The translations under genes were made by a program, and so were the position numbers. A stretch of 64,000 nt of DNA, from IMG/VR virus record IMGVR_UViG_3300030104_003092; one strand, 5' to 3'. The stretch is from an uncultured virus (IMG/VR IMGVR_UViG_3300030104_003092) (taxonomy: Duplodnaviria; Heunggongvirae; Uroviricota; Caudoviricetes). Each line of letters begins with the position of its first letter. The first letter of the stretch is position 1. The notes beneath the pieces are model-generated. The model was given only the letters and a program-made list of their open reading frames with translations, had not been told where the DNA came from and made no database searches. Below, piece after piece: positions 1 through 64,000 of the stretch.

Positions 1-118
1 TCATAGACTTAACTTCATTGTACAGGTTAGCCAATGGCTCTAACTGATTTTCGAAGGCTTTAGCCTTGCTTACTAATTGGTGAATGTCTGAGATAATCTC
101 TCTTGAAAAATTGTTCAT
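1..118 (-). CDS. Partial 5' end of a second copy of the 63179-63763 hypothetical gene
   Basis: Translates MNNFSREIISDIHQLVSKAKAFENQLEPLANLYNEVKSM, versus DIHRLV in the other copy. Confidence 0.85.
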   Translation of the reverse strand, partial: MNNFSREIISDIHQLVSKAKAFENQLEPLANLYNEVKSM

Positions 119-134
119 GATTACTTGGTTTTTG
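1..134. repeat. Imperfect direct repeat, copy 1 (copy 2 at 63646-63779)
   Basis: 132/134 identical; mismatches at 78/63723 and 119/63764; sequences diverge completely after 134/63779. Confidence 0.95.
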
Positions 135-291
135 ATTGGTTAATTAATTGTTTTTCTAAGGACTTAATAATCCTTTCTCGTTTAAGGTACGATGACTTAT
201 CGCCATTGTAACCATCTTGTAAATAAGCCACCTCAATGTCGCAACATATTTGAATGATTTGGCTTTTGGTTAATTTTAATTTTACAATCAT
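121..291 (-). CDS. Small hypothetical early protein, 56 aa (not in ORF track)
   Basis: MIVKLKLTKSQIIQICCDIEVAYLQDGYNGDKSSYLKRERIIKSLEKQLINQSKTK*; preceded by the conserved leader and a TATCTTTA promoter-like motif. Confidence 0.75.
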   Translation of the reverse strand: MIVKLKLTKSQIIQICCDIEVAYLQDGYNGDKSSYLKRERIIKSLEKQLINQSKTK

Positions 292-294
292 ACT

Positions 295-313
295 TGATTT
301 GATTTTTGGTTTA
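295..313 (-). promoter_or_regulatory. Conserved early-gene leader TAAACCAAAAATCAAATCA, copy 1
   Basis: Exact 19-bp copies at 295-313, 1465-1483 and 2839-2857, each 2-4 nt before an ATG. Confidence 0.85.
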
Positions 314-373
314 TAATGGTGTAAAGATAATCAAATAATCGTTACATCCAATTGCCAGACGAATTTGCCCTCT

Positions 374-413
374 GCTGATCAGATACATATTAGTGCTGAC
401 GAATGCATACGTG
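374..413. repeat. 40-bp intergenic element, copy 1 (copy 2 at 62855-62894)
   Basis: 31/40 ungapped identity: GCTGATCAGAT..TTA.TGCTGA..AA...A.ACGTG. Confidence 0.75.
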
Positions 414-416
414 TGC

Positions 417-450
417 AAAAAAAAAGAGGAGCATCTCTGCTCCCCTCTGT
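417..450 (-). terminator. Rho-independent terminator after the DUF932 gene
   Basis: Minus-strand AGAGGGGAGC..GCTCTCCTCT hairpin followed by a T-run. Confidence 0.8.
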
Positions 451-470
451 AAAGAATCTACATCGTAGTA

Positions 471-1460
471 TTAAACTAGTACCGATGTTTTGGTTGGCTC
501 CGACAACCATCTAAGGATTGTATCGTAAGCTATGAGATTCTTCTTGTATCCTGCTCCGACCATTAAGTGATTAAGGTCTTTCTCTTTCTTCTCCATGTGG
601 TTAGTGTATCGTGTAACTGCGTTAAACAATGTCCACAATGTATCTTCCTTCTTCTGCTCCTTCTCGATGGTGTAAGCCTTACCAAACATCTGAACATTAT
701 TCTTTGTTCGTGTAGATACTTCAGTCTTACCTTTAGGATTGAATAGGTTATTGATTACCTTCTCAACGATAGTCTTTTCAATTGGTGCTGTTGCCATCAT
801 CTTGAACGTATCAATAATCATAGCCTCGCCATTCATAGCAGATTCAAAACCTTTAATAGCTTGTGCTAATCTATCACTTGCAGATGCAGTATGCCTAAAC
901 TTACTGATGTCTTTTAGGGCAGTATGAAAAGTATTAGAGCATATCACTACTTCGTTTGTACTACCAAAGCCAATACTTGATGAGCCATCATGTGAATTAA
1001 GGCAAGAGATGTACCTCTTAACGCCATTGTTCTGATAGTTTCCGATGTTAGCTTGTGGTAGTGATAGCTGAAAGAATACCTTCTTACCATCCTGTAGGTT
1101 ACCACCTCTTAAATCACCTCCGAATTGTGATTGTAGGTCTACTAAAGTTTCAGCTAAAACTTCATTCTGCATCACTTCATATCTAGCACCTACAACACCA
1201 AGATTCTCGTTGTTGTCACTACGGAATAACCCTCTACTTGTTGTTGTAAGGATTGTACCATCTTCATGTGTTGATGTTAATGGAAGGTCTACTACGTTCC
1301 ATGCATTACCTGTATCAGATAATAGATTGGCAATGTTCATGCCTCTCTCTAATTGTTTTTCAGTCATAACTGATTTGTTTAAAGGTTTAATTGAATTGGT
1401 TTTTGTGCCTTCTGAAAAGTTAGGCATCTCGTTTAAAAAATTCTCTACGATGTTACTCAT
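471..1460 (-). CDS. DUF932/DUF945-family phage/plasmid protein
   Basis: Motifs LGVVGARYEVMQN, G.L.DGKKVF, NSHDGSSS, VICSNT, RHT, TLWTLFNAVTRYTNH. Confidence 0.85.
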   Translation of the reverse strand: MSNIVENFLNEMPNFSEGTKTNSIKPLNKSVMTEKQLERGMNIANLLSDTGNAWNVVDLPLTSTHEDGTILTTTSRGLFRSDNNENLGVVGARYEVMQNEVLAETLVDLQSQFGGDLRGGNLQDGKKVFFQLSLPQANIGNYQNNGVKRYISCLNSHDGSSSIGFGSTNEVVICSNTFHTALKDISKFRHTASASDRLAQAIKGFESAMNGEAMIIDTFKMMATAPIEKTIVEKVINNLFNPKGKTEVSTRTKNNVQMFGKAYTIEKEQKKEDTLWTLFNAVTRYTNHMEKKEKDLNHLMVGAGYKKNLIAYDTILRWLSEPTKTSVLV

Positions 1461-1464
1461 AATG

Positions 1465-1483
1465 TGATTTGATTTTTGGTTTA
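1465..1483 (-). promoter_or_regulatory. Conserved early-gene leader, copy 2
   Basis: Exact 19-bp copy (23 bp shared with copy 1); TATCTTTA promoter-like motif just upstream at ~1501-1508. Confidence 0.85.
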
Positions 1484-1548
1484 TAATAATTTTACTCAGC
1501 TAAGATATAAATTAATATTGGATTACCAAAACTTTTATTTCAGCTAAT

Positions 1549-1588
1549 AAAAAAACTCCCCAATGCTAGTCAAAGCATCAAGGAGTCT
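1549..1588 (-). terminator. Probable rho-independent terminator
   Basis: Minus-strand ACTCCTTGATGCT..AGCATTGGGAGT hairpin plus T-run downstream of the 1617-1982 gene. Confidence 0.65.
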
Positions 1589-1616
1589 TCCCTCACTAAC
1601 CAAATGTATATGTGTG

Positions 1617-1982
1617 CTAAAAACTTGTCAAGCAATTGGGACAACAGGAGAACACATCTGTGTACTGCACCACTTCATCACACTTATTACATAAATCTGT
1701 ATATATGTGCGTAGTATCATTACCACTATCATCATCCTTAATCATCTCTTTCATCACTTCCATTGTCACTCCCTCTGTTTCCCTCCACATCTGAAAGTAA
1801 TTCTGATTCCTATCGCATAACTCATGTATGTCGTTAAGGTCTGTAATTAAACTATAACCTTCTATTTCGGGTAACTCAAGTGTACCTTTATCCACATGTG
1901 AGAGAACTCTATTGATACTCCTCTCTATTAGCTTTAACCTAACTAATAACTCGTGTTCTTTAACTGAAAAATCTACCTTCAT
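1617..1982 (-). CDS. Hypothetical protein with C-terminal zinc-ribbon-like CxxC...CPxC
   Basis: CNKC...CCPNC; part of a co-oriented gene run. Confidence 0.7.
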   Translation of the reverse strand: MKVDFSVKEHELLVRLKLIERSINRVLSHVDKGTLELPEIEGYSLITDLNDIHELCDRNQNYFQMWRETEGVTMEVMKEMIKDDDSGNDTTHIYTDLCNKCDEVVQYTDVFSCCPNCLTSF

Positions 1983-1994
1983 ATCTGATTATTT

Positions 1995-2510
1995 TTAAAT
2001 TCTACTACAATAAACACTCTCTAATCTTCTGTACTGAAAGTCATATTGGTCTAGAGAATGGTAGAATATACCATCATCTGTAGCAATAGCTTTATCTTCT
2101 CTTGTATCTTGCAAAGATTCATCTTTAATAACGTTCTTTTCATCATTAAGATAATCCTGTAACTCTGCCTCTCTATCAGCTATAGCTTTAGCAAATTCTA
2201 TCTGATTGAGTATACGTACTTCGTTTACGTTACATAGTATCTCTACTGCGTAAGCATCTTGTGGTAAGGTATAGTAACGATAGCTTCCACTATCATCAAC
2301 ACCATCCTCTGATATGTCATAAAACTCATACCCATTCTTAACCTTCTCTACTACCATAACATCTTCCTCCTCATTCTTGTAAGCCTCAGTCTTACAATAA
2401 GCATCAGCCTCTTGTTTAGTATCAAAGATTCTAATCTCTACACCATTATCTGAAGCATAATCTACTCCATTCCATGTATCTACTGCGATGTACTTTTTAC
2501 TCTGTTTCAT
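1995..2510 (-). CDS. Hypothetical acidic early protein
   Basis: 171-aa ORF tightly packed with its neighbours. Confidence 0.75.
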   Translation of the reverse strand: MKQSKKYIAVDTWNGVDYASDNGVEIRIFDTKQEADAYCKTEAYKNEEEDVMVVEKVKNGYEFYDISEDGVDDSGSYRYYTLPQDAYAVEILCNVNEVRILNQIEFAKAIADREAELQDYLNDEKNVIKDESLQDTREDKAIATDDGIFYHSLDQYDFQYRRLESVYCSRI

Positions 2511-2691
2511 TTTGTTCTTGGTTTAATTCGATTAGTAAATTAGTATTCTCCTCTTTTATCAACTCTTTAGCTTGTAAAAGATTATCCACATTACTGAATG
2601 TAACATGCTTTACATCTCCAATAAATGTGTGGAGAGTCTTGTTGTCGTCTATGTAATAACTATCTATCATCTTATTGTTCTTTAATTCCAT
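2497..2691 (-). CDS. Hypothetical protein
   Basis: Overlaps neighbours in operon fashion; start may be the second Met (2670). Confidence 0.65.
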   Translation of the reverse strand: MELKNNKMIDSYYIDDNKTLHTFIGDVKHVTFSNVDNLLQAKELIKEENTNLLIELNQEQNETE

Positions 2692-2836
2692 AGATTTCTA
2701 CTACATCCCATCCTCTTGCCTCAAGGATTTCTTTTATGTCTTCCTCATTATCTGAAGGTAAGTCATAGGCATTAATTGCATATGCTCCACCTTTGGCTCT
2801 GAACATACACATAAAATAAATAGTCTTGTAATTCAT
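2672..2836 (-). CDS. Small hypothetical protein, 54 aa (not in ORF track)
   Basis: MNYKTIYFMCVFRAKGGAYAINAYDLPSDNEEDIKEILEARGWDVVEIYGIKEQ*; directly follows leader copy 3. Confidence 0.7.
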   Translation of the reverse strand: MNYKTIYFMCMFRAKGGAYAINAYDLPSDNEEDIKEILEARGWDVVEIYGIKEQ

Positions 2837-2838
2837 TT

Positions 2839-2873
2839 TGATTTGATTTTTGGTTTAACATTTTACAAATGTA
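2839..2873 (-). promoter_or_regulatory. Leader copy 3 plus Bacteroidota -7 promoter element TACATTTG
   Basis: Leader at 2839-2857; CAAATGTA at 2866-2873 reads TAnnTTTG on the minus strand. Confidence 0.8.
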
Positions 2874-3204
2874 TAAAAAAAAACTAACTATGCAAATCTT
2901 ACAATAAAACATAGTTATCCTCTTATTCAATTAGTATTGTAAGTGAGCCATTCTCTCAGACGTGTTTGGATAACGATGATACGCAGAATGTATACGTGTA
3001 CGTTAACCAAACGTGGATTATTTTTTTAAATTTATTTTAAAAGAATATATATGTGTGATACGAATGGTATTACATTAGTTGGCGAAGTTACAAGAAATAT
3101 TTTATAAAGTCAAGTGATAAATGTATATGTGATAAAAAAAGTATAAAAGTTTTGATATTTAAAAATAAATAAATAATATTGCAGAGTAAACTAAAAATCA
3201 TATT

Positions 3205-3588
3205 ATGAAAAACAACAAACTTATAGCAGAATTTATGGGGCTACCAAAAGAGAAGGTAGGTTTAAAACAAGAAGTTATTTATGGTTTAAATCAAGATGAT
3301 TGGTATACTCCCGATAACTTAAATTACCACCTATCTTGGGATTGGCTTATGCCTGTAGTGATTAAGATTGGGGGTACCCAAAATATTCTAGGTGCAATGC
3401 GTAAACTTAGACCTTATGGAGTAATTCATACTCTTGATGATGTATATAAAGCAGTAGTAGAATTTATTAAAGAGGATAACAAAGAATACAAGACTTGCGA
3501 TAAATGTTCTTACGATAAACTTGATGACAATGGGGATGTATTAGAACACTATTGCGAAGATGATGAATTACATACATCAAACAATTAG
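3205..3588 (+). CDS. Hypothetical phage protein
   Basis: NKLIAEFMG...YHLSWDWLMPVV motif, recalled from Bacteroidota phage proteins. Confidence 0.8.
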   Translation: MKNNKLIAEFMGLPKEKVGLKQEVIYGLNQDDWYTPDNLNYHLSWDWLMPVVIKIGGTQNILGAMRKLRPYGVIHTLDDVYKAVVEFIKEDNKEYKTCDKCSYDKLDDNGDVLEHYCEDDELHTSNN

Positions 3589-3593
3589 AAATT

Positions 3594-3986
3594 ATGGGAT
3601 ATAGAAGTGAAGTGTACATAGCAGTGCCAAAAAAAGCAGAGAAAGAATTAGATGCAGTAATGAATGAGCATGACTTGTTTGAAAAAGATATGCATGGCGA
3701 TTCACCATTTAATAAATACGACCACGAACAGAAATACATAGAGTGGGATACCAACGAGATAGGTGTAGAAAATCCTAAAAAATCAATTAAATTTGTTATA
3801 TACGAGGGCAATTGGCTTAAGTGGTATGAGGAATATGATGATGTTAAATCAATAACAAGATTAGTAGAGGAATACGAGCCAAGTGGTGCGTGTATGGTAT
3901 GTGTGGGAGAAGATGGTGCAGTACACTCTGACATGGGAGAGTATAGCGATGTGTTTAATGTATATGTAAAAGTAGAATTAGCTTAA
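3594..3986 (+). CDS. Hypothetical phage protein
   Basis: MGYRSEV...LKWY...VGED pattern; operon context. Confidence 0.8.
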   Translation: MGYRSEVYIAVPKKAEKELDAVMNEHDLFEKDMHGDSPFNKYDHEQKYIEWDTNEIGVENPKKSIKFVIYEGNWLKWYEEYDDVKSITRLVEEYEPSGACMVCVGEDGAVHSDMGEYSDVFNVYVKVELA

Positions 3987-4002
3987 CTTAAATTAAATAA
4001 AA

Positions 4003-4458
4003 ATGGAAAACAACACAATTGAATGGGGTTGGGAAGATTGCCAGCCATCCAACATGAGAAGCAAGGAACACCAAAAATTCCTTATCGAACAATACAATCG
4101 CAACAGACCGATTGATAAGCAAGTTAAAAACATGGCTGAATTAAATAGAGCCTTATTAGATAACGAGATAAAGTACTTTGGTATGCGTAGCGTTAAAATA
4201 ACTGAACGCAGAGTATACCACAAAGCAGTTAAGATAACTATCGAACTACCTAAAGACTTACCATTAGAGGATACTGAAGAATGGTTAGATAACAATAAGA
4301 CTAAGTGGGAACAATCCTTAGATAATAAGTTTAATGATGCTACAATTGAGTATGGTCTTGGTTTTAATAATCCTTTATGTGATGGTATGAACGAATCTAT
4401 GGCAGACAGAGAGACAAGGTATGATGTTAATGGTGAAAAATATGGAGGGCATATATAA
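4003..4458 (+). CDS. Hypothetical protein
   Basis: A-rich leader; stop overlaps the next start. Confidence 0.75.
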   Translation: MENNTIEWGWEDCQPSNMRSKEHQKFLIEQYNRNRPIDKQVKNMAELNRALLDNEIKYFGMRSVKITERRVYHKAVKITIELPKDLPLEDTEEWLDNNKTKWEQSLDNKFNDATIEYGLGFNNPLCDGMNESMADRETRYDVNGEKYGGHI

Positions 4459-4703
4459 TGGCTAAGATATATATAGATAACGCAAGGTACATGGAGTTTA
4501 TAGATGATATAGCAACACAGATTACTATTCAAAGATTTGGAGAGGATACTTATGCACCATCATCAGAAGTTGGTCAAGAACATGTAATGATGTTTCAAGA
4601 GGATGCTCAAGATTTCTATAACGAGAGGTATGATGAAGTAGAAACGATGTTAAACAAAACGCTAAACATACATAGCAATGAGCATACTGACAGAGATAAT
4701 TGA
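4458..4703 (+). CDS. Hypothetical protein
   Basis: TAATG stop/start coupling. Confidence 0.75.
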   Translation: MAKIYIDNARYMEFIDDIATQITIQRFGEDTYAPSSEVGQEHVMMFQEDAQDFYNERYDEVETMLNKTLNIHSNEHTDRDN

Positions 4704-4929
4704 AGACCATTACGATGAGGAGTTTCTCAAGGCTGATGGTTTTGATGACGCAGTTATAGGTGTGTGCTACAATTCAAATAGGCTTATATATTCCTATAAG
4801 AAATGTCTGGACATACTTATAACTGAAGGTATGGATGAGATTGACGCTATAGAACACCTTAGTTTTAATACTATGGGTGCGTATGTTGGAGAGAAAACAC
4901 CTATATGGTGTATGGATAATTACGAATAA
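4678..4929 (+). CDS. Conserved aquatic-phage hypothetical protein
   Basis: ADGFDDAVIG...FNTMGAYVGEKTP pattern. Confidence 0.8.
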   Translation: MSILTEIIEDHYDEEFLKADGFDDAVIGVCYNSNRLIYSYKKCLDILITEGMDEIDAIEHLSFNTMGAYVGEKTPIWCMDNYE

Positions 4930-4942
4930 AGATGATAGTGAA

Positions 4943-5221
4943 ATGAGAGAAACAAGAGAAGAATTTATAAGTAGAATGTTATGGATGGTGCAAAAAATAG
5001 ACGAATCTGATTTTAAGTCTTTAGATATATTAAATATGCTTAATTATCAACTTAAACAAAGAGAGATTGAGTGTATAAAAAGAAATAGAGATTTAATAGT
5101 AAACTTTATTTCTACATCATTAAAGGGTAGGAGTAATACTATTATTAGTAGACAGATTACATCAATGATTTCAGCAAAAGTTGAAACAGAATTTAATAAC
5201 TTAATTAGAAAAGAAAAATGA
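4943..5221 (+). CDS. Hypothetical protein
   Basis: Start moved to ATG 4943 to avoid overlap; ATGA coupling to the next gene. Confidence 0.65.
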   Translation: MRETREEFISRMLWMVQKIDESDFKSLDILNMLNYQLKQREIECIKRNRDLIVNFISTSLKGRSNTIISRQITSMISAKVETEFNNLIRKEK

Positions 5222-5403
5222 AAATAGACATGCAACAAGTAACACATCAGATGAGATTTTATATATCTGAGATTAAATCTTTACAAGATAAGAATAAAGA
5301 ACTTTCAGATACTCTTAAATTAGACAGAGAAAGATACAGAGGTATTATAACTGAATTAGAAGTGGAGTTAGATAAATTTGTTGACAAGAGTAAAAAGAAA
5401 TGA
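5218..5403 (+). CDS. Small coiled-coil hypothetical protein
   Basis: ATGA overlaps on both sides. Confidence 0.7.
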   Translation: MKIDMQQVTHQMRFYISEIKSLQDKNKELSDTLKLDRERYRGIITELEVELDKFVDKSKKK

Positions 5404-5765
5404 ATTACGAGACGGAGGCTATAATTAATTTACTAAAAGAATGTGGGGTAAGTTATAGGTTAAATCCAAAGATTAAATGCAATATGCATCCAAATATGAG
5501 GATATTAATTAGTCAGCTTAAAAAACACACGATTAAGTATATGTATTTTAATGACTCAGATACTTTATCTATAGTTACAACCTTAAATGAAAATACTTTT
5601 AGTGCTTTAGCTAATACTTATGTTATACCATCATCTGAGGGTTTAGAGGTTTATATAAACTTAAAACATAATGATGTTGCTCAAGATATAGTTACACTCG
5701 TGGAAACAACATTGCAATTTATATTGTCAAGAAAACTAAAATTTACTATTGTTGGAGTAATTTAA
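5400..5765 (+). CDS. Hypothetical protein
   Basis: ATGA overlap; last gene before a promoter. Confidence 0.7.
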   Translation: MNYETEAIINLLKECGVSYRLNPKIKCNMHPNMRILISQLKKHTIKYMYFNDSDTLSIVTTLNENTFSALANTYVIPSSEGLEVYINLKHNDVAQDIVTLVETTLQFILSRKLKFTIVGVI

Positions 5766-5794
5766 ATTAAAGTTGTATTCTAAAAATATTTTAA

Positions 5795-5802
5795 TATATT
5801 TG
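5795..5802 (+). promoter_or_regulatory. Bacteroidota sigma-A -7 element TATATTTG for the recombination/replication operon
   Basis: Matches TAnnTTTG ~32 nt before the ERF start. Confidence 0.7.
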
Positions 5803-5834
5803 TAAAATAAATCAAATTAAATTTAATCAAAGTT

Positions 5835-6407
5835 ATGGAAAAATCAGAAACCATTGGGAAGTTATCCCAAGCATTATCAGTAGTTCAGAAACAATTGAAG
5901 CCTGCTGTCGAAAACTCAAAGAATCCATTTTTCAAGTCAAAGTATGCTGACTTAGGATCTGTATGGGATTCAGTCAGAAAACTATTAGCTGAAAACGAAT
6001 TAGCTATCATTCAAATGCCTACAGATGTGGGTGGATTAACAACAATCTTGTCGCATTCAAGTGGTGAATTTATATCATCTACAATGTATATTCCAGCAAA
6101 GGAAGATGCTCATGGTGTTGGCTCTGCTATATCATATGCAAGGAGATATGCACTCGCATCATTTGTTGGTGTTGTAACCGAAGATGATGATGGTAATAGT
6201 GCAGTTAAAGGTGGCTCACCTAAAACAACAATTTCTAAGCCTAAATCAAAGCCAAAGTTAACTGACAAGCAGTATAAAGATATGATGAAGGCTATTGAAG
6301 ATGGCAAGGCAGATTTTGTTCAGCAGAGAATGAGTAATTACACGATTACTAAAATTCAAAAACAACATCTTGAATCTTGCATCAATCTAACTAAGGAGTT
6401 AATGTAA
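5835..6407 (+). CDS. erf: ERF-family ssDNA annealing protein
   Basis: NPFFKSKYADL, HSSGEF, GSAISYARRYAL, EDDDGN motifs. Confidence 0.92.
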   Translation: MEKSETIGKLSQALSVVQKQLKPAVENSKNPFFKSKYADLGSVWDSVRKLLAENELAIIQMPTDVGGLTTILSHSSGEFISSTMYIPAKEDAHGVGSAISYARRYALASFVGVVTEDDDGNSAVKGGSPKTTISKPKSKPKLTDKQYKDMMKAIEDGKADFVQQRMSNYTITKIQKQHLESCINLTKELM

Positions 6408-7171
6408 TGGCTTTAGATAAATTTATAAGAAAGCTAACCGATGACACTTTTTACTATTCGGATTATGATTTCATAACCAACTCGCAACTTGGTCTTATAA
6501 ATAAAGATATAAGATACTATAGGTTTATGAGAGATAACCCACAGTTTAGAGAGGAAACTTTACCTATGATATTTGGTAGAGCATATCATGTGGCTATGTT
6601 AGAGCCAAATGAATTTGAAGATAAGGTTGTTGTGTGTGATGCTTCAAGTAGGGTTACTAAAAAGTACAAAGAATTAAAGGCTGAACAAAGTAACTCCACT
6701 ATCATACTTCGAAAAGAATACGACAAGATAATTAGAATGAGAGAGGTGTTATTCTCTCACAAAGAAGTTCTTGACCTTCTTCAAACTCAAGGTAAAAGAG
6801 AAATAGCTAACGCATGGCAAGATGATGATACTGGAGTCTTCTGTAAAGGCAAAGCTGATTACGTCAACGGAGATATTATCGTAGACCTTAAGACAACCTC
6901 AGATGCTTCATTTGATGGCTTTAGAAGTTCTTGTATGAAGTATGGATACGATAGGCAATCTGCTTTTTACTCTGATGGTTTTGGTGCAAAAGAATTTGTT
7001 TTTGTAGTACAAGGTAAAGAAGCACCTTACAATGTAAATATATTTCATTGTAGTGAGTCTTTTAAAGAGCAAGGCAGAATGAAGTATAAAGATTTACTAA
7101 TGCTTTATTCTAAGTATTTTGTTAATGAAGAAGAATATGTGGATGATTACATTGAAATACATGAGTTATGA
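6407..7171 (+). CDS. PD-(D/E)XK exonuclease, RecE/exonuclease VIII-like (DUF3799)
   Basis: FGRAYH...LEP, CKGKAD...IVDLKTT, YGYDRQSAFY; adjacent to ERF. Confidence 0.88.
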   Translation: MALDKFIRKLTDDTFYYSDYDFITNSQLGLINKDIRYYRFMRDNPQFREETLPMIFGRAYHVAMLEPNEFEDKVVVCDASSRVTKKYKELKAEQSNSTIILRKEYDKIIRMREVLFSHKEVLDLLQTQGKREIANAWQDDDTGVFCKGKADYVNGDIIVDLKTTSDASFDGFRSSCMKYGYDRQSAFYSDGFGAKEFVFVVQGKEAPYNVNIFHCSESFKEQGRMKYKDLLMLYSKYFVNEEEYVDDYIEIHEL

Positions 7172-7371
7172 CATTAAAAGATAAATTTGAAGAAAGCTAT
7201 TATAGTCTTGGCTTTCTCTGTAAATATTTAGGGGTAAGTCGTCCTACCCTAAACAAATGTTTGGATGATCCTGAGGAGTTTAAAATTAAAGACTTTCGTA
7301 GGATATGTAAGCTAATAAAAGTTAATCAAAGGAAGGCACTAAGTAATTATTTTAAAAAATCAGAAAAATGA
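7168..7371 (+). CDS. Small helix-turn-helix DNA-binding protein
   Basis: LCKYLGVSRPTLNK HTH pattern. Confidence 0.75.
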   Translation: MTLKDKFEESYYSLGFLCKYLGVSRPTLNKCLDDPEEFKIKDFRRICKLIKVNQRKALSNYFKKSEK

Positions 7372-7637
7372 AAAAAGCTGAGAAAATTTATGTTGGTAAC
7401 GGAGTAGAGAAATTTGATGGAGACATGGTGTCTATATCAGTTAATCTAACTAAGTTAGGAAAAGATGCTTCAAACTTTATGTTTGAGTACAATGGTGACA
7501 AGTTCATCAAGTTAAATGTTTGTAAGAATCGTGATGGTGAAAACGATTATGGTAAAACACACTACATCGCAGTTGATACTTACAAACCAGAACCTAAAAA
7601 GGTGGGGGCTGTCGAAGACGATGGTCTACCATTCTAG
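7368..7637 (+). CDS. Probable ssDNA-binding protein
   Basis: Small beta-rich protein with acidic DDGLPF tail, inside the recombination module. Confidence 0.65.
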   Translation: MKKAEKIYVGNGVEKFDGDMVSISVNLTKLGKDASNFMFEYNGDKFIKLNVCKNRDGENDYGKTHYIAVDTYKPEPKKVGAVEDDGLPF

Positions 7638-7796
7638 TATCGGTTTATAGGTTTAAACCTATATATAAGGTTCTTAAACCGATAAACTTATAAATGAATA
7701 GGCGTGAGTGAGAGCAGTTAAACTCTTATAATCATAGCTACTGCAGGTAAGATTTCCGAACAAAACCTATGAGCCTATTATTTAAAACCAAAAATC

Positions 7797-8288
7797 ATGA
7801 TGTACAGAGTATCAGATAACGATGTTATAGATTTAAGTAAAGTAGAATACATTACAATAGACCGAAGGCAAATAACCTTTGGTGAGGTAACGTGGTGTAT
7901 TTACAATAACGATATAGAAGCTCAGATGGTGTTTAATAATATACTATTAGAGTTGGGTTATAAAGATGTAAGATTTGAAAAAGATAAGAGGAAACAATCT
8001 CAAACTACCTTAGAGAAAAAAGAAAAAGCTTTTGAAATATTTTGGAATCTTTACGATAAAAGGCATGACTATAATAAAACTAAAATAACTTTCATGAACT
8101 TTTCAATAGAGACTATGAGAGAAATTGTTAAAGCAGTTAAGCCATATGTAGAGTCAACGCCAGACAAGACTTATAGAAAGACTCCAAGAAGCTGGTTGTT
8201 AAACAACTCTTGGAAGAATGAAATAATTTTAGATCGTAAAAAAACTAACAGGTATATCAAACCTAAATATATAAAGAATGAAAGATAG
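7797..8288 (+). CDS. Putative replication initiator or helicase-loader partner
   Basis: FEIFWNLYDK...YRKTPRSWLLNNSWKNE resembles phage replisome-organiser C-termini; directly upstream of dnaB. Confidence 0.6.
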   Translation: MMYRVSDNDVIDLSKVEYITIDRRQITFGEVTWCIYNNDIEAQMVFNNILLELGYKDVRFEKDKRKQSQTTLEKKEKAFEIFWNLYDKRHDYNKTKITFMNFSIETMREIVKAVKPYVESTPDKTYRKTPRSWLLNNSWKNEIILDRKKTNRYIKPKYIKNER

Positions 8289-9600
8289 AGTGGAAATGGA
8301 AATGAGGCTAATAGGTAAGTTGATGTCTGAGTCAAGTCAGTATTACGACTTACATGGCATGCTTTCGGAAGATATTTTTAATGATAATTTAAATAAAAAA
8401 TTATACGTTTCAATATCTAACATATTAAACAAGGGTGGTAAGCTAGATATACTTGGTGTAACAAAAGGATTTAAAGATAATAAGTTAGACCTAAGATTAA
8501 TGGAATGCATAGGCACAGATCACTACGCATACATAGGCAAGAACATAGTTTTATTTTTAAGTCAAGAAGATAAAAAGTTTAGGTTAAAAAAATTAGCTGA
8601 GTCTACAATAAAGAAGTTAGATAATGGCGATGACCTTTTTGAAGTTATAGAACATGTTGATGATAACATGAGAGAAATATCTGAGATTAAATCAAGTGAG
8701 ATGCCAGATATTAAAAAACAACTTAAGATTCTTCATGATGATATAGATAGAAGAATGTCATCCAAAGATATGAATGGATTACCTACAGGTTTTCAATCAG
8801 TAGATAAGTTTACTGGTGGTTGGCAAGAAACAGACCTTGTTATTATAGGTGGTGCATCATCTATGGGTAAAACATCTTTAGGTCTTGCTTTCTGTTATAA
8901 TTGTGCTAAAGCAGAAATACCTACAGCAGTGTTCTCATACGAAATGGGTGATACACAGCTTTTACAAAGGTTAGTATCTTTGGAAAGTAAAGTTAATAAC
9001 AGGTATATAATGAAGGGTACTATAGAAAGTGAAGAGCTTGGTAGGATTCATAAAGCTATAGGTAAGCTGGAACAGACTTGTTTGTTTGTTGATGAATGCA
9101 AAGACTCATCATTAAGTTATTTATTGAACAAGATACGGAAGTATGTAATCGTGAAAAACGTTAAGTTCTTTCTTATAGATTATCTCCAGCTTGTAAAAGG
9201 TAGTGGTCACTCAAGAGAGCAAGAGGTTGCTACTGTGGCTCGTGAGCTTAAGAATATAGCTAAAGAGTTGAACGTAACCATAGTAGCCTTGTCTCAATTA
9301 AGTAGAGCTGTTGAAAGAAAAGATGGTTGTAGACCAAGCTTATCAGATTTAAGAGAGAGTGGCGAAATAGAGCAGGCATCTGATATTGTTATGTTGGTAT
9401 ATAGACCTGAATATTATGGTATTATGACCGATGATAGTGGTAATCCAACGGAGGGCTTGGTAGATTTAATATTTGCTAAAGGTAGAAATATAGGTACTGG
9501 AACTCTACCTCTTAGATTCCAGAAAGAATACACCAAGTTTATTGATCCACAAGATTTTGAAGAAAAATTTATAACAGCCCAAGCTAATGAGTCTTTCTGA
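8278..9600 (+). CDS. dnaB: Replicative DNA helicase
   Basis: Walker A GASSMGKT, IDYLQL, LSQLSR, LSDLRESGEIEQASD, AKGRN. Confidence 0.97.
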   Translation: MKDRVEMEMRLIGKLMSESSQYYDLHGMLSEDIFNDNLNKKLYVSISNILNKGGKLDILGVTKGFKDNKLDLRLMECIGTDHYAYIGKNIVLFLSQEDKKFRLKKLAESTIKKLDNGDDLFEVIEHVDDNMREISEIKSSEMPDIKKQLKILHDDIDRRMSSKDMNGLPTGFQSVDKFTGGWQETDLVIIGGASSMGKTSLGLAFCYNCAKAEIPTAVFSYEMGDTQLLQRLVSLESKVNNRYIMKGTIESEELGRIHKAIGKLEQTCLFVDECKDSSLSYLLNKIRKYVIVKNVKFFLIDYLQLVKGSGHSREQEVATVARELKNIAKELNVTIVALSQLSRAVERKDGCRPSLSDLRESGEIEQASDIVMLVYRPEYYGIMTDDSGNPTEGLVDLIFAKGRNIGTGTLPLRFQKEYTKFIDPQDFEEKFITAQANESF

Positions 9601-9691
9601 TATTTTTACCTTAATAGGACTTATATTTAACTTTTTAATGGGTCTTTGGATAATTCTTTATGTTGTGTTTGACTATAATTATTTTGATTAA
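9587..9691 (+). CDS. Possible 34-aa single-TM peptide (not in ORF track)
   Basis: MSLSDIFTLIGLIFNFLMGLWIILYVVFDYNYFD* fills the gap between two genes. Confidence 0.5.
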   Translation: MSLSDIFTLIGLIFNFLMGLWIILYVVFDYNYFD

Positions 9692-9693
9692 AA

Positions 9694-10137
9694 ATGAAAA
9701 GAGAACCTAGATTTGAAAGCGAAGAAGACAGAAAAAGAGAAGCTGAAACTCTTCGTATACTTTTAGAGGGAAAAGATTTAAACTATAATCAATTAGGAAG
9801 GTATGCACCAGTGGATGCTGAAATAATAGACAATAAGACTATGAAGGTAGTGTCTTTGTGTGAGGTAAAAACCATGAGTCTTAACATGGAAGACATACAA
9901 AGAGTTAGAACTTCAGTAAGAAAAATACAACATTGTCAAAAAGAAGCTTTAACTAAAGAACTTCCATTATGTATAGCTTGGAGGTTTCTCGATGGAATTG
10001 GTTATATTTGGATGCATAAAATAACAAAAGCCACAGTTGAGTGGGGTGGCATGAAAAACCCACGAGCAGGATCTGTATGGGACAGAGAGTTATTGTTCTA
10101 TATAGATATTAATTTACTAACAATAATTAAATTTTAG
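9694..10137 (+). CDS. PD-(D/E)XK-fold nuclease-like protein
   Basis: PVD...CEVKT catalytic-like pattern. Confidence 0.6.
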   Translation: MKREPRFESEEDRKREAETLRILLEGKDLNYNQLGRYAPVDAEIIDNKTMKVVSLCEVKTMSLNMEDIQRVRTSVRKIQHCQKEALTKELPLCIAWRFLDGIGYIWMHKITKATVEWGGMKNPRAGSVWDRELLFYIDINLLTIIKF

Positions 10138-10139
10138 TT

Positions 10140-10358
10140 ATGACTAAAAAAGAAAAAGAAGAAGAAAAAAACCTTAGAATGATTAAGTACAATCTAGAGA
10201 GAAGGTTAGACTGTGTAAACGCAGCAGCATCTATGACATCTAATGGAGACATTGATGCATTTAGAGAAATACTACTTGAGGTTGAGCATTATGTTTTTAA
10301 AGGTCTACTTAAGTCAGATCAAGAACAGAAACCTGAAGAAGATAAGTCTGAAGAATAA
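10140..10358 (+). CDS. Hypothetical protein
   Basis: Operon context. Confidence 0.7.
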   Translation: MTKKEKEEEKNLRMIKYNLERRLDCVNAAASMTSNGDIDAFREILLEVEHYVFKGLLKSDQEQKPEEDKSEE

Positions 10359-10388
10359 TTTGTATCTTGCAGACTATAATAATATAGC

Positions 10389-10628
10389 ATGGCAAGTAAA
10401 AGCACTAAACATTATAAAAAGAATAAGGAGTCGTATGAAAAGAAAAAAAAGTACGACTCCGAATATTCTTCTTCAGAGAAAAGAAAAAAGTATCGTGTCA
10501 AACTAAACCTATTCAATAGAAAGAAAGGTAAGAAGGGTGACGGAAAAGATGCATCACACACCAAGTCAGGTAAACTAGTCTTAGAGGGTCAATCTAAAAA
10601 TAGAGCAAGGAACAGGGGTAAGAAATAA
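10389..10628 (+). CDS. Small basic HNH-like protein
   Basis: GDGKDASH...SKNRARN pattern. Confidence 0.6.
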   Translation: MASKSTKHYKKNKESYEKKKKYDSEYSSSEKRKKYRVKLNLFNRKKGKKGDGKDASHTKSGKLVLEGQSKNRARNRGKK

Positions 10629-10648
10629 TTATTTTGTATCTTGGCTTA

Positions 10649-11119
10649 ATGCGATTCAAAAGAAGAAAAGGAAAGCAGATAACTAAAGCTAAGAAACACA
10701 AAGCAGATGGAATTACATTTGCATCTGGACTAGAGCTTTACTGCTACAGAGCCCTCAAAAAAGCAAAAATCCCTAATCAGTACGAAGGAAAAACATTCGA
10801 GCTTGTAGAAAAATTCAAGTTTGAGGGTACTCTTATGGACAAGGGTAAAACAAAGGGTAAGACTACATTCAAACAAAAGCCTGGGAATATAAGAAACATA
10901 TCCTACACACCAGACTTTATTAATTTACAAAAAGGATTTATAATAGAGACAAAAGGAATAAGGACTCCTGAATTTAAGATGCGATTCAAGCTGTTTTTAA
11001 AACACCTGCATGATACAGGTCAGAAGTTAGACGTATATGTTCCATCAAATCAAAAGGAGGTAGATACGACAGTCGATACCATCTTAGGTCGGAGTCCTTT
11101 AAATAAACAATATGAGTGA
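10649..11119 (+). CDS. T7 endonuclease I-like Holliday junction resolvase
   Basis: FASGLE, YTPDF, IIETKG motifs; start placed at ATG 10649. Confidence 0.85.
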   Translation: MRFKRRKGKQITKAKKHKADGITFASGLELYCYRALKKAKIPNQYEGKTFELVEKFKFEGTLMDKGKTKGKTTFKQKPGNIRNISYTPDFINLQKGFIIETKGIRTPEFKMRFKLFLKHLHDTGQKLDVYVPSNQKEVDTTVDTILGRSPLNKQYE

Positions 11120-11228
11120 TAAAGGTAGTGCTGAAGAAACAGCAAAGTTAATTTGGCAGTCTTGGGTTACAGACTCTACTGATCAAGAAGAATGTATATA
11201 CGAAGAAGGGCAAGGTAAAGAAGATTAA
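11112..11228 (+). CDS. Possible 38-aa acidic peptide (not in ORF track)
   Basis: MSDKGSAEETAKLIWQSWVTDSTDQEECIYEEGQGKED*; overlaps the upstream stop. Confidence 0.5.
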   Translation: MSDKGSAEETAKLIWQSWVTDSTDQEECIYEEGQGKED

Positions 11229-11356
11229 TCCCAAATGATATAAAAACATACGGGTCCAACAAATAGTTGGACTTCGCTGTATGGCATATATTCTGTTGGG
11301 TGAAATAATCTAATCCCAAACACAAATCCATTTACTAACTGTATACCTACTTCCAT
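11225..11356 (-). CDS. 43-aa hydrophobic beta-rich peptide (not in ORF track)
   Basis: MEVGIQLVNGFVFGIRLFHPTEYMPYSEVQLFVGPVCFYIIWD*; stop overlaps the convergent ORF. Confidence 0.6.
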   Translation of the reverse strand: MEVGIQLVNGFVFGIRLFHPTEYMPYSEVQLFVGPVCFYIIWD

Positions 11357-11361
11357 ATAAT

Positions 11362-11391
11362 AAAAAAAAGAGGGGAATCACCCCCTCCTTT
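11362..11391 (-). terminator. Rho-independent terminator
   Basis: Minus-strand GAGGGG-GTGATT-CCCCTC followed by T8. Confidence 0.85.
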
Positions 11392-11440
11392 AACGTAAAC
11401 CAAAAACCAATTATTCCCAGGACGGGAATTGGTAAGTGCT
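11362..11440 (-). ncRNA. Candidate ~80-nt small RNA
   Basis: TATCTTTG promoter motif at 11449-11442, 5' hairpin ATTCCC-GTCCT-GGGAAT, U/G-rich linker, terminator; no ATG inside. Confidence 0.5.
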
Positions 11441-11484
11441 TCAAAGATACAAATAATAAATTCAAATAATGTGTTTTGTGTGAA

Positions 11485-14400
11485 TTAATTTGCCAACTCT
11501 TGACTTGCTCTCATGTATATGTCATTAGCTAACCATGATGGCATTTTAACATTAGCTCCCGTCATTATTTCAAGTATATCTCCACCTTTACCTCCAGACA
11601 TTATTAAACCTTTAGTTATCTTTACCATATCTTTATGATACGATTCAAATTTAGAGTCGTAAAAATAATCTTCTTGATCTGTATATCTTCTTTTTGTTTC
11701 ACTTTCATTTGACAGTGAAAACTTTTCTCTATTTACAAATGGTGTTGTCACCCTATCTACAATATTTTCTTCACCTCTAGTTAGTTTTTTCATCTTACCA
11801 TAAGTATCTGTGTAATCAAATTTAGCAGATGTGTATGGAAGTAGCCTTGTATTTCTTAGTCCCATCATAGCTAAAAGCTCTACAGAAACACTTCTATTAG
11901 TATCAGTTTTTACAGCAGTTTCACCTATTTTAACAATTTGATTTAAAGTAGATGGACCTATCTTTTGTCCAACATAAGCAATACCTTTCAAGAACATTAC
12001 AGGATAACTATCAGTCTCGTTAAATATTCTACCATTCTCATTTTGTAAAACTTCAAGTAACGCATCAGTTGTCATATCTATAGATAAAAATGGTTCGTAT
12101 ATTTGTTTTACAACTCTAGTAAAAGACTCAAAACCTTCAGGATCTCTTAACCCTTTATATATAACCCTAAATGTATCTCTAATAAATCCAGTACCAGACA
12201 TCTTAGACATATTTACATAATCTATGTATGGAACCTCTCGTCTATAGAAAGGACTCTTAGGATTCATATCAACGATTGTACCAGTACCTGTTTGAATGTT
12301 GTGACCATTTCTATCCCATTCAGCTAATATTCTTTCAATATGTTTATTTAACTGAAAGTCATCTCTATTTTTAAGAGTCATGTCAAACTCCTCATCATCA
12401 TCATCACTAAATGCTCTCATCAGTGCTACAGCTCCATTGTATCCTAACATAGCTAATCCCACTTGAAGAGTTTCTGTTAAAGCAAGGGATGCAAAGGTGC
12501 TAGCCATTCTTTTTGATCCTAACTTTTTGAGTTCAGGATTATTAGATTCCATCTCTTCTTTAGCTAAAACAATACTGTTTTTAGCACATCTCCAAGTTTC
12601 TGCCTGGAAAGCAACGAATGTACCAACCAAAGGAAACTTACCAATACTTGCTATGAAAGCAGGTATCTCATCATAATTAGGATATATGTTTCTTATATTT
12701 CTAGCAGCTTGTCTTTCAGCAAGAGCCTCTGGAAAACCTGCTCTCATATATCTATTTTTTTCTACCATCCAACCAAAGAATTTAAAAACATCATCCTCTG
12801 CCTGATACGCTTTAGTAAGTATCTTATCTAAACTAAGTACTTTATCTTTAGCTAAAGCTTTAAATCCTTCAGCATCATCCGACTCATTATAGTAATCCAT
12901 GAAATCAAAATCAGCCATATCTAGTTGATTCATTATTGCATTTATCTCTTGAAGAAATGCGTTTGTATTTACCACACCAAGATCTACGAGTCTTTTATAT
13001 ATAGCATCCATCTTAGCATCCTTCTCGTTACCCATAAATTCATCTTTAACGAATTTTATAACATCAAGAGCTTCATTATACATTTTACCATTTAAAGGAA
13101 CGTGACCAGCCATAAACACAAATGATGAGTTACCGACAACATTTCTACCATGAGTACCTAAACTATATATAGTTTTGAATTTTTTACCAAGTAACGATAG
13201 CATTAAATAACCTCTGAGTGTTCCACTATTTTGAGCAGACATCACAGACTCATCAAAAGAATTTAAGACAGAATACATTTCATTGTCTACGAAATACCCT
13301 TCAAGTGCTCCCCACTTTCTACCTTTTAGTTGGTTACCTGAGAACCTCTGAGATTCTCCCTCTGGTAAACTAGCATCACCCTCCATAGGTGCTGATATAA
13401 AATCACCTAGACCAATAGATAATAAATCTTCATATAATCTATCAGAGGCTATTGTTTGTGCGATCTTACCAACTGTAGTTATGTAGTTGTTGTAAGGATC
13501 GTTAACCTCACCTAATAGATTTCTAATCTCTTCTGGTAAGTTTTCATTTCTAGATTTGAATATAGATGTGTCTGCAGTAATAACTTTACCAAACCCTTGA
13601 CTTAAAAAGTCTAATGATCCAGACTCTCTCCTTAGTATAAGGTCAACTTTTTTCTCAGCCATGTCATAAAGCTCGCTATCGCTTTTCCCTTCGTTAGCTT
13701 TCTTACCTTTTAACTCAGAAACTATAAATAAAATAGCTCTATTCCTTACATCTTCTGTTGGACTGTAAGCTTTTTTACCATACAACTTATACTTCCTGTG
13801 AAGGTATATACCTCTGTTTGCATCTATAGCAGCAGCTAAAGGACCGTCAACCAAGCCTTCTTCAATAAGTATAGCACCTAGTTGTTCAATATGATTAACC
13901 ATTACATTAATTATATTTAGCAACTCTTTGTTACCCTTAAGCTCTTCTTCTAATCTAGCTTCTTTACTAGTTAATAGATTCTGTATTTTATTATGCCCAA
14001 CTCTTTCATTTATCATATTTTTTTTCTCCTCAGCAGTGGCATCTTTATACTCTTGAGTTTCTTTTATCTCAGTTATTACTTTATCTACAAACTTTTTTAA
14101 TGCTCTAGCATTTTCGTTAGCATTATAAAGTGCTAAGTTAAGACCACCCTTAGCATAAATCATAAGGTCTTTTATATCCTTTCTACTATGAGTTCCTTGA
14201 GGTTTAAATATTAACTTACTAGCTCTTATGTCGTATTTTCTACTTGAGTCGTAAAGTTTTGATTTAGGATCTAATTCAGATAGAGTATTACCCTTTTGAT
14301 CTTGGCCAAGTTTAATTCTACTTCCATAGTATCTTAGTCCAGTTAAGTGTCTACCTAACTCGTAATCTGCATTTATAAACGATGCCTTCATATCAAATAA

Positions 14401-17400
14401 GAATCCAAAAGCATCACTTACATATACAGTCTTATTGTTGTTATCCTGTAATGAAAATCTAGATGTTGGGTTTACTTGAACTGGTGCCCAAACACTAGAC
14501 ATAAGTTCACCATCCTGATCATACAAGAACCCTTGGAATCCTGCACTCTCAGCTATCTTAGCCATCTCCTCTTGCTTATTATAATTAATGGTGTTAGCGT
14601 CAACCTCTTCTATAGTAACATCACTACAGTTTTCATTTATTATATCTGACACCTCTTGGTTACCAACTCCGTAATTTATCTGAATTGATAAACCAGTATC
14701 TGTTTCAGACATATTCATGACATTTGTGTTGTCACCATTTTCACTATCATCAATCAAACTCTTTATCTTAAACATAGATGTTGATACTGCTGTAGCATCA
14801 TCAGTGTCAAAATTTAAAGTAGCAAGATTTCTAGTCCCCTCTGATTTAAACTTACCTATATTATAATCTGCCATAGATGTAATATCTAATGGATCAATAT
14901 TCAAAGGATATAATCTATCAATAGGGAATAGAGATTTATTTTTTACGCCCTCAGTATTTAAGTTAGACTCGTCATCTTGGTTAAGGCTAAACTGAAGTCT
15001 AGGTCTAGCCCAGTCCATTAGTTTTGACTTAGCATATCCACCTACAGGTTCAACAGCAGGATTAACAATACCATTACCTTCCTGTGCGTATCCAAACATA
15101 GTGGCTACACCATCATTTATATTAACGTAATCGTACTCATCTTCTATATTTATATAGCTATTATCTAATGCTTTAACTTGATCAGGATTAATCACTACCT
15201 TACCACTTGAATTTAAACTAAACTTAACAACACCTTTGTTCTCGTTTAGTTTTTCAGCAAAAGGTTTAACAGGTATAGATTTTAACCCTCTTGGTGCAAA
15301 CATTTTAGCACCATCCATAGCTTTCACATAATCATCTATTTTTTGAATATGATCTTTAGTGAAGTCTATAAGAGATTCACTTGGCGGTATGTATACATTA
15401 GAATCCATCGACACCACCTCTCTTACTGTTCGAGTTTCTCCAGGTGAAGTTACACTATAATCTCTAAAATATTTTTCTAATACTTTATCTTTAAATTTAA
15501 TTATAGTCTCATTAAGATCAGCTCTAGATCCTATATCAGCTCTAAATTCCAGTATTCTGTTTTGGTTAACTCCTAAAGTGAATCCTAGTTTTGCTTCATC
15601 AATAAATTGTTCCATTCTTCCCATAATTCTAGAACGTTTTATATTATCTACCAACCTATATATTTCAACTAAATTATCAATACCAAAACGATTTGTTTCG
15701 TTTGGATGATTGTTAAATGAAAATATACCACCTATACCTGATCTACTAATTCCTGATCGTGATGACAATTCAGATCTAGCTTCTGATTTAAATGATGGAA
15801 ATGTATCTTGAGCAACTAAAGCATCTACTATTTGTCTAGCTAAATTTATAACCTCACTTTCATAATAAACTTTATCTTCTTTATATGATACCTCTTTATC
15901 TAATAGCTCACGCATACGAACAGGATCAGACGTTACTATGTAATCTACTAAACTAGCAATAGTGTTGCTAAATCTACTTTCATCTTTTATTTGAACACTA
16001 GGATTGTATGCTATCTGAATTAAATCAAATAACCTGTTAGCAGCAAACTCGTATGGGTTATCATTTACTATAACTTTATTAGAGTCTTCAATAGCCCTTT
16101 TTATATTGTCATTTACAATTTTTATGTTGTCCTTAAACTGATCTATATTACTAGATGACTGCAAAATAGAGTTGTAATTAGTTATACCCTCTATGTCAAG
16201 ATCAAAAAGACCACTATCCATTGCTTTTATTGACATTATTGAAGATATTGTAACATCAACAGCACCCTGCTTCATTAACACTTGAGATATATTTGAGTCA
16301 AACTCTATATCCTTAATATTTTCAGCAGTCAATCTTGTACCCTTCTTAATCTTGTAAGGTTTTTTTGGAGCTCTAGGTTTTACATTTAGATTAGTTGCTG
16401 GAACCATTCCATCATTAGTAGATTCAGATAAGTTAATTACATCAACCTTTGAAGGTACATCACTTAATCTATCTATCTGTGATAAAGCAATAGAAGGTAG
16501 GGTAGTTTCATATATACTAGCCCTTTTTCTAGACTTATCATTTCTACTCCAGTTCTGAAGTTCTATAACTGTATCTGTATCAGGGAACGTTATATAGTCA
16601 TACCCTTCTTCAGCAGCCATTTTTAATAAAGTTCTTATAAGTAAACCATTTGATTTTGAAACTGTCGACCAAGGTAGAGCAGTATACAAATCTGGATCCG
16701 CATCAACAGACTTATCAAGCTGAGACTGTTTTATTCTGGTTTGAACATTAACATCAGATCTTTTAGGAGGCTTAGTAGTTGGTCCTATTAAATCCCCTTC
16801 AGTTATACCAACACTAGACATAAGATTAACCTTTTCCCACTCAGCCACCATTTTATCAAAGACTCTTTTCTCTTCCTTAGTTATATTCTGTTGCCAGTCA
16901 GATTGTATTTCTCTAATAAACATAACCTTACTACCATCATCAGTAGTTCTATCATCTATCCTAGCCCAACCAAGAACAGGTTTAAAGTTTGGAAAGTGAC
17001 TATCAGATACAGGAATACTTAATTTGTTTGGTGGGTTTTTATACTGAAGCACAACCTCTCTATAGTTTTCTGATTGTGGTATCTTTCCCATACCATATGC
17101 TTCATGCTCTGAGTTTGGTAAGAAGTATCTAGTTAAATCATTAAGGTTACGAATAACCATATTTCTTCTTCCCTGAACGTTTTTATACTGTTGAAAATCT
17201 TCTGTCTTAGTAACCTGTGCTCCAAAGTATTTATATATATACTCTTCTATCATTGCGTCAGGCAGATAACGATCATCACCTTTGTTTACATACAAGTGAT
17301 GACGAGCTAAAGTATTACATAACTTTCCAATGCCAGTTGAATAAGAATTATTTTTAGACAACCTTGACATAAGCTCAATAACACTTGTTGTTATTGTCTG

Positions 17401-20400
17401 CACTTCACCCTCACTACCATAAGATATATCAAACGTTATTACAGGTGATTCAATTACACCTCCAGTCTCTATTAGGGAAGTTGTAAGATTATCATAATCT
17501 TCAGGGTCTAATAGATCTCTTAAAACATCTTCAACACTTTGTAAGTCTTTATTTAATAAATCAGCTCCGAAAGAATCAAAAGGGTTTTGTTTACTATCTA
17601 AAAAATTTAAAGTAACAGTCTCACCCTCATCAACAACATTTCTTACATCAAAGTTTTGAGCAACAACCTCCTTCTTAATTACGTTACCAGTTCCTAGCTT
17701 CTTACCATATAGATAATTAACCTTAACCTCAGGGTCTAACAAATTAAATACGTTTAGTAAAAGATCTAATGACATTGTATTATACCCTATGTTATTTAGT
17801 TCTTCCAAAAACCCTACAGAAGATATTTCATCTCCTATTCCAGGAATGTTAGACTTTCTAAGTAACTCAACCCACTTTTTAGGTGTTAATATTTTATTAG
17901 CATCATTAGTAAACCTAATGTTATTTATAGCTTGACGAACATTAGATGTGTATACTATTTCTGGTCCAGGTCTTTTAATAGAAAATTTAATTCTACCACT
18001 TTCATCTTTTTCAACCTCGCTATAGTTTTGTTTAAATATACTTTTAACTTGAGTGTCAGGATCAAATACAGCTATGTTTTTATACTCAGCTTCATTATAC
18101 TCCTCACTAATAAAATAAGAGTCAAACCCTAATTCTTTTATAAGGTGAGCAAACTGTTCTATAGAAGCGTAATTATGAACGTTTTGAACTTTAAAATTAA
18201 ACTCATCTATTTTATTTCTAGTTTCAATATCTTCTAAGTCAAAACCTTCATCGACTAAATACTCTGTATAAGCATTAGTTATTATATCAACGTGATCTAA
18301 ATTTTCATAATCAAAAGGGTTGTCTGATTTTATATATACAGGTATAACATTATATCCACGTTTTTCATTAGCATTCGTATTGCTAGAATTGTACTCACCC
18401 CCTGCAAATAAGTTTGCAAAATCTGAATTAGGAGTAAAGAAAATACCCTTAGCATTATCTAATCTATTTCTACCAAATGATTCAAATTCAAACTTAGTAC
18501 CATGATACATAACTCTAGGGTCTCCATCACTGTCAACTATCTTAGAATTACCAAACCACTCATTAAAAGAATCAGTTCCAACTGGTGCTATGCCATTATA
18601 CTTAGATTGACTAGATAATGAGAACCTACTATACTGTAGTTCACCACCAGTAAAATCATCTGCAATATCAGGTACTGCAAAACCACCGTACATAAACGTA
18701 GAGTAAGCATTGTCTACTGTTTTTTCTGATAGTTTTACTGGTCTTCTACCCTCTTTCAATGCTCTCTCCATTTCTGTATTAGAAGAGTAATCAGGGAATA
18801 CATCCACTATACTAGCGAACTTATTAAACATTCTAAAGTTAGAACCTTTTATAGCAAATGGGTATCCAGGATGATGACCTACATCACCAGGTTTTGTTTC
18901 TACAATCTCAGAGTTTAAATCTATTTCTATAGCACCCACTAGATCACCTTTCTTAGCTTCAGATAAAACATTGTCACTAACAAAAGATAAAAGATTTTCC
19001 TGTCTTGGTAATCCTAAAGTTTTAAGAAGAGTTTGACCTAAAAGCATTTTCATGATTTTATTTCTACCACCAGTAGGAGTTCCTCTCATATAAGTCATAA
19101 AATCAGATAGACTTCTAAACTTAGAGTCTGGTAACTTTACACCCATAGTATTAAAAATATTAACAACACTAGAGCTACTAACAACATCATTTAATCTCTT
19201 AGTTAAAAATCTTTTACCAATCTTCTTTTTATTTATACCATCTATTAATTCTTTTTCTATGTATTCTATAAAATTTATATTACCTAAAATACCAGTTGGT
19301 GCTTGCACCATAAACACCATAGTTTTTACTCCATTCTTTCTCATGGAATCTAAAACTTCTTGTGCTTTTTCTTTTGTAGTATATGCCCAACCTAAAGCTC
19401 CTTTAAGCATAGGATATAGTATACCACCCATCATTTCATGCTGTATTCCATTCTCACTGGTAATCAAAGAAGCAGTTGACATATCTATTGCTGAAACAGA
19501 TACAAGTTTACCATTAATATCTAGTATAGATTTAACAGGTATATCTTGTTCTGTAAACCCTAATCTTCTACCCTTTTCTGAAATTTTTATACCTCTATAT
19601 GACTCTACATCATCAGGCATATCTAATTCCTCAGTAACTACAATATCACCATTCTCAGACATACCCTGTGAGGCTTTATCAGTTTCTAAAGAGAACTTTG
19701 ACTCAGCAGCAGTTTTACCAAAAACAATATCTTTACCTCCTACGTTTATATTCTTACCATCAACGACAGCTCTTTTAAATGCTGATCTCATTTCAACACC
19801 ATCCATGTCAGCTAAAGTTAACATGTCTAAGTCTTTACCTCCACGATTTAACTTACTCATTAATTTATTAAACCTGTCTTCACCAAGTAAGGCAGTTAAC
19901 ATAGCCTTTATAGCTTCTTTTACTTGACCAATAAAAGACTTATTACCTGCAAATCTTTGAGCTCCAGCATCACCCATCATCTCAGCAAAAGCCTCTTCTA
20001 TGATAGCAGACTCTAACTCGCTATCTTTAAGACCCTGAAGTTTAAAAATATCTTTATAAGTTTCTTTCGCCCATTCGTAGTAAGTTTTACTCTCGTATCT
20101 TTTTCTTTTACCATTAAAGAAACGTTTTTTAACATTAGAGTTTTTTATAGTTTCTTCTATCTTCTTGTAAGCCTCTTTACCTTCTTTTGTTTTCTTTAAT
20201 GTTGACACTATAGGATGAACTATCTCATGAAACATTGTATTTAAACTAAGGGCAGAAGCGTTTACATATATTTTACCATCTCTTGCATATACTGCTTTAC
20301 CTTGTGCTGCAGCTATTTCTGCAGTTATACCGCTACCTAAATCAACATTATTTTGTATTAAGTGATTTTTAAAAGTTTCAGAGTTTCTAGCTATAACTAT

Positions 20401-23400
20401 AGACATCGAACCACTTACTGAATTAAGAATGTTAACCATGGTTCCCAATATATTTTGAACAGTATCAGGAAAATCTTTAATGTAGTCGTTAAGCTGATCA
20501 ATATTTTCAGAGTTAAACTCTTGAGCAAAAGACTTATCACCTGTCTTTCGTATACCTATGTACTTAACCTCACCCTTAGCATTTTTAATAGCTATAACAC
20601 CACCCTCACGAAGAGATTTAACACCTCTAGTTCTAGCAGCATCTTGAGTGCTACCATCAGAGTAAAGTATACCACTCTTGCTAGAGTAGGTGTATTGCTG
20701 ATTAAAGTCTCTAGTTAGTTTTAAAGCTTGATCCTTAGATATTCCAGTGACTATATATGATTCTTTTCTAGCACCATCCTGACTACTTACAACTTTCTTA
20801 AAGTTAGCACCTAAACGTTGTAATCTTCTTTTAAGGTTTGCAAGTTGATTAGCGTCAGTCTCTGCACCAGAATTTTTACTACCTACAGTAAGAACGTAGT
20901 AACCACCTTCAGCCTGCAACTCTTCATTAGTAACTGTTTCTATTTCACCTTCAGGAACGTTGTTAAATATTTTATTATTATTGATTTGATTTGCGTCACC
21001 ATCCTTAGACTTAGACATGGCTTTTCTATTAGCTTTACCATTATCAAATATAGTTTTAGCCTGCTGATAAGTTAAGTTAGCTACATCAACAGATCCTTTT
21101 TGCTGTTCTACACCTTTTACTATTACTGTTGGTCTACTTTGACCAATAGGTAGGTAATTATATAAAGCTTCTGTAAATCTAGACTTACCCCAAAACTCTT
21201 CTATTTGCTCTAGTGTAGGTTCTAATACACCATCTTTCCAGTTGGTGCTTCTGTCTGAATTAAACCTCTGAAGCATTCTATTTAAAAGACTCATATCACT
21301 ATCACTAGGGACATAAGTATCTGCATCAAAATTATCGACTACATTAGTGTTAACCTCAGAGTTTTTAAATTTATTTGGTGAGTCTATAACTATATCTGTA
21401 CCAGTTACTCCACCTCTTCTAAAAGACAAACCTTCATAGTTATCAGTAAACTTAAAGTTTTTAATTCTTATACCCTTCTTCTCAAGTGATTTTTTAAATT
21501 GATTTAAGTTCTTAGAAGAGTTATCTATTTTAGATAAAAAAGGATTTTCTTTTACCTGGTTTTGTAATCGTTCTAATCTAAATTGAACTTCGTTGACAAT
21601 ATTACTTATAGCACTACCAGATACATCTTTATTAGTATCTAAATCTTCTAGCTTAGATAAGGACTCTTGAAGTTTTTTCTCTGCTTTGTGAAAGTTTTTT
21701 AAAGCTTTCTTACCATCATTACTAGCTAAACCATTTTCCAACTCATAAAGAGTTTCTTGAAACTCAGGATTCATAGAGGCATCTATACTGACATCTTTAT
21801 TAAGGAACTTCTTAAGATTGTTTTTGTCTCTTATAAAAGAATGTACACTCCTGTTATTCATCTCTGTTGTTTCACCAGTTATGTTGTCTGTTACTGTGTA
21901 CTTAAAGTTCTCATTAATACCCTTTGTGGTAATCATATTATAACCAGTTGCTACAATAGCTTTACCACCACCTGCAGCACCCATCATACCAAACATACCA
22001 ACACCAGCTAGATAAGCATCACCTATTCTTGTACTTATTTCGTAAATACCTTCAGCAGTTGGAACGCCAGTAATCATATCTGTAGTTATGTTAGCAGCCT
22101 CAGTTAAACCTTCAGACACACCCTCTGCATTAGCAAGTTTAGCTATTTGTATAAATGCAGACTTAGTAATTTCTTTAGTAACTTCTTCTTTACCTTTCTT
22201 TGCTAATATGGCTTTAGGTATTAATTTAACAGCATCACTTAAACCATCTAACAAGTCAAGGGTTTTCTTTTCAAAAAATACTTCTACAAAACCACTTGCA
22301 GCAGCGTTAAATAAAATAGCTGTGTCACTTAACCCACCCTTTACATTTCTAGCACTAAGCTCTTCTAATTCGTTTTTAGTTGTACCGTAAGCAGAGGCAC
22401 CCATAACACCAGCAGAAGTCCATTTTGCAATACTCTTTCTTCTTTTAGCACCTGCTATGGATTGGTATCTTTTAGATACACCCTTAGTTAAACCTTTACT
22501 TTTTTTAAGTATTTTTTTACCAACAAACTTACCTCCAGGAATCCTACCAATAGTAGCACTTATACCTAACATTTGTATCATCTGAGGTGCAGACTCAAGA
22601 ACACTTGACACTAACTGAATACCAGCATCTGAAACATTTCCGTTAAGTGCTGAGTTTAAAACACCAGGATATTGGTAAACATATTTTCTTTTTTCAGATT
22701 CTTTTACAACTTGAAACATTGGGTTAGAGGCTGGTCCACCTTCCTTCATATACTCGCTATAATTACCTGAAGCAGCCATTAAAGGAAACTCTACTGCGTC
22801 TGCTTGACCAGCAAAAGATCTAACACCACCTCTTATAAAAGAATCAAACCATTCACCAAAAACACCATCATAATCTTTTTGAGTTTTCTTAAGGTTCATT
22901 AAATCAATACCAGCGTCTTCTTCTGCAAAAGAATCAGATATTTTTACATCGTTAACACCAGTTTTTAATCCTTCATTAAAAGACAAACCCTCTTCATTCT
23001 CAGGGTCTTTTATTAAAGCATCATAAGCCTCAGCAAATGTCGCATCTTTATATTCACCACCATCTGTTTTTATCTGAACATTAGAAGATCTTACATAACC
23101 CCAGTTTAGTTCATTTTTTTCAGCAAGTTCATCATACATATCTATACCACCGTCCTTTTCTTTAACGGTTTGCAATATGCTCTCATAAAGATCTGTGTGG
23201 TAATCAGTTGTTGCTTTTACGGATTGTTCATCAGTTCCTTTAAGTTTGTCATTAATATCATTTATTTGAGACTCCAACTCCATCACCTGACCTCTAAGTG
23301 AAAAGTTTTGAGCCAAATAAAATTCAGGAGTACCTTCTTCTTTAGATCTTCTTGCGTAGGTAATTAAATTAGGTAACTCCTCACCCTCAAGCTCATCTTT

Positions 23401-24108
23401 AATCATAATATCAAAAAAAGATGATAAAGGATTAAAATTTTGTTTTAAGTAAGCTTCTCTTCTTTCATCAATTTCATCTGCACTTATCTTATCCTTTCTT
23501 ACAAAGGTTCCGCCTTCTTCTTCGTATTGATAAAAATCTCCTTCAAAAAGTCTTATGTTTTGTCTAGCAAGAACATTATCAAACATTTGACTTCTTAACT
23601 CTTTTCTTTGATTTTCTAAATCTCCTCTCTTATTTAGATTAGTTTTTCTTGGACCATAATCAACACCTTCTTTATTAAAATACTGAGACATTACAGATTC
23701 TCTCTGCTCAAAAGTATTGTTTGATAAATCAATTGGTTCTGTTGGTTCTTGTTCTTGGGTCTTACCCTCTCTTTTAGATATAGAGTTATCTAAGAATTCT
23801 TGATCCGATGAAATAGGCTCTTCCAAAGAGTCGGAAGGTGTATCCTGAGAAATCCCCTGTATCGAGTTGCTCCATATGGTCGACTCTTTTTTTTTTACTT
23901 CTTCACCTTCTGGTTGTTCTGATGCAGCTCCCATAAGTGAAGCAAAATCTCCTACACTTTTAGTGTAACCATCATTTTTAAATAAACCATATGAGTGAGC
24001 TAACGCTTCAGGATTTGAAGACATTAATATTTTAAACTCATCTATACTTTTAGTGTATCCGTCATTTTTAAACAACTCAAATGCACGTTGAATAGCTTGT
24101 TCGTTCAT
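11485..24108 (-). CDS. Giant polyvalent virion/ejection protein (4207 aa) with HExxH metallopeptidase, DUF3293-like and ADP-ribosyltransferase-like domains
   Basis: HEIVH (aa 1294) plus EEAFAE (aa 1371); YHGT (aa 1868)..GIFFT..VYIKSDNP..IAVFDPDTQVKS; HFP..REIQSD domain; last gene of the virion block. Confidence 0.85.
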   Translation of the reverse strand: MNEQAIQRAFELFKNDGYTKSIDEFKILMSSNPEALAHSYGLFKNDGYTKSVGDFASLMGAASEQPEGEEVKKKESTIWSNSIQGISQDTPSDSLEEPISSDQEFLDNSISKREGKTQEQEPTEPIDLSNNTFEQRESVMSQYFNKEGVDYGPRKTNLNKRGDLENQRKELRSQMFDNVLARQNIRLFEGDFYQYEEEGGTFVRKDKISADEIDERREAYLKQNFNPLSSFFDIMIKDELEGEELPNLITYARRSKEEGTPEFYLAQNFSLRGQVMELESQINDINDKLKGTDEQSVKATTDYHTDLYESILQTVKEKDGGIDMYDELAEKNELNWGYVRSSNVQIKTDGGEYKDATFAEAYDALIKDPENEEGLSFNEGLKTGVNDVKISDSFAEEDAGIDLMNLKKTQKDYDGVFGEWFDSFIRGGVRSFAGQADAVEFPLMAASGNYSEYMKEGGPASNPMFQVVKESEKRKYVYQYPGVLNSALNGNVSDAGIQLVSSVLESAPQMIQMLGISATIGRIPGGKFVGKKILKKSKGLTKGVSKRYQSIAGAKRRKSIAKWTSAGVMGASAYGTTKNELEELSARNVKGGLSDTAILFNAAASGFVEVFFEKKTLDLLDGLSDAVKLIPKAILAKKGKEEVTKEITKSAFIQIAKLANAEGVSEGLTEAANITTDMITGVPTAEGIYEISTRIGDAYLAGVGMFGMMGAAGGGKAIVATGYNMITTKGINENFKYTVTDNITGETTEMNNRSVHSFIRDKNNLKKFLNKDVSIDASMNPEFQETLYELENGLASNDGKKALKNFHKAEKKLQESLSKLEDLDTNKDVSGSAISNIVNEVQFRLERLQNQVKENPFLSKIDNSSKNLNQFKKSLEKKGIRIKNFKFTDNYEGLSFRRGGVTGTDIVIDSPNKFKNSEVNTNVVDNFDADTYVPSDSDMSLLNRMLQRFNSDRSTNWKDGVLEPTLEQIEEFWGKSRFTEALYNYLPIGQSRPTVIVKGVEQQKGSVDVANLTYQQAKTIFDNGKANRKAMSKSKDGDANQINNNKIFNNVPEGEIETVTNEELQAEGGYYVLTVGSKNSGAETDANQLANLKRRLQRLGANFKKVVSSQDGARKESYIVTGISKDQALKLTRDFNQQYTYSSKSGILYSDGSTQDAARTRGVKSLREGGVIAIKNAKGEVKYIGIRKTGDKSFAQEFNSENIDQLNDYIKDFPDTVQNILGTMVNILNSVSGSMSIVIARNSETFKNHLIQNNVDLGSGITAEIAAAQGKAVYARDGKIYVNASALSLNTMFHEIVHPIVSTLKKTKEGKEAYKKIEETIKNSNVKKRFFNGKRKRYESKTYYEWAKETYKDIFKLQGLKDSELESAIIEEAFAEMMGDAGAQRFAGNKSFIGQVKEAIKAMLTALLGEDRFNKLMSKLNRGGKDLDMLTLADMDGVEMRSAFKRAVVDGKNINVGGKDIVFGKTAAESKFSLETDKASQGMSENGDIVVTEELDMPDDVESYRGIKISEKGRRLGFTEQDIPVKSILDINGKLVSVSAIDMSTASLITSENGIQHEMMGGILYPMLKGALGWAYTTKEKAQEVLDSMRKNGVKTMVFMVQAPTGILGNINFIEYIEKELIDGINKKKIGKRFLTKRLNDVVSSSSVVNIFNTMGVKLPDSKFRSLSDFMTYMRGTPTGGRNKIMKMLLGQTLLKTLGLPRQENLLSFVSDNVLSEAKKGDLVGAIEIDLNSEIVETKPGDVGHHPGYPFAIKGSNFRMFNKFASIVDVFPDYSSNTEMERALKEGRRPVKLSEKTVDNAYSTFMYGGFAVPDIADDFTGGELQYSRFSLSSQSKYNGIAPVGTDSFNEWFGNSKIVDSDGDPRVMYHGTKFEFESFGRNRLDNAKGIFFTPNSDFANLFAGGEYNSSNTNANEKRGYNVIPVYIKSDNPFDYENLDHVDIITNAYTEYLVDEGFDLEDIETRNKIDEFNFKVQNVHNYASIEQFAHLIKELGFDSYFISEEYNEAEYKNIAVFDPDTQVKSIFKQNYSEVEKDESGRIKFSIKRPGPEIVYTSNVRQAINNIRFTNDANKILTPKKWVELLRKSNIPGIGDEISSVGFLEELNNIGYNTMSLDLLLNVFNLLDPEVKVNYLYGKKLGTGNVIKKEVVAQNFDVRNVVDEGETVTLNFLDSKQNPFDSFGADLLNKDLQSVEDVLRDLLDPEDYDNLTTSLIETGGVIESPVITFDISYGSEGEVQTITTSVIELMSRLSKNNSYSTGIGKLCNTLARHHLYVNKGDDRYLPDAMIEEYIYKYFGAQVTKTEDFQQYKNVQGRRNMVIRNLNDLTRYFLPNSEHEAYGMGKIPQSENYREVVLQYKNPPNKLSIPVSDSHFPNFKPVLGWARIDDRTTDDGSKVMFIREIQSDWQQNITKEEKRVFDKMVAEWEKVNLMSSVGITEGDLIGPTTKPPKRSDVNVQTRIKQSQLDKSVDADPDLYTALPWSTVSKSNGLLIRTLLKMAAEEGYDYITFPDTDTVIELQNWSRNDKSRKRASIYETTLPSIALSQIDRLSDVPSKVDVINLSESTNDGMVPATNLNVKPRAPKKPYKIKKGTRLTAENIKDIEFDSNISQVLMKQGAVDVTISSIMSIKAMDSGLFDLDIEGITNYNSILQSSSNIDQFKDNIKIVNDNIKRAIEDSNKVIVNDNPYEFAANRLFDLIQIAYNPSVQIKDESRFSNTIASLVDYIVTSDPVRMRELLDKEVSYKEDKVYYESEVINLARQIVDALVAQDTFPSFKSEARSELSSRSGISRSGIGGIFSFNNHPNETNRFGIDNLVEIYRLVDNIKRSRIMGRMEQFIDEAKLGFTLGVNQNRILEFRADIGSRADLNETIIKFKDKVLEKYFRDYSVTSPGETRTVREVVSMDSNVYIPPSESLIDFTKDHIQKIDDYVKAMDGAKMFAPRGLKSIPVKPFAEKLNENKGVVKFSLNSSGKVVINPDQVKALDNSYINIEDEYDYVNINDGVATMFGYAQEGNGIVNPAVEPVGGYAKSKLMDWARPRLQFSLNQDDESNLNTEGVKNKSLFPIDRLYPLNIDPLDITSMADYNIGKFKSEGTRNLATLNFDTDDATAVSTSMFKIKSLIDDSENGDNTNVMNMSETDTGLSIQINYGVGNQEVSDIINENCSDVTIEEVDANTINYNKQEEMAKIAESAGFQGFLYDQDGELMSSVWAPVQVNPTSRFSLQDNNNKTVYVSDAFGFLFDMKASFINADYELGRHLTGLRYYGSRIKLGQDQKGNTLSELDPKSKLYDSSRKYDIRASKLIFKPQGTHSRKDIKDLMIYAKGGLNLALYNANENARALKKFVDKVITEIKETQEYKDATAEEKKNMINERVGHNKIQNLLTSKEARLEEELKGNKELLNIINVMVNHIEQLGAILIEEGLVDGPLAAAIDANRGIYLHRKYKLYGKKAYSPTEDVRNRAILFIVSELKGKKANEGKSDSELYDMAEKKVDLILRRESGSLDFLSQGFGKVITADTSIFKSRNENLPEEIRNLLGEVNDPYNNYITTVGKIAQTIASDRLYEDLLSIGLGDFISAPMEGDASLPEGESQRFSGNQLKGRKWGALEGYFVDNEMYSVLNSFDESVMSAQNSGTLRGYLMLSLLGKKFKTIYSLGTHGRNVVGNSSFVFMAGHVPLNGKMYNEALDVIKFVKDEFMGNEKDAKMDAIYKRLVDLGVVNTNAFLQEINAIMNQLDMADFDFMDYYNESDDAEGFKALAKDKVLSLDKILTKAYQAEDDVFKFFGWMVEKNRYMRAGFPEALAERQAARNIRNIYPNYDEIPAFIASIGKFPLVGTFVAFQAETWRCAKNSIVLAKEEMESNNPELKKLGSKRMASTFASLALTETLQVGLAMLGYNGAVALMRAFSDDDDEEFDMTLKNRDDFQLNKHIERILAEWDRNGHNIQTGTGTIVDMNPKSPFYRREVPYIDYVNMSKMSGTGFIRDTFRVIYKGLRDPEGFESFTRVVKQIYEPFLSIDMTTDALLEVLQNENGRIFNETDSYPVMFLKGIAYVGQKIGPSTLNQIVKIGETAVKTDTNRSVSVELLAMMGLRNTRLLPYTSAKFDYTDTYGKMKKLTRGEENIVDRVTTPFVNREKFSLSNESETKRRYTDQEDYFYDSKFESYHKDMVKITKGLIMSGGKGGDILEIMTGANVKMPSWLANDIYMRASQELAN

Positions 24109-24128
24109 CTCTTTAACTATTATTTTTT

Positions 24129-25730
24129 TTAATAATCTGCCGCAGTTCCAGTTGCTTTTTGTTCAGCAGCACCACCAGCTTGTAAATATATGTAGTATCC
24201 TGTACTTGGAGCTTTCTTAGTAGTTCCAGAATAAATACCAGTAACAGAACTGGTTATATCTTTAAGTCTTACAACAACTCTTCTATTAGAACCTTCAAAT
24301 TTAACTATAGCAATAGGGGATCCATTTCTATCTAAAGAAACTTGTGTAACCTTACCTTTTGCTGAAGAATTTTTAAGTTTATCCAAAATCTCGTTATATT
24401 CTTCTTCTAACTTAGGAGTAAGAGTTCCTTTTGCTTTCATCTCTTTATATCTAATATAGTCTCTAGCATTTATATCTCTACTAGTTTGAGCTAATTCATC
24501 ATATAAAACCTCTTGATTAACCTCTCCATCCATTAAATTTACTAAAGATATTTCAACATCTCCACCAGCTTTATCTTGTATATCACTGTTATACTCTATA
24601 CCATTAACAACAGCACTTTTTTGTCTTTCATTATCTGGGAAAACATTTTCATCAAACTGTGTTTTTATATTATCAGGCATAGTAAAGTATTCTGTTCCAG
24701 AAACACCACCTTCATCTGGTGCAGGCTCTTGTCTTTTGTCTGGAGGAATAACCTCTTCTAACCTTTTCTTAGCAAGGTACTCAGCATACTCATTAGATAA
24801 AGCTTCATTAAAGTTTTCATTAACAGTTTCAGCTATACCATCATTGTTAAGATCTAACATAGGTAGTAATTCCTGTTTTTGACTATCAGTAGCTATACCT
24901 ATACTTTTTTCTTCTTGAAAAAATGCATCCATAGAGTTTACCTTTGTTATATTACCTTCCAAATCAACTACCTGAACTACACCATTTAAGTACAAGTTTT
25001 TATATTGTTGATCCGACCAATCTCCATTAGGGTTTACTCTAAGTTTATTAGCAATATCATCTGTGTACCCATCAATTTGCTCGTCTGTAAATTTTACGAG
25101 TTTAACATCACCATCATATTCTTGAGATCTTTCATCTAGTTTACCATTAACATAATCTAAAATAGGTGTGTTAGGAGTTTTTCTTAGAACATTATCCACA
25201 CCAATATCATATAAACCTAAAGCTTCATTAAAGTCAGTACCATCTTTCAAAGCTTGAACAAATTGATTCTCTAAGTTTTCATAAAGAAACATACTATTAT
25301 CATCAAGCATTAAATAAGAGTCTGCTTTGTTTTGAAGTTTTAAATTATTGTGGGTATTTAAAAGGCTACCTCTATTTACAGCAGAGTTTACATCAGCTCT
25401 AAACTGTCTTTGAAGTCTTACAAGTTCTCTGGACTCAGCACTATTAGGATTGTCTCTTATAAGCTCACTATTCTCTGCTGTATAGTCATCTATCTGTTGT
25501 TGTCTTAAAGAAAAGTAATCAGCATATCTTTCAGCACCCTCTATAGATAATTCTTTGTATAAGCTTTTATTACCTTCAGCCCTAGCTTTTTTTCTTTGAT
25601 CAGCTAATTGTTCTCTTCTAATATCAAGCTCCTCTTTTTGTAAAGCAAGAGTTTGCCTAGTAGCCTCCTCTTCTAAAAGGTTTCTATTATTCTTAAGAAT
25701 AGTACCTGTGAAAAATAAACTTTTTGCCAT
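24129..25730 (-). CDS. Putative internal virion/ejection protein
   Basis: Helical N-terminus; lies between tail genes and the giant protein. Confidence 0.6.
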   Translation of the reverse strand: MAKSLFFTGTILKNNRNLLEEEATRQTLALQKEELDIRREQLADQRKKARAEGNKSLYKELSIEGAERYADYFSLRQQQIDDYTAENSELIRDNPNSAESRELVRLQRQFRADVNSAVNRGSLLNTHNNLKLQNKADSYLMLDDNSMFLYENLENQFVQALKDGTDFNEALGLYDIGVDNVLRKTPNTPILDYVNGKLDERSQEYDGDVKLVKFTDEQIDGYTDDIANKLRVNPNGDWSDQQYKNLYLNGVVQVVDLEGNITKVNSMDAFFQEEKSIGIATDSQKQELLPMLDLNNDGIAETVNENFNEALSNEYAEYLAKKRLEEVIPPDKRQEPAPDEGGVSGTEYFTMPDNIKTQFDENVFPDNERQKSAVVNGIEYNSDIQDKAGGDVEISLVNLMDGEVNQEVLYDELAQTSRDINARDYIRYKEMKAKGTLTPKLEEEYNEILDKLKNSSAKGKVTQVSLDRNGSPIAIVKFEGSNRRVVVRLKDITSSVTGIYSGTTKKAPSTGYYIYLQAGGAAEQKATGTAADY

Positions 25731-25732
25731 AA

Positions 25733-26680
25733 CTATCTTCTGCTAAGGTAAGCACCCATTCTAGCACTTATTGTAGATAACATGTTATCTTGTTTTTTTG
25801 GTTCAGGTTCAGCTTCAGCTTGTTGCTCTTGCTCATCTTCACCTATAACATTCTCATCGTATTTAGCTACTAAGTCTTTCATTAACTCAAAAGCAGCATC
25901 TCTATCTCCAGAGCTCAAAACAGTTCTAATATCTTCAACGTCATCAGGAGGTAATATAAGTTCACCACCTGTAGCTTCACCAATCTTCTCACCATCTTGA
26001 ACCATATCAATTTTATTAGTATTATGGTCAAATTCTCCTGGAGTCACACCACCGTCTTCAGTTATCTTACCACCTTTCTTTGCTGTTTCAACTGGGAATT
26101 TATTTCTATTAACTATACCAAAATCCTGAAGACCACCAGCACCAACACCACTAGCAACATCTTCAGCACCACCAAATATGTTTTGAACACCTGCATCTTT
26201 TTCTTTTCTTATACCCTCTAATTCTCCTTCAGCAACTTTTATGCGTTGATCTTCAACCTGCCCTTGTTCTGTAGCTAAATTTTTCATAGCCTCACTTTTA
26301 GCAGTTTGTTGTTTATCAAGTAGTGCTAAGTTTTGTTTTCTAGCACTATCTTCCAAGGCATTAACTAAAGGTAAAGCATTTCTAGGGTCTTTAGATAAAG
26401 CACCCATAGCAGAGGCTCTATCAGCAGCCTGAGACTCTTTCATACCCTGAATCAAACTTTGATCTATAGGTTGATCAGCCTGCTTCTGAGTAGCAGATGT
26501 AACTTTTCTTTCTAATCTTCCTGTATCAAAAGCATCTTGAGCCTTCTTAGCTCTTCTAGCTTGAATAGCACCGTATATAGCTTTACCAGCACCTATTGCC
26601 AAAGTAGCGGCACCAATAAAAGCTTTAGGTGTTTTTTTATTTTTACTATATTTTATTTTGGGTTTAACTTTTCGTGCCAT
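25733..26680 (-). CDS. Putative internal virion/ejection protein
   Basis: Gly/Ala-rich hydrophobic N-terminal segment, coiled coil, PGEFDH..GEATGGE motif; TACATTTG motif upstream at 26696-26703. Confidence 0.65.
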   Translation of the reverse strand: MARKVKPKIKYSKNKKTPKAFIGAATLAIGAGKAIYGAIQARRAKKAQDAFDTGRLERKVTSATQKQADQPIDQSLIQGMKESQAADRASAMGALSKDPRNALPLVNALEDSARKQNLALLDKQQTAKSEAMKNLATEQGQVEDQRIKVAEGELEGIRKEKDAGVQNIFGGAEDVASGVGAGGLQDFGIVNRNKFPVETAKKGGKITEDGGVTPGEFDHNTNKIDMVQDGEKIGEATGGELILPPDDVEDIRTVLSSGDRDAAFELMKDLVAKYDENVIGEDEQEQQAEAEPEPKKQDNMLSTISARMGAYLSRR

Positions 26681-26718
26681 GTTATTGAATTTTTACAAAT
26701 GTACTAATTTTTTTCTTA

Positions 26719-29700
26719 TTATTTGCCGCTAAGCTCACTCTTGTCTACATCTGCATTTGCAGCGTATATATTGAACTTCTGAGTAGACTGGTTTTTATTT
26801 GTTGCTAATATTGCCCTCATGTAACTACCCTTCATTTTTTCCCCCTCAACCTTACCTCTTTTAACTCCAAAAACAAAAGATCCGTCAACTACATCTAAAT
26901 CAGTAAGCACATTAGAGTTTAATGGTCTAATGTAACTTAAATGATTAGTATTATCATTAAAGGACTGATAGTATCCTAAAAAATAAGTTTGTCCACTATC
27001 ATCTTTCGAGTATAACGCTAGGTCTGTAGAAACTAAAGACATATTAACGTTGGGTGGTCTAGATGTAAGGGTAAACACAACACCTGGTTCAGCTAGACTA
27101 CTTGTATTTGTAAAACCTTCTAAAGAAACTCCAGTTCCTACACCTCTCACTATATACTCACCACCGACTAAAGCATTACTTAAATTAGTACGATAGTTTT
27201 CAGTTAAGAATGACTCATTTATATTATCCTCTAGTGTAATCTGATTACCAAATGTTTTAACTCTACCAATAGATATAATTTCAGAGCCATCCCCAAAAGA
27301 AATTTGATCTGAATCATTGCTAACACCTGAAGAACAAAAAGGAATATCTGCATACTGTATACCTTCTTTAGTTTTATAATCTATAACATACATTAAAGAT
27401 TTGTTAGGTTGAAATTTAACTCCACCATAATCTAAAGATTCATTTAACTCTAAAAATATGTTACTATGTATTTTAGATACTATAAAGTCTTTATATATAG
27501 GATTTAATTTTTCTTTATCTTCAGTATATCCAAATATTCTAACTAAATCTCCTGGCTTTACATCTTTATAAAACTCAGTGTCTTGACCTATAATTCTATT
27601 ACTTTCATCTCTAGTAACAACACCATCAATTTTTCTAAAAGCAATACTTGTAGATATAACGTCATCATAGTTACCATAATACTGTCCCATATTAGAAAAT
27701 AGTCCAGTCAAAAACTTAGTGTCACTTTCTATACCAATAGCATTATAAGTCTTAACTGATGAAGGTTCAGTATTAAACACAAAGTCTAAGTAAGATAAGT
27801 TTCTATTACCATAGAATGTATTCATCTGAGCTTTATTTAACGTATTTCTATTGTATATATCAGAATCGTTATGTCTATACAGCCTACCTTTTTTAAACGT
27901 AATAAATTGTCTATCTATCTTAGAGTAAAACTCAGGTATAAAAGAGTAAAAAGATGTCCACCTATTTAAACCTTCTTGAAAGGCTATAGTTACAGGATTA
28001 AATACTATAGATTTTTCATCATTTTGAATATTGTAAACTTGAGTTTCATCTTCCCAATTAATAATATCTTGATCCCAAGCACTTGCAGCAGAATACTGAC
28101 CACTACCTTGTCTTATAGTTTTTATTTCTGGAAACGTAACAACATACTCATCATACTTAGGATCGTAACCACCAACAAGCATGTAAGATGAACTAGGTGT
28201 TTGATATTGTTGTTGACTAACTGGACTATCAGGATTATACTTGACGTACATCTCACCAAGGTCCCTAAAGTAGTCCCTCATGTTATAGTCAGATATAACT
28301 GTAAGACCATCACCACCTAACCTAAGAACAGATCCCTTTCTTATATCTACAAAGTAAAACTTCTCTCCATTCTGAGCAATAGACTCAGGGTGTAGACCAC
28401 AACCATACTCACCAGAATATGTGTTAACATAGTTGGCTATAATGTTCTTTGATAAAGAGACCAACTGGTCAGCAGATGCTGTAGTTAAAATATCTTTCTC
28501 AACTAAAACTCTACCAACTTTACTTTCGTGAAATATAATTAAGTCGCTATCTCTCATTTTAAGAGATTGTATAGAACCAAAGTCTACGTTGTAGTCAAAA
28601 TAAGGACTATTAGCTGGGTTAAAACTAGATAGACCATTAATAGAGCCTGTGCTAGAATAAGCCTCAGAGTGATAAACTGTAGCACTTAATCTTCTTTCTT
28701 CAGAGTTGTTATTTACAACATTTATTCTACCTCTACTCCAATGGTTAGTGTTATGAAAGTCATTAAGAAAATAATCTTCACAAGGAAAGTTTTCTAAATT
28801 TTGTAAGTCTTCAGAAGATATAGATGTAAACATCTCTCTAGGCTTTAAATAAACATCACCTGAGGTTATAGATATTGTTGCTGGGACATTAGATACAAGT
28901 ACACCAGTCTCGTCATTGAGAGAGTAGTTAGTGCTTTGATCTTGTAGGTTACCAATATGACTTGCTATTATTGATCCTGGATTATTTATTTCAAGCTTAT
29001 CTCCAACCTCATAGTATAGCATGCTTTCTTCTGACGTTGTTTTCTTCTCTCTATAGACCTCTGCTATTAACTTGTTGTATCCACTTGATGAGAAACTAAA
29101 ACCGCTATGACCAATACTTACTAAGGTGTTATCCTCTAATCTAACAGTTGTAGATCCAGGATTAGCTATTCTTATATAAAAACCTGGATTTGTAGTCGCA
29201 TCTATAGGATTTTCTTCTAAGTCCTCTTGATAGAAATCAAAACCAGTTATCTTAAAGTCTAGGTATTCACCAAACTTTTTTCTAACACCATTATTTTCAC
29301 AGCTTATAAATCTAATTCTATCACCACCTTTTTCTTGAAACTCAAAATCTAAATCAGAACCTGAGGCTTCGTTGTAGCTAGACTTGTTAGCTTTTAAAGA
29401 TTGTAGTCCTATATATATCTGAGTGTCACCTCCAGCACCTGCTTTACTTATTGGGGATGTTATCTGCATAAAGTCACCAACAGTGGTGTTACCTGTATAA
29501 ACAACTTGATAATGTGTAGCCCACCTAGGAGGTCTGTTAAAAACCTCAAGTATAGCTGAGGATGTTTGACCTAAATCAGTATTACTTTCTGTTACAAAAG
29601 GGTTATAGACTCTAGATCCAGTAAATTTATCATACTTAGGAGCTACATTTACAAAAGAACATCTATTAGTTTCGTCAAAATATACTAATCCAAAGTCATG

Positions 29701-31955
29701 AAAAGCACCTGTTTTAAAAGAGTTAAATCCTGGAGAGCCAGAAGTAAACTTAGCAATGTGAGTATGAACCACGCTTGCCCATCCATCATTGTCTGTAGCC
29801 CAATTTGCTGCACCACCCCCATTAGGTTCTTCTTTGTTATCAACGCAATGAAATTTTATTTTTAACACTGTATTAGATTGAACTGAAGATAAACTTATAG
29901 AGCCTTGATCTTTTACTGCGTTGTCTGGGTTAGCACCACCTGAATTGTGAGCTAAAGTTGTTATAGTTCCACCATCATAATTGCCACCATTAAATTGTTG
30001 AATTATTCTGTTGATTACTTGACTTTTTGTGACCAAACCAGTAACATCAACTTTTATATTTAATCTACCAGCTCTTGTTTTTTGCTTACTTCCTTCAAAC
30101 GAAATTGAAGCAGATCTTCTATTTAACCCCCATCTAATGTTTATAGATATAGTTTGAGAGTTCTCATCGTTTAAAGAAATATTACTAAAGTCTAAATAAA
30201 CATTCCAATCACAATTTTCTCCATTATTAGACTTCCATCCACTACCACCGTCACCATCTTCAATAGCCTCTGCCATAACAGTACCATTTCCACCACTTTC
30301 ACTTGTAACTTGAGTTGATAAAGCATCTGTAGTATAAAATTTAAGAGAATTAGATAAAGACTGAACTTTAGCTCCCTTGTTGTTAAACTTAGAATTAGCT
30401 ACTATTGGTGTGTTATCATAACCCTCAACAACATTACCATAAGCTATCCTGTTATTAGACAATATAGTTTGTGCTTGTGCTAACTTAGGTACAACATCAA
30501 AAAGTTTATCAGAGTCAACTCTATCAACAAAAGGATATATACCATTGTTTTTAAATTTAATTAAAGATTTATCTATGGTAAGATAATAGTCTGGATCAAT
30601 TATTAAATCGTTCTTTAAAATTTTAAGGTAGGTTATAAAATTGTTTTCTACAGTGTCTATAAGAAAAAACTCACCAGTATTACCTTTTCTAGCCACTATT
30701 TCAGTTTTTTTAACATCAGATACAGTATCAAAATATTCTACGTCAATAACGTTAAATGAATCTCTATAGTCTTCATGTGTTAAAGGTGTGTTTAAAGAAA
30801 ACTGTGGGTCTAATTTTACATCTGATATACCACTATAAGAAGATAATTCGTTATCATAATATCTATATCTATACTTAAACTGAAAAAGATTATCTAGTAT
30901 ATCATTTTTAGATGTAGANNNNNNNNNNTCTGAAGTTCAGGTTGAGGTCTAAGGGTTGGTTGATATTTTATAACATCCATGTATTTAGACCTATCATTAA
31001 CACCCCCGAAAGTAATCAAAGGTGAGTAGGCATTTTCAGGATTTGCATGTAATAATATACCAGACAAAAGATTACCATTTTCATCAACCATAGCAGCACT
31101 AAAAGCCCAAGGACAGTCAGTAATAATACCAGCCATGTTAGTATTCACATCTACACCTATAAGATGTAAGGGGTTAGCTGATGCATCAGTAAATGAAGGT
31201 GCGTCACCTTTTAATGTAATCGTAGTACCTGATATAGAATCAACCTGAAAATAATAAGCAAAGTTATTATTAACTATTCCTATAAAGTCATCAGGTTCTA
31301 AATCAACATTAGATATTGCAGAACTTGATGTTACATTAAAGCTATTTTCCGTAACATTAAAAGTTACTCCTTGAGGTATTTTTCTAACTATACCAGTTAC
31401 TTTAGCGTAGCCATTGTAAGGGGATAAGTCAGGACTACTTACGTGTGCATATATATTATCATCAACATTAAATCCATGACCATTATTTGGAGTTATATAT
31501 ACTGTAGAGTAGTCACTTTTATAATAAAAATCATAAAACTGAACTCCATTTTTAATGTTAAATTCATTTTGTTTTGCTAACTCAACATTTATTTTTCTTG
31601 GTCTATTTTTATTGTCAGTCCAATATAATATGTTTTCTATTTTATTTACTCCAGTTATAGGGTTGTTTACATCAAAGTTTAAGATAGACTCAAATAAACC
31701 ACTACTACTCATTCTACCATCTTGATAGACAGTTCTTATTGTGTCAGTAAATAAATTATACTCTAATATGGAATCAAAACTTTTTTTAAAACCAGTATAC
31801 TTAACAAAATAATAAATACAGTTAGTTGGCTTATCTTCATAAGCACCAATACAACGATGGTCTTCAGATAAAACATTACTAGACGTGCTAGTCGTAATGT
31901 TAGCTAAGGGAGTTGGTTTATCTGTAGTAAATAATGGAGTTGTTGGAGTAGCCAT
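26719..31955 (-). CDS. Tail stabilisation/nozzle protein, one gene (~1745 aa) spanning an assembly gap
   Basis: Frame of the 26719-30696 ORF stays open up to the N-run at 30919-30928 (..LFQFKYRYRYYDNELSSYS..); CIG..D..IYYF, LYWTDN.N.PRKIN, GEYG...PES and WTSFYSF.PE motifs. Confidence 0.8.
30919..30928. other. Assembly gap (10 N)
   Basis: Run of n characters. Confidence 1.
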
Positions 31956-31957
31956 TT

Positions 31958-34900
31958 TTATATATTATTTTTTGTCATTCTTCTTGCTCCTAAAATATCA
32001 AACGGTAAATTCTCTGTAACGTCTTGAGATTTATTCATTATAATATCTGAAGAACCTGAAGGATATATGTATTCATCTGAGTTTAAGTTTTGACCATCAT
32101 AAGAAGGTAAGACTAGAGCTTCAACAAAACTTTCTACGCTATCTACTGCACTTTTTACTGTCTTATTACTTGGTCCCTGCTGTATTTTTTCAACATGTAG
32201 TTGGAAGTTGGCACCACCCTCAGTAACGTTATTAGGGTCTTTAGAGTTAGTTACGTTCCAATTCCAAGAAAAAGTGTTATTCTTATAAATATTAACAGTA
32301 TTTAATGAAGGTATTGGTTGTAAATCACTTGTAAGATTAAGTCCTGTGTTATAATAAATATCCCAACCAGTTTCTCCACCTAAAAACTCTACCTCAACCT
32401 GCAAGCCATCATCAATACCTTGACTTTCTAAATAACTTGTTTTTGTAACAACGGGTCTTTGTCCTCCCCTGTCCCCAATTATCTTATCACCACTAGATGA
32501 AGATGCGTAACTATTACCATTAGTGTCAACTAAAGAAGCTACAGGATTAAGGTTTAATAAAGTAAATTTAATTGTGTATTTTTTACTAGTGCTTGGAGAA
32601 TAAAAGGTAACATAAAAAGTATTAGGGTTTCCAGTATAAAATTTACCATCTATATTACTATTAAGAGTGTTGTTATAATTTAAATTATTTGTTAATTTAT
32701 TTAAATGAGATACTATTATTTCTTCAGGATGTTTAGAAGAAAAAATATTATTGCTATCAACACCACCTACAAACCCCCCTCTAAGTGTATTATCTACACT
32801 AGATCCATGTAAAACTTGAAATCCTGGATTATTTAAAAATCCACCAGAAGAATCTAAATTAATATTTTTAGGTTGTAAATCAGGAATGTTATCATTTTTT
32901 ATAACTATATAGGATGGAAGTGCATTACTATAAAAGTCACTAGGAATTGAATCGCTAACAACAGGAAGCCCACCACTAAACGTTAGTAACCATTTTTCAT
33001 TACTTACAGAAGAAGGTACTAAACCACCATCAACCTCACTCAATAAAGAATAAAGGTTGTTTACAAAAGTGTTTTGAAGTGATATTTGTTCTTGAACATT
33101 ATTTTTATTAGCGTTAAAGTCATTAATAAAATTAGTAATATCACTAGATGTCACTGTAGAGCTTACACCAAAGTCTTCTATAACATCAATAATTAGTTCA
33201 GATAACGCTAATATGTTTTTATTTGATATTGTAAACGCTTCATTATAAAGAATTATATCTTCTTTAGCTTGTTGTAACTCTACTGATAAGCTATCTATAA
33301 TTGTTTTTTGATCTAAAACTTTTTGACTTAGATTTTCATTTCTAGCTTTAAGCTGATTAACGTAACCAAGAAGTTCTAATATTAAATTACTAGTAACAGT
33401 ATTATTGTCCTCAAAAGTATTTAGAGATATTTTTTCTATATCTGCTATATAATCTCCACTTCCAACTACTCTTATGCGTATAGATTTACATGGAGACTGT
33501 AAATTAACAACTCTAGAAAATAGACCTGCGTCAGATATTGTAAACCTTTGACTAATTACTATACCATTATTTACCAGAAAGTCAACTTCTAAACTACATT
33601 CTTTAAGCTCAAGAGTATTAACAACTACTACATATAAACCCTGACCTAAGTCTACGTTTTGACTTAATAAGCCTGACTCTCCAAGATTTACTTTATTAGA
33701 CCTAGCTCTTCCATTTTCAAACTTCCAATTGTCACCTGACCACTGAGTAACAGGACTAACAAACTCACCGTTACTTAATTTTTCTGTTAACACTACAGGG
33801 TTGTTAAGTTGACTGTACTCAGATATAATATTTTGTATATCAATGTTTGAGACAGCAGCTAAATCGGTAGCATCAATATCAGCTTGAGTAATGTCATTAA
33901 TTTGATCTACTAAACTTTCATATACTTTTGAAATCTCTGTAAAATCTTTTTGTAAATCAGTATAATTTTCACTGAGTCCATTAAAATCTAATTGCAAAGA
34001 AGCAAGATTTGCTAAGGTTTCAGATTGAGACTGTTCTAATTCAATTATTCTGTCTTCTGCTTCTCTGAGTCTACGTTCTAATTCTTTATTTGCATCCTCT
34101 AATTGTGCAGTAAGATCTTCTTGATTAGATAAAGCATCTGTTTGTGTTGACAGCTCTTCTTCAAGTATTTCTATATCACGTCTAAGTTTAGAAATAAGGT
34201 CATTTAAACTAACCTCTTCTCCATTTTGTTGAGTTATAGTAGCTGTTTGATCAGCAATAATCTGATTAGCATCAATAAGATCTTTAGTAAGGTTGTTTAT
34301 TGTTTCTACTTGAACAGCATTTAAATTTTGTTGATTTTCAAGAAGTTCAGCTAACTGTTTATTAAAAATAGTAAGGTTAGTTATTTGACTTTCAGAAGCG
34401 TTATTTTCACTTACCAAAAAAGATAGTTGTTGCTCTAACCCTTCTATTTTAGTTGCATTAACTGCTACAGTTTGTTGTAAACCTGCAACAGTGGTATTTA
34501 ATTCTATTATTTCCCTATCCTTTGAATCAATTGTTGCTTGTAAACTAACAACTTCTTGCTGAGAGCTTAATAGATCTTGTTTTAATGTATCTACTTGTTG
34601 TTGTAGTACAGCATTAGAAATTATACTAGAATCTAAAGCTTCTAAATCACTAACAATATTAGTCAAAGCCTGATTAACATCATCCTTAGAAGATTGATAA
34701 CTATCTATAAGGTTTATTATATTAGCTTCACTGTCAGGGTCATCAATACCAATAATTATATTTTCAAGACCATTAAGTGTGTTTTCTAGTTTATCTACTT
34801 CACTTTGTAACGTAGAATTAAGGGCGTTTGCACTTGTTAACTGTGTCGCAGCACTAGCAGCATTCGTAGCAAGTTGAGCATTTAAAGTACTTAGTGCCTC

Positions 34901-36826
34901 CCCATGTGCAATTTCATCATCTTTTATTTGAGTTTCAAGATTACCTATTTGTGCGTTAGCAACAGCAAGCTGATCTTGCAAGTTCGTGTACTCAAAATGA
35001 CTTGTAATATCAATATTATCTTGATCACCTACACTCACCTTTGTTAACCTCAAAGAGGTGCCAGGGTACCACTCTGGAACTTGAGTAACATCTTCACCAT
35101 CTTTAAGTTTTTGTAACAACTCTTCAGAGTTTTTAGCAAAGGCTAAATTAAAATCAATACTAAGAGATGTTTGAAACCTCATAGCTAAAGAGCTAACCTC
35201 AGTCTTTTCTAAAAACAATCTTAAGTTAGTAATAGTCATGCTGTCACTAGAAGAAAAAGTGTTTTTAAACTTTATTCCTATAAGGGAATAGTTAAAACTA
35301 GTATCTATAAATGAAGATTTTGATCCGTTTGAATCAGCACCTACAGTCTGAACATCTAAAACGTTAAATGTAAAAGAATTACCTGATGGTAGTCCTGCAA
35401 CAGTGTATGTTAATTTATGAGACTTACCCGCTAGTAAAGGAGCTTTTAATAAGTAAAGCTCATCAGCTATAATATCTGTACCCGCAAATGTTATGGTACC
35501 TTTATCAATACTAAAACCAGCCTGTTCTACAATCTCTTCATTATCATAGTAATACTCTAACTGATTATATGATTTAGTATCTGCATTTACAATACCTTGT
35601 ATTGATCTTTTTTGTCCAGCTAAAGGAGTGTTGGTAGTAAAGTTTTTTGATACGCTAGATAGACTTGACACCATCCCCCTACCGCCAGTTATAAGAACTT
35701 GATTAATACCCCCACCATTATCAACAGTTTTAACTGTAGCGTCAAGCATGTTAGATAGTTGATGCTGATTATTATCAAATTGAAATTGACTACCAGAACC
35801 AGTTTCTGTAGTTTTAGTGTCTAAATTTAAAAATTCTTGAACATCAAAATTACCATTACCAAGATCATTAACACTATAAATATTAACATTGTTTGTTGGC
35901 GTTATAGATGGATTTGATGGCTCTTCACCTCCTACTTCAAGGTCCCACGTAGCACCTGAGTTACTATCAGTATCACCAGGACCATAATTATTTTCTTCAT
36001 CATCAGATGAATTTAAAGATGCGTGAAAAGAGTTTTCTGAACCTAAAACCACACTACCACCAATAAAATTTCCATTTGGGTGTTGGCTAGCAAGCCAAAG
36101 AGAACCTAGTGTTAGCTCAGGAGTTATTGTTTCACTCCAAAATTGACCAGATACTTGAGAGAGACTACTTGTAAAATTTAAAAAGAAAGGTGCGTTAGTT
36201 GTAGCAGCCTCATAAGTTATTACAAAAGGTTGAGTATTATCAAAATTATTACTTTCAGTTAAAGGTTGTCCACTTCCATCGACTATTGAGGACACTTCTA
36301 TATTAAGGGGTTGTCCTGTTAAAAGATTGTCTACTGTTAAGCTGTGTAAAGGACCACCTTCTGAAAAATAAGTTAAAAGATCACTTGCAATACCTGTTTT
36401 ATCCTCTTGACCTACAAGATAAACATTAGGACCCTGTACTGGTGGAAAACCAAATTCAATAGCGTTACCATCATCGTCATAACTAGCGGTCATATAATGA
36501 ATGACAAAATTATACCTAACAGTTGGTGTTTCTTTAGTACCTCCAATATAAATTTTTTGAGTATGAATTACTGTGCTTACAGGAACCTCCTCTATCTGTA
36601 TATGACCATCATCAGATGAGGTAAACTCTAGTATCTGATCAGTCTCGTCTATAAACTTAAATGGAACAAGGGTGTTACCCTCTATATTTTCTACAGAGCC
36701 AGAGGTGCCATCCATAGATGCCATGTTTCTAATGTTTAAAGCATCTCTATAGTCACCATCTTTAATTATTCGTGGATCTGAATCTTTATCCATCCCACCT
36801 GTAAATACTCTCTTATCCTGTGCCAT
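31958..36826 (-). CDS. Large tail-associated protein: nozzle-type N-terminal motif, beta domains and long coiled coil
   Basis: MAQDKRVFTGGMDKDSDPRII..YRDALNIR..GSVENIEGN start; heptad-rich region ~aa 610-990 and ~1140-1260. Confidence 0.75.
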   Translation of the reverse strand: MAQDKRVFTGGMDKDSDPRIIKDGDYRDALNIRNMASMDGTSGSVENIEGNTLVPFKFIDETDQILEFTSSDDGHIQIEEVPVSTVIHTQKIYIGGTKETPTVRYNFVIHYMTASYDDDGNAIEFGFPPVQGPNVYLVGQEDKTGIASDLLTYFSEGGPLHSLTVDNLLTGQPLNIEVSSIVDGSGQPLTESNNFDNTQPFVITYEAATTNAPFFLNFTSSLSQVSGQFWSETITPELTLGSLWLASQHPNGNFIGGSVVLGSENSFHASLNSSDDEENNYGPGDTDSNSGATWDLEVGGEEPSNPSITPTNNVNIYSVNDLGNGNFDVQEFLNLDTKTTETGSGSQFQFDNNQHQLSNMLDATVKTVDNGGGINQVLITGGRGMVSSLSSVSKNFTTNTPLAGQKRSIQGIVNADTKSYNQLEYYYDNEEIVEQAGFSIDKGTITFAGTDIIADELYLLKAPLLAGKSHKLTYTVAGLPSGNSFTFNVLDVQTVGADSNGSKSSFIDTSFNYSLIGIKFKNTFSSSDSMTITNLRLFLEKTEVSSLAMRFQTSLSIDFNLAFAKNSEELLQKLKDGEDVTQVPEWYPGTSLRLTKVSVGDQDNIDITSHFEYTNLQDQLAVANAQIGNLETQIKDDEIAHGEALSTLNAQLATNAASAATQLTSANALNSTLQSEVDKLENTLNGLENIIIGIDDPDSEANIINLIDSYQSSKDDVNQALTNIVSDLEALDSSIISNAVLQQQVDTLKQDLLSSQQEVVSLQATIDSKDREIIELNTTVAGLQQTVAVNATKIEGLEQQLSFLVSENNASESQITNLTIFNKQLAELLENQQNLNAVQVETINNLTKDLIDANQIIADQTATITQQNGEEVSLNDLISKLRRDIEILEEELSTQTDALSNQEDLTAQLEDANKELERRLREAEDRIIELEQSQSETLANLASLQLDFNGLSENYTDLQKDFTEISKVYESLVDQINDITQADIDATDLAAVSNIDIQNIISEYSQLNNPVVLTEKLSNGEFVSPVTQWSGDNWKFENGRARSNKVNLGESGLLSQNVDLGQGLYVVVVNTLELKECSLEVDFLVNNGIVISQRFTISDAGLFSRVVNLQSPCKSIRIRVVGSGDYIADIEKISLNTFEDNNTVTSNLILELLGYVNQLKARNENLSQKVLDQKTIIDSLSVELQQAKEDIILYNEAFTISNKNILALSELIIDVIEDFGVSSTVTSSDITNFINDFNANKNNVQEQISLQNTFVNNLYSLLSEVDGGLVPSSVSNEKWLLTFSGGLPVVSDSIPSDFYSNALPSYIVIKNDNIPDLQPKNINLDSSGGFLNNPGFQVLHGSSVDNTLRGGFVGGVDSNNIFSSKHPEEIIVSHLNKLTNNLNYNNTLNSNIDGKFYTGNPNTFYVTFYSPSTSKKYTIKFTLLNLNPVASLVDTNGNSYASSSSGDKIIGDRGGQRPVVTKTSYLESQGIDDGLQVEVEFLGGETGWDIYYNTGLNLTSDLQPIPSLNTVNIYKNNTFSWNWNVTNSKDPNNVTEGGANFQLHVEKIQQGPSNKTVKSAVDSVESFVEALVLPSYDGQNLNSDEYIYPSGSSDIIMNKSQDVTENLPFDILGARRMTKNNI

Positions 36827-36828
36827 TA

Positions 36829-38016
36829 TTATAATTTAGGAGATTGCTTGAATGCTTTTCTAGAAACCTGCATAGCAGCTTCTTTGTTAAAACTCATCAT
36901 TCTAGCTCTAGCTAATCTTTTCTCATTATAGTAGGCTCTTTTAGCCATTTGTTTTTCGTTAGCAGGAACGCCACGTTTTCTTTGTATGTACTTGTAATAT
37001 ATGTAACAACGTAAAGCCTCTTCACAAAACTTATGCACTTTAGGTCCATCACCAACAACACCTAACTGCAGTAACTTTTGACTAAGTATTGGTACTATAT
37101 TTGCTGACCCATGTTCAGTTACAGTTTGACTTAAATTAGTAGTAAAGGTATTAAGATTTTTAGGGACCGCAGTTATGTCGCTGTAAGTTAAAGTTATAGT
37201 ACTAGAATTAGGACTAAGAGATGCTTTTATTTTATTATTACTCTCAGATAACCTAAACTCAGGATACCCCTCATTTATAACGTTTAAAAATTTTCCAGCA
37301 ATAGATGATGCACTATCTATACCAGAGAATTTTATATCTGTATTAGAGGTAGGGTCAGTATCAAGTTTAAATGTAAACGTTATAGTGTCTGTTGAAGATG
37401 TTGGACTTGGTATTGTTAAAATAGTTGAATTTCGTATACCATTACTTGCATCTTCAGAATGAGCAGCATTGAATGTAAACTTTATAACGTGATCTACAGG
37501 TTGAATATTACTTATGCCATCAGATATATACTCCATAAATACTGTTTTACCAGCAAGGTCTGAAGAAAAGTTTATAGTGTCATCATCTCTATTTATTCTG
37601 TAGTAGCCTAGGGTATTATTGCCACCACCTACACCAAACTTTCTACCAACATCTGTGTGGTAGTAAGGGTTGTTCTCGTCAAAATTATCATCACCAACTT
37701 CAGCAGCAACAGAAGCATCTAATATTAAGTCAGACTTGTAACCTAAAGACACAAATCTATCTTCATCATTACTTCTATACCCAATACGCAAAAGCTTAAC
37801 ATAGTCATTTGGTAAAGTAACCTGAAGTGTTGTAGAGTCTACAAGCATTGTAGCTGTTTTAATCTCTTGTTCTGCGTCAAACTTAAGTTCTCTTAATCCC
37901 TGCAGAGCTAATAATCTTAATTGGTATATCTGTGCATCTTTATCGTAAGACGTGTCATCTATTGTTAATTGAAAGTCATTTACTACTTCATCTATACTTG
38001 TATAATCTATTGCCAT
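36829..38016 (-). CDS. Tail ring/adaptor (tubular) protein with probable inserted domain
   Basis: GLREL.FD, LPNDYV, EYISDG, KVHKFCEEAL, KRLARAR motifs; position after capsid genes. Confidence 0.7.
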   Translation of the reverse strand: MAIDYTSIDEVVNDFQLTIDDTSYDKDAQIYQLRLLALQGLRELKFDAEQEIKTATMLVDSTTLQVTLPNDYVKLLRIGYRSNDEDRFVSLGYKSDLILDASVAAEVGDDNFDENNPYYHTDVGRKFGVGGGNNTLGYYRINRDDDTINFSSDLAGKTVFMEYISDGISNIQPVDHVIKFTFNAAHSEDASNGIRNSTILTIPSPTSSTDTITFTFKLDTDPTSNTDIKFSGIDSASSIAGKFLNVINEGYPEFRLSESNNKIKASLSPNSSTITLTYSDITAVPKNLNTFTTNLSQTVTEHGSANIVPILSQKLLQLGVVGDGPKVHKFCEEALRCYIYYKYIQRKRGVPANEKQMAKRAYYNEKRLARARMMSFNKEAAMQVSRKAFKQSPKL

Positions 38017-38018
38017 AA

Positions 38019-38738
38019 TTAACTATCTGCTTTTAGTTCGCTAGCTTGAGCATACTGAACTAAATCAGCTTCTCTAATTGTAACCCCTAAATATTCTAAT
38101 ATTTTTATTACTATCTCCCCATGAACTCTTGATGATATAATGAACTCTCTAGATTTAGTAGGATCATAAACTGGTTTTCCAGCAACAGTTACATAAGACC
38201 ACTTTGGAGGTTGATTCTTGTCATAGTAATAAGAGTAAATACTTACCCTTTCTACATTTTCAGGAAACACGTTTATATCAAAATTACCTCTAGAAGACTC
38301 AGAGCCAATCATTAAGGCTATTGGGTACATCATTGAAGGTGAAACCAAACTACTTCTTAGTATTTGATTTATATCTTTTGCGTCTACTATTTCTACTGGT
38401 ATATTCGATGATATACTCTGGTCATTACCTGAGAGAGTAAAAATACTTTCTATATAGTCAGAGTTAACAGTTGCAGAGCCAGCACTATTTAAATCTACTT
38501 TAGAAACAGATAAAAAACTAGCTATATCTTGTTTTGCTAATTCTGGGGTTAAATTCTCTGCGTATATGCCTTGCGATCTTCTAGTAGGAGATTTTTCTTT
38601 TATTAAAGAAAGTCTTTTATTGTATAACTCTAACTCTGCCTGTTTTGCTAATAGGTTAAATTCAGATGGCGTTATAAATCCTCTCTGCTCTTTATTTGCA
38701 AAGGTTTGTACGAGTCTGTATACTTCATCAATCGTCAT
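38019..38738 (-). CDS. Head-tail connector/ring protein
   Basis: IDEVY..V...ANKEQRGFITPSEFNLLAKQAELE; PPKWSY; ILEYLGVTIRE. Confidence 0.75.
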   Translation of the reverse strand: MTIDEVYRLVQTFANKEQRGFITPSEFNLLAKQAELELYNKRLSLIKEKSPTRRSQGIYAENLTPELAKQDIASFLSVSKVDLNSAGSATVNSDYIESIFTLSGNDQSISSNIPVEIVDAKDINQILRSSLVSPSMMYPIALMIGSESSRGNFDINVFPENVERVSIYSYYYDKNQPPKWSYVTVAGKPVYDPTKSREFIISSRVHGEIVIKILEYLGVTIREADLVQYAQASELKADS

Positions 38739-38760
38739 TATTATATGTTTTATTCCCTAG

Positions 38761-38768
38761 CAAAAGTA
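38761..38768 (-). promoter_or_regulatory. -7 promoter element TACTTTTG for the tail operon
   Basis: TAnnTTTG match ~22 nt before the start, just past a terminator. Confidence 0.7.
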
Positions 38769-38787
38769 CGAAATTAATCCGTATAAC

Positions 38788-38818
38788 AAAAAAAAGGGAG
38801 ACCGTTAAGCCCCCCTCC
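38788..38818 (-). terminator. Rho-independent terminator
   Basis: Minus-strand GGAGGGGGGC..GTCTCCCTTT hairpin with T-run. Confidence 0.7.
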
Positions 38819-38839
38819 TATATATATTACATTAACTCA

Positions 38840-39718
38840 TTATCCATTAAGAGCTTGTAATCTACGTTCTATCTCAGCATATATCTGCTCTCCCTCACCC
38901 TCAGAACAATAGTCTACCATTCTTTCAATAGGTTTAACACCGATAGCAGGGACACATATAGTGTTACCTGAACCTACCCATGTGATAGCTTTTTTATCCA
39001 TTTTTATAACTCCTGACTCTTGAGCCATAAGCAATAACTGCTTCATCTCTGTACGAGGATCATTCATACCTGCCAAGAAAGCTTTAGGACTCTTCTCTGC
39101 CTGAACTTTCATATCCCAACGAATCTCATCAACACTCTTATCAGTTTTTACACCTAATACCTTAGCGTACCCTATAAGCTCATTTAAAGGCATTTTAAGA
39201 GCAGATTGTACAGCGTCCATAACATCAGCTACCTGAGCTATTTTATCTTGTGCAGACTTCTCTTCGTCTTGCTGTTTAAATAAAATGCTTTTAGATTTTA
39301 TTCTGTGTGGATTACTACCGTTAGCGTTGCAAGTATCTAGGTATTTTTTAAGGGTAGGGTTAGTGTGATCTACAAAAAGAAAGCCATTATTAAAAGATAT
39401 AGGCTCTCTCATTCTAACAGATTCTGGTTGTTCATCTGCAAATATAGATGTCTCACCAGGAACGTATCTAATTTTTCTGTTTTCTCCTTTTTCAGGATCA
39501 AATATAATATCCTCAGCCTTTAATAAAGAAACAACAGGGTACTGTGGTTGCCCATTTCTTTTTTTAGCCTTTGAAATCATTAGATAAACAGAAGCCTTAT
39601 ATTCTTGTTTCTTATTAGTAAATTGAGGGGTAAATTTTTTCTCTACTATGGGAGCTTTAGCTACAACCTTTGTAGACGTAGGAGGCGTTACAGCCTTACG
39701 TGTTTTTGTTGGTGTCAT
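38840..39718 (-). CDS. Conserved capsid-cluster hypothetical protein
   Basis: RKIRYVPGETSIFADEQ..PISF.NG.L motif; lies downstream of the capsid gene. Confidence 0.7.
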   Translation of the reverse strand: MTPTKTRKAVTPPTSTKVVAKAPIVEKKFTPQFTNKKQEYKASVYLMISKAKKRNGQPQYPVVSLLKAEDIIFDPEKGENRKIRYVPGETSIFADEQPESVRMREPISFNNGFLFVDHTNPTLKKYLDTCNANGSNPHRIKSKSILFKQQDEEKSAQDKIAQVADVMDAVQSALKMPLNELIGYAKVLGVKTDKSVDEIRWDMKVQAEKSPKAFLAGMNDPRTEMKQLLLMAQESGVIKMDKKAITWVGSGNTICVPAIGVKPIERMVDYCSEGEGEQIYAEIERRLQALNG

Positions 39719-39751
39719 AATAATTATTTTCTAAAATTAACTTAAAGTTTA

Positions 39752-39777
39752 TAAAAGGAGGGGATTGCTCCCCTCCA
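39752..39777 (-). terminator. Probable terminator after capsid genes
   Basis: GGAGGGGA-TTGC-TCCCCTCC perfect hairpin with short T-run on the minus strand. Confidence 0.7.
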
Positions 39778-39804
39778 ATAAATATAATTAACTATTTCTA
39801 GTTA

Positions 39805-40182
39805 TTAGCTAGCATCAATTACATCAATACTAACGCATGCTGTAATGTGTGTACTGCAAAATAATGAATTTTCACTATCCGCAATGTTCACAAATGAATT
39901 ACTTCCAGCAATTGAAGGCTCTGCTATAACTTTAGCTAGATCTTGACAGGCTTCTTTGTGCTTACCAGTAGCAACTGTCAAAACAATAACCGTATGATTT
40001 ACAGAAATGTCTGCGTCACCAGTATTAGTTTCTTGACCAACTGATTCATCAAAGTAAACTCTCATCTGTGTAGATGTTGCCATCTCAAAGTGAGACACCT
40101 TACTAACAGGGAACATAGCTACTTGTTCGTCTGCTGCAGTATCATTAGGTGTGTTACTTGCAAAATATAAATATCTCTCCAT
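39805..40182 (-). CDS. Hypothetical protein, possible capsid decoration
   Basis: Immediately downstream of the capsid gene and before the terminator. Confidence 0.6.
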   Translation of the reverse strand: MERYLYFASNTPNDTAADEQVAMFPVSKVSHFEMATSTQMRVYFDESVGQETNTGDADISVNHTVIVLTVATGKHKEACQDLAKVIAEPSIAGSNSFVNIADSENSLFCSTHITACVSIDVIDAS

Positions 40183-40210
40183 TTTCTTATGTTTTTTTAT
40201 ATATTAATAA

Positions 40211-41635
40211 TTATGATTTTTTGAACAATAAGAAACGGTTAGGAGCAAATCCTTCAAAACCACGTTCAGTACGGTAGTTACATCGTAACTCATCAACACC
40301 AGAAGTTTTGTTTTGTAGAATAGCACCACCAGTTAACCAGTGCTCCATCTCACGAGAGTATCCGTTAGCTGCTTTATATCGCATTCTTAACGAAGGAATC
40401 TTCTCACCAGATTTAGCATCACGTTGTGAATCCATAGGAATACACATTCCGTAACCATTGTAATTAAATCCAGCAGCACCTAACAAGTCAGGACGGTTAA
40501 ATAGGTCGTAAGTTTTCTTGTGGAAAGTATAACCACCACGAGAGAACGAGTTGAAACCTAAGTTTAACGCCATGTCTTTGTTATTTGCAAAAGTACCATA
40601 GTTAGCACCACCTGCAGCATAAGCTCCTTGTGCAGCTAATAGGTCATCAATATCTAAAGATAAGTTAATACCAGCGTAAAGAGCCATCTCTTTTGCACCT
40701 CTATACTTATCTAAAGATTTAATAGCAGCATCAAAGTCAGCCATTGTAATCGCTGAAGAACCAAGATCCATAAGTTGACCTCTTGTTTCTATAAACTGTA
40801 AAAGACCTTCTGTAGTAGATAATTTATTACCAGTACTATCATCTGCAGTACCATCGAACAAAGTGCCATCTTCTTTTTGACCTACGATCATTGCAAGCTC
40901 AGAGTAATCTAAGAATCGTTGGTGAGTGTCAGCCTCACCTTGCAAGTACCACAAGTAACCAGTCCCATGCTCAGGAGAGTTTACTTTTACATAAATAGCG
41001 TTAGTTGCTTCAGAACCTGAAACTACAAACGACTCTTTAATGATTTGACACTTGTTAGAGTAGTGGTGAACACGAGGTACAAGACCTTCTGGTTGATCAG
41101 TTTGTTCTCCAAAAGCATTACCTACAATAGAGAAAGCTGTATCAGCACCATTTGCCGCTAAAGCACCGTCAGAAACTGTTTTTAACGTTGCATTTACATC
41201 TGTTTCAGAAGCTTTAGGCTCAGATACATAATACATAACTCCAGAACCACCTAATAAAAGGTCTCCCTCTCTTAAAGCGTTGAAGTTATTTACAAGACCA
41301 TCTGCTTGTATTGTACAAACACCAGAACCACCTGTAATAGAACCTGTAAAGGTATTGTGAAGGAATGTTTCTTCATAGTGTTCAAAAGTTTGAGCTGTAG
41401 TTTCTTTTTTAGAACCCATCAACTCCATAAGTCCAGTAATCCCTTGATTACCGTATCGTTTAATCAACTGCTCGTCTACATCACGTTTGTGAAAAGAACC
41501 AGCAGTGTTATCTCCTGAAGCAATTAAATCTGCAGAAGATACATAATTAGATGTCATTGCTCTAGCAACGTTAGAAGGCTTTGCCTGTAACGCTACTGTT
41601 GAGCCAGATCCATCTGCTATACTTACTGTAGCCAT
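40211..41635 (-). CDS. Major capsid protein
   Basis: 474 aa after portal and scaffold; TTEGLLQFIE.RG, LNLGFNSF.RGGYTFHK, YRTERG motifs. Confidence 0.88.
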   Translation of the reverse strand: MATVSIADGSGSTVALQAKPSNVARAMTSNYVSSADLIASGDNTAGSFHKRDVDEQLIKRYGNQGITGLMELMGSKKETTAQTFEHYEETFLHNTFTGSITGGSGVCTIQADGLVNNFNALREGDLLLGGSGVMYYVSEPKASETDVNATLKTVSDGALAANGADTAFSIVGNAFGEQTDQPEGLVPRVHHYSNKCQIIKESFVVSGSEATNAIYVKVNSPEHGTGYLWYLQGEADTHQRFLDYSELAMIVGQKEDGTLFDGTADDSTGNKLSTTEGLLQFIETRGQLMDLGSSAITMADFDAAIKSLDKYRGAKEMALYAGINLSLDIDDLLAAQGAYAAGGANYGTFANNKDMALNLGFNSFSRGGYTFHKKTYDLFNRPDLLGAAGFNYNGYGMCIPMDSQRDAKSGEKIPSLRMRYKAANGYSREMEHWLTGGAILQNKTSGVDELRCNYRTERGFEGFAPNRFLLFKKS

Positions 41636-41674
41636 TTTTTTATATTTTTAAATAAATAATAATTAATTTTCGTT

Positions 41675-42748
41675 TTAACCTAAAATTTGTTTTCTCAACA
41701 TATCAAGAGTTGACTCTTTTCTCTGAGGTGCATCTTGTTTATCTTGTGTAAACGAAGGGTTCTTAATCTCATTAATTACGCTTTCTGTTCCTTTGCTTCT
41801 GTACTGATTAGCAACACCTCTAACAATCTTATCCATATTGTTTAAGATATACATATCAGTATTAAGAGCATCAAAGTCCCAGTTACCACTTTCATCGACA
41901 TACTTATCAAAGAAGTTTTCTAGGTCAGAGTTATAATTTTTAATCTCGTTACGAGCTTCGTCATCAAGATTGTAAACATACTCCTCACCTTGGTCATTCA
42001 TCTCAAATGATAAACCTTCAAGGTCATTAACCTCAGATTCCATTTGACCTAACCACTCACTTCTTTCTTCTTCAGATACACCAGTATCAAAAGATTCATC
42101 AGGTAGAGCATACTCCTCTTTTACCTGATTAAAGTAGTCTCTAGCTTCTCTAGCGTCCTTCATGAGTTGAACCTTACCAGCGTTGGTTTCCCTATCACTA
42201 TAAGCCTCTTTGTCTGTTTTGTATGTTGTCGCCATGTAATCACTTAACTCTGCATCAGTTAAGTTTGGGTTATCTAATCGTAGATACTCCTTCATTAAAG
42301 CGTCATCAGACACGTTGCTTAAATCAACCGTTTGAGTGTTAAAGTAATCTTGAACTGTACGACCAGTGTTTTTAACGTACTCATTAATAACTTGAAGCTG
42401 CTCGCTAGCAAAGTCATTGCTTTCTGTTTGTTCACCCGTTGTGCCAAAATCATCAAATGATGATATGTCTCGCCCAAGCTTTTCGCTAAGGTATTGTAAG
42501 ACAATTTCGTCATCACTGATTTCTTCACCCTCTTCAGATTGACTATCGTAGTTTTCATCAACGTTAGTTTCCTCAGTATTTAAAGAACTCTCACCTGTTA
42601 AGTCTATAACGTTGGACTGCTCCTCTGTTATAGATTGAGACTCATCTGGTTGGTTTTCATCACCAGTTAAGTCTACAATATTTTGTTGGTTTTGTGGTTG
42701 TTGAACCTCTCCACCTAATTTTTTTACTAACTCTTCTCTTATATCCAT
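41675..42748 (-). CDS. Probable capsid scaffolding protein
   Basis: Very acidic and helical; between portal and capsid; TATATTTG motif upstream at 42777-42784. Confidence 0.7.
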   Translation of the reverse strand: MDIREELVKKLGGEVQQPQNQQNIVDLTGDENQPDESQSITEEQSNVIDLTGESSLNTEETNVDENYDSQSEEGEEISDDEIVLQYLSEKLGRDISSFDDFGTTGEQTESNDFASEQLQVINEYVKNTGRTVQDYFNTQTVDLSNVSDDALMKEYLRLDNPNLTDAELSDYMATTYKTDKEAYSDRETNAGKVQLMKDAREARDYFNQVKEEYALPDESFDTGVSEEERSEWLGQMESEVNDLEGLSFEMNDQGEEYVYNLDDEARNEIKNYNSDLENFFDKYVDESGNWDFDALNTDMYILNNMDKIVRGVANQYRSKGTESVINEIKNPSFTQDKQDAPQRKESTLDMLRKQILG

Positions 42749-42807
42749 TGTCTTAAATTTAACTTAGTTATTTTCGCAAATATAAACTATTTTGTATTAA
42801 TGTCAAA

Positions 42808-45207
42808 TTATTGAGGTACATTTTGCTCATTACCTAAAGGACCTCTTTTACCTTGTCTTTGTTCAATCATCTGAGATTGATTTATAGCAGACTGTTGTTG
42901 AACCTCTTTTCTTACACCACCCTGAACAGATGCAGCACCTTCTTTACCAAGGTTACTAAGCTCTATTTCTCTTAACCTTCTTTGATGTTGAGCTTGTTCA
43001 AATTGTTCTTTTAATTGATACTCAGCTTGCTTTAATTGTATTTCAGCCTGAGTTTTAGCTTGTATTCTAGCTTGCTCTACTTGAACTTCAGCCTGCATCT
43101 CTTGTTGCTTAAGTTGTGCAGCTTGTTGAGCTGACTGCTGTTGTAGTTGAGCATTTTGCTCTGCTGCTTGTTGTGCTATAGATTTTTGTTCCTCTTGATA
43201 TTTTTTTCTTCTTAAGATTAGCATTTGATTAGCCATCTTAATATTCTTAATAGTACGAATCATAATAGCATCTTCTATTCTAAGTTCTTTTTGTGCTAAA
43301 GAAACTTGAATGTTTTGCTCCATCATCTGTTTTTCTTCCTCGCTAGGAGACACATCTAATGTTATACCAAACTCATGTATAGAAAGTTTTTTCATCATAT
43401 CTATACTTTCCATAGATGACTCACCAATAACGTTTGTATACATCTTATGTAAACTTTTAAAGTTTACTAGGTCTTGCATACGAATTGTTATACTCTGTGA
43501 AAGTCTTTTTGTAACATTAAGATAAGCATCGTTTATATCTCTAGTAGCGTTATTAGAAGCTAATAAAGATAACTTCTGTACCCCAACCAAAGCCTCGCTA
43601 GATGGTTTAGATGCATCTCTAGCTTCATTAACACCAGTCACATCTCTAATCATCTGCATATTATGATTATAAACACCTATAAGTGTTCCAAAATCTCTAC
43701 CTATACCATTTTCTAATTCTTGTATAGGCATAGCTCCAGTCATTTGACCTTCGTCATCTATACGTCTGTAGTATATATTACCAGTCTGATCATATATTTC
43801 TTGTAACTCTAAAGGTGTGAATGTACCACCATCACCTTTTGATACGTTCTCTAAAGATCCTATTTCAAAAGCAGCACCTTTAGGTCTAGCCTTTGCAAGA
43901 ACATGTTGTATCTTAAGGTGAGCTAATTGTATCTGATCAGCAAAAGGAATCATTCTATCTACTAAAGAACGACTCTTCATTTTGTATAAGTTTGGTTGAT
44001 AAATTATATACGAAAGCCTAGTTTCAGATAAATTAGATTTAGGTCTAGGCATATCTTTCATCATACCATAATTAAATACATAATCTGTACCTATAATATA
44101 TTTGCCTTTGTATACTACTTTTACAGTTTGACCTATATTTTCCCTTTTAGTTTTAGAGTTTTTAGGAGCCTTATAGTTAGATGGTTTTTTATTTACAGAG
44201 TAACCGCCAAACTTATTTTCTTTCTTCTCGTATTTTAAAGAGTGGCTAGTAATAAACTCAGCATCTAATACGTTAACACTAAACTTATCATAATCGTAAG
44301 TTTCGTTACCATTTTCATAATAAGCCTGAGTACCATAGTTAGATGGGTTATTGTTTTTACCAGCATATTCACTAGCTATCTTAATGTAATCATCTTCGCT
44401 AAACTCATCACCAGCCTGCATTTTTAAATCAGCAATAGTCATAGAGTGAATCTCACCTGCGTGACGTATATTTTTAAAGTCTGGTTTAGAAGAGAAAGAT
44501 GTAATAAGATTTGCAGGATCAACGTGTCTTATTTTTACACCTTCTGTTTGAGATATTTCTGTTTTAGCTGCACATAAACCTAATACTACTAGGTCACGAA
44601 TCATGTATCTTTTAACCTCATCATAATCATTTGCATCAAGAGTGTATTCTATAGCTTTTTCTAAAGCTATCTCTACATTTTGTTTATAGTTAAGAGCCAT
44701 AAACATTTCAATCTCTTCTGTATTCTCTGCAACAAAACCTTTCTTAGAAAAAGATAAACCAGATTCATCCTCTACTTGTTCATAAAAATCTTTATTAATC
44801 ATGTCTGCAAACATCATCTTTTTCTTTTCTAACCTTTCTTTTGCAGCTATAGGATCTATAGATTTAGCTTTTACATCATATTCTTGGTTTACCATACCAT
44901 TCACAATGACATCTACAAACTTAGGAACTACAGATACAGGAGTAAAATCTATGTTAAGGTAAGAGGTGTCACCCTGAACATCAAGTAAGTCTTTGTATTT
45001 ACCTATATCTTGATTACCTTCAGCGTAAGACCTGTTACGATTATATCGCATTTTACGATCTCTAAAGTACACATCACCATTGTTATGCCACTCGTAATAC
45101 ATGGTCTTAAAGTATTCAAGACCATAAGCCTTATCAGCTTTTTCTTCGTTAGTAGCTAAAGGTGACGGATAACCATTTAACTTTTGTTTATTATTACCGT
45201 AGTTCAT
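42808..45207 (-). CDS. Portal protein
   Basis: 799 aa after terminase; PVSVVPKFVDVIVNG, IRDVTGVNEARD, Q-rich C-terminal coiled coil. Confidence 0.9.
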   Translation of the reverse strand: MNYGNNKQKLNGYPSPLATNEEKADKAYGLEYFKTMYYEWHNNGDVYFRDRKMRYNRNRSYAEGNQDIGKYKDLLDVQGDTSYLNIDFTPVSVVPKFVDVIVNGMVNQEYDVKAKSIDPIAAKERLEKKKMMFADMINKDFYEQVEDESGLSFSKKGFVAENTEEIEMFMALNYKQNVEIALEKAIEYTLDANDYDEVKRYMIRDLVVLGLCAAKTEISQTEGVKIRHVDPANLITSFSSKPDFKNIRHAGEIHSMTIADLKMQAGDEFSEDDYIKIASEYAGKNNNPSNYGTQAYYENGNETYDYDKFSVNVLDAEFITSHSLKYEKKENKFGGYSVNKKPSNYKAPKNSKTKRENIGQTVKVVYKGKYIIGTDYVFNYGMMKDMPRPKSNLSETRLSYIIYQPNLYKMKSRSLVDRMIPFADQIQLAHLKIQHVLAKARPKGAAFEIGSLENVSKGDGGTFTPLELQEIYDQTGNIYYRRIDDEGQMTGAMPIQELENGIGRDFGTLIGVYNHNMQMIRDVTGVNEARDASKPSSEALVGVQKLSLLASNNATRDINDAYLNVTKRLSQSITIRMQDLVNFKSLHKMYTNVIGESSMESIDMMKKLSIHEFGITLDVSPSEEEKQMMEQNIQVSLAQKELRIEDAIMIRTIKNIKMANQMLILRRKKYQEEQKSIAQQAAEQNAQLQQQSAQQAAQLKQQEMQAEVQVEQARIQAKTQAEIQLKQAEYQLKEQFEQAQHQRRLREIELSNLGKEGAASVQGGVRKEVQQQSAINQSQMIEQRQGKRGPLGNEQNVPQ

Positions 45208-47297
45208 GCTCTTATTCTTTTACTGTACATACCTTTATTGTTGTATTTTTTAACAAAAGGTGATGAAGCTTTTATTTCTTTTTTAGGTTTAATATATTTC
45301 TGTGACGCTAATAAAGCCAGTGATGACGATATACTAGCATCGTATTTTGTTCTATTATCTATCTCGAACCTACTCCAATCATCAAGAAGTGTGTTAAAGT
45401 AACATCTACCAATCTCTCCTGTACTAGCATTATAACCAACGTGGTCATATATATAAGTTGCTATAGCCTCTGCTTGAGCATTAATTACTGCAGCACCTGA
45501 TCCAGGTATACCCTTTGTCTTTTGCTTTCCTCTACTCCATTCTGTATGAGTCATATCTGGTCTATCCATTAAGTATTCATAGTATCCTCTGTTTTCAAAA
45601 TACTTTAATATTCCTACTTTATTATTCTCTACCAATATTTGACAACCATAGAATACACACATCTTAATCATGTCTTCGTAAAATATCTCCGCTTTAGGAG
45701 GTCTATTAATATACTCACACACAAACTGCATAGACGCATCGCTTGCCATACTAAACTTATGGAATACATGAGCAGCAGCATCAGACCTTCTACCATCCGT
45801 AGTGGTATCATGATCATAAGGGTCACATCCTGCAACCAAAGCATCTGATCTACCAGGGAACTTCTTGTTATACCTAGATGTAATAACATTTTGGTTTTGA
45901 ACTTCTGGAACCCAAGTAATTTCCCATTTACCCTTTCTGTGAGGTATCCAAATAACCTCGCTATCTTGTACGCCATTCTTCCAAACAAACTCACCTTTTG
46001 TTGTAGGGCTATTATTAACCTCGTTGTAATCCATCTGTTGATAGATTCTTTCGACATCAAATATACAACTTTGTGTGTCATTTCTAAATGCCTCTTCTAC
46101 AGTAAATGGAAACTGTCTTTTAAATTCAGATAACGCTGTGGTATCATCCTTTAAGGCCTCCCTTCTATTCTGTATGTAATCTCTAGCTCCAGTGTCAATA
46201 CCCATCTCGTCAATCCCCATTACTGGGTCTTTTGGAGTGTCTATAACGCTATACCCATACTCGTCTATAAATCCTTCTAGGTTGTCAAAAGCAGGTATAA
46301 ATAATTTATACAAACCACTCTTTGTTCTACCGTTAAGATCTTTCTCTCCCATATCAGAATCGTAGAATATATCTTTAAACTCTGCACCACCATCCTGTTG
46401 TTTATTAGCAGTGGAGCCCATCATGCATTTACCAACTACTTTTCTACCAAGGAGTAAACAGGTTTGAGTTACACCCCAGTTTTTCTTTATAGAGTTTTGA
46501 CCCGTCCACTTACCTGCTTCATCATGCACTAAAAGCTTAAGCTTCATACCGTCATAACTATTATCAGCAGTATTCTTCCAATCTATAATAGAGTTTAAAG
46601 CTTCAGACTTCTCTATATGCTTTTGATTTTTAGTAATCTTTTTAGCAGGCTCCCTAAAAGCAAGCTCTACACGAGGATTACTAGAACCATCTTGTATAGG
46701 TTGAAAAAAGAACGGGTAGTTCCTGTATATACGAACTACCTTGTCAGTAAACATTGTCTTAGCATCAGCACCTGTTTTAGATAATAAACCAAAGTTGCTG
46801 TCATACATTTGTGTAGCTTGATTTACTATCTCACTACTTGCCATGTATGAAAAACCACTACGTCTGTTTTTAAGAAAACACATACCGTAAGAGTTCTTGT
46901 CGTTTTTACACGCTTCCCAAAAAATAAAGAACGTCCTATTAGCATCCCTGTAATCAGGATAACCAACATCTATTTTACTCCACTGAAGAAACATATAATG
47001 AGACCCAGTGATATAAGTTGGAACACCATTGTTATAAAACCACAAACCATCTCTCCTTCTTCTAAACTCCTCATCTATGTAATCTACATAGTCTGTAGCA
47101 TTTTCCCTTGTTAGTCCCTTTGGTATATCTTGCCTAACCCACTTTTGTTTTTTCTTAGGCAAGTTATAATACAGTATATCTTTTTTATATCTAGGCTTTT
47201 TAGGTATAACTATATTTAAGTTATCAAACTCTAATACGTCACCCTCACTACCTTCTATTAAATATACTTTATCATTTTTTTGCATACCTTTCAGCAA
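45204..47297 (-). CDS. terL: Terminase large subunit
   Basis: Walker A KNRRSGFS, Walker B LLVHDEAGKW, GST, nuclease GCDPYD, ENNK. Confidence 0.93.
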   Translation of the reverse strand: MLKGMQKNDKVYLIEGSEGDVLEFDNLNIVIPKKPRYKKDILYYNLPKKKQKWVRQDIPKGLTRENATDYVDYIDEEFRRRRDGLWFYNNGVPTYITGSHYMFLQWSKIDVGYPDYRDANRTFFIFWEACKNDKNSYGMCFLKNRRSGFSYMASSEIVNQATQMYDSNFGLLSKTGADAKTMFTDKVVRIYRNYPFFFQPIQDGSSNPRVELAFREPAKKITKNQKHIEKSEALNSIIDWKNTADNSYDGMKLKLLVHDEAGKWTGQNSIKKNWGVTQTCLLLGRKVVGKCMMGSTANKQQDGGAEFKDIFYDSDMGEKDLNGRTKSGLYKLFIPAFDNLEGFIDEYGYSVIDTPKDPVMGIDEMGIDTGARDYIQNRREALKDDTTALSEFKRQFPFTVEEAFRNDTQSCIFDVERIYQQMDYNEVNNSPTTKGEFVWKNGVQDSEVIWIPHRKGKWEITWVPEVQNQNVITSRYNKKFPGRSDALVAGCDPYDHDTTTDGRRSDAAAHVFHKFSMASDASMQFVCEYINRPPKAEIFYEDMIKMCVFYGCQILVENNKVGILKYFENRGYYEYLMDRPDMTHTEWSRGKQKTKGIPGSGAAVINAQAEAIATYIYDHVGYNASTGEIGRCYFNTLLDDWSRFEIDNRTKYDASISSSLALLASQKYIKPKKEIKASSPFVKKYNNKGMYSKRIRA

Positions 47298-47553
47298 AAG
47301 ACCCTTTAAAGTCTTTCTTTTCTTCTATTAAATTTTCACCTTCTTTAATTCTATCTTCAAGATTTTTTATTCCTAAAAGAATTTCTTGACAGTCCTCGAA
47401 GCATTCTCTTTTTGCTTTTATAGCTTGTCTTCTTTTAGCATCATCTTCTTCTATTAAGGGTTTACTAATCTCTTCTATAAGAAGATCTATAGCTCCTTTA
47501 CTTGCCTCTATTAATCTTTCTAGAGTATCAAGTGCATAATTATTATTCTTCAT
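47272..47553 (-). CDS. Helical protein, candidate terminase small subunit
   Basis: Directly upstream of and overlapping terL. Confidence 0.5.
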   Translation of the reverse strand: MKNNNYALDTLERLIEASKGAIDLLIEEISKPLIEEDDAKRRQAIKAKRECFEDCQEILLGIKNLEDRIKEGENLIEEKKDFKGSFAERYAKK

Positions 47554-48106
47554 AGACAGCTAGAATATCAAAGTTTCTCATTCTAAGTAAAGACTCTCCA
47601 TTTATATTCATGTCATACTCAGAGTTCTCACTAAAAAATAATCTATCTCCTTTCTTAACCCCCTGATCTTTCATCCAATCATTTATATATACAGCGTGAC
47701 CATGGAGTTCTACCTCAGAAGCTGAACTTTCTAAAAATATACCAGACTCACTTTTTTCAGCTTCTTTATGTTCTTGTTTTACAAAGTTCCAAATACCTAT
47801 TGGTATCATTTCACCATCTCTTTCAACTAAATATATTTGAGTTGAATTAGCCTGATAGACCTCTTTGTCATCAATATATTTTACTTTATTTGCGTCTGTT
47901 GCAACAAAATGGTGAAACCAAACTTTATCACCTTTTTGTATATCTAAATTATTATGTATAGGTGTTTCATAAACCACTCCAAATTGTCTTGCTAATTTCA
48001 TTGGATCATAAGACGTGTCTCTATACAACTCAATACCATTTAAGTTAATAGTATCTTCAGTTTGCTTTACCACTTCTATCCAGTAAAGGTCTTTAATTGG
48101 CTTCAT
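47543..48106 (-). CDS. Tandem GroES-like co-chaperonin
   Basis: Two repeats: MKPIKD..GIEL..KGDKVWF and MIPIG..SESGIFL..VKKGDRLFF..INGESLLRMRNFDILAV. Confidence 0.8.
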   Translation of the reverse strand: MKPIKDLYWIEVVKQTEDTINLNGIELYRDTSYDPMKLARQFGVVYETPIHNNLDIQKGDKVWFHHFVATDANKVKYIDDKEVYQANSTQIYLVERDGEMIPIGIWNFVKQEHKEAEKSESGIFLESSASEVELHGHAVYINDWMKDQGVKKGDRLFFSENSEYDMNINGESLLRMRNFDILAVYEE

Positions 48107-48123
48107 ATTTATTTATTTTAAAT

Positions 48124-48402
48124 TTACTTAACTTCGTACTCTTCTTCCAGTACTGCAGTGTTATACTCTATAGCTGTAGGTTGAGAGAAAAACCTTTTCC
48201 AAGGTCTTGAGAACTCCTCTACATCTTTCTTTACATACACATCATACACCACCTGTTGATGCTTGTACCACGCTGCCTCATCTTGTATTATGGCTGTGAC
48301 TTCTAGAGAACCTCCAAGCATCTTTTGACCTACCTGATAAGTCAGTCCTTGCTTTAAGTCCCCTATTGTTATTTTTCTTATAATAGGGTTTATTGCTTCC
48401 AT
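48124..48402 (-). CDS. Conserved hypothetical protein
   Basis: IIRKITIG..Y.VGQ..WKRF..AIEYN; packaging-cluster context. Confidence 0.75.
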   Translation of the reverse strand: MEAINPIIRKITIGDLKQGLTYQVGQKMLGGSLEVTAIIQDEAAWYKHQQVVYDVYVKKDVEEFSRPWKRFFSQPTAIEYNTAVLEEEYEVK

Positions 48403-48428
48403 ATTTATTTAATTTAAATTTAATTATA

Positions 48429-49961
48429 CTATATTACTCTTGAGATTCTTACGTAATGAACATGAAGAACATCTATTGTTGCTGCTAAACTTTGTATACC
48501 TATATAAGGAAGTAAATTAGCACTAGCAGTCATTGCTAAAGATTTTGTTGTTGCTACAGATTGAGTTGCACCACCTGCTGTTGCAGTTGTAACTAAACCA
48601 TATTGAACACCATTTACAAATACACTAATTTGTCTGTTCCCATCAAAAGAAATTTTTAATTTATAAACGGTGCTAGCAGTAACTGTTATTCCTAAATCTG
48701 TTATATAATCAGTACCTGCTACACTGTATATAAAGTGAAGGTTAGCATTAGTAGTTAAGGTTCCTAAATCATCATCTGTAGCGTATAAAAAATAAGCTTT
48801 ATCATCTTGATCTGCAATAGTACCACGATCTGTCCCTAAATTAAGTCCAGCAAATATAGCTTGGCTTGTAATACCTGTATGAGTAGAAAAACCTATATTA
48901 AGATCTATTTGATCACTAGGTGTAAAAAGTACATTTCTCCAAGGAGTAACATTACCTATAGTAGTATTATTACCTAAATTAGATTTTTTAGGTCTAAGAA
49001 TCATTTGATCATTATCAGCTCCATTAGTAAAAAACTTAACACCTGGTTTAGCTCCACCGTATTGCATCAATGAATCTATAGAGTTAGTCCCAGACATAAA
49101 CCAATTAGGATTAACTATAATATGAGGATCTATTGTAATTTGAATTGTAAAGGTCATACTAGCAATGTCAACACCAGTATTAGCTATTCTAATCTTACAA
49201 GACCCATCTGCTACATCATAAGCTGTTACAACAACACTAGCATTATCAGCTATAGTGGCACTGGTGTCAACAAGAATAGCCTGCACATAAGACTTAGAGT
49301 ATATCATGTCACTGTTAAAGGTAAACTCTTGAGAGTCATTAGCAGCTAAGTCATTAGCTACTGTAGTAATTCTAGCTAATTTAGTGTGACTAGTTACAGC
49401 ATTTGTTGCAGATGAAGCTTGAGTTATTTCAGTTTCTTGTATATCTTTATAAGGCATATCTTTAAAATACTCATCAAGATTATACCTATCTTCAGCTTCA
49501 GTTAAAACACCTGATATACTAAGGTTACCACTTTGATCTAACTTCATTGTATTAGCACCATTAGTACCAAAAAACATAGAGTTAGTAGAGTGGTCGTAGG
49601 TTATAAGGCCTACATCATTATCGTCTGTATCCCCAAAGAATATATTACCTGATGAAGAAGATCCTGATAAAATAGACAAACCTGCATCAGATGAGTTTTC
49701 TAAAGTTAAAAGATTTGCAGACGTATTAGATGTTACAGATCCTGCACTTACAGACATCACATGAAGTAAACCATCAGGAGTTAAACCCCCTGTACCAATA
49801 CCTACTTTTAAAAACTCTGCTTTATCTGTAGATAAATTCATAGCAACTGAATTACCAGCACCAGTTTCTACAGAACGTAAATTTGTATCTGTTATTTCAG
49901 CAGAAGTTTGTATTAAATTTTTATATGTAGATGATATTGACTTTCCTTTTAACGTAGACAT
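48429..49961 (-). CDS. Tail fibre-like structural protein
   Basis: KVGIGT..P..LLHV fibre motif; S/T/G-rich; C-terminal lectin-like beta domain. Confidence 0.65.
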   Translation of the reverse strand: MSTLKGKSISSTYKNLIQTSAEITDTNLRSVETGAGNSVAMNLSTDKAEFLKVGIGTGGLTPDGLLHVMSVSAGSVTSNTSANLLTLENSSDAGLSILSGSSSSGNIFFGDTDDNDVGLITYDHSTNSMFFGTNGANTMKLDQSGNLSISGVLTEAEDRYNLDEYFKDMPYKDIQETEITQASSATNAVTSHTKLARITTVANDLAANDSQEFTFNSDMIYSKSYVQAILVDTSATIADNASVVVTAYDVADGSCKIRIANTGVDIASMTFTIQITIDPHIIVNPNWFMSGTNSIDSLMQYGGAKPGVKFFTNGADNDQMILRPKKSNLGNNTTIGNVTPWRNVLFTPSDQIDLNIGFSTHTGITSQAIFAGLNLGTDRGTIADQDDKAYFLYATDDDLGTLTTNANLHFIYSVAGTDYITDLGITVTASTVYKLKISFDGNRQISVFVNGVQYGLVTTATAGGATQSVATTKSLAMTASANLLPYIGIQSLAATIDVLHVHYVRISRVI

Positions 49962-49962
49962 T

Positions 49963-50349
49963 TTAATTTTTCTTTATTTTTTCTATAGACCTACCAGCAA
50001 AGTAAGCTCCATATACTGTTATTAATAAGGTTTGATATATAGGAATGTAACTCTCTTGTATAGTAAATCCTCCTACATTCCCATCAAACACTGACAAAAC
50101 TACAAAAATTGCAGTTAAAAATATACATATCAGTGGTCTAATATTTTTAGATAGCCAGTTGTCAGACTTCATATCAGCCTCCCAACGTCTTGTAACTTGT
50201 TCTTGAGCTTGAGCTTCAGCTTTCATAAGAACCTCTTCCATAGCCTGTTTAGCAGCTAAACGTTCTTCTTCTGATGTAGATAAATTATCTACAACATTAC
50301 CAAGCTTTTCAATTACTCCTCCACCTAAAAAATTTAACAACTTACTCAT
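49963..50349 (-). CDS. Holin, GTA 3TM-like family
   Basis: RWEADMKSDNWLSKNIRP, two TM segments, AYFAGRSIEK; next to endolysin. Confidence 0.8.
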   Translation of the reverse strand: MSKLLNFLGGGVIEKLGNVVDNLSTSEEERLAAKQAMEEVLMKAEAQAQEQVTRRWEADMKSDNWLSKNIRPLICIFLTAIFVVLSVFDGNVGGFTIQESYIPIYQTLLITVYGAYFAGRSIEKIKKN

Positions 50350-50801
50350 ACCTCTGCAAATTTATATTTAGTTCTTCCCTTATCATCTTTGTAAGCTTCA
50401 AGAACTTCACTTCTATTGTTATTTTTCTTTAGAGATATGTGTATCCAAGAGAAATCAAACTCATTTATCATCTGATCAAACTCTAAACCTGAATCTAAAA
50501 TCCAATCATAGATAAACTTATTATTCATTTTTCCATCACTCCAGTATTGCAGGTCCAAAGCTTGAGCTTTGCTATGCTGACTGCGAGATGATCCACCAAT
50601 AGCTTTATTGAGTTGTGGACTACGATAACCACTACTAATACGAATAGGACCAACACCGTCCCTAAGAGGTTGTATGAGGTTGTCAATAAGGTTTTGCATA
50701 TTTTCCAAATGTTCCTGAGACATCTCATTTTTTATTCCTAATCTTTTAGCTGTGTTGCTGTGCTCAATTTCTGCACGAGAAAAGTTTTTACTTAGTTTCA
50801 T
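50346..50801 (-). CDS. Peptidase M15A-family endolysin
   Basis: LSKNFS..E, ISSGYRS..LN..IGG...SQH..A.D, WIHIS. Confidence 0.9.
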   Translation of the reverse strand: MKLSKNFSRAEIEHSNTAKRLGIKNEMSQEHLENMQNLIDNLIQPLRDGVGPIRISSGYRSPQLNKAIGGSSRSQHSKAQALDLQYWSDGKMNNKFIYDWILDSGLEFDQMINEFDFSWIHISLKKNNNRSEVLEAYKDDKGRTKYKFAEV

Positions 50802-50810
50802 AATTCATTT

Positions 50811-51146
50811 TTAAAACGCTTCCATGACTATTTCATCTATAGAGTCTTGAACTTCTTTCTTAGTAGCCTCCATAGTCATCATTATATTTGCTTGAAATCT
50901 TTTTACCTCCTCGTTGTTATTTAAAACAAGTAGTGTAGGCACTACTACTATCTTATACTCGTTTGCCCACCTAGAGTCTGCTGCAATATCAACTCTCTTT
51001 GTTTCGCAATCAGTTAACTTAGTTAACCAAGGAACTTTATTGGCATCATTAAAACTAGCGTTAAACTCTACTACACATAAACCATCAGGAAAGTCTTGTC
51101 CAAAACTTAAAATTGGTAGTAGTAGAAAAAATAAAACTTTTTTCAT
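50811..51146 (-). CDS. Exported thioredoxin-fold protein lacking CxxC
   Basis: Signal peptide SFG|Q; VVEFNASFN replaces the WCxxC motif; RVDI..YKIVVVPTL..EEVKRF. Confidence 0.75.
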   Translation of the reverse strand: MKKVLFFLLLPILSFGQDFPDGLCVVEFNASFNDANKVPWLTKLTDCETKRVDIAADSRWANEYKIVVVPTLLVLNNNEEVKRFQANIMMTMEATKKEVQDSIDEIVMEAF

Positions 51147-51151
51147 AACAA

Positions 51152-51436
51152 TTATTTTAGTTGATCAATCTTATCCTCCATCCTCAGCATTTGCGTTTTT
51201 ATTTCTTTTACGTCATCTTGAGTCGTCATAATAGTTTGACGTATAAGTTGATCCTTCATGTCATACTCCATTCGAGTAATCTCTGGGTCTGGAGGTAATG
51301 GTAGTTTTTTAGCTTCTGCTATATCGCCTTGAAGTACAAACCAACCACTAATTACTGCAGCCATTAAAACACCTATGCCAGCTAAAGTTTTTAAACTTAC
51401 CTGTACTGCTGTATCTTCATTTAATTCTTTTGCCAT
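51152..51436 (-). CDS. Small single-TM protein with C-terminal coiled coil
   Basis: LAGIGVLMAAVISGWFVL; ITRMEYDMKDQLIR. Confidence 0.7.
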   Translation of the reverse strand: MAKELNEDTAVQVSLKTLAGIGVLMAAVISGWFVLQGDIAEAKKLPLPPDPEITRMEYDMKDQLIRQTIMTTQDDVKEIKTQMLRMEDKIDQLK

Positions 51437-51438
51437 TT

Positions 51439-52473
51439 TTAAAATATTACATAATTAATTCCTACACTGAAGTTGTGCCAATCTCTGTTCCAATATTTAT
51501 TATATCTTCCTTCCACAAATATACCTAAACTTTTATTAAATCTATAACCAAATATTAAACCCCCTGAATAATCAACCCACTGACCACCATTATACTTATG
51601 ATAAGAGTATGTGTTTTTAGTGTCTAAGTGGTATGGCATAAGGTTTCCCCAAGTATGAAACCAAAAATCTTTTGTAAAATGATAATAATCTAAACCTAAA
51701 ACAAAAGAGTACTCAACAATACTAGATATAGAACTTCTTTGTTTTTCTACATAATTATTTATAACTTGTGGTATAACAACTTCTTCCCAAACAGCTTGAC
51801 TGTTTGCTACAACATCACCACTAGGTGAAGAGTATTCTCCATCTAGACTAATAGAATACCCCTCTTGAAGAGCTAGGTATGTATAATGAAGAGTTCCATT
51901 ATCTAGTACCCAGTCTTCTAAAGGATTAAAGCCATAAGGTTCGGCAAGTCTTTGCACAAAACCCCCGTTAAAAGAAAGCTTACCGTCCCTTATCTTTAAT
52001 CTAAATCTCTCTGAAGCCTCAAAGTATTTTATATCAGCAAAACCGTCCTCAAGATACTCTATCTTTGTCACCCACTTATCTGCAACATATCTTACAAAGT
52101 GATGTTGGTTTGTGTAATTAATACCTAATCGCCTAACAAAGTCAGCCTCAAATAAATATTCAAAGCCAGATAACCGACCTAATGTTGCAGCGTCTGAGTA
52201 CGAGTTCTCTGTACCGTTATAGAATGTGTTTGCTCTATTTTCGTATCCAAATCTTTTTATCTTCCTGATACCTATAGACATACTATAATCAAAAGGAGTT
52301 TCAATAACTTCTTCTTCTAACGAGCCTGAAGTAACTGACCACACTTGATTGTCAGATAAAGATGTACCACCATTTACAGCAGCATAAAATGTAGAGTATT
52401 TAAATATGTTATGTAAACCTTGAGATAAGCAGGTGGTTGAAATAAGAAGAAATAATACTAGTAGCCTTTTCAT
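51439..52473 (-). CDS. Putative outer-membrane beta-barrel protein
   Basis: Signal peptide CLS|Q, amphipathic aromatic strands, C-terminal FSVGINYVIF beta-signal. Confidence 0.75.
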   Translation of the reverse strand: MKRLLVLFLLISTTCLSQGLHNIFKYSTFYAAVNGGTSLSDNQVWSVTSGSLEEEVIETPFDYSMSIGIRKIKRFGYENRANTFYNGTENSYSDAATLGRLSGFEYLFEADFVRRLGINYTNQHHFVRYVADKWVTKIEYLEDGFADIKYFEASERFRLKIRDGKLSFNGGFVQRLAEPYGFNPLEDWVLDNGTLHYTYLALQEGYSISLDGEYSSPSGDVVANSQAVWEEVVIPQVINNYVEKQRSSISSIVEYSFVLGLDYYHFTKDFWFHTWGNLMPYHLDTKNTYSYHKYNGGQWVDYSGGLIFGYRFNKSLGIFVEGRYNKYWNRDWHNFSVGINYVIF

Positions 52474-54752
52474 TTCTTTAATACTTTTGTTGTGTTAGTT
52501 CTACCCTCGTATGTTACCTTAAAACTATATACACCCGAAGGTAATAAGCTTACATCTAGTTGGTTTAAGCCTTTATGTGTTTGATTTGTTTTTATTTTTA
52601 TAACAAGCTTACCTGTTATATCGTAAGCTTTTATAGATACAGGTCCGTTTGTTAATATGTTTAATACGTTCCCCATAGGGTTAGGATACATAACTATGTT
52701 GTGCCCTCTAAGTAAATCCCTTGTATCTAATGGACTATCTCCACTACAATGCCAATATAGTTGTTGACATTTATCATCCCAACTATTATTACAACAATAA
52801 GGGTCAACCATAATTACCCAAGAATAACAAGTGTCATTTGACCAGTATGGAATACCAGGGCCACCAACACAACCTGCATCATATAAACAATCAGCTTCTG
52901 TGTTAGCAAACGCTTCATAATTGTAGGCGTTAACATCCATACAGCCCTCAACAATCATTTCGCATTCATCTTCAGAGTTTGCAAAAGGGTCATAGTTAAA
53001 CGCAGAACTATCCATACAGCCATATATAAATGGAACACAACTAAAGTCTTCCGTATTAGCTTCCTCATTATAATTGTATGCTTCTGGGTCTGTACAGCCA
53101 AGAATTGTAGTAAAACAAGCTCCTTCAAGTTCTATATTTGCAACAGGATCATAATTGTCAGCCATAGGGTCCATGCATCCAAAATATAAACAAGAGCTAT
53201 CCGATACATTTGCTGCGTCATTAAAATTCCAAGCTACAGGATTCATACAACCATAAACAAAAGATTCGCACTCTTCGTTATCTACATTTGCTAAAGAATC
53301 ATAATTAAAAGCTAACTCGTTGGTACAACCCTCAACTACAGGAATACAATACCCATAATCTGTATTAGCTTCAGGATTGTAGTTAAAAGCTTCAGGGTCC
53401 ATACATCCCTCTACTACATCTATACAGTAGTCACCACAGTAGGGTAGTGCTGTGTATACGTTCCAAAATGGTGGCTCAAAAGGTTGAAGAGCTCCTTGAC
53501 CATTTAAAGCAAAAGGATTGCTGCCACCTGATATTAATAAGTCTAAATTGTCATTAAACAAGAAAAAAGAGTTATGCATAGTTTGAAACTCTAACTCTTC
53601 TTGTGGGACTTGTGGTGGACCAACTTCAAAGTATCTAATTTGAACAGACATATCTGTTCTTAAGTATAACCACTTAACCTCTTCATATATTCCAGGACCT
53701 AAGGTGTATACACCAATCAAACTATCACCTTGTGTAATAACTAAATGAGAGTCACCCCATCCGTCACCACCATCATCATTAATAACTAACCTGTACTCAC
53801 ATACAGGAACTATATCGTTTAGTGTAGCTAAAGAGTCGTAATTAAAAGAAGTCCAGTTTATACAACCCACAACATGTTCTGTTTGACAACTACCGTCATC
53901 TACCTGAGCAAAAGGATTAAACTCCATGTAATTATTATCCATGCACCCATACTCTATTGGAATATCACAATGCTCTAGTTGTATTACTCCTGAGTATGCT
54001 ACGGACCCAAAGTTTGCGTCAGGTAGTTCCCATATAACATCAGGGCTACCACAAGGCTCTAAGTCTCCAAGTATAACAAATCTACCATCGTCATTTTGAT
54101 TACCCATAGACCCAACCATACCATCGCCATAAGTATCACTTAGTATAAGTTCTACCCCCGCTTCAGGTACGCATAATTGATAAGGTATTGTTGTGTTTGC
54201 TTGGTCGTAAGAATACTCTCCAGCTTGAACGCTTTCAACTGGTTGACCTGTAGATATATCGGTAAGAATCCACCCTGTCTCTCCAGGATATTGATCTAGT
54301 GTAACTTCTAATAGCATTTTAGCTTCACCATCGCTACACTCTAAATTAGCACACCCTCCATTGTCTACCTCAGCTAAAGGATTGTAGTTTATAGCCTCTG
54401 GATCTGTGCAGCCTACTATTGGTAACTCGCATGAGCCATCATCTATGGTAGCTTCAGGAACAAAGTTCCAGGCAATAAAATTCATACAGCCATAAATAGT
54501 ATCTAGTATAGGTAAAGGACAGTCGCCATCATCAAAGTTAAACTCAGGGCAGTTAAAGTAAATATCATTTCCACCCCAAGAGTAAGCACCGTCATCACAG
54601 AATCCATCTCCTACCCAACCTAAAATACCAGACACGTCATTACCAATACAGTCTACAATACTATCTGGAATACTATCTGGAATTAATGGTAGGGGTTGAG
54701 ATTTAACATTTAGGGATATTAAAAATAATATCGGGATGATTTTTTTTAGCAT
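52470..54752 (-). CDS. Cys/Asp-rich repeat protein with type IX secretion type-A C-terminal domain
   Basis: Signal peptide VKS|Q; 11 GC[MTI][DN]..A.N[YF] repeats; CTD YPNP..YDITGKLV..LPSGVY..KVLKK. Confidence 0.9.
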   Translation of the reverse strand: MLKKIIPILFLISLNVKSQPLPLIPDSIPDSIVDCIGNDVSGILGWVGDGFCDDGAYSWGGNDIYFNCPEFNFDDGDCPLPILDTIYGCMNFIAWNFVPEATIDDGSCELPIVGCTDPEAINYNPLAEVDNGGCANLECSDGEAKMLLEVTLDQYPGETGWILTDISTGQPVESVQAGEYSYDQANTTIPYQLCVPEAGVELILSDTYGDGMVGSMGNQNDDGRFVILGDLEPCGSPDVIWELPDANFGSVAYSGVIQLEHCDIPIEYGCMDNNYMEFNPFAQVDDGSCQTEHVVGCINWTSFNYDSLATLNDIVPVCEYRLVINDDGGDGWGDSHLVITQGDSLIGVYTLGPGIYEEVKWLYLRTDMSVQIRYFEVGPPQVPQEELEFQTMHNSFFLFNDNLDLLISGGSNPFALNGQGALQPFEPPFWNVYTALPYCGDYCIDVVEGCMDPEAFNYNPEANTDYGYCIPVVEGCTNELAFNYDSLANVDNEECESFVYGCMNPVAWNFNDAANVSDSSCLYFGCMDPMADNYDPVANIELEGACFTTILGCTDPEAYNYNEEANTEDFSCVPFIYGCMDSSAFNYDPFANSEDECEMIVEGCMDVNAYNYEAFANTEADCLYDAGCVGGPGIPYWSNDTCYSWVIMVDPYCCNNSWDDKCQQLYWHCSGDSPLDTRDLLRGHNIVMYPNPMGNVLNILTNGPVSIKAYDITGKLVIKIKTNQTHKGLNQLDVSLLPSGVYSFKVTYEGRTNTTKVLKK

Positions 54753-55285
54753 TTCCATCGTCTTCGTGCTTGTCGGATTCTTGAGTTAGGGTCGTTTTGA
54801 GTTTTTTGACTGCTACGCTTTAATTGACCTAGTGATCTAGCACAATATGACTTTCGTCTTTTAGCTGATTTACTACCAGGTTTTACTTTACCAGTTACAG
54901 CAGTTTTAAGTTTACTACCAGGATTAGCACGCCTGTAAGCTTTGACACCCTTTTGCGTCATACCAGCTCCAGATTTTGTAGGTCTAAAGTTCCCAGACTT
55001 AATACTAGTCTTTATACCCATACCTTTTTTAGCTTTCTTAACTGCTTTCACCTTTTTCTTTTTATATCTTGACACTCTACCTTTAGTATCTTTCTCTATT
55101 TGAGCTCTACGTTTTTCTCCAGGAGACAGTTCACTCCAAGTAGTAGGTGTATCCTTTGTTATTCTTTTAGTAGGGCGAAAAGTATTTTCTCCACCCTTGT
55201 AACCTTTCTTGCCTTTGGGTGTACGCCAGTCTTCTTTGAACCAACGTTTCAGTCGTAAACCTGCTGCCGTCTTTCTAACTGCCAT
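54746..55285 (-). CDS. Basic phage protein, apparent two-motif fusion
   Basis: LKRWFKEDW..RPTKRI..TP.T plus NPGSKLK..RRKSYCARS..ARRRWKC. Confidence 0.75.
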   Translation of the reverse strand: MAVRKTAAGLRLKRWFKEDWRTPKGKKGYKGGENTFRPTKRITKDTPTTWSELSPGEKRRAQIEKDTKGRVSRYKKKKVKAVKKAKKGMGIKTSIKSGNFRPTKSGAGMTQKGVKAYRRANPGSKLKTAVTGKVKPGSKSAKRRKSYCARSLGQLKRSSQKTQNDPNSRIRQARRRWKC

Positions 55286-55494
55286 TACTTTTTCTTTTTC
55301 TTACCACCTTCACCCCAGTTAGCAGCACCTACTTTTCTGCACTTAGCCATAGCACCACTTCTGTAAGCTGAAGTCTTAGGTCCATATCTAGACACTACCT
55401 TGTGATAGCAAGCATCTTTTACAGAGCCACCCTTCTTCATGCTTTTAACTTTTTTCTTTCGTTTTACAGCTTTACAAGTGCAGTGTTTTTTCAT
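55285..55494 (-). CDS. Small basic phage protein
   Basis: DACYHKV..RY..SAY.SGA..KCRK.GA.NWG. Confidence 0.75.
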   Translation of the reverse strand: MKKHCTCKAVKRKKKVKSMKKGGSVKDACYHKVVSRYGPKTSAYRSGAMAKCRKVGAANWGEGGKKKKK

Positions 55495-55691
55495 TACGTT
55501 CCTACTTTTCTTTGAGCTTTTTTGTGAGATTGTCCAAATGTTGCTCCACCTTTCATAGCTTTAACCATTGCAGCTATATGTTTTTTAGTGTGATGAACTG
55601 AATGTTTTTGAAGTGTTTTTGCCTGTCTTGAAGTAAGACCTTCTGTACTTACACCTTTAACAGGTTTGTTTTTTTTAATTGCTTTAGCCAT
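55494..55691 (-). CDS. Small basic His-rich phage protein
   Basis: KHSVHHTKKH..M..G.TF..SHKKA..KVG; start moved to MAKAIKK. Confidence 0.75.
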   Translation of the reverse strand: MAKAIKKNKPVKGVSTEGLTSRQAKTLQKHSVHHTKKHIAAMVKAMKGGATFGQSHKKAQRKVGT

Positions 55692-55695
55692 AATT

Positions 55696-55908
55696 TTATT
55701 TTTTTGCAAATTTCTCTACCCCAGAAATACCAAACGAGCCTAACACAACCCACACGAAGGAGTCGTATACAAACTCGTTTATTACTAGGTCTGATCCAAC
55801 CCACCCTGTAACAAGATCAGCTACCATTATCATACACATTATAGCAAAGGCTATAAATCCTACGATAGCTTTCTCGTTCCAGTTGTTGTCGTTTTTAAAA
55901 ATCTCCAT
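55696..55908 (-). CDS. Small two-TM membrane protein, holin-like
   Basis: Two hydrophobic segments, GSFGISGVEKF end. Confidence 0.65.
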   Translation of the reverse strand: MEIFKNDNNWNEKAIVGFIAFAIMCMIMVADLVTGWVGSDLVINEFVYDSFVWVVLGSFGISGVEKFAKK

Positions 55909-55910
55909 AA

Positions 55911-56603
55911 TTAAGCACACTCAAACCCAAATATTAGGGTTATTGGGTTTATATTATATAGATCTTTATTATTTACTGTTGCATTTGATAAATTTGCAGT
56001 CATAGTCATTTGAGTAGAACTATCTACTGTTTTAACAGTACCCATAGCTCTATCATTCTCATCATGTAAAACATCACCAGCAGCAAAATTAATTTGAGCA
56101 GATGTAGTCTTTACAGTTAGAACAGCTTGACTAGTAGCCTGAACACCATCACATTGAACTGTAGACGTAAAATCAAAAGCACCATTTGCAATACCACCAA
56201 CATATATAGACTCACCACTATCTGCAGCTACAATTAAGTCTGGCTTTGCAGCAGAACTATTTGTTATTGCAAAAGTATCCAATCCATCGCCATAATCAGT
56301 AGCAAGAATTTTGTGTCCTCCTATTATATTATTGCTAGGAAACATTGATGCTGTAGCATTTATTGTACCTAAAGAGTTTTCTGAACTCGACTTAGAAAAG
56401 ACTAAATCTAAAGCAACCTCTTGTCTAGCACCATTTGTACCTCTAACTACAGCAGTAACAGATACTAACCTACTAGTGCCTCTATCTACAGGAACTTCCG
56501 TAAAAGGAAACAATACATCTCCATCTGCAAAAGCTGTATCGTGCATTAAAGATGCTGTTATTGTAGGCTTAACCGTTACTGAATAAAATTTTCTTCCAGC
56601 CAT
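55911..56603 (-). CDS. Hypothetical beta-rich structural protein
   Basis: First gene after the late leftward promoter; S/T/A-rich. Confidence 0.6.
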   Translation of the reverse strand: MAGRKFYSVTVKPTITASLMHDTAFADGDVLFPFTEVPVDRGTSRLVSVTAVVRGTNGARQEVALDLVFSKSSSENSLGTINATASMFPSNNIIGGHKILATDYGDGLDTFAITNSSAAKPDLIVAADSGESIYVGGIANGAFDFTSTVQCDGVQATSQAVLTVKTTSAQINFAAGDVLHDENDRAMGTVKTVDSSTQMTMTANLSNATVNNKDLYNINPITLIFGFECA

Positions 56604-56635
56604 TATTTTTTATTTTAAATTTTTTATTTTATACG

Positions 56636-56681
56636 CAAATGTAATGATAATTTTTTAATTATAATAAAATTATTATCTTTG
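56636..56681. promoter_or_regulatory. Divergent pair of -7 promoter elements
   Basis: TACATTTG on minus (56643-56636) and TATCTTTG on plus (56674-56681) in an AT-rich gap. Confidence 0.8.
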
Positions 56682-56701
56682 ACCTAATTTAATCTAAGCT
56701 A

Positions 56702-57025
56702 ATGAGGAATTACCTGAAGTATCTAAGTGATACCCTGTACTCCTTCCAAAGAAAGTATGACCTCACAGATAATCAAATGAGGTTTCTTCTTTTTATAAAT
56801 GACGAGAAGGAATCTTTTACTAAGAGGTTTGTAAGGGAGAATATGTATGTTAGCAAAAATTTCATAGATAGATTCTTTCCTGAACTAGTAAAAAGAGACT
56901 ACGTGTTTGTCTTTGAAAAACGAGCCTGGAACTCAAACCAACCTAACCAGTATCGTGTAACAAGTAAAACTAAAAGGTTGGTAAACAAATTTTATAACGT
57001 CCTTGAAGGGACAGAAGAAATATAA
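56702..57025 (+). CDS. MarR-like winged-helix regulator
   Basis: YDLTDNQMRFLLFI..LVKRDYV..YRVTSK.K pattern. Confidence 0.65.
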   Translation: MRNYLKYLSDTLYSFQRKYDLTDNQMRFLLFINDEKESFTKRFVRENMYVSKNFIDRFFPELVKRDYVFVFEKRAWNSNQPNQYRVTSKTKRLVNKFYNVLEGTEEI

Positions 57026-57027
57026 AA

Positions 57028-58380
57028 ATGGCAAAAACAACTCCAAGATTTAATAAAAGTACAGGGCTTTTTGGAATGGGCGGTGGAAAAAGAAAAGGTG
57101 CTAAAAGTAAAATGCGTCAATTTTTAGATGACTTAAAAGGAAGTAAGAATAAAAAAATAATAAAGTCTTCTAAAAAAGCAAACAAGTCTCGTGTGAAAAC
57201 CATGAAAAAACAACTTAAACAAGAGTTAAAAGATCAGGGTATGAAGGGGAGATTTGCTAGACAAACAGCAAAAGTTACTGCTCCTATAATAGTTCAAAAA
57301 CAAAAAGAAGAAACACTTGCTAATAAAATAAAAGCAAAAGAAGTAGCAAAACAAGAAATGCTTCAAAGACAAAAAGAAGTTACAAAACAAAAAGCAGAAT
57401 CTCAAAAAAATACTACTCCTACACCTTCACAAGGGCAATCAAATGCAAGATCAATCCAAAAAGAAAATGAACGTATTCGTCAAAACCAACAGGCAAGAAG
57501 AGATGCTAGTGCAGAAGGTAGTGCTTATAAAATTACAATGCGAGATGGCTCAATAAAAAATGTACTTGCAAGAAAGCCAGGTGAGTCTGATGCAGACTTT
57601 AAAAAAAGATTTACAGAAATGCATGAAGCTTCCAAAAAAACAAAATCAGCTAAACATGGTGGTGCTCTAGCAATTATGATTGCACCTGTAAAATCAAAAA
57701 AAATGAAAGCAGTAAAAAAAGCACCAGGTGGTGGTGCAATGAAAAAAATGCAAACTTACAAAAAAGGTGGAGCATTAAAAGCAGTACCATCAGATGCTAA
57801 AGGTTTATCTAAACTACCAACAAGTGTGCGAAACAAAATGGGGTACATGAAAAATGGTGGTAAAGTTACTGGTCCAGATAAGAAAAAGAAAAGTGTAGTT
57901 ACTGTAGATCAAGACTTAAAAGATTTAGGTAACGCATTAAAAGAGGGTGTGAAAATGATTACTATTCCTGGTTATGGAGCTATGAAGCTTGCAGAGTACC
58001 TTAGAAAAAGAAAACAAGGAATGAGTAAAGCTGATATAGTTAAAACAAAGAGTGATGGTGCAGAAGCAAAACAGGAGATGGCTAAAATGGGAAATATGAA
58101 AAGAATGGTTGAAAAGCCAACTATGAAAAGAATGGTTGAAAAGCCAACTATGAAAAGAACCATGACCAAGCTTGTTAAAAAGAAAGATAAAAAAATATCA
58201 CTACCTAAAAAGACCGTAAGTAAAATAGATCCTCCAAAAGAAATTAAACTTAAAGGTCGTAAGATGATGTACGGTGGTTCTATGAAAAAAGCTATGTATG
58301 GAGCTAAGATGAAGAAAAAAGCAATGTACGGTGCGAAAATGAAGAAGAAAGCAATGTACGGTGCTAAAATGAAAAAGTAA
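57028..58380 (+). CDS. Highly basic low-complexity protein with KxGG/AMYGA repeats
   Basis: K/M-rich composition; tandem MKRMVEKPT and KKAMYGAKMK repeats. Confidence 0.75.
   Translation: MAKTTPRFNKSTGLFGMGGGKRKGAKSKMRQFLDDLKGSKNKKIIKSSKKANKSRVKTMKKQLKQELKDQGMKGRFARQTAKVTAPIIVQKQKEETLANKIKAKEVAKQEMLQRQKEVTKQKAESQKNTTPTPSQGQSNARSIQKENERIRQNQQARRDASAEGSAYKITMRDGSIKNVLARKPGESDADFKKRFTEMHEASKKTKSAKHGGALAIMIAPVKSKKMKAVKKAPGGGAMKKMQTYKKGGALKAVPSDAKGLSKLPTSVRNKMGYMKNGGKVTGPDKKKKSVVTVDQDLKDLGNALKEGVKMITIPGYGAMKLAEYLRKRKQGMSKADIVKTKSDGAEAKQEMAKMGNMKRMVEKPTMKRMVEKPTMKRTMTKLVKKKDKKISLPKKTVSKIDPPKEIKLKGRKMMYGGSMKKAMYGAKMKKKAMYGAKMKKKAMYGAKMKK
58095..58159 (+). repeat. 27-bp in-frame tandem repeat, ~2.4 copies
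   Basis: TATGAAAAGAATGGTTGAAAAGCCAAC twice plus a partial copy. Confidence 0.9.
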
Positions 58381-58386
58381 ATCTAA

Positions 58387-60912
58387 ATGAAATCACCTCT
58401 TAAAAAATCTATAGGTGAAGTAGTTACCGATTACGGTGCAAAGGTGATGAAAGTATTTAAGGAAGGGCTACTAGGACGTAGCCTTTTCGATTTTTATGGG
58501 GACGTGAAAGCCCTAACTTTCAGAACTAAAGAAGTAACTACTGTACCAACAACTCCTCCTGACGGGAAGGGTGGTGTTATATATACCAAGAATGCAGATG
58601 GTAAGCTTTACTACAAGAGTAACGAAATATCTGAGGTAGAACTTAGCTCTCAGGGTACTAACACAACATATTCCGTTTCTTGCGTGGATGGAGATAACTC
58701 TGATGAAGAGAAAATCAGACTAACTGGTAGTGACTCTTCAACAGATGATGTAGTGTTAGAGGCTGGTACAGGTTTATCTATAGCTAGGGATAGCGATAAG
58801 ATTACTTTTACAAATACTGTAACTGACACTAACACTCAAAACACAACAACCCTTTCTTTTGTAGACAGCTCTAACGATATTATATTAAGAAATACAACTG
58901 GCGGTGCTGGGTCAGGAACAGATGATATAAAGTTTGTTGCAGGATCAAACGTAACCTTAACTCATACTGACGCTGATAATATAACCATAGCATCAACAGA
59001 TACAAATACACAGCTATCTACAGAAGAAGTTCAAGACATTGCAGGAGCATTAGTAGCAACAGGTGGTACTAAAACAGGTATTACAGTTACATACGATGAC
59101 GCTAATAATAATATGGACTTCGTTGTAGATGATCTTCATAATGTTGGCGTAGATGGATCCGCTAATCAACTTATAACTGATGATGGTGATGGTACGGTTA
59201 CTTCAGAGTCTAACTTTACCTATGATGGCACAGATATGGCTGTGACTGGTGATACTTTTACTTTTACATCAGCTAATGCTAATGATCCTTATTTTATAAT
59301 ACAAACTACTTCTGATGACGACAACGCACCAAGGTTAAAACTATACAATAATAGACCTTCTGATGGTGGAGATGATGGCTCTTGTGGAACTATAGAGTTT
59401 TCTGGTAAAGACGATGGAACTCCAACTGAAAATATATACGGTAAAATTGAAGTTACATCTAATACTACTTCTGCTGGAGCAGAAATTGGTGCTATGGATT
59501 TTTATTTAAGTAATGGATCTGGCAGTTATCGACAAGTCCTTTCAATGCAAGGTGATGGCGATCTAGATGTGTCTGGGAATCTACAAATTAGTGGCGATCT
59601 TAAAGTTAGTGGAAATGATATTAAAGATAATGATGGTACAACATGTATAACTTTTGACAGTAGTGGTAATACTACTGTTAGTAACGATTTAACTGTTGGT
59701 GGTGTAGCTGGTGATGCTACTTTAATAATATCTGCAGACACAGACAACTCTACTGAGACAGATAATGCTAGACTTTGGTTTAAACAGGATGGAGATATTA
59801 CTGAAGGTGCTATACAAATGTCTAGTAATGTTCTTAATATTATAAACAATATATCTACTGCTGGTGGTATAAGCTTTCAAACAGGTACAACTAACAATAC
59901 AGGGACAACAGATCCAGCTACTGGAGCTACAGAAAGATTAGCTATATCTTCTGCAGGTGTTGTTAGCGCATCTGGTGATTTAACAGTTGGTGGCGACTTA
60001 ACTGTATCAGGAAATATTATAAACTCAGGAGTGTCAGCTATTTTTAAATCTATTGACACAACGCAGAATTACGTGGTTGAATTAAAAGGGGAAGGTGGTC
60101 CTAAAGTTAATTGGGGAGATACTGATAGCTCTACAGATGCTTTTATGACTATGGGAGCTTTCTCCAATATAAATCAAATAGATACAGCCGCTAGGGATTT
60201 TCACTTATATGGTACCAATACAACTACAGGTTTTTATTTTGATGAATCAGAGGGAAAGTTTGGAATAGGAACAGATGCTCCATCAGAAAAACTTTCAGTA
60301 AATGGTAATATGACAGTAAGTGGCGACTTAACTGTATCAGGTAACGATATAAAAGATTCAGGTGGTACTACAGCATTTACATTTAGTGGGAGTGGTGGTG
60401 TAACTGTTCCTTCAGGAAATTTAGAGGTAGGTAATCACGTAACTATTCAAAAAACATTAACTGTTGGTGGTTCAGGAACAACTCCTGCGGTAACAATGGG
60501 TACTGCTAAAATAACTTTAAGCACTGCAGATTGTAATACTTTACATAGTACACCAGTGCAATTAAAGAGTGCTGCTGGAGCTAACACAGTTATATTACCA
60601 ACAGGTGGTGTGATAAGAATTGATAGAGCTGCTACACAAACCAATTCTGCAGCAGATTTGAATTTTCATTATGCAGATCAAGAACCAGGTGCATACACCG
60701 ATTCATCACTTTATCACATAAGAAGATTTATGTATAATGAAACTGGGGATAGAGTGTATATGATTGCTCCTTTAACTGGTTTCCAATCATCTCAAAATTT
60801 AACTGATGATGTAAATAAAGCTTTAGAAGTTTCTGTTGATTCAGCACTTACAACTAATTGTTTTACTAGTGTAACAATTTTTTTAACTTATAACATAATT
60901 GATATTTCATAA
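58387..60912 (+). CDS. Tail fibre/spike-like protein
   Basis: TDTNT repeats, EEVQDIAG, GDLTVSGNDIKD repeats, KFGIGTDAPSEKLSVNG. Confidence 0.75.
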   Translation: MKSPLKKSIGEVVTDYGAKVMKVFKEGLLGRSLFDFYGDVKALTFRTKEVTTVPTTPPDGKGGVIYTKNADGKLYYKSNEISEVELSSQGTNTTYSVSCVDGDNSDEEKIRLTGSDSSTDDVVLEAGTGLSIARDSDKITFTNTVTDTNTQNTTTLSFVDSSNDIILRNTTGGAGSGTDDIKFVAGSNVTLTHTDADNITIASTDTNTQLSTEEVQDIAGALVATGGTKTGITVTYDDANNNMDFVVDDLHNVGVDGSANQLITDDGDGTVTSESNFTYDGTDMAVTGDTFTFTSANANDPYFIIQTTSDDDNAPRLKLYNNRPSDGGDDGSCGTIEFSGKDDGTPTENIYGKIEVTSNTTSAGAEIGAMDFYLSNGSGSYRQVLSMQGDGDLDVSGNLQISGDLKVSGNDIKDNDGTTCITFDSSGNTTVSNDLTVGGVAGDATLIISADTDNSTETDNARLWFKQDGDITEGAIQMSSNVLNIINNISTAGGISFQTGTTNNTGTTDPATGATERLAISSAGVVSASGDLTVGGDLTVSGNIINSGVSAIFKSIDTTQNYVVELKGEGGPKVNWGDTDSSTDAFMTMGAFSNINQIDTAARDFHLYGTNTTTGFYFDESEGKFGIGTDAPSEKLSVNGNMTVSGDLTVSGNDIKDSGGTTAFTFSGSGGVTVPSGNLEVGNHVTIQKTLTVGGSGTTPAVTMGTAKITLSTADCNTLHSTPVQLKSAAGANTVILPTGGVIRIDRAATQTNSAADLNFHYADQEPGAYTDSSLYHIRRFMYNETGDRVYMIAPLTGFQSSQNLTDDVNKALEVSVDSALTTNCFTSVTIFLTYNIIDIS

Positions 60913-60914
60913 TT

Positions 60915-61667
60915 ATGGCATTAGCAAATAAAAAATATACAAGATTCTATTCTACATCAGGAACTGATGCTGATAAGGTAGCCGATTCTAAATTATTAGA
61001 GGTTAAAGATCTTTGGGATAAAGATGTAGCTAATGGTGGTAATTTAAACTTATTAAATGATCCTATTCTTGGTCCTGTTATTTATCAAATGCAACAAGTT
61101 CAAGATGACTTAGATTTAGTTAGAGATCATATTGTAAATGATATTGTAGGACAACAAGGACCTCAAGGTGCTACAGGACCACAAGGACCTGCAGGTAGTA
61201 ATGGTTCTAACGGAAGTAATGGTGCGGCAGGGGCAGATGGAGCTGCTGGTGCTGACGGTGTAGCAGGAGGAGTATATGACAATGATTTAAAAATACTACC
61301 AACTGAGTTTGTAAGTAATGATGATGGTAAATCATTAAACTTTGCTGTTATAGAAGATGATGCTAAAAGCACATTTGGTGTTCGTGTAAGCGATGCTGCT
61401 TGTGAATTGTACGCTATGGTGCCTGTACCAAAAGGAAAAAGTGTTAGTAAATTTCAAGTGTATGCAAGCTCTACTTTAAGCACAACTATAGACGAGGTAA
61501 ACTACACAACAGGTAGAGCAACAGGAATAGCAGTTGGAAATACTAACACAACAATAAGTCTTGGTAAAACTGCAGTTGCATCTACATCTACAAACTATTT
61601 TGTAATAAGAGTGATAACAACAGCAACAACAGATTTAATTTATGGAGCCAGACTGATATTAACATAA
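60915..61667 (+). CDS. Collagen-like repeat fibre protein
   Basis: About 13 consecutive Gly-X-Y triplets (GQQGPQGATGPQGPAGSN...). Confidence 0.85.
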   Translation: MALANKKYTRFYSTSGTDADKVADSKLLEVKDLWDKDVANGGNLNLLNDPILGPVIYQMQQVQDDLDLVRDHIVNDIVGQQGPQGATGPQGPAGSNGSNGSNGAAGADGAAGADGVAGGVYDNDLKILPTEFVSNDDGKSLNFAVIEDDAKSTFGVRVSDAACELYAMVPVPKGKSVSKFQVYASSTLSTTIDEVNYTTGRATGIAVGNTNTTISLGKTAVASTSTNYFVIRVITTATTDLIYGARLILT

Positions 61668-61704
61668 TTTTTATATATTTGCAGAACACTTAATTTAAAA
61701 TAAA

Positions 61705-62103
61705 ATGGCAACAGTAACAAAAAAAATAACCATAACAAGTACGGACTTATTGTCTCAGTCTTTAAACCTATCTGTAAGTAAATCTGTAACTGCAAGTGCA
61801 ACTACAGGTTTAGCTCGTCAAGCAATAACATCTACAGCTAAAGGAACAGCATCTGGTCAAGTTACTTTATATACTTCAGGAGAGTTTACCTCCCCTAACT
61901 ATTTGTTTATAAAGAATACAGATACGACAGAGACAGATTATATTTCTGTGTATGCTGACACGTCTTCTGACGATCCAGATTTATTGTATATTCCTGGAGG
62001 AGGGTTTGCTATACTACCACTTACAGGTGGGGTAACCCTTAAGGCTTACGCTACAACTACTGGTACTATTGTAGAGTTTATGGTATTTGGTACAGAGGCT
62101 TAA
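61705..62103 (+). CDS. Hypothetical beta-rich structural protein
   Basis: YLFIKNTD..LYIPGGGFAILP pattern; TATATTTG motif upstream at 61674-61681. Confidence 0.65.
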   Translation: MATVTKKITITSTDLLSQSLNLSVSKSVTASATTGLARQAITSTAKGTASGQVTLYTSGEFTSPNYLFIKNTDTTETDYISVYADTSSDDPDLLYIPGGGFAILPLTGGVTLKAYATTTGTIVEFMVFGTEA

Positions 62104-62483
62104 GACTTATTAGAAGAATACTTCTTTTGATTATCACTCTTCAACTTCTTGCAATCATCACATCGACAACCTTTTCTATAAGCTGTCAATGATGGGCAAG
62201 GTTTACCCTGTCTATTCCTAGCAGCACTGTAGTTGCAACTCTTGTGAGAGAAAGCAATATTATTAATATCAAAAAATAAACCCTTTGGATCTTCTGAGTG
62301 AAGCCAAGGGGTTTTGTGTTCTATAGTAAAGTTATCTGGGTCTTTTATTTCTGTGGCACACTGATAGCACCAATTCATATCTAACTCTTTAGCAAACTCA
62401 AATAGAAGGGTTTTCTTGAGTCTATTGGCAGCAGTGCCAGGATCCATACCTAACTGCCTAGTCTTCTCTTTCTTGATCCCCAT
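62100..62483 (-). CDS. HNH endonuclease-like protein
   Basis: CYQC..IEHKTPW..NIAFSHKSCN plus C-terminal Y.KGCRCDDC; start placed at MGIKK. Confidence 0.8.
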   Translation of the reverse strand: MGIKKEKTRQLGMDPGTAANRLKKTLLFEFAKELDMNWCYQCATEIKDPDNFTIEHKTPWLHSEDPKGLFFDINNIAFSHKSCNYSAARNRQGKPCPSLTAYRKGCRCDDCKKLKSDNQKKYSSNKS

Positions 62484-62854
62484 CGTTAGTTGATACACTG
62501 ATTACATTACCAATAGGATCTTGACAGACTACAACACATAAGTCGTCAACCCAAAAAACACTATAGATTATATTTAATGCTCCTCCGTACATTATTTTTT
62601 TTTGCAAGGTATAAAATTTTTTTGAGATGTAAAAAGGTTGGGGGTTGTATACTATGGCGGACTGCGTTCAGCTGCAGCCGAAACCGAATCCTCGTTGGGG
62701 GGTGGTCGACCGAATCGCAGTACATAGAATTGTAATGTCGTTTCTAGTTTCACTTCAGATAATCCTATACTACTTCTTATCTAAGCTAAAAAGAACAGTA
62801 TCCGAATGGTCCCTGTTCCCTGTTAAACTATCCATCAGGTATATTCCAGAGACA

Positions 62855-62894
62855 GCTGATCAGATGCACCTTAATGCTGAGTAAGGTACACGTG
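62855..62894. repeat. 40-bp intergenic element, copy 2
   Basis: 31/40 identity to 374-413. Confidence 0.75.
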
Positions 62895-63068
62895 CTTTCG
62901 TTGTGATGGGATGAGAGGGGAGGCATAACTCCCCCCATAAACTAACCAAACCACAAACCATACAATTTACTCTACCACATTGCTACAGGTTAACCTACAA
63001 TTTAAGGCTGTTTTCTTGCCCTCTGCTTGACGATATTATCATAGCTATGTTACGATACTATAGGGCAT

Positions 63069-63097
63069 AAAAAAAGGGAGCATTTAGCCCCCCTTTT
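63069..63097 (-). terminator. Rho-independent terminator
   Basis: Minus-strand AAAAGGGGGGC-TAAAT-GCTCCCTTTTTTT. Confidence 0.8.
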
Positions 63098-63113
63098 AAT
63101 CGGTTTGAATTGG

Positions 63114-63188
63114 TTAGTATCTACTGCTTATCATCTCGTAAATGGTTAGGATGATTAGCACACCAACAACAAGATGAACTATGAACAT
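63114..63188 (-). CDS. Possible 24-aa hydrophobic peptide (not in ORF track)
   Basis: MFIVHLVVGVLIILTIYEMISSRY*; overlaps the upstream stop and precedes the terminator. Confidence 0.45.
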   Translation of the reverse strand: MFIVHLVVGVLIILTIYEMISSRY

Positions 63189-63763
63189 AACTCACCCTCC
63201 TCTTGACTATCAAAAGAATCTGCTAATACATCATCAGATACATCTATAAAAGCCACATCCTGTGACGATGGGCATACCTTATCAATGATTGTATCTATAA
63301 GACTCTCTAAAGCATCATCATCAAAGTCTGCATCAAAGTTAATATCCTCTGCTACACTATTCCAATTGACATGGTCTGTGCATACATCGTAGTCATCAAG
63401 GTAAATTTCACATTGATTCTGAATCTCGAATACTTGGTCAAGTATTTGAACATCATCCTCTGCATTGCTTGTAAATGAATCACTAATACTACCTGCATCA
63501 ATATCAAACTTGAGTAATTCTCTTGGTACTAAATAGCTGAATCTATCTCTTAGAATCTGTCTAAGGTCATCAGCATTAACACCACCTTTATTGATGTTGG
63601 TTTCGATGTCTAATACCTTAGCGTTAAGGTCTTCTAACTGCTCAGTCATAGACTTAACTTCATTGTACAGGTTAGCCAATGGCTCTAACTGATTTTCGAA
63701 GGCTTTAGCCTTGCTTACTAATCGGTGAATGTCTGAGATAATCTCTCTTGAAAAATTGTTCAT
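63179..63763 (-). CDS. Acidic hypothetical early protein with N-terminal coiled coil
   Basis: 194-aa ORF; very D/E-rich C-terminal half. Confidence 0.8.
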   Translation of the reverse strand: MNNFSREIISDIHRLVSKAKAFENQLEPLANLYNEVKSMTEQLEDLNAKVLDIETNINKGGVNADDLRQILRDRFSYLVPRELLKFDIDAGSISDSFTSNAEDDVQILDQVFEIQNQCEIYLDDYDVCTDHVNWNSVAEDINFDADFDDDALESLIDTIIDKVCPSSQDVAFIDVSDDVLADSFDSQEEGELCS

Positions 63764-63779
63764 AATTACTTGGTTTTTG
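63646..63779. repeat. Imperfect direct repeat, copy 2
   Basis: 132/134 identical to 1-134. Confidence 0.95.
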
Positions 63780-63969
63780 GGTTAGAATAAAGAGCCAATA
63801 CATTTACATATAAGCCCATGAAATTGATTAGATAAATGAATAACCTAATTGATTGGTTATTCGTGAACATTGTAACATAGCGTTGGTCACTCATCATCAT
63901 GACATCCAACACCATAATCGTAGCTAACAGAATTAGCGATACGATACTGAAGGAATTTAACTTCTTCAT
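63766..63969 (-). CDS. Small two-TM membrane protein
   Basis: Two hydrophobic segments; ends in KTK*. Confidence 0.7.
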   Translation of the reverse strand: MKKLNSFSIVSLILLATIMVLDVMMMSDQRYVTMFTNNQSIRLFIYLINFMGLYVNVLALYSNPKTK

Positions 63970-64000
63970 ATCTGATTAGTTTTAAGTACACTGATTAATG

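Follow-up and report, generated by a model that had tools for sequence, protein, structure and literature searches.

The DNA analysed here, a 64,000-nucleotide window from an uncultured virus of the Caudoviricetes (IMG/VR IMGVR_UViG_3300030104_003092), carries a giant gene whose product is a polyvalent ejection protein with a metallopeptidase (MPTase). The gene shares one strand and an operon with terminase, portal, capsid and tail-like genes, and the gene order around it is that of Elemovirus. Two smaller genes precede it (Table 1), matching phi18:3 gp120/gp121 and Elemovirus gp20/gp19 by position, and from that position their products are probably smaller ejection proteins. No tRNA was found. 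The carrier is probably a short-tailed phage with hosts among marine Flavobacteria, and, judging from its homology to the MS-annotated phi18:3 gp123, the giant protein is probably packaged in the virion and injected into the host.

Table 1. Features of the giant gene and its neighbours, in window coordinates
Feature	Position	Strand	Remarks
Two upstream genes, 533 aa and 315 aa	24129..26680	(-)	no motif, no HExxH
Giant ORF, 4207 aa	11485..24108	(-)	polyvalent, ejection-type virion protein; final gene of structural operon
N-terminal region, aa 1-1000	21109..24108	(-)	no junction motif
DUF3293-like domain, aa 1077-1138	20695..20880	(-)	Pfam E 3.5e-6, 28 bits vs cut-off 25
Zincin-like MPTase domain, aa 1197-1465	19714..20520	(-)	from alignment and fold comparison
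HEIVH, aa 1294	20215-20229	(-)	sole HExxH of giant protein
EEAFAE, aa 1371-1376	19981-19998	(-)	distal Glu motif, from alignment
Junction motif 1, KFSL aa 1471	19687..19698	(-)	first past protease; pLDDT under 50
Decayed second motif, KISE aa 1508	19576..19587	(-)	ends 36-aa acidic spacer
Cargo module 1, aa 1512-1822	18643..19575	(-)	pLDDT 72-94 per block; in 16/35 relatives
Junction motif 2, RFSL aa 1828	18616..18627	(-)	pLDDT under 50
Cargo module 2, ART-PolyVal ADP-ribosyltransferase domain, aa 1859-2028	18025..18534	(-)	Pfam PF18760
Junction motif 3, KFSI aa 2041	17977..17988	(-)	KFSL/KFQL in relatives
Cargo module 3, aa 2045-2961	15226..17976	(-)	conserved core, hypervariable flanks (alignment)
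Junction motif 4, KFSL aa 2962	15214..15225	(-)	from alignment of relatives
Cargo module 4, aa 2966-3216	14461..15213	(-)	one folded unit; in 10/35 relatives
False site, QFSL aa 3039	14983-14994	(-)	inside cargo module 4
Junction motif 5, RFSL aa 3217	14449..14460	(-)	precedes conserved C-terminal body; pLDDT under 50
Conserved C-terminal ejection-protein body, aa 3221-4207	11488..14448	(-)	contains doubtful site at aa 4129
Doubtful site, KFSL aa 4129	11713-11724	(-)	within C-terminal body

Chassis and cargo of the giant protein

The protein combines disparate domains: the MPTase, an ART-PolyVal domain, a PUA-like module and two unassigned modules; relatives additionally carry GNAT, LPD23 and DUF7178. 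The N-terminal region, which has no Pfam family above cut-off, is homologous at at least 40% coverage in 31 of 35 full-length relatives and is probably the ejection or anchoring part. At the other end, the C-terminal body has homologues in phi18:3 gp123, HTVC027P gp85 and others, and nothing in NCBIfam or Pfam.

The cargo modules lie between the protease and this body. The predicted fold of module 1 matches YTH/EVE/ASCH (PUA-like) domains (Z 7.3, rmsd 3.5-3.8, 133-139 aligned), a resemblance to nucleic-acid-binding domains that is suggestive only. Module 2 is assigned by its Pfam match (E 7.7e-16, 59.6 bits vs cut-off 31.2) and was found in 6/35 relatives by BLAST. ART-PolyVal domains (Tox-ART-HYD2-like) are defined by H in strand 1, Y in strand 2 and D in strand 5; here H1869 (YHGT) is present, and strand 2 reads GIFFT, with Phe for Tyr, in a low-confidence part of the model. 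Module 3 has no match in Pfam, NCBIfam or PDB sequences; its core, with an invariant H, R-x-x-D-R and E-x-Q-S-D-W, recurs in 21/35 relatives. In module 4, the predicted structure contains a ferredoxin/ACT-like subdomain. By eye this module resembles a second ART, an assignment we rejected because profile comparison gave 2% probability and fold searches returned only ferredoxin/ACT-like structures. Neither module 1 nor module 4 gave a usable Atlas search match or anything in NCBIfam or Pfam.

The junction motif in the window protein and its near relatives

The tetrapeptide [KRQ]FS[LI] occurs seven times in the giant protein, at aa 1471, 1828, 2041, 2962, 3039, 3217 and 4129 (nt 19698, 18627, 17988, 15225, 14994, 14460 and 11724). 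A sequence-only reading had given exactly these positions, all of them downstream of the only HExxH, and it was also right that a single loose match lies upstream (NFSL, aa 268-271, the sole upstream FS[LIVM]) and that the copies at 1828 and 2041 bracket the ART domain. Two extra RFS sites, at aa 2712 and 3588, were not on its list. In 3000 shuffles the pattern appeared 0.36 times on average, and 0/3000 reached 7. The pattern was picked after inspection of the sequence, FSL ranks second among trimers for over-representation (7 vs 1.2), and FS by itself shows no excess (12 vs 15.4), so that the single-protein statistic is only moderate. Among the 42 other ORFs of the window (14,721 aa), [KRQ]F[SN][LI] has one match, and the capsid, scaffold-position and small ejection proteins have none.

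The decisive support for the motif is in the homologues. As read from their sequences, the family motif is broader than FS, namely hydrophobic-[RKQ]-[FMYL]-[QSN]-small. Downstream of HExxH, 39 full-length relatives carry 182 motifs, compared with 107 in shuffles (max 140, 30 shuffles), and of 45 clean indel edges, drawn from 14 proteins, 31 fall no more than 15 aa from a motif (null 5.3, max 12 in 2000). Both counts carry the caveat that these proteins are not independent of one another and that the pattern was derived from the same family. These edges bear out the expectation that cargo is swapped at the motifs: modules are gained, lost and reordered there. One whole module has moved between relatives, such that P0022 2273-2540 equals P0013 1728-1995 with motifs bounding both, and the GNAT and LPD23 cargo of relatives sits between motifs or directly behind one. 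HExxH-free homologues of the C-terminal body (phi18:3, phi19:3, phi13:2, psg01 and HTVC027P) have 0-3 loose matches and no array.

The codons also differ between copies, with Ser encoded by both TCN and AGY, and the protein-level constraint earlier proposed from this is upheld among the relatives. Motif codons are not homogenised (133/293 identical vs 161.7 expected), and on these codon counts we rejected a DNA-level repeat or gene conversion; alignment of the relatives shows S and Q switching in concert across orthologous joints. Taken together, the homologues show that the motif sits at module joints, that selection acts on it as protein, and that cargo turns over there.

If the motif were only the inherited end of a linker, or microhomology used in recombination, it would need no reader. 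Modules do exchange at the motif, as they would if exchange occurred in short similar sequence; related sequences inflate the counts, and two of the seven original sites are incidental. However, synonymous codons at the motifs show no homogenisation, the switch between S and Q takes two base changes per site and is nevertheless concerted, enrichment recurs across 50%-identity clusters, and the Elemovirus N-terminal region has been swapped without involvement of the motif. We consider this explanation very improbable.

Five of the seven sites stand as joints at which homologues swap cargo (1471, 1828, 2041, 2962 and 3217). Junction motif 1 aligns with KLSI, KFSK, KFSR, RLQK, TFQA or MFQA, and the KISE column reads KFSL, TFSL, SFSL or KFQL in 6/7 aligned relatives. 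Junction motif 2 is RFSL or RFQ[IL] in 7/7. At junction motif 3, the relative L011/P0029 does not have module 3 and keeps a lone KFQR at the fused joint. Junction motif 4 appears as KFSL, KFRL, KFKV, KFQR, KFQL or RFQA in 11/12 aligned relatives, and junction motif 5, regardless of upstream cargo, as [RK]-x-[QSN] in 42/42 relatives and [RK]-[FMYL]-[QSN] in 40/42. In predicted structures, sites 1471, 1828 and 3217 lie in stretches of pLDDT below 50 adjoining confident folds.

The other two sites fail. We rejected 3039 as a cut site because in alignments it falls on a strand conserved as W-x-R-x-R-[VLA]-[FY]-[FY], which in the model is a core beta-strand (E89-92, at a pLDDT of about 73-76) of a single folded 255-aa module. 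Products of 77 and 178 aa, which would be separated at this site, are not supported. Site 4129 is confined to the near clade, has no counterpart in the distant one and stays outside the S-to-Q switch, which makes it a doubtful junction on sequence grounds; the piece of ~990 aa taken for a last effector is the conserved ejection-protein body and not a variable effector. With 3039 and 4129 removed, there are four cargo modules and not six.

The zincin domain and the reader of the motif

We propose a fixed chassis, made up of the N-terminal region, the DUF3293-like domain, the zincin protease and the conserved C-terminal body, with a variable cargo cassette between protease and body. Each cassette joint carries a short peptide, hydrophobic-[RKQ]-[FMYL]-[SQN]-small, and one reader would recognise every joint in a protein. 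If that reader is the embedded zincin, it could cut at the joints after packaging or on entry and so free from the chassis four cargo modules of about 320-360, 213, 921 and 255 aa. The protein-level motif is most likely the cutting signal of the protease, and we lean towards cleavage of the giant protein at its junction motifs by its own zincin.

Both halves of the active site previously noted, HEIVH and EEAFAE, are present in the sequence. Among 45 distinct protease sequences from the family, 39 retain both intact, two are unreadable at the active site, and four have altered residues: HDIVH in L012, EQAFAE in L035, QEIIH plus EQAFAE in L042, and YEIIH in L047. HDIVH recurs in two database sequences. 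The protease model is compatible with a zincin fold, a three-stranded sheet with helices on its flanks. The nearest folds to it are ATLF/PPEP-type zincins (Z 6.4-7.6, rmsd 4.1-4.4, 136-149 aligned), and every match falls under the caution mark of Z 8; Foldseek paired the model with PPEP-2 at E 0.56, and a PDB sequence search with the domain gave nothing meaningful. The sequence-specific PPEP/ATLF and PprI-type zincins resemble the domain in fold (Z 5.5-7.6, under 8), but differ from it in sequence (11-16% identity), and they are not known to be embedded in their own substrates. The best single match is the N-terminal binding domain of lethal factor, which shares the fold and has no known catalytic activity. 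Prediction of a complex between the protease domain, zinc and the site-1828 peptide scored 0.01 against a mark of 0.32, in a run with no control complexes folded, and counts neither for nor against cleavage.

The motif might instead be read without being cut, offering the zincin fold, a chaperone or the ejection channel a docking strand or handle. It would then serve packing, unfolding or threading module by module, and the cargo would remain tethered. We regard this as possible but rather unlikely. The binding-domain fold match fits it, and concerted S/Q switching requires one reader, not necessarily a cutter. Motifs also persist where the active site is damaged: all four such relatives keep the motif before the C-terminal body, intact or slightly drifted, and L012, ~52% identical, keeps 5/7 sites exactly. 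However, three of these four belong to one small-cargo group in which the first motif has decayed too, the catalytic residues are intact in most of the family, and motifs are confined to the region past the protease, whereas upstream domains would need threading as well.

Known ejected proteins bear on the same point. N4 vRNAP (gp50) and the crAss-like gp65-67 polyproteins are giant, ejected and equipped with a zincin domain, as here. In the passages covered, recombinant N4 vRNAP, with its HExxH zincin domain, was solved uncut over residues 1007 to 3500 (PMC13434306); it is reported unprocessed and modelled whole, as beads on a string that stay tethered after ejection, which would suit a handle. 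It has an RNA polymerase, whereas none was detected in the giant protein. For the fused crAss polyproteins cleavage has been suggested in the part covered (bioRxiv 10.1101/2020.03.07.982082), and the covered passages on N4 vRNAP and crAss polyproteins give no site motif. In ArdC the protease is dispensable and proteolysis was not seen (PMC7213743).

Cleavage by a different protease, either a host enzyme or a phage protease in trans, seems to us distinctly unlikely. It would explain why motifs outlast protease damage in cis, and why Dolichospermum phage XAI97106 has FSR-type motifs at its ART edges without an HExxH of its own, the neighbouring gene having one. In the window, which is perhaps not the whole genome, the 42 other ORFs contain no other HExxH, no other protease is annotated among 30 proteins scanned, and the capsid and scaffold-position proteins do not carry the motif. 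A fixed host enzyme also explains S/Q switching between close relatives poorly.

Distant relatives and known systems

Distant MPTase proteins, 128 in all, contain [KRQ]F[SQ] 180 times downstream of HExxH vs 123 (max 144, 25 shuffles), including 38 vs 11.9 at 90-200 aa past it, with no enrichment upstream (95 vs 96); these patterns were chosen after the strict [RK][FY][SQ] showed no enrichment in 148 distant representatives (96 vs 98). Across the 26 distant proteins with at least two sites, 42 of 54 site pairs share the same S or Q (null 26.8, 0/5000 permutations). Mobile modules begin with a motif in 10/53 cases (null 5.0, max 11) and end with one in 11/60 (null 5.8, max 17), a weak edge signal of about twice chance and within the null maximum. 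For 18 annotated phage proteins, three exploratory patterns gave 2/54 tests under p 0.05, and thus no general enrichment. Individual sites in F116 gp60 and XAI97106 lie at domain edges, which we note as anecdotal. No protease residue tracking the S or Q type was found in the distant-protein listing; Met two residues before HExxH seemed to mark FS-type proteins in the near family but failed in that listing. Our broader proposal is tentative, and we place it a little short of even: a widespread clade of ejection proteins would be self-processing plug-in cassettes, in which one embedded zincin reads hydrophobic-[RKQ]-F-[SQ], injection sets free any domain flanked by this code, and the protease evolves together with its sites as S and Q dialects.

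Elemovirus gp18 (Flavobacterium phage elemo, YP_010109083; 3694 aa) likewise follows two smaller genes, with capsid homology, and shares DUF3293, an HEIFH and motifs (RFQA 1683, RQQK 2079, RMQK 2302) that lie at homology-block edges. It differs in its cargo and in sequence (about 22% identity over 600 aa), and shows no enrichment of strict [KRQ]F[SQ] (1 vs 2.9). With the same cargo in each of four Elemovirus proteins, no swap is visible among them. Phi18:3 gp123 (Pachyviridae; Cellulophaga), annotated as a virion protein from MS/MS, shares the C-terminal body, the position behind two smaller genes and capsid homology, but has neither HExxH nor motif array.

Iyer et al. (2017; PMC5512222, section 8) propose autoprocessing by MPTases, citing processed P1 DdrB; no recognition motif is given in their abstract or in sections 8, 9 and 29. 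Like the polyvalent proteins described there, ours is giant, multidomain and encoded in a virion operon, with a zincin MPTase, ART-PolyVal and, in relatives, LPD23 and GNAT; what differs is a fixed chassis around a cassette, with a definable peptide at the joints that changes in concert. The literature searched, mostly without subscription papers, yielded no paper naming this motif.

Polyvalent autoprocessing has been a prediction since 2017 without a site, and there are now candidate sites, corrected product sizes and natural active-site variants. Because a cultured Elemovirus carries the system, it is testable, with Flavobacterium sp. BAL314 as the host of the pair. If true, cleavage at the joints would account for the passage of unrelated enzymes through a narrow tail as parts of a 470-kDa protein, and for the way early effectors are traded between phages in cassette form. 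Should the plug-in reading also hold, thousands of giant phage proteins that lack annotation could have their domain boundaries predicted from the code, which would also define a new family of sequence-specific proteases. Even if uncut, the motif is a practical boundary marker for parsing cargo domains of unknown kind.

The junction motif in the giant protein

A sequence-only reading had placed seven [KRQ]FS[LI] sites at residues 1471, 1828, 2041, 2962, 3039, 3217 and 4129, together with HEIVH at 1294 and EEAFAE at 1371, and all were found there. That the motif exceeds chance was borne out: shuffled copies of the protein averaged 0.36 sites, and none of 3000 reached seven. The FS dipeptide alone is not enriched (12 versus 15.4 expected). 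The other 42 window ORFs scanned hold a single motif match in 14,721 aa. Because the pattern had been picked by eye in this protein, we took homologues as the real test.

All seven sites had been read as boundaries. Five hold up, and for these the junction code is almost certainly real. Site 3039 was rejected, because the structure model places it in a strand (pLDDT ~75) inside a domain spanning 2971-3213; in 12 relatives its column reads RLHFNL, RVFFNL, RLYYNL, RAFFET or RVFFYT. The proposed 77-aa and 178-aa products are therefore one 255-aa module. Site 4129 is doubtful, as it lies in a clade-specific insertion, is missing from the distant clade and remains FS/FN in proteins whose other sites have FQ. 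The expected inter-domain linkers were seen at 1471, 1828 and 3217 (pLDDT<50 beside confident domains) but not at 3039; at 2041 and 2962, pLDDT is uninformative owing to a shallow alignment and a construct edge. Residue 1508 marks a sixth joint site, clear in 6/7 relatives but decayed in the window protein. The acidic spacer between 1471 and 1508 recurs at 29-36 aa in several relatives of both clades, and may be a peptide that is released or acts as an inhibitor.

Coordinates of the features discussed
Feature	Nucleotides or locus	Strand	Residues	Remarks
Giant ORF	11485-24108	-		4207 aa
LFKNDGYTKS x2, short tandem duplication	23950-24108	-	10-55	N-terminal
DUF3293			1077-1138	Pfam
36-aa acidic spacer	19576-19686	-	1475-1511	between two tandem motifs (1471, 1508), directly behind protease
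ART-PolyVal			1859-2028	Pfam; module 2
1622-aa coiled-coil-rich protein	31958-36826	-		virion operon; without PHROG match
Co-chaperonin GroES-like gene	47543-48106	-		upstream of terminase and portal
762-aa phage-encoded protein	52470-54758	-		type IX secretion (T9SS) C-terminal sorting domain; Pfam E 3.4e-12
Altered protease, 4231-aa relative	L012:6302-7153			HDIVH
DUF3293 as downstream cargo, P0125			1824-2013	starts at a motif
DUF3293 as downstream cargo, P0203			1732-1882	starts at a motif
Dolichospermum phage Dfl-JY45 XAI97106	L089:21404-28567			FSR-type peptide; without HExxH, but nearby gene has one
F116 gp60	L082:8420-13369			FSR-type peptide at domain edge

Cargo turnover among relatives

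Homologues comprised sets of 22 and 11 long proteins, 42 viral and 27 metagenomic loci, and the best 150 of 339 protease-domain representatives; 43 non-redundant sequences were retained out of 72. The protease and the C-terminal body occur in all 35 full-length relatives, partly through selection of the set, and the cargo is variable (module 1 in 16/35, ART in 6/35, module 3 core in 21/35, module 4 in 10/35). Strict FS[LI] occurs zero times in each of the relatives P0002-P0022, where the same joints carry RFQ, RMQ or KYQ. Despite many different upstream cargos, the site before the C-terminal body fits [RK]-x-[QSN] in 42/42 and [RK]-[FMYL]-[QSN] in 40/42.

The predicted swapping of cargo at the motif was upheld: the 39 full-length proteins yielded 45 clean indel edges, contributed by 14 of them, and 31 of these edges have a motif no more than 15 aa away, compared to a null mean of 5.3 and maximum of 12, although this count overstates independence because the proteins are related and the pattern was derived from them. 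One relative (L011/P0029) is missing all of module 3 and has a single KFQR at the fused joint, and one module takes different ranks in P0022 and P0013, motif-bounded in both. In the distant set, module edges have a motif at no more than roughly double the chance rate (10/53, 11/60; within the null range), and the code is therefore not universal. In the window-protein family, DUF3293 has a fixed place upstream of the protease; in two distant proteins it appears downstream, as cargo.

Module 1 (aa 1512-1822) is modelled as a confident fold with likeness to YTH/EVE/ASCH domains (Z 7.3), a lead that suggests binding of nucleic acid or modified bases. The module 3 core, which sequence-library searches did not match, has an invariant H, R-x-x-D-R and E-x-Q-S-D-W and could be catalytic. 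Module 4 contains a ferredoxin/ACT-like subdomain.

Candidate readers of the motif

Within near relatives, the joints carry either S (in places N, R or K) or Q, with no random mix. In 26 distant proteins with at least two sites, S/Q agrees in 42 of 54 site pairs (null 26.8; 0/5000 permutations), and 18 are pure for S or Q (null 10.4). Motif codons are not homogenised (133/293 identical versus 161.7 expected, 11 genes), so selection acts on the peptide. Both observations count against a motif without any reader, which we consider very improbable.

A first, stricter pattern was not enriched across 148 new representatives (96 versus 98). Removing close, short and HExxH-unreadable sequences left 128 distant proteins, all carrying the protease; here [KRQ]F[SQ], among the patterns selected after that result, occurs 180 versus 123 times downstream of the protease and 38 versus 11.9 times just behind it, and is not enriched upstream (95 versus 96).

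The protease domain resembles ATLF/PPEP-type zincins in fold, with Z 6.4-7.6, below the caution mark of 8. HExxH and EEAFAE are both kept in 39/45 distinct protease sequences, and the second Glu of EEAFAE is presumably the third zinc ligand, as in lethal-factor-type zincins. Putative cleavage at the junction motifs by this embedded zincin is the best explanation and somewhat more likely than not. Four relatives (L012, L035, L042, L047) nevertheless keep motifs although their active-site residues are altered. Such persistence would also suit a motif that serves as a non-cutting handle, which we think possible but doubtful, or joints cut by another protease, which is improbable given that the 42 window ORFs scanned hold no second HExxH. 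The hardest case against the embedded zincin is L012, in which HDIVH (shared by P0028 and P0032) replaces HEIVH, two conserved upstream residues are also changed, and 5/7 sites are kept exactly.

In a small-cargo group (L035, L042, L044, L047), the first motif is decayed and 3/4 proteases have altered active-site residues; in L044 the motif is decayed although the protease is intact. Slight drift at the remaining motif of L042 and L047 hints, in two cases, at relaxed selection, and the group is possibly a natural loss of processing in progress. In unrelated polyvalent proteins, ART and LPD23 domains have FSR-type peptides at their edges, and XAI97106 hints at motifs acted on in trans.

Phage type and known polyvalent proteins

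The giant gene is the last of an operon whose other members include terminase, portal, capsid and tail-like genes. The T9SS sorting-domain protein and the capsid, which matches Elemovirus, Maribacter phage Panino and Cellulophaga phages, suggest a short-tailed phage that probably infects Flavobacteria. Residues 3424-3941 match gp123 of phi18:3, whose annotation as a virion protein comes from MS/MS, and the gene order (315 aa, then 533 aa, then the giant) parallels phi18:3 gp120/121/123 and Elemovirus gp20/19/18, which fits a putative trio of ejection proteins. The N-terminal duplication lies where many relatives have similar sequence and is a possible capsid-targeting signal.

Autoprocessing of polyvalent proteins was proposed by Iyer et al. 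2017 (PMC5512222), which in its available text cites P1 DdrB as processed and N4 vRNAP, ArdC and TraC1 as unprocessed, and names no cleavage-site motif; its supplementary alignments may show one. N4 vRNAP was solved uncut together with its HExxH domain (PMC13434306), the ArdC protease was found to be dispensable (PMC7213743), a peptidoglycan role is suggested for the phi24B gp47 peptidase (preprint, 10.64898/2026.04.10.717836), cleavage of crAss polyproteins is suggested in the phi14:2 preprint (10.1101/2020.03.07.982082), and PMC9503650 adds nothing on cleavage sites. Our literature search found no publication naming the junction motif.

In Elemovirus gp18, motifs lie at 1683, 2079 and 2302 and are kept in 4/4 isolates compared. 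In elemoD (L093 versus L052), an N-terminal region (aa ~100-850) is swapped, with 19-53% identity per 100 aa and a near-identical remainder; no junction motif is involved, and the swap possibly reflects host-envelope specificity. What is new over known polyvalent ejection proteins is an explicit, testable junction motif, together with a cultured relative, Elemovirus.
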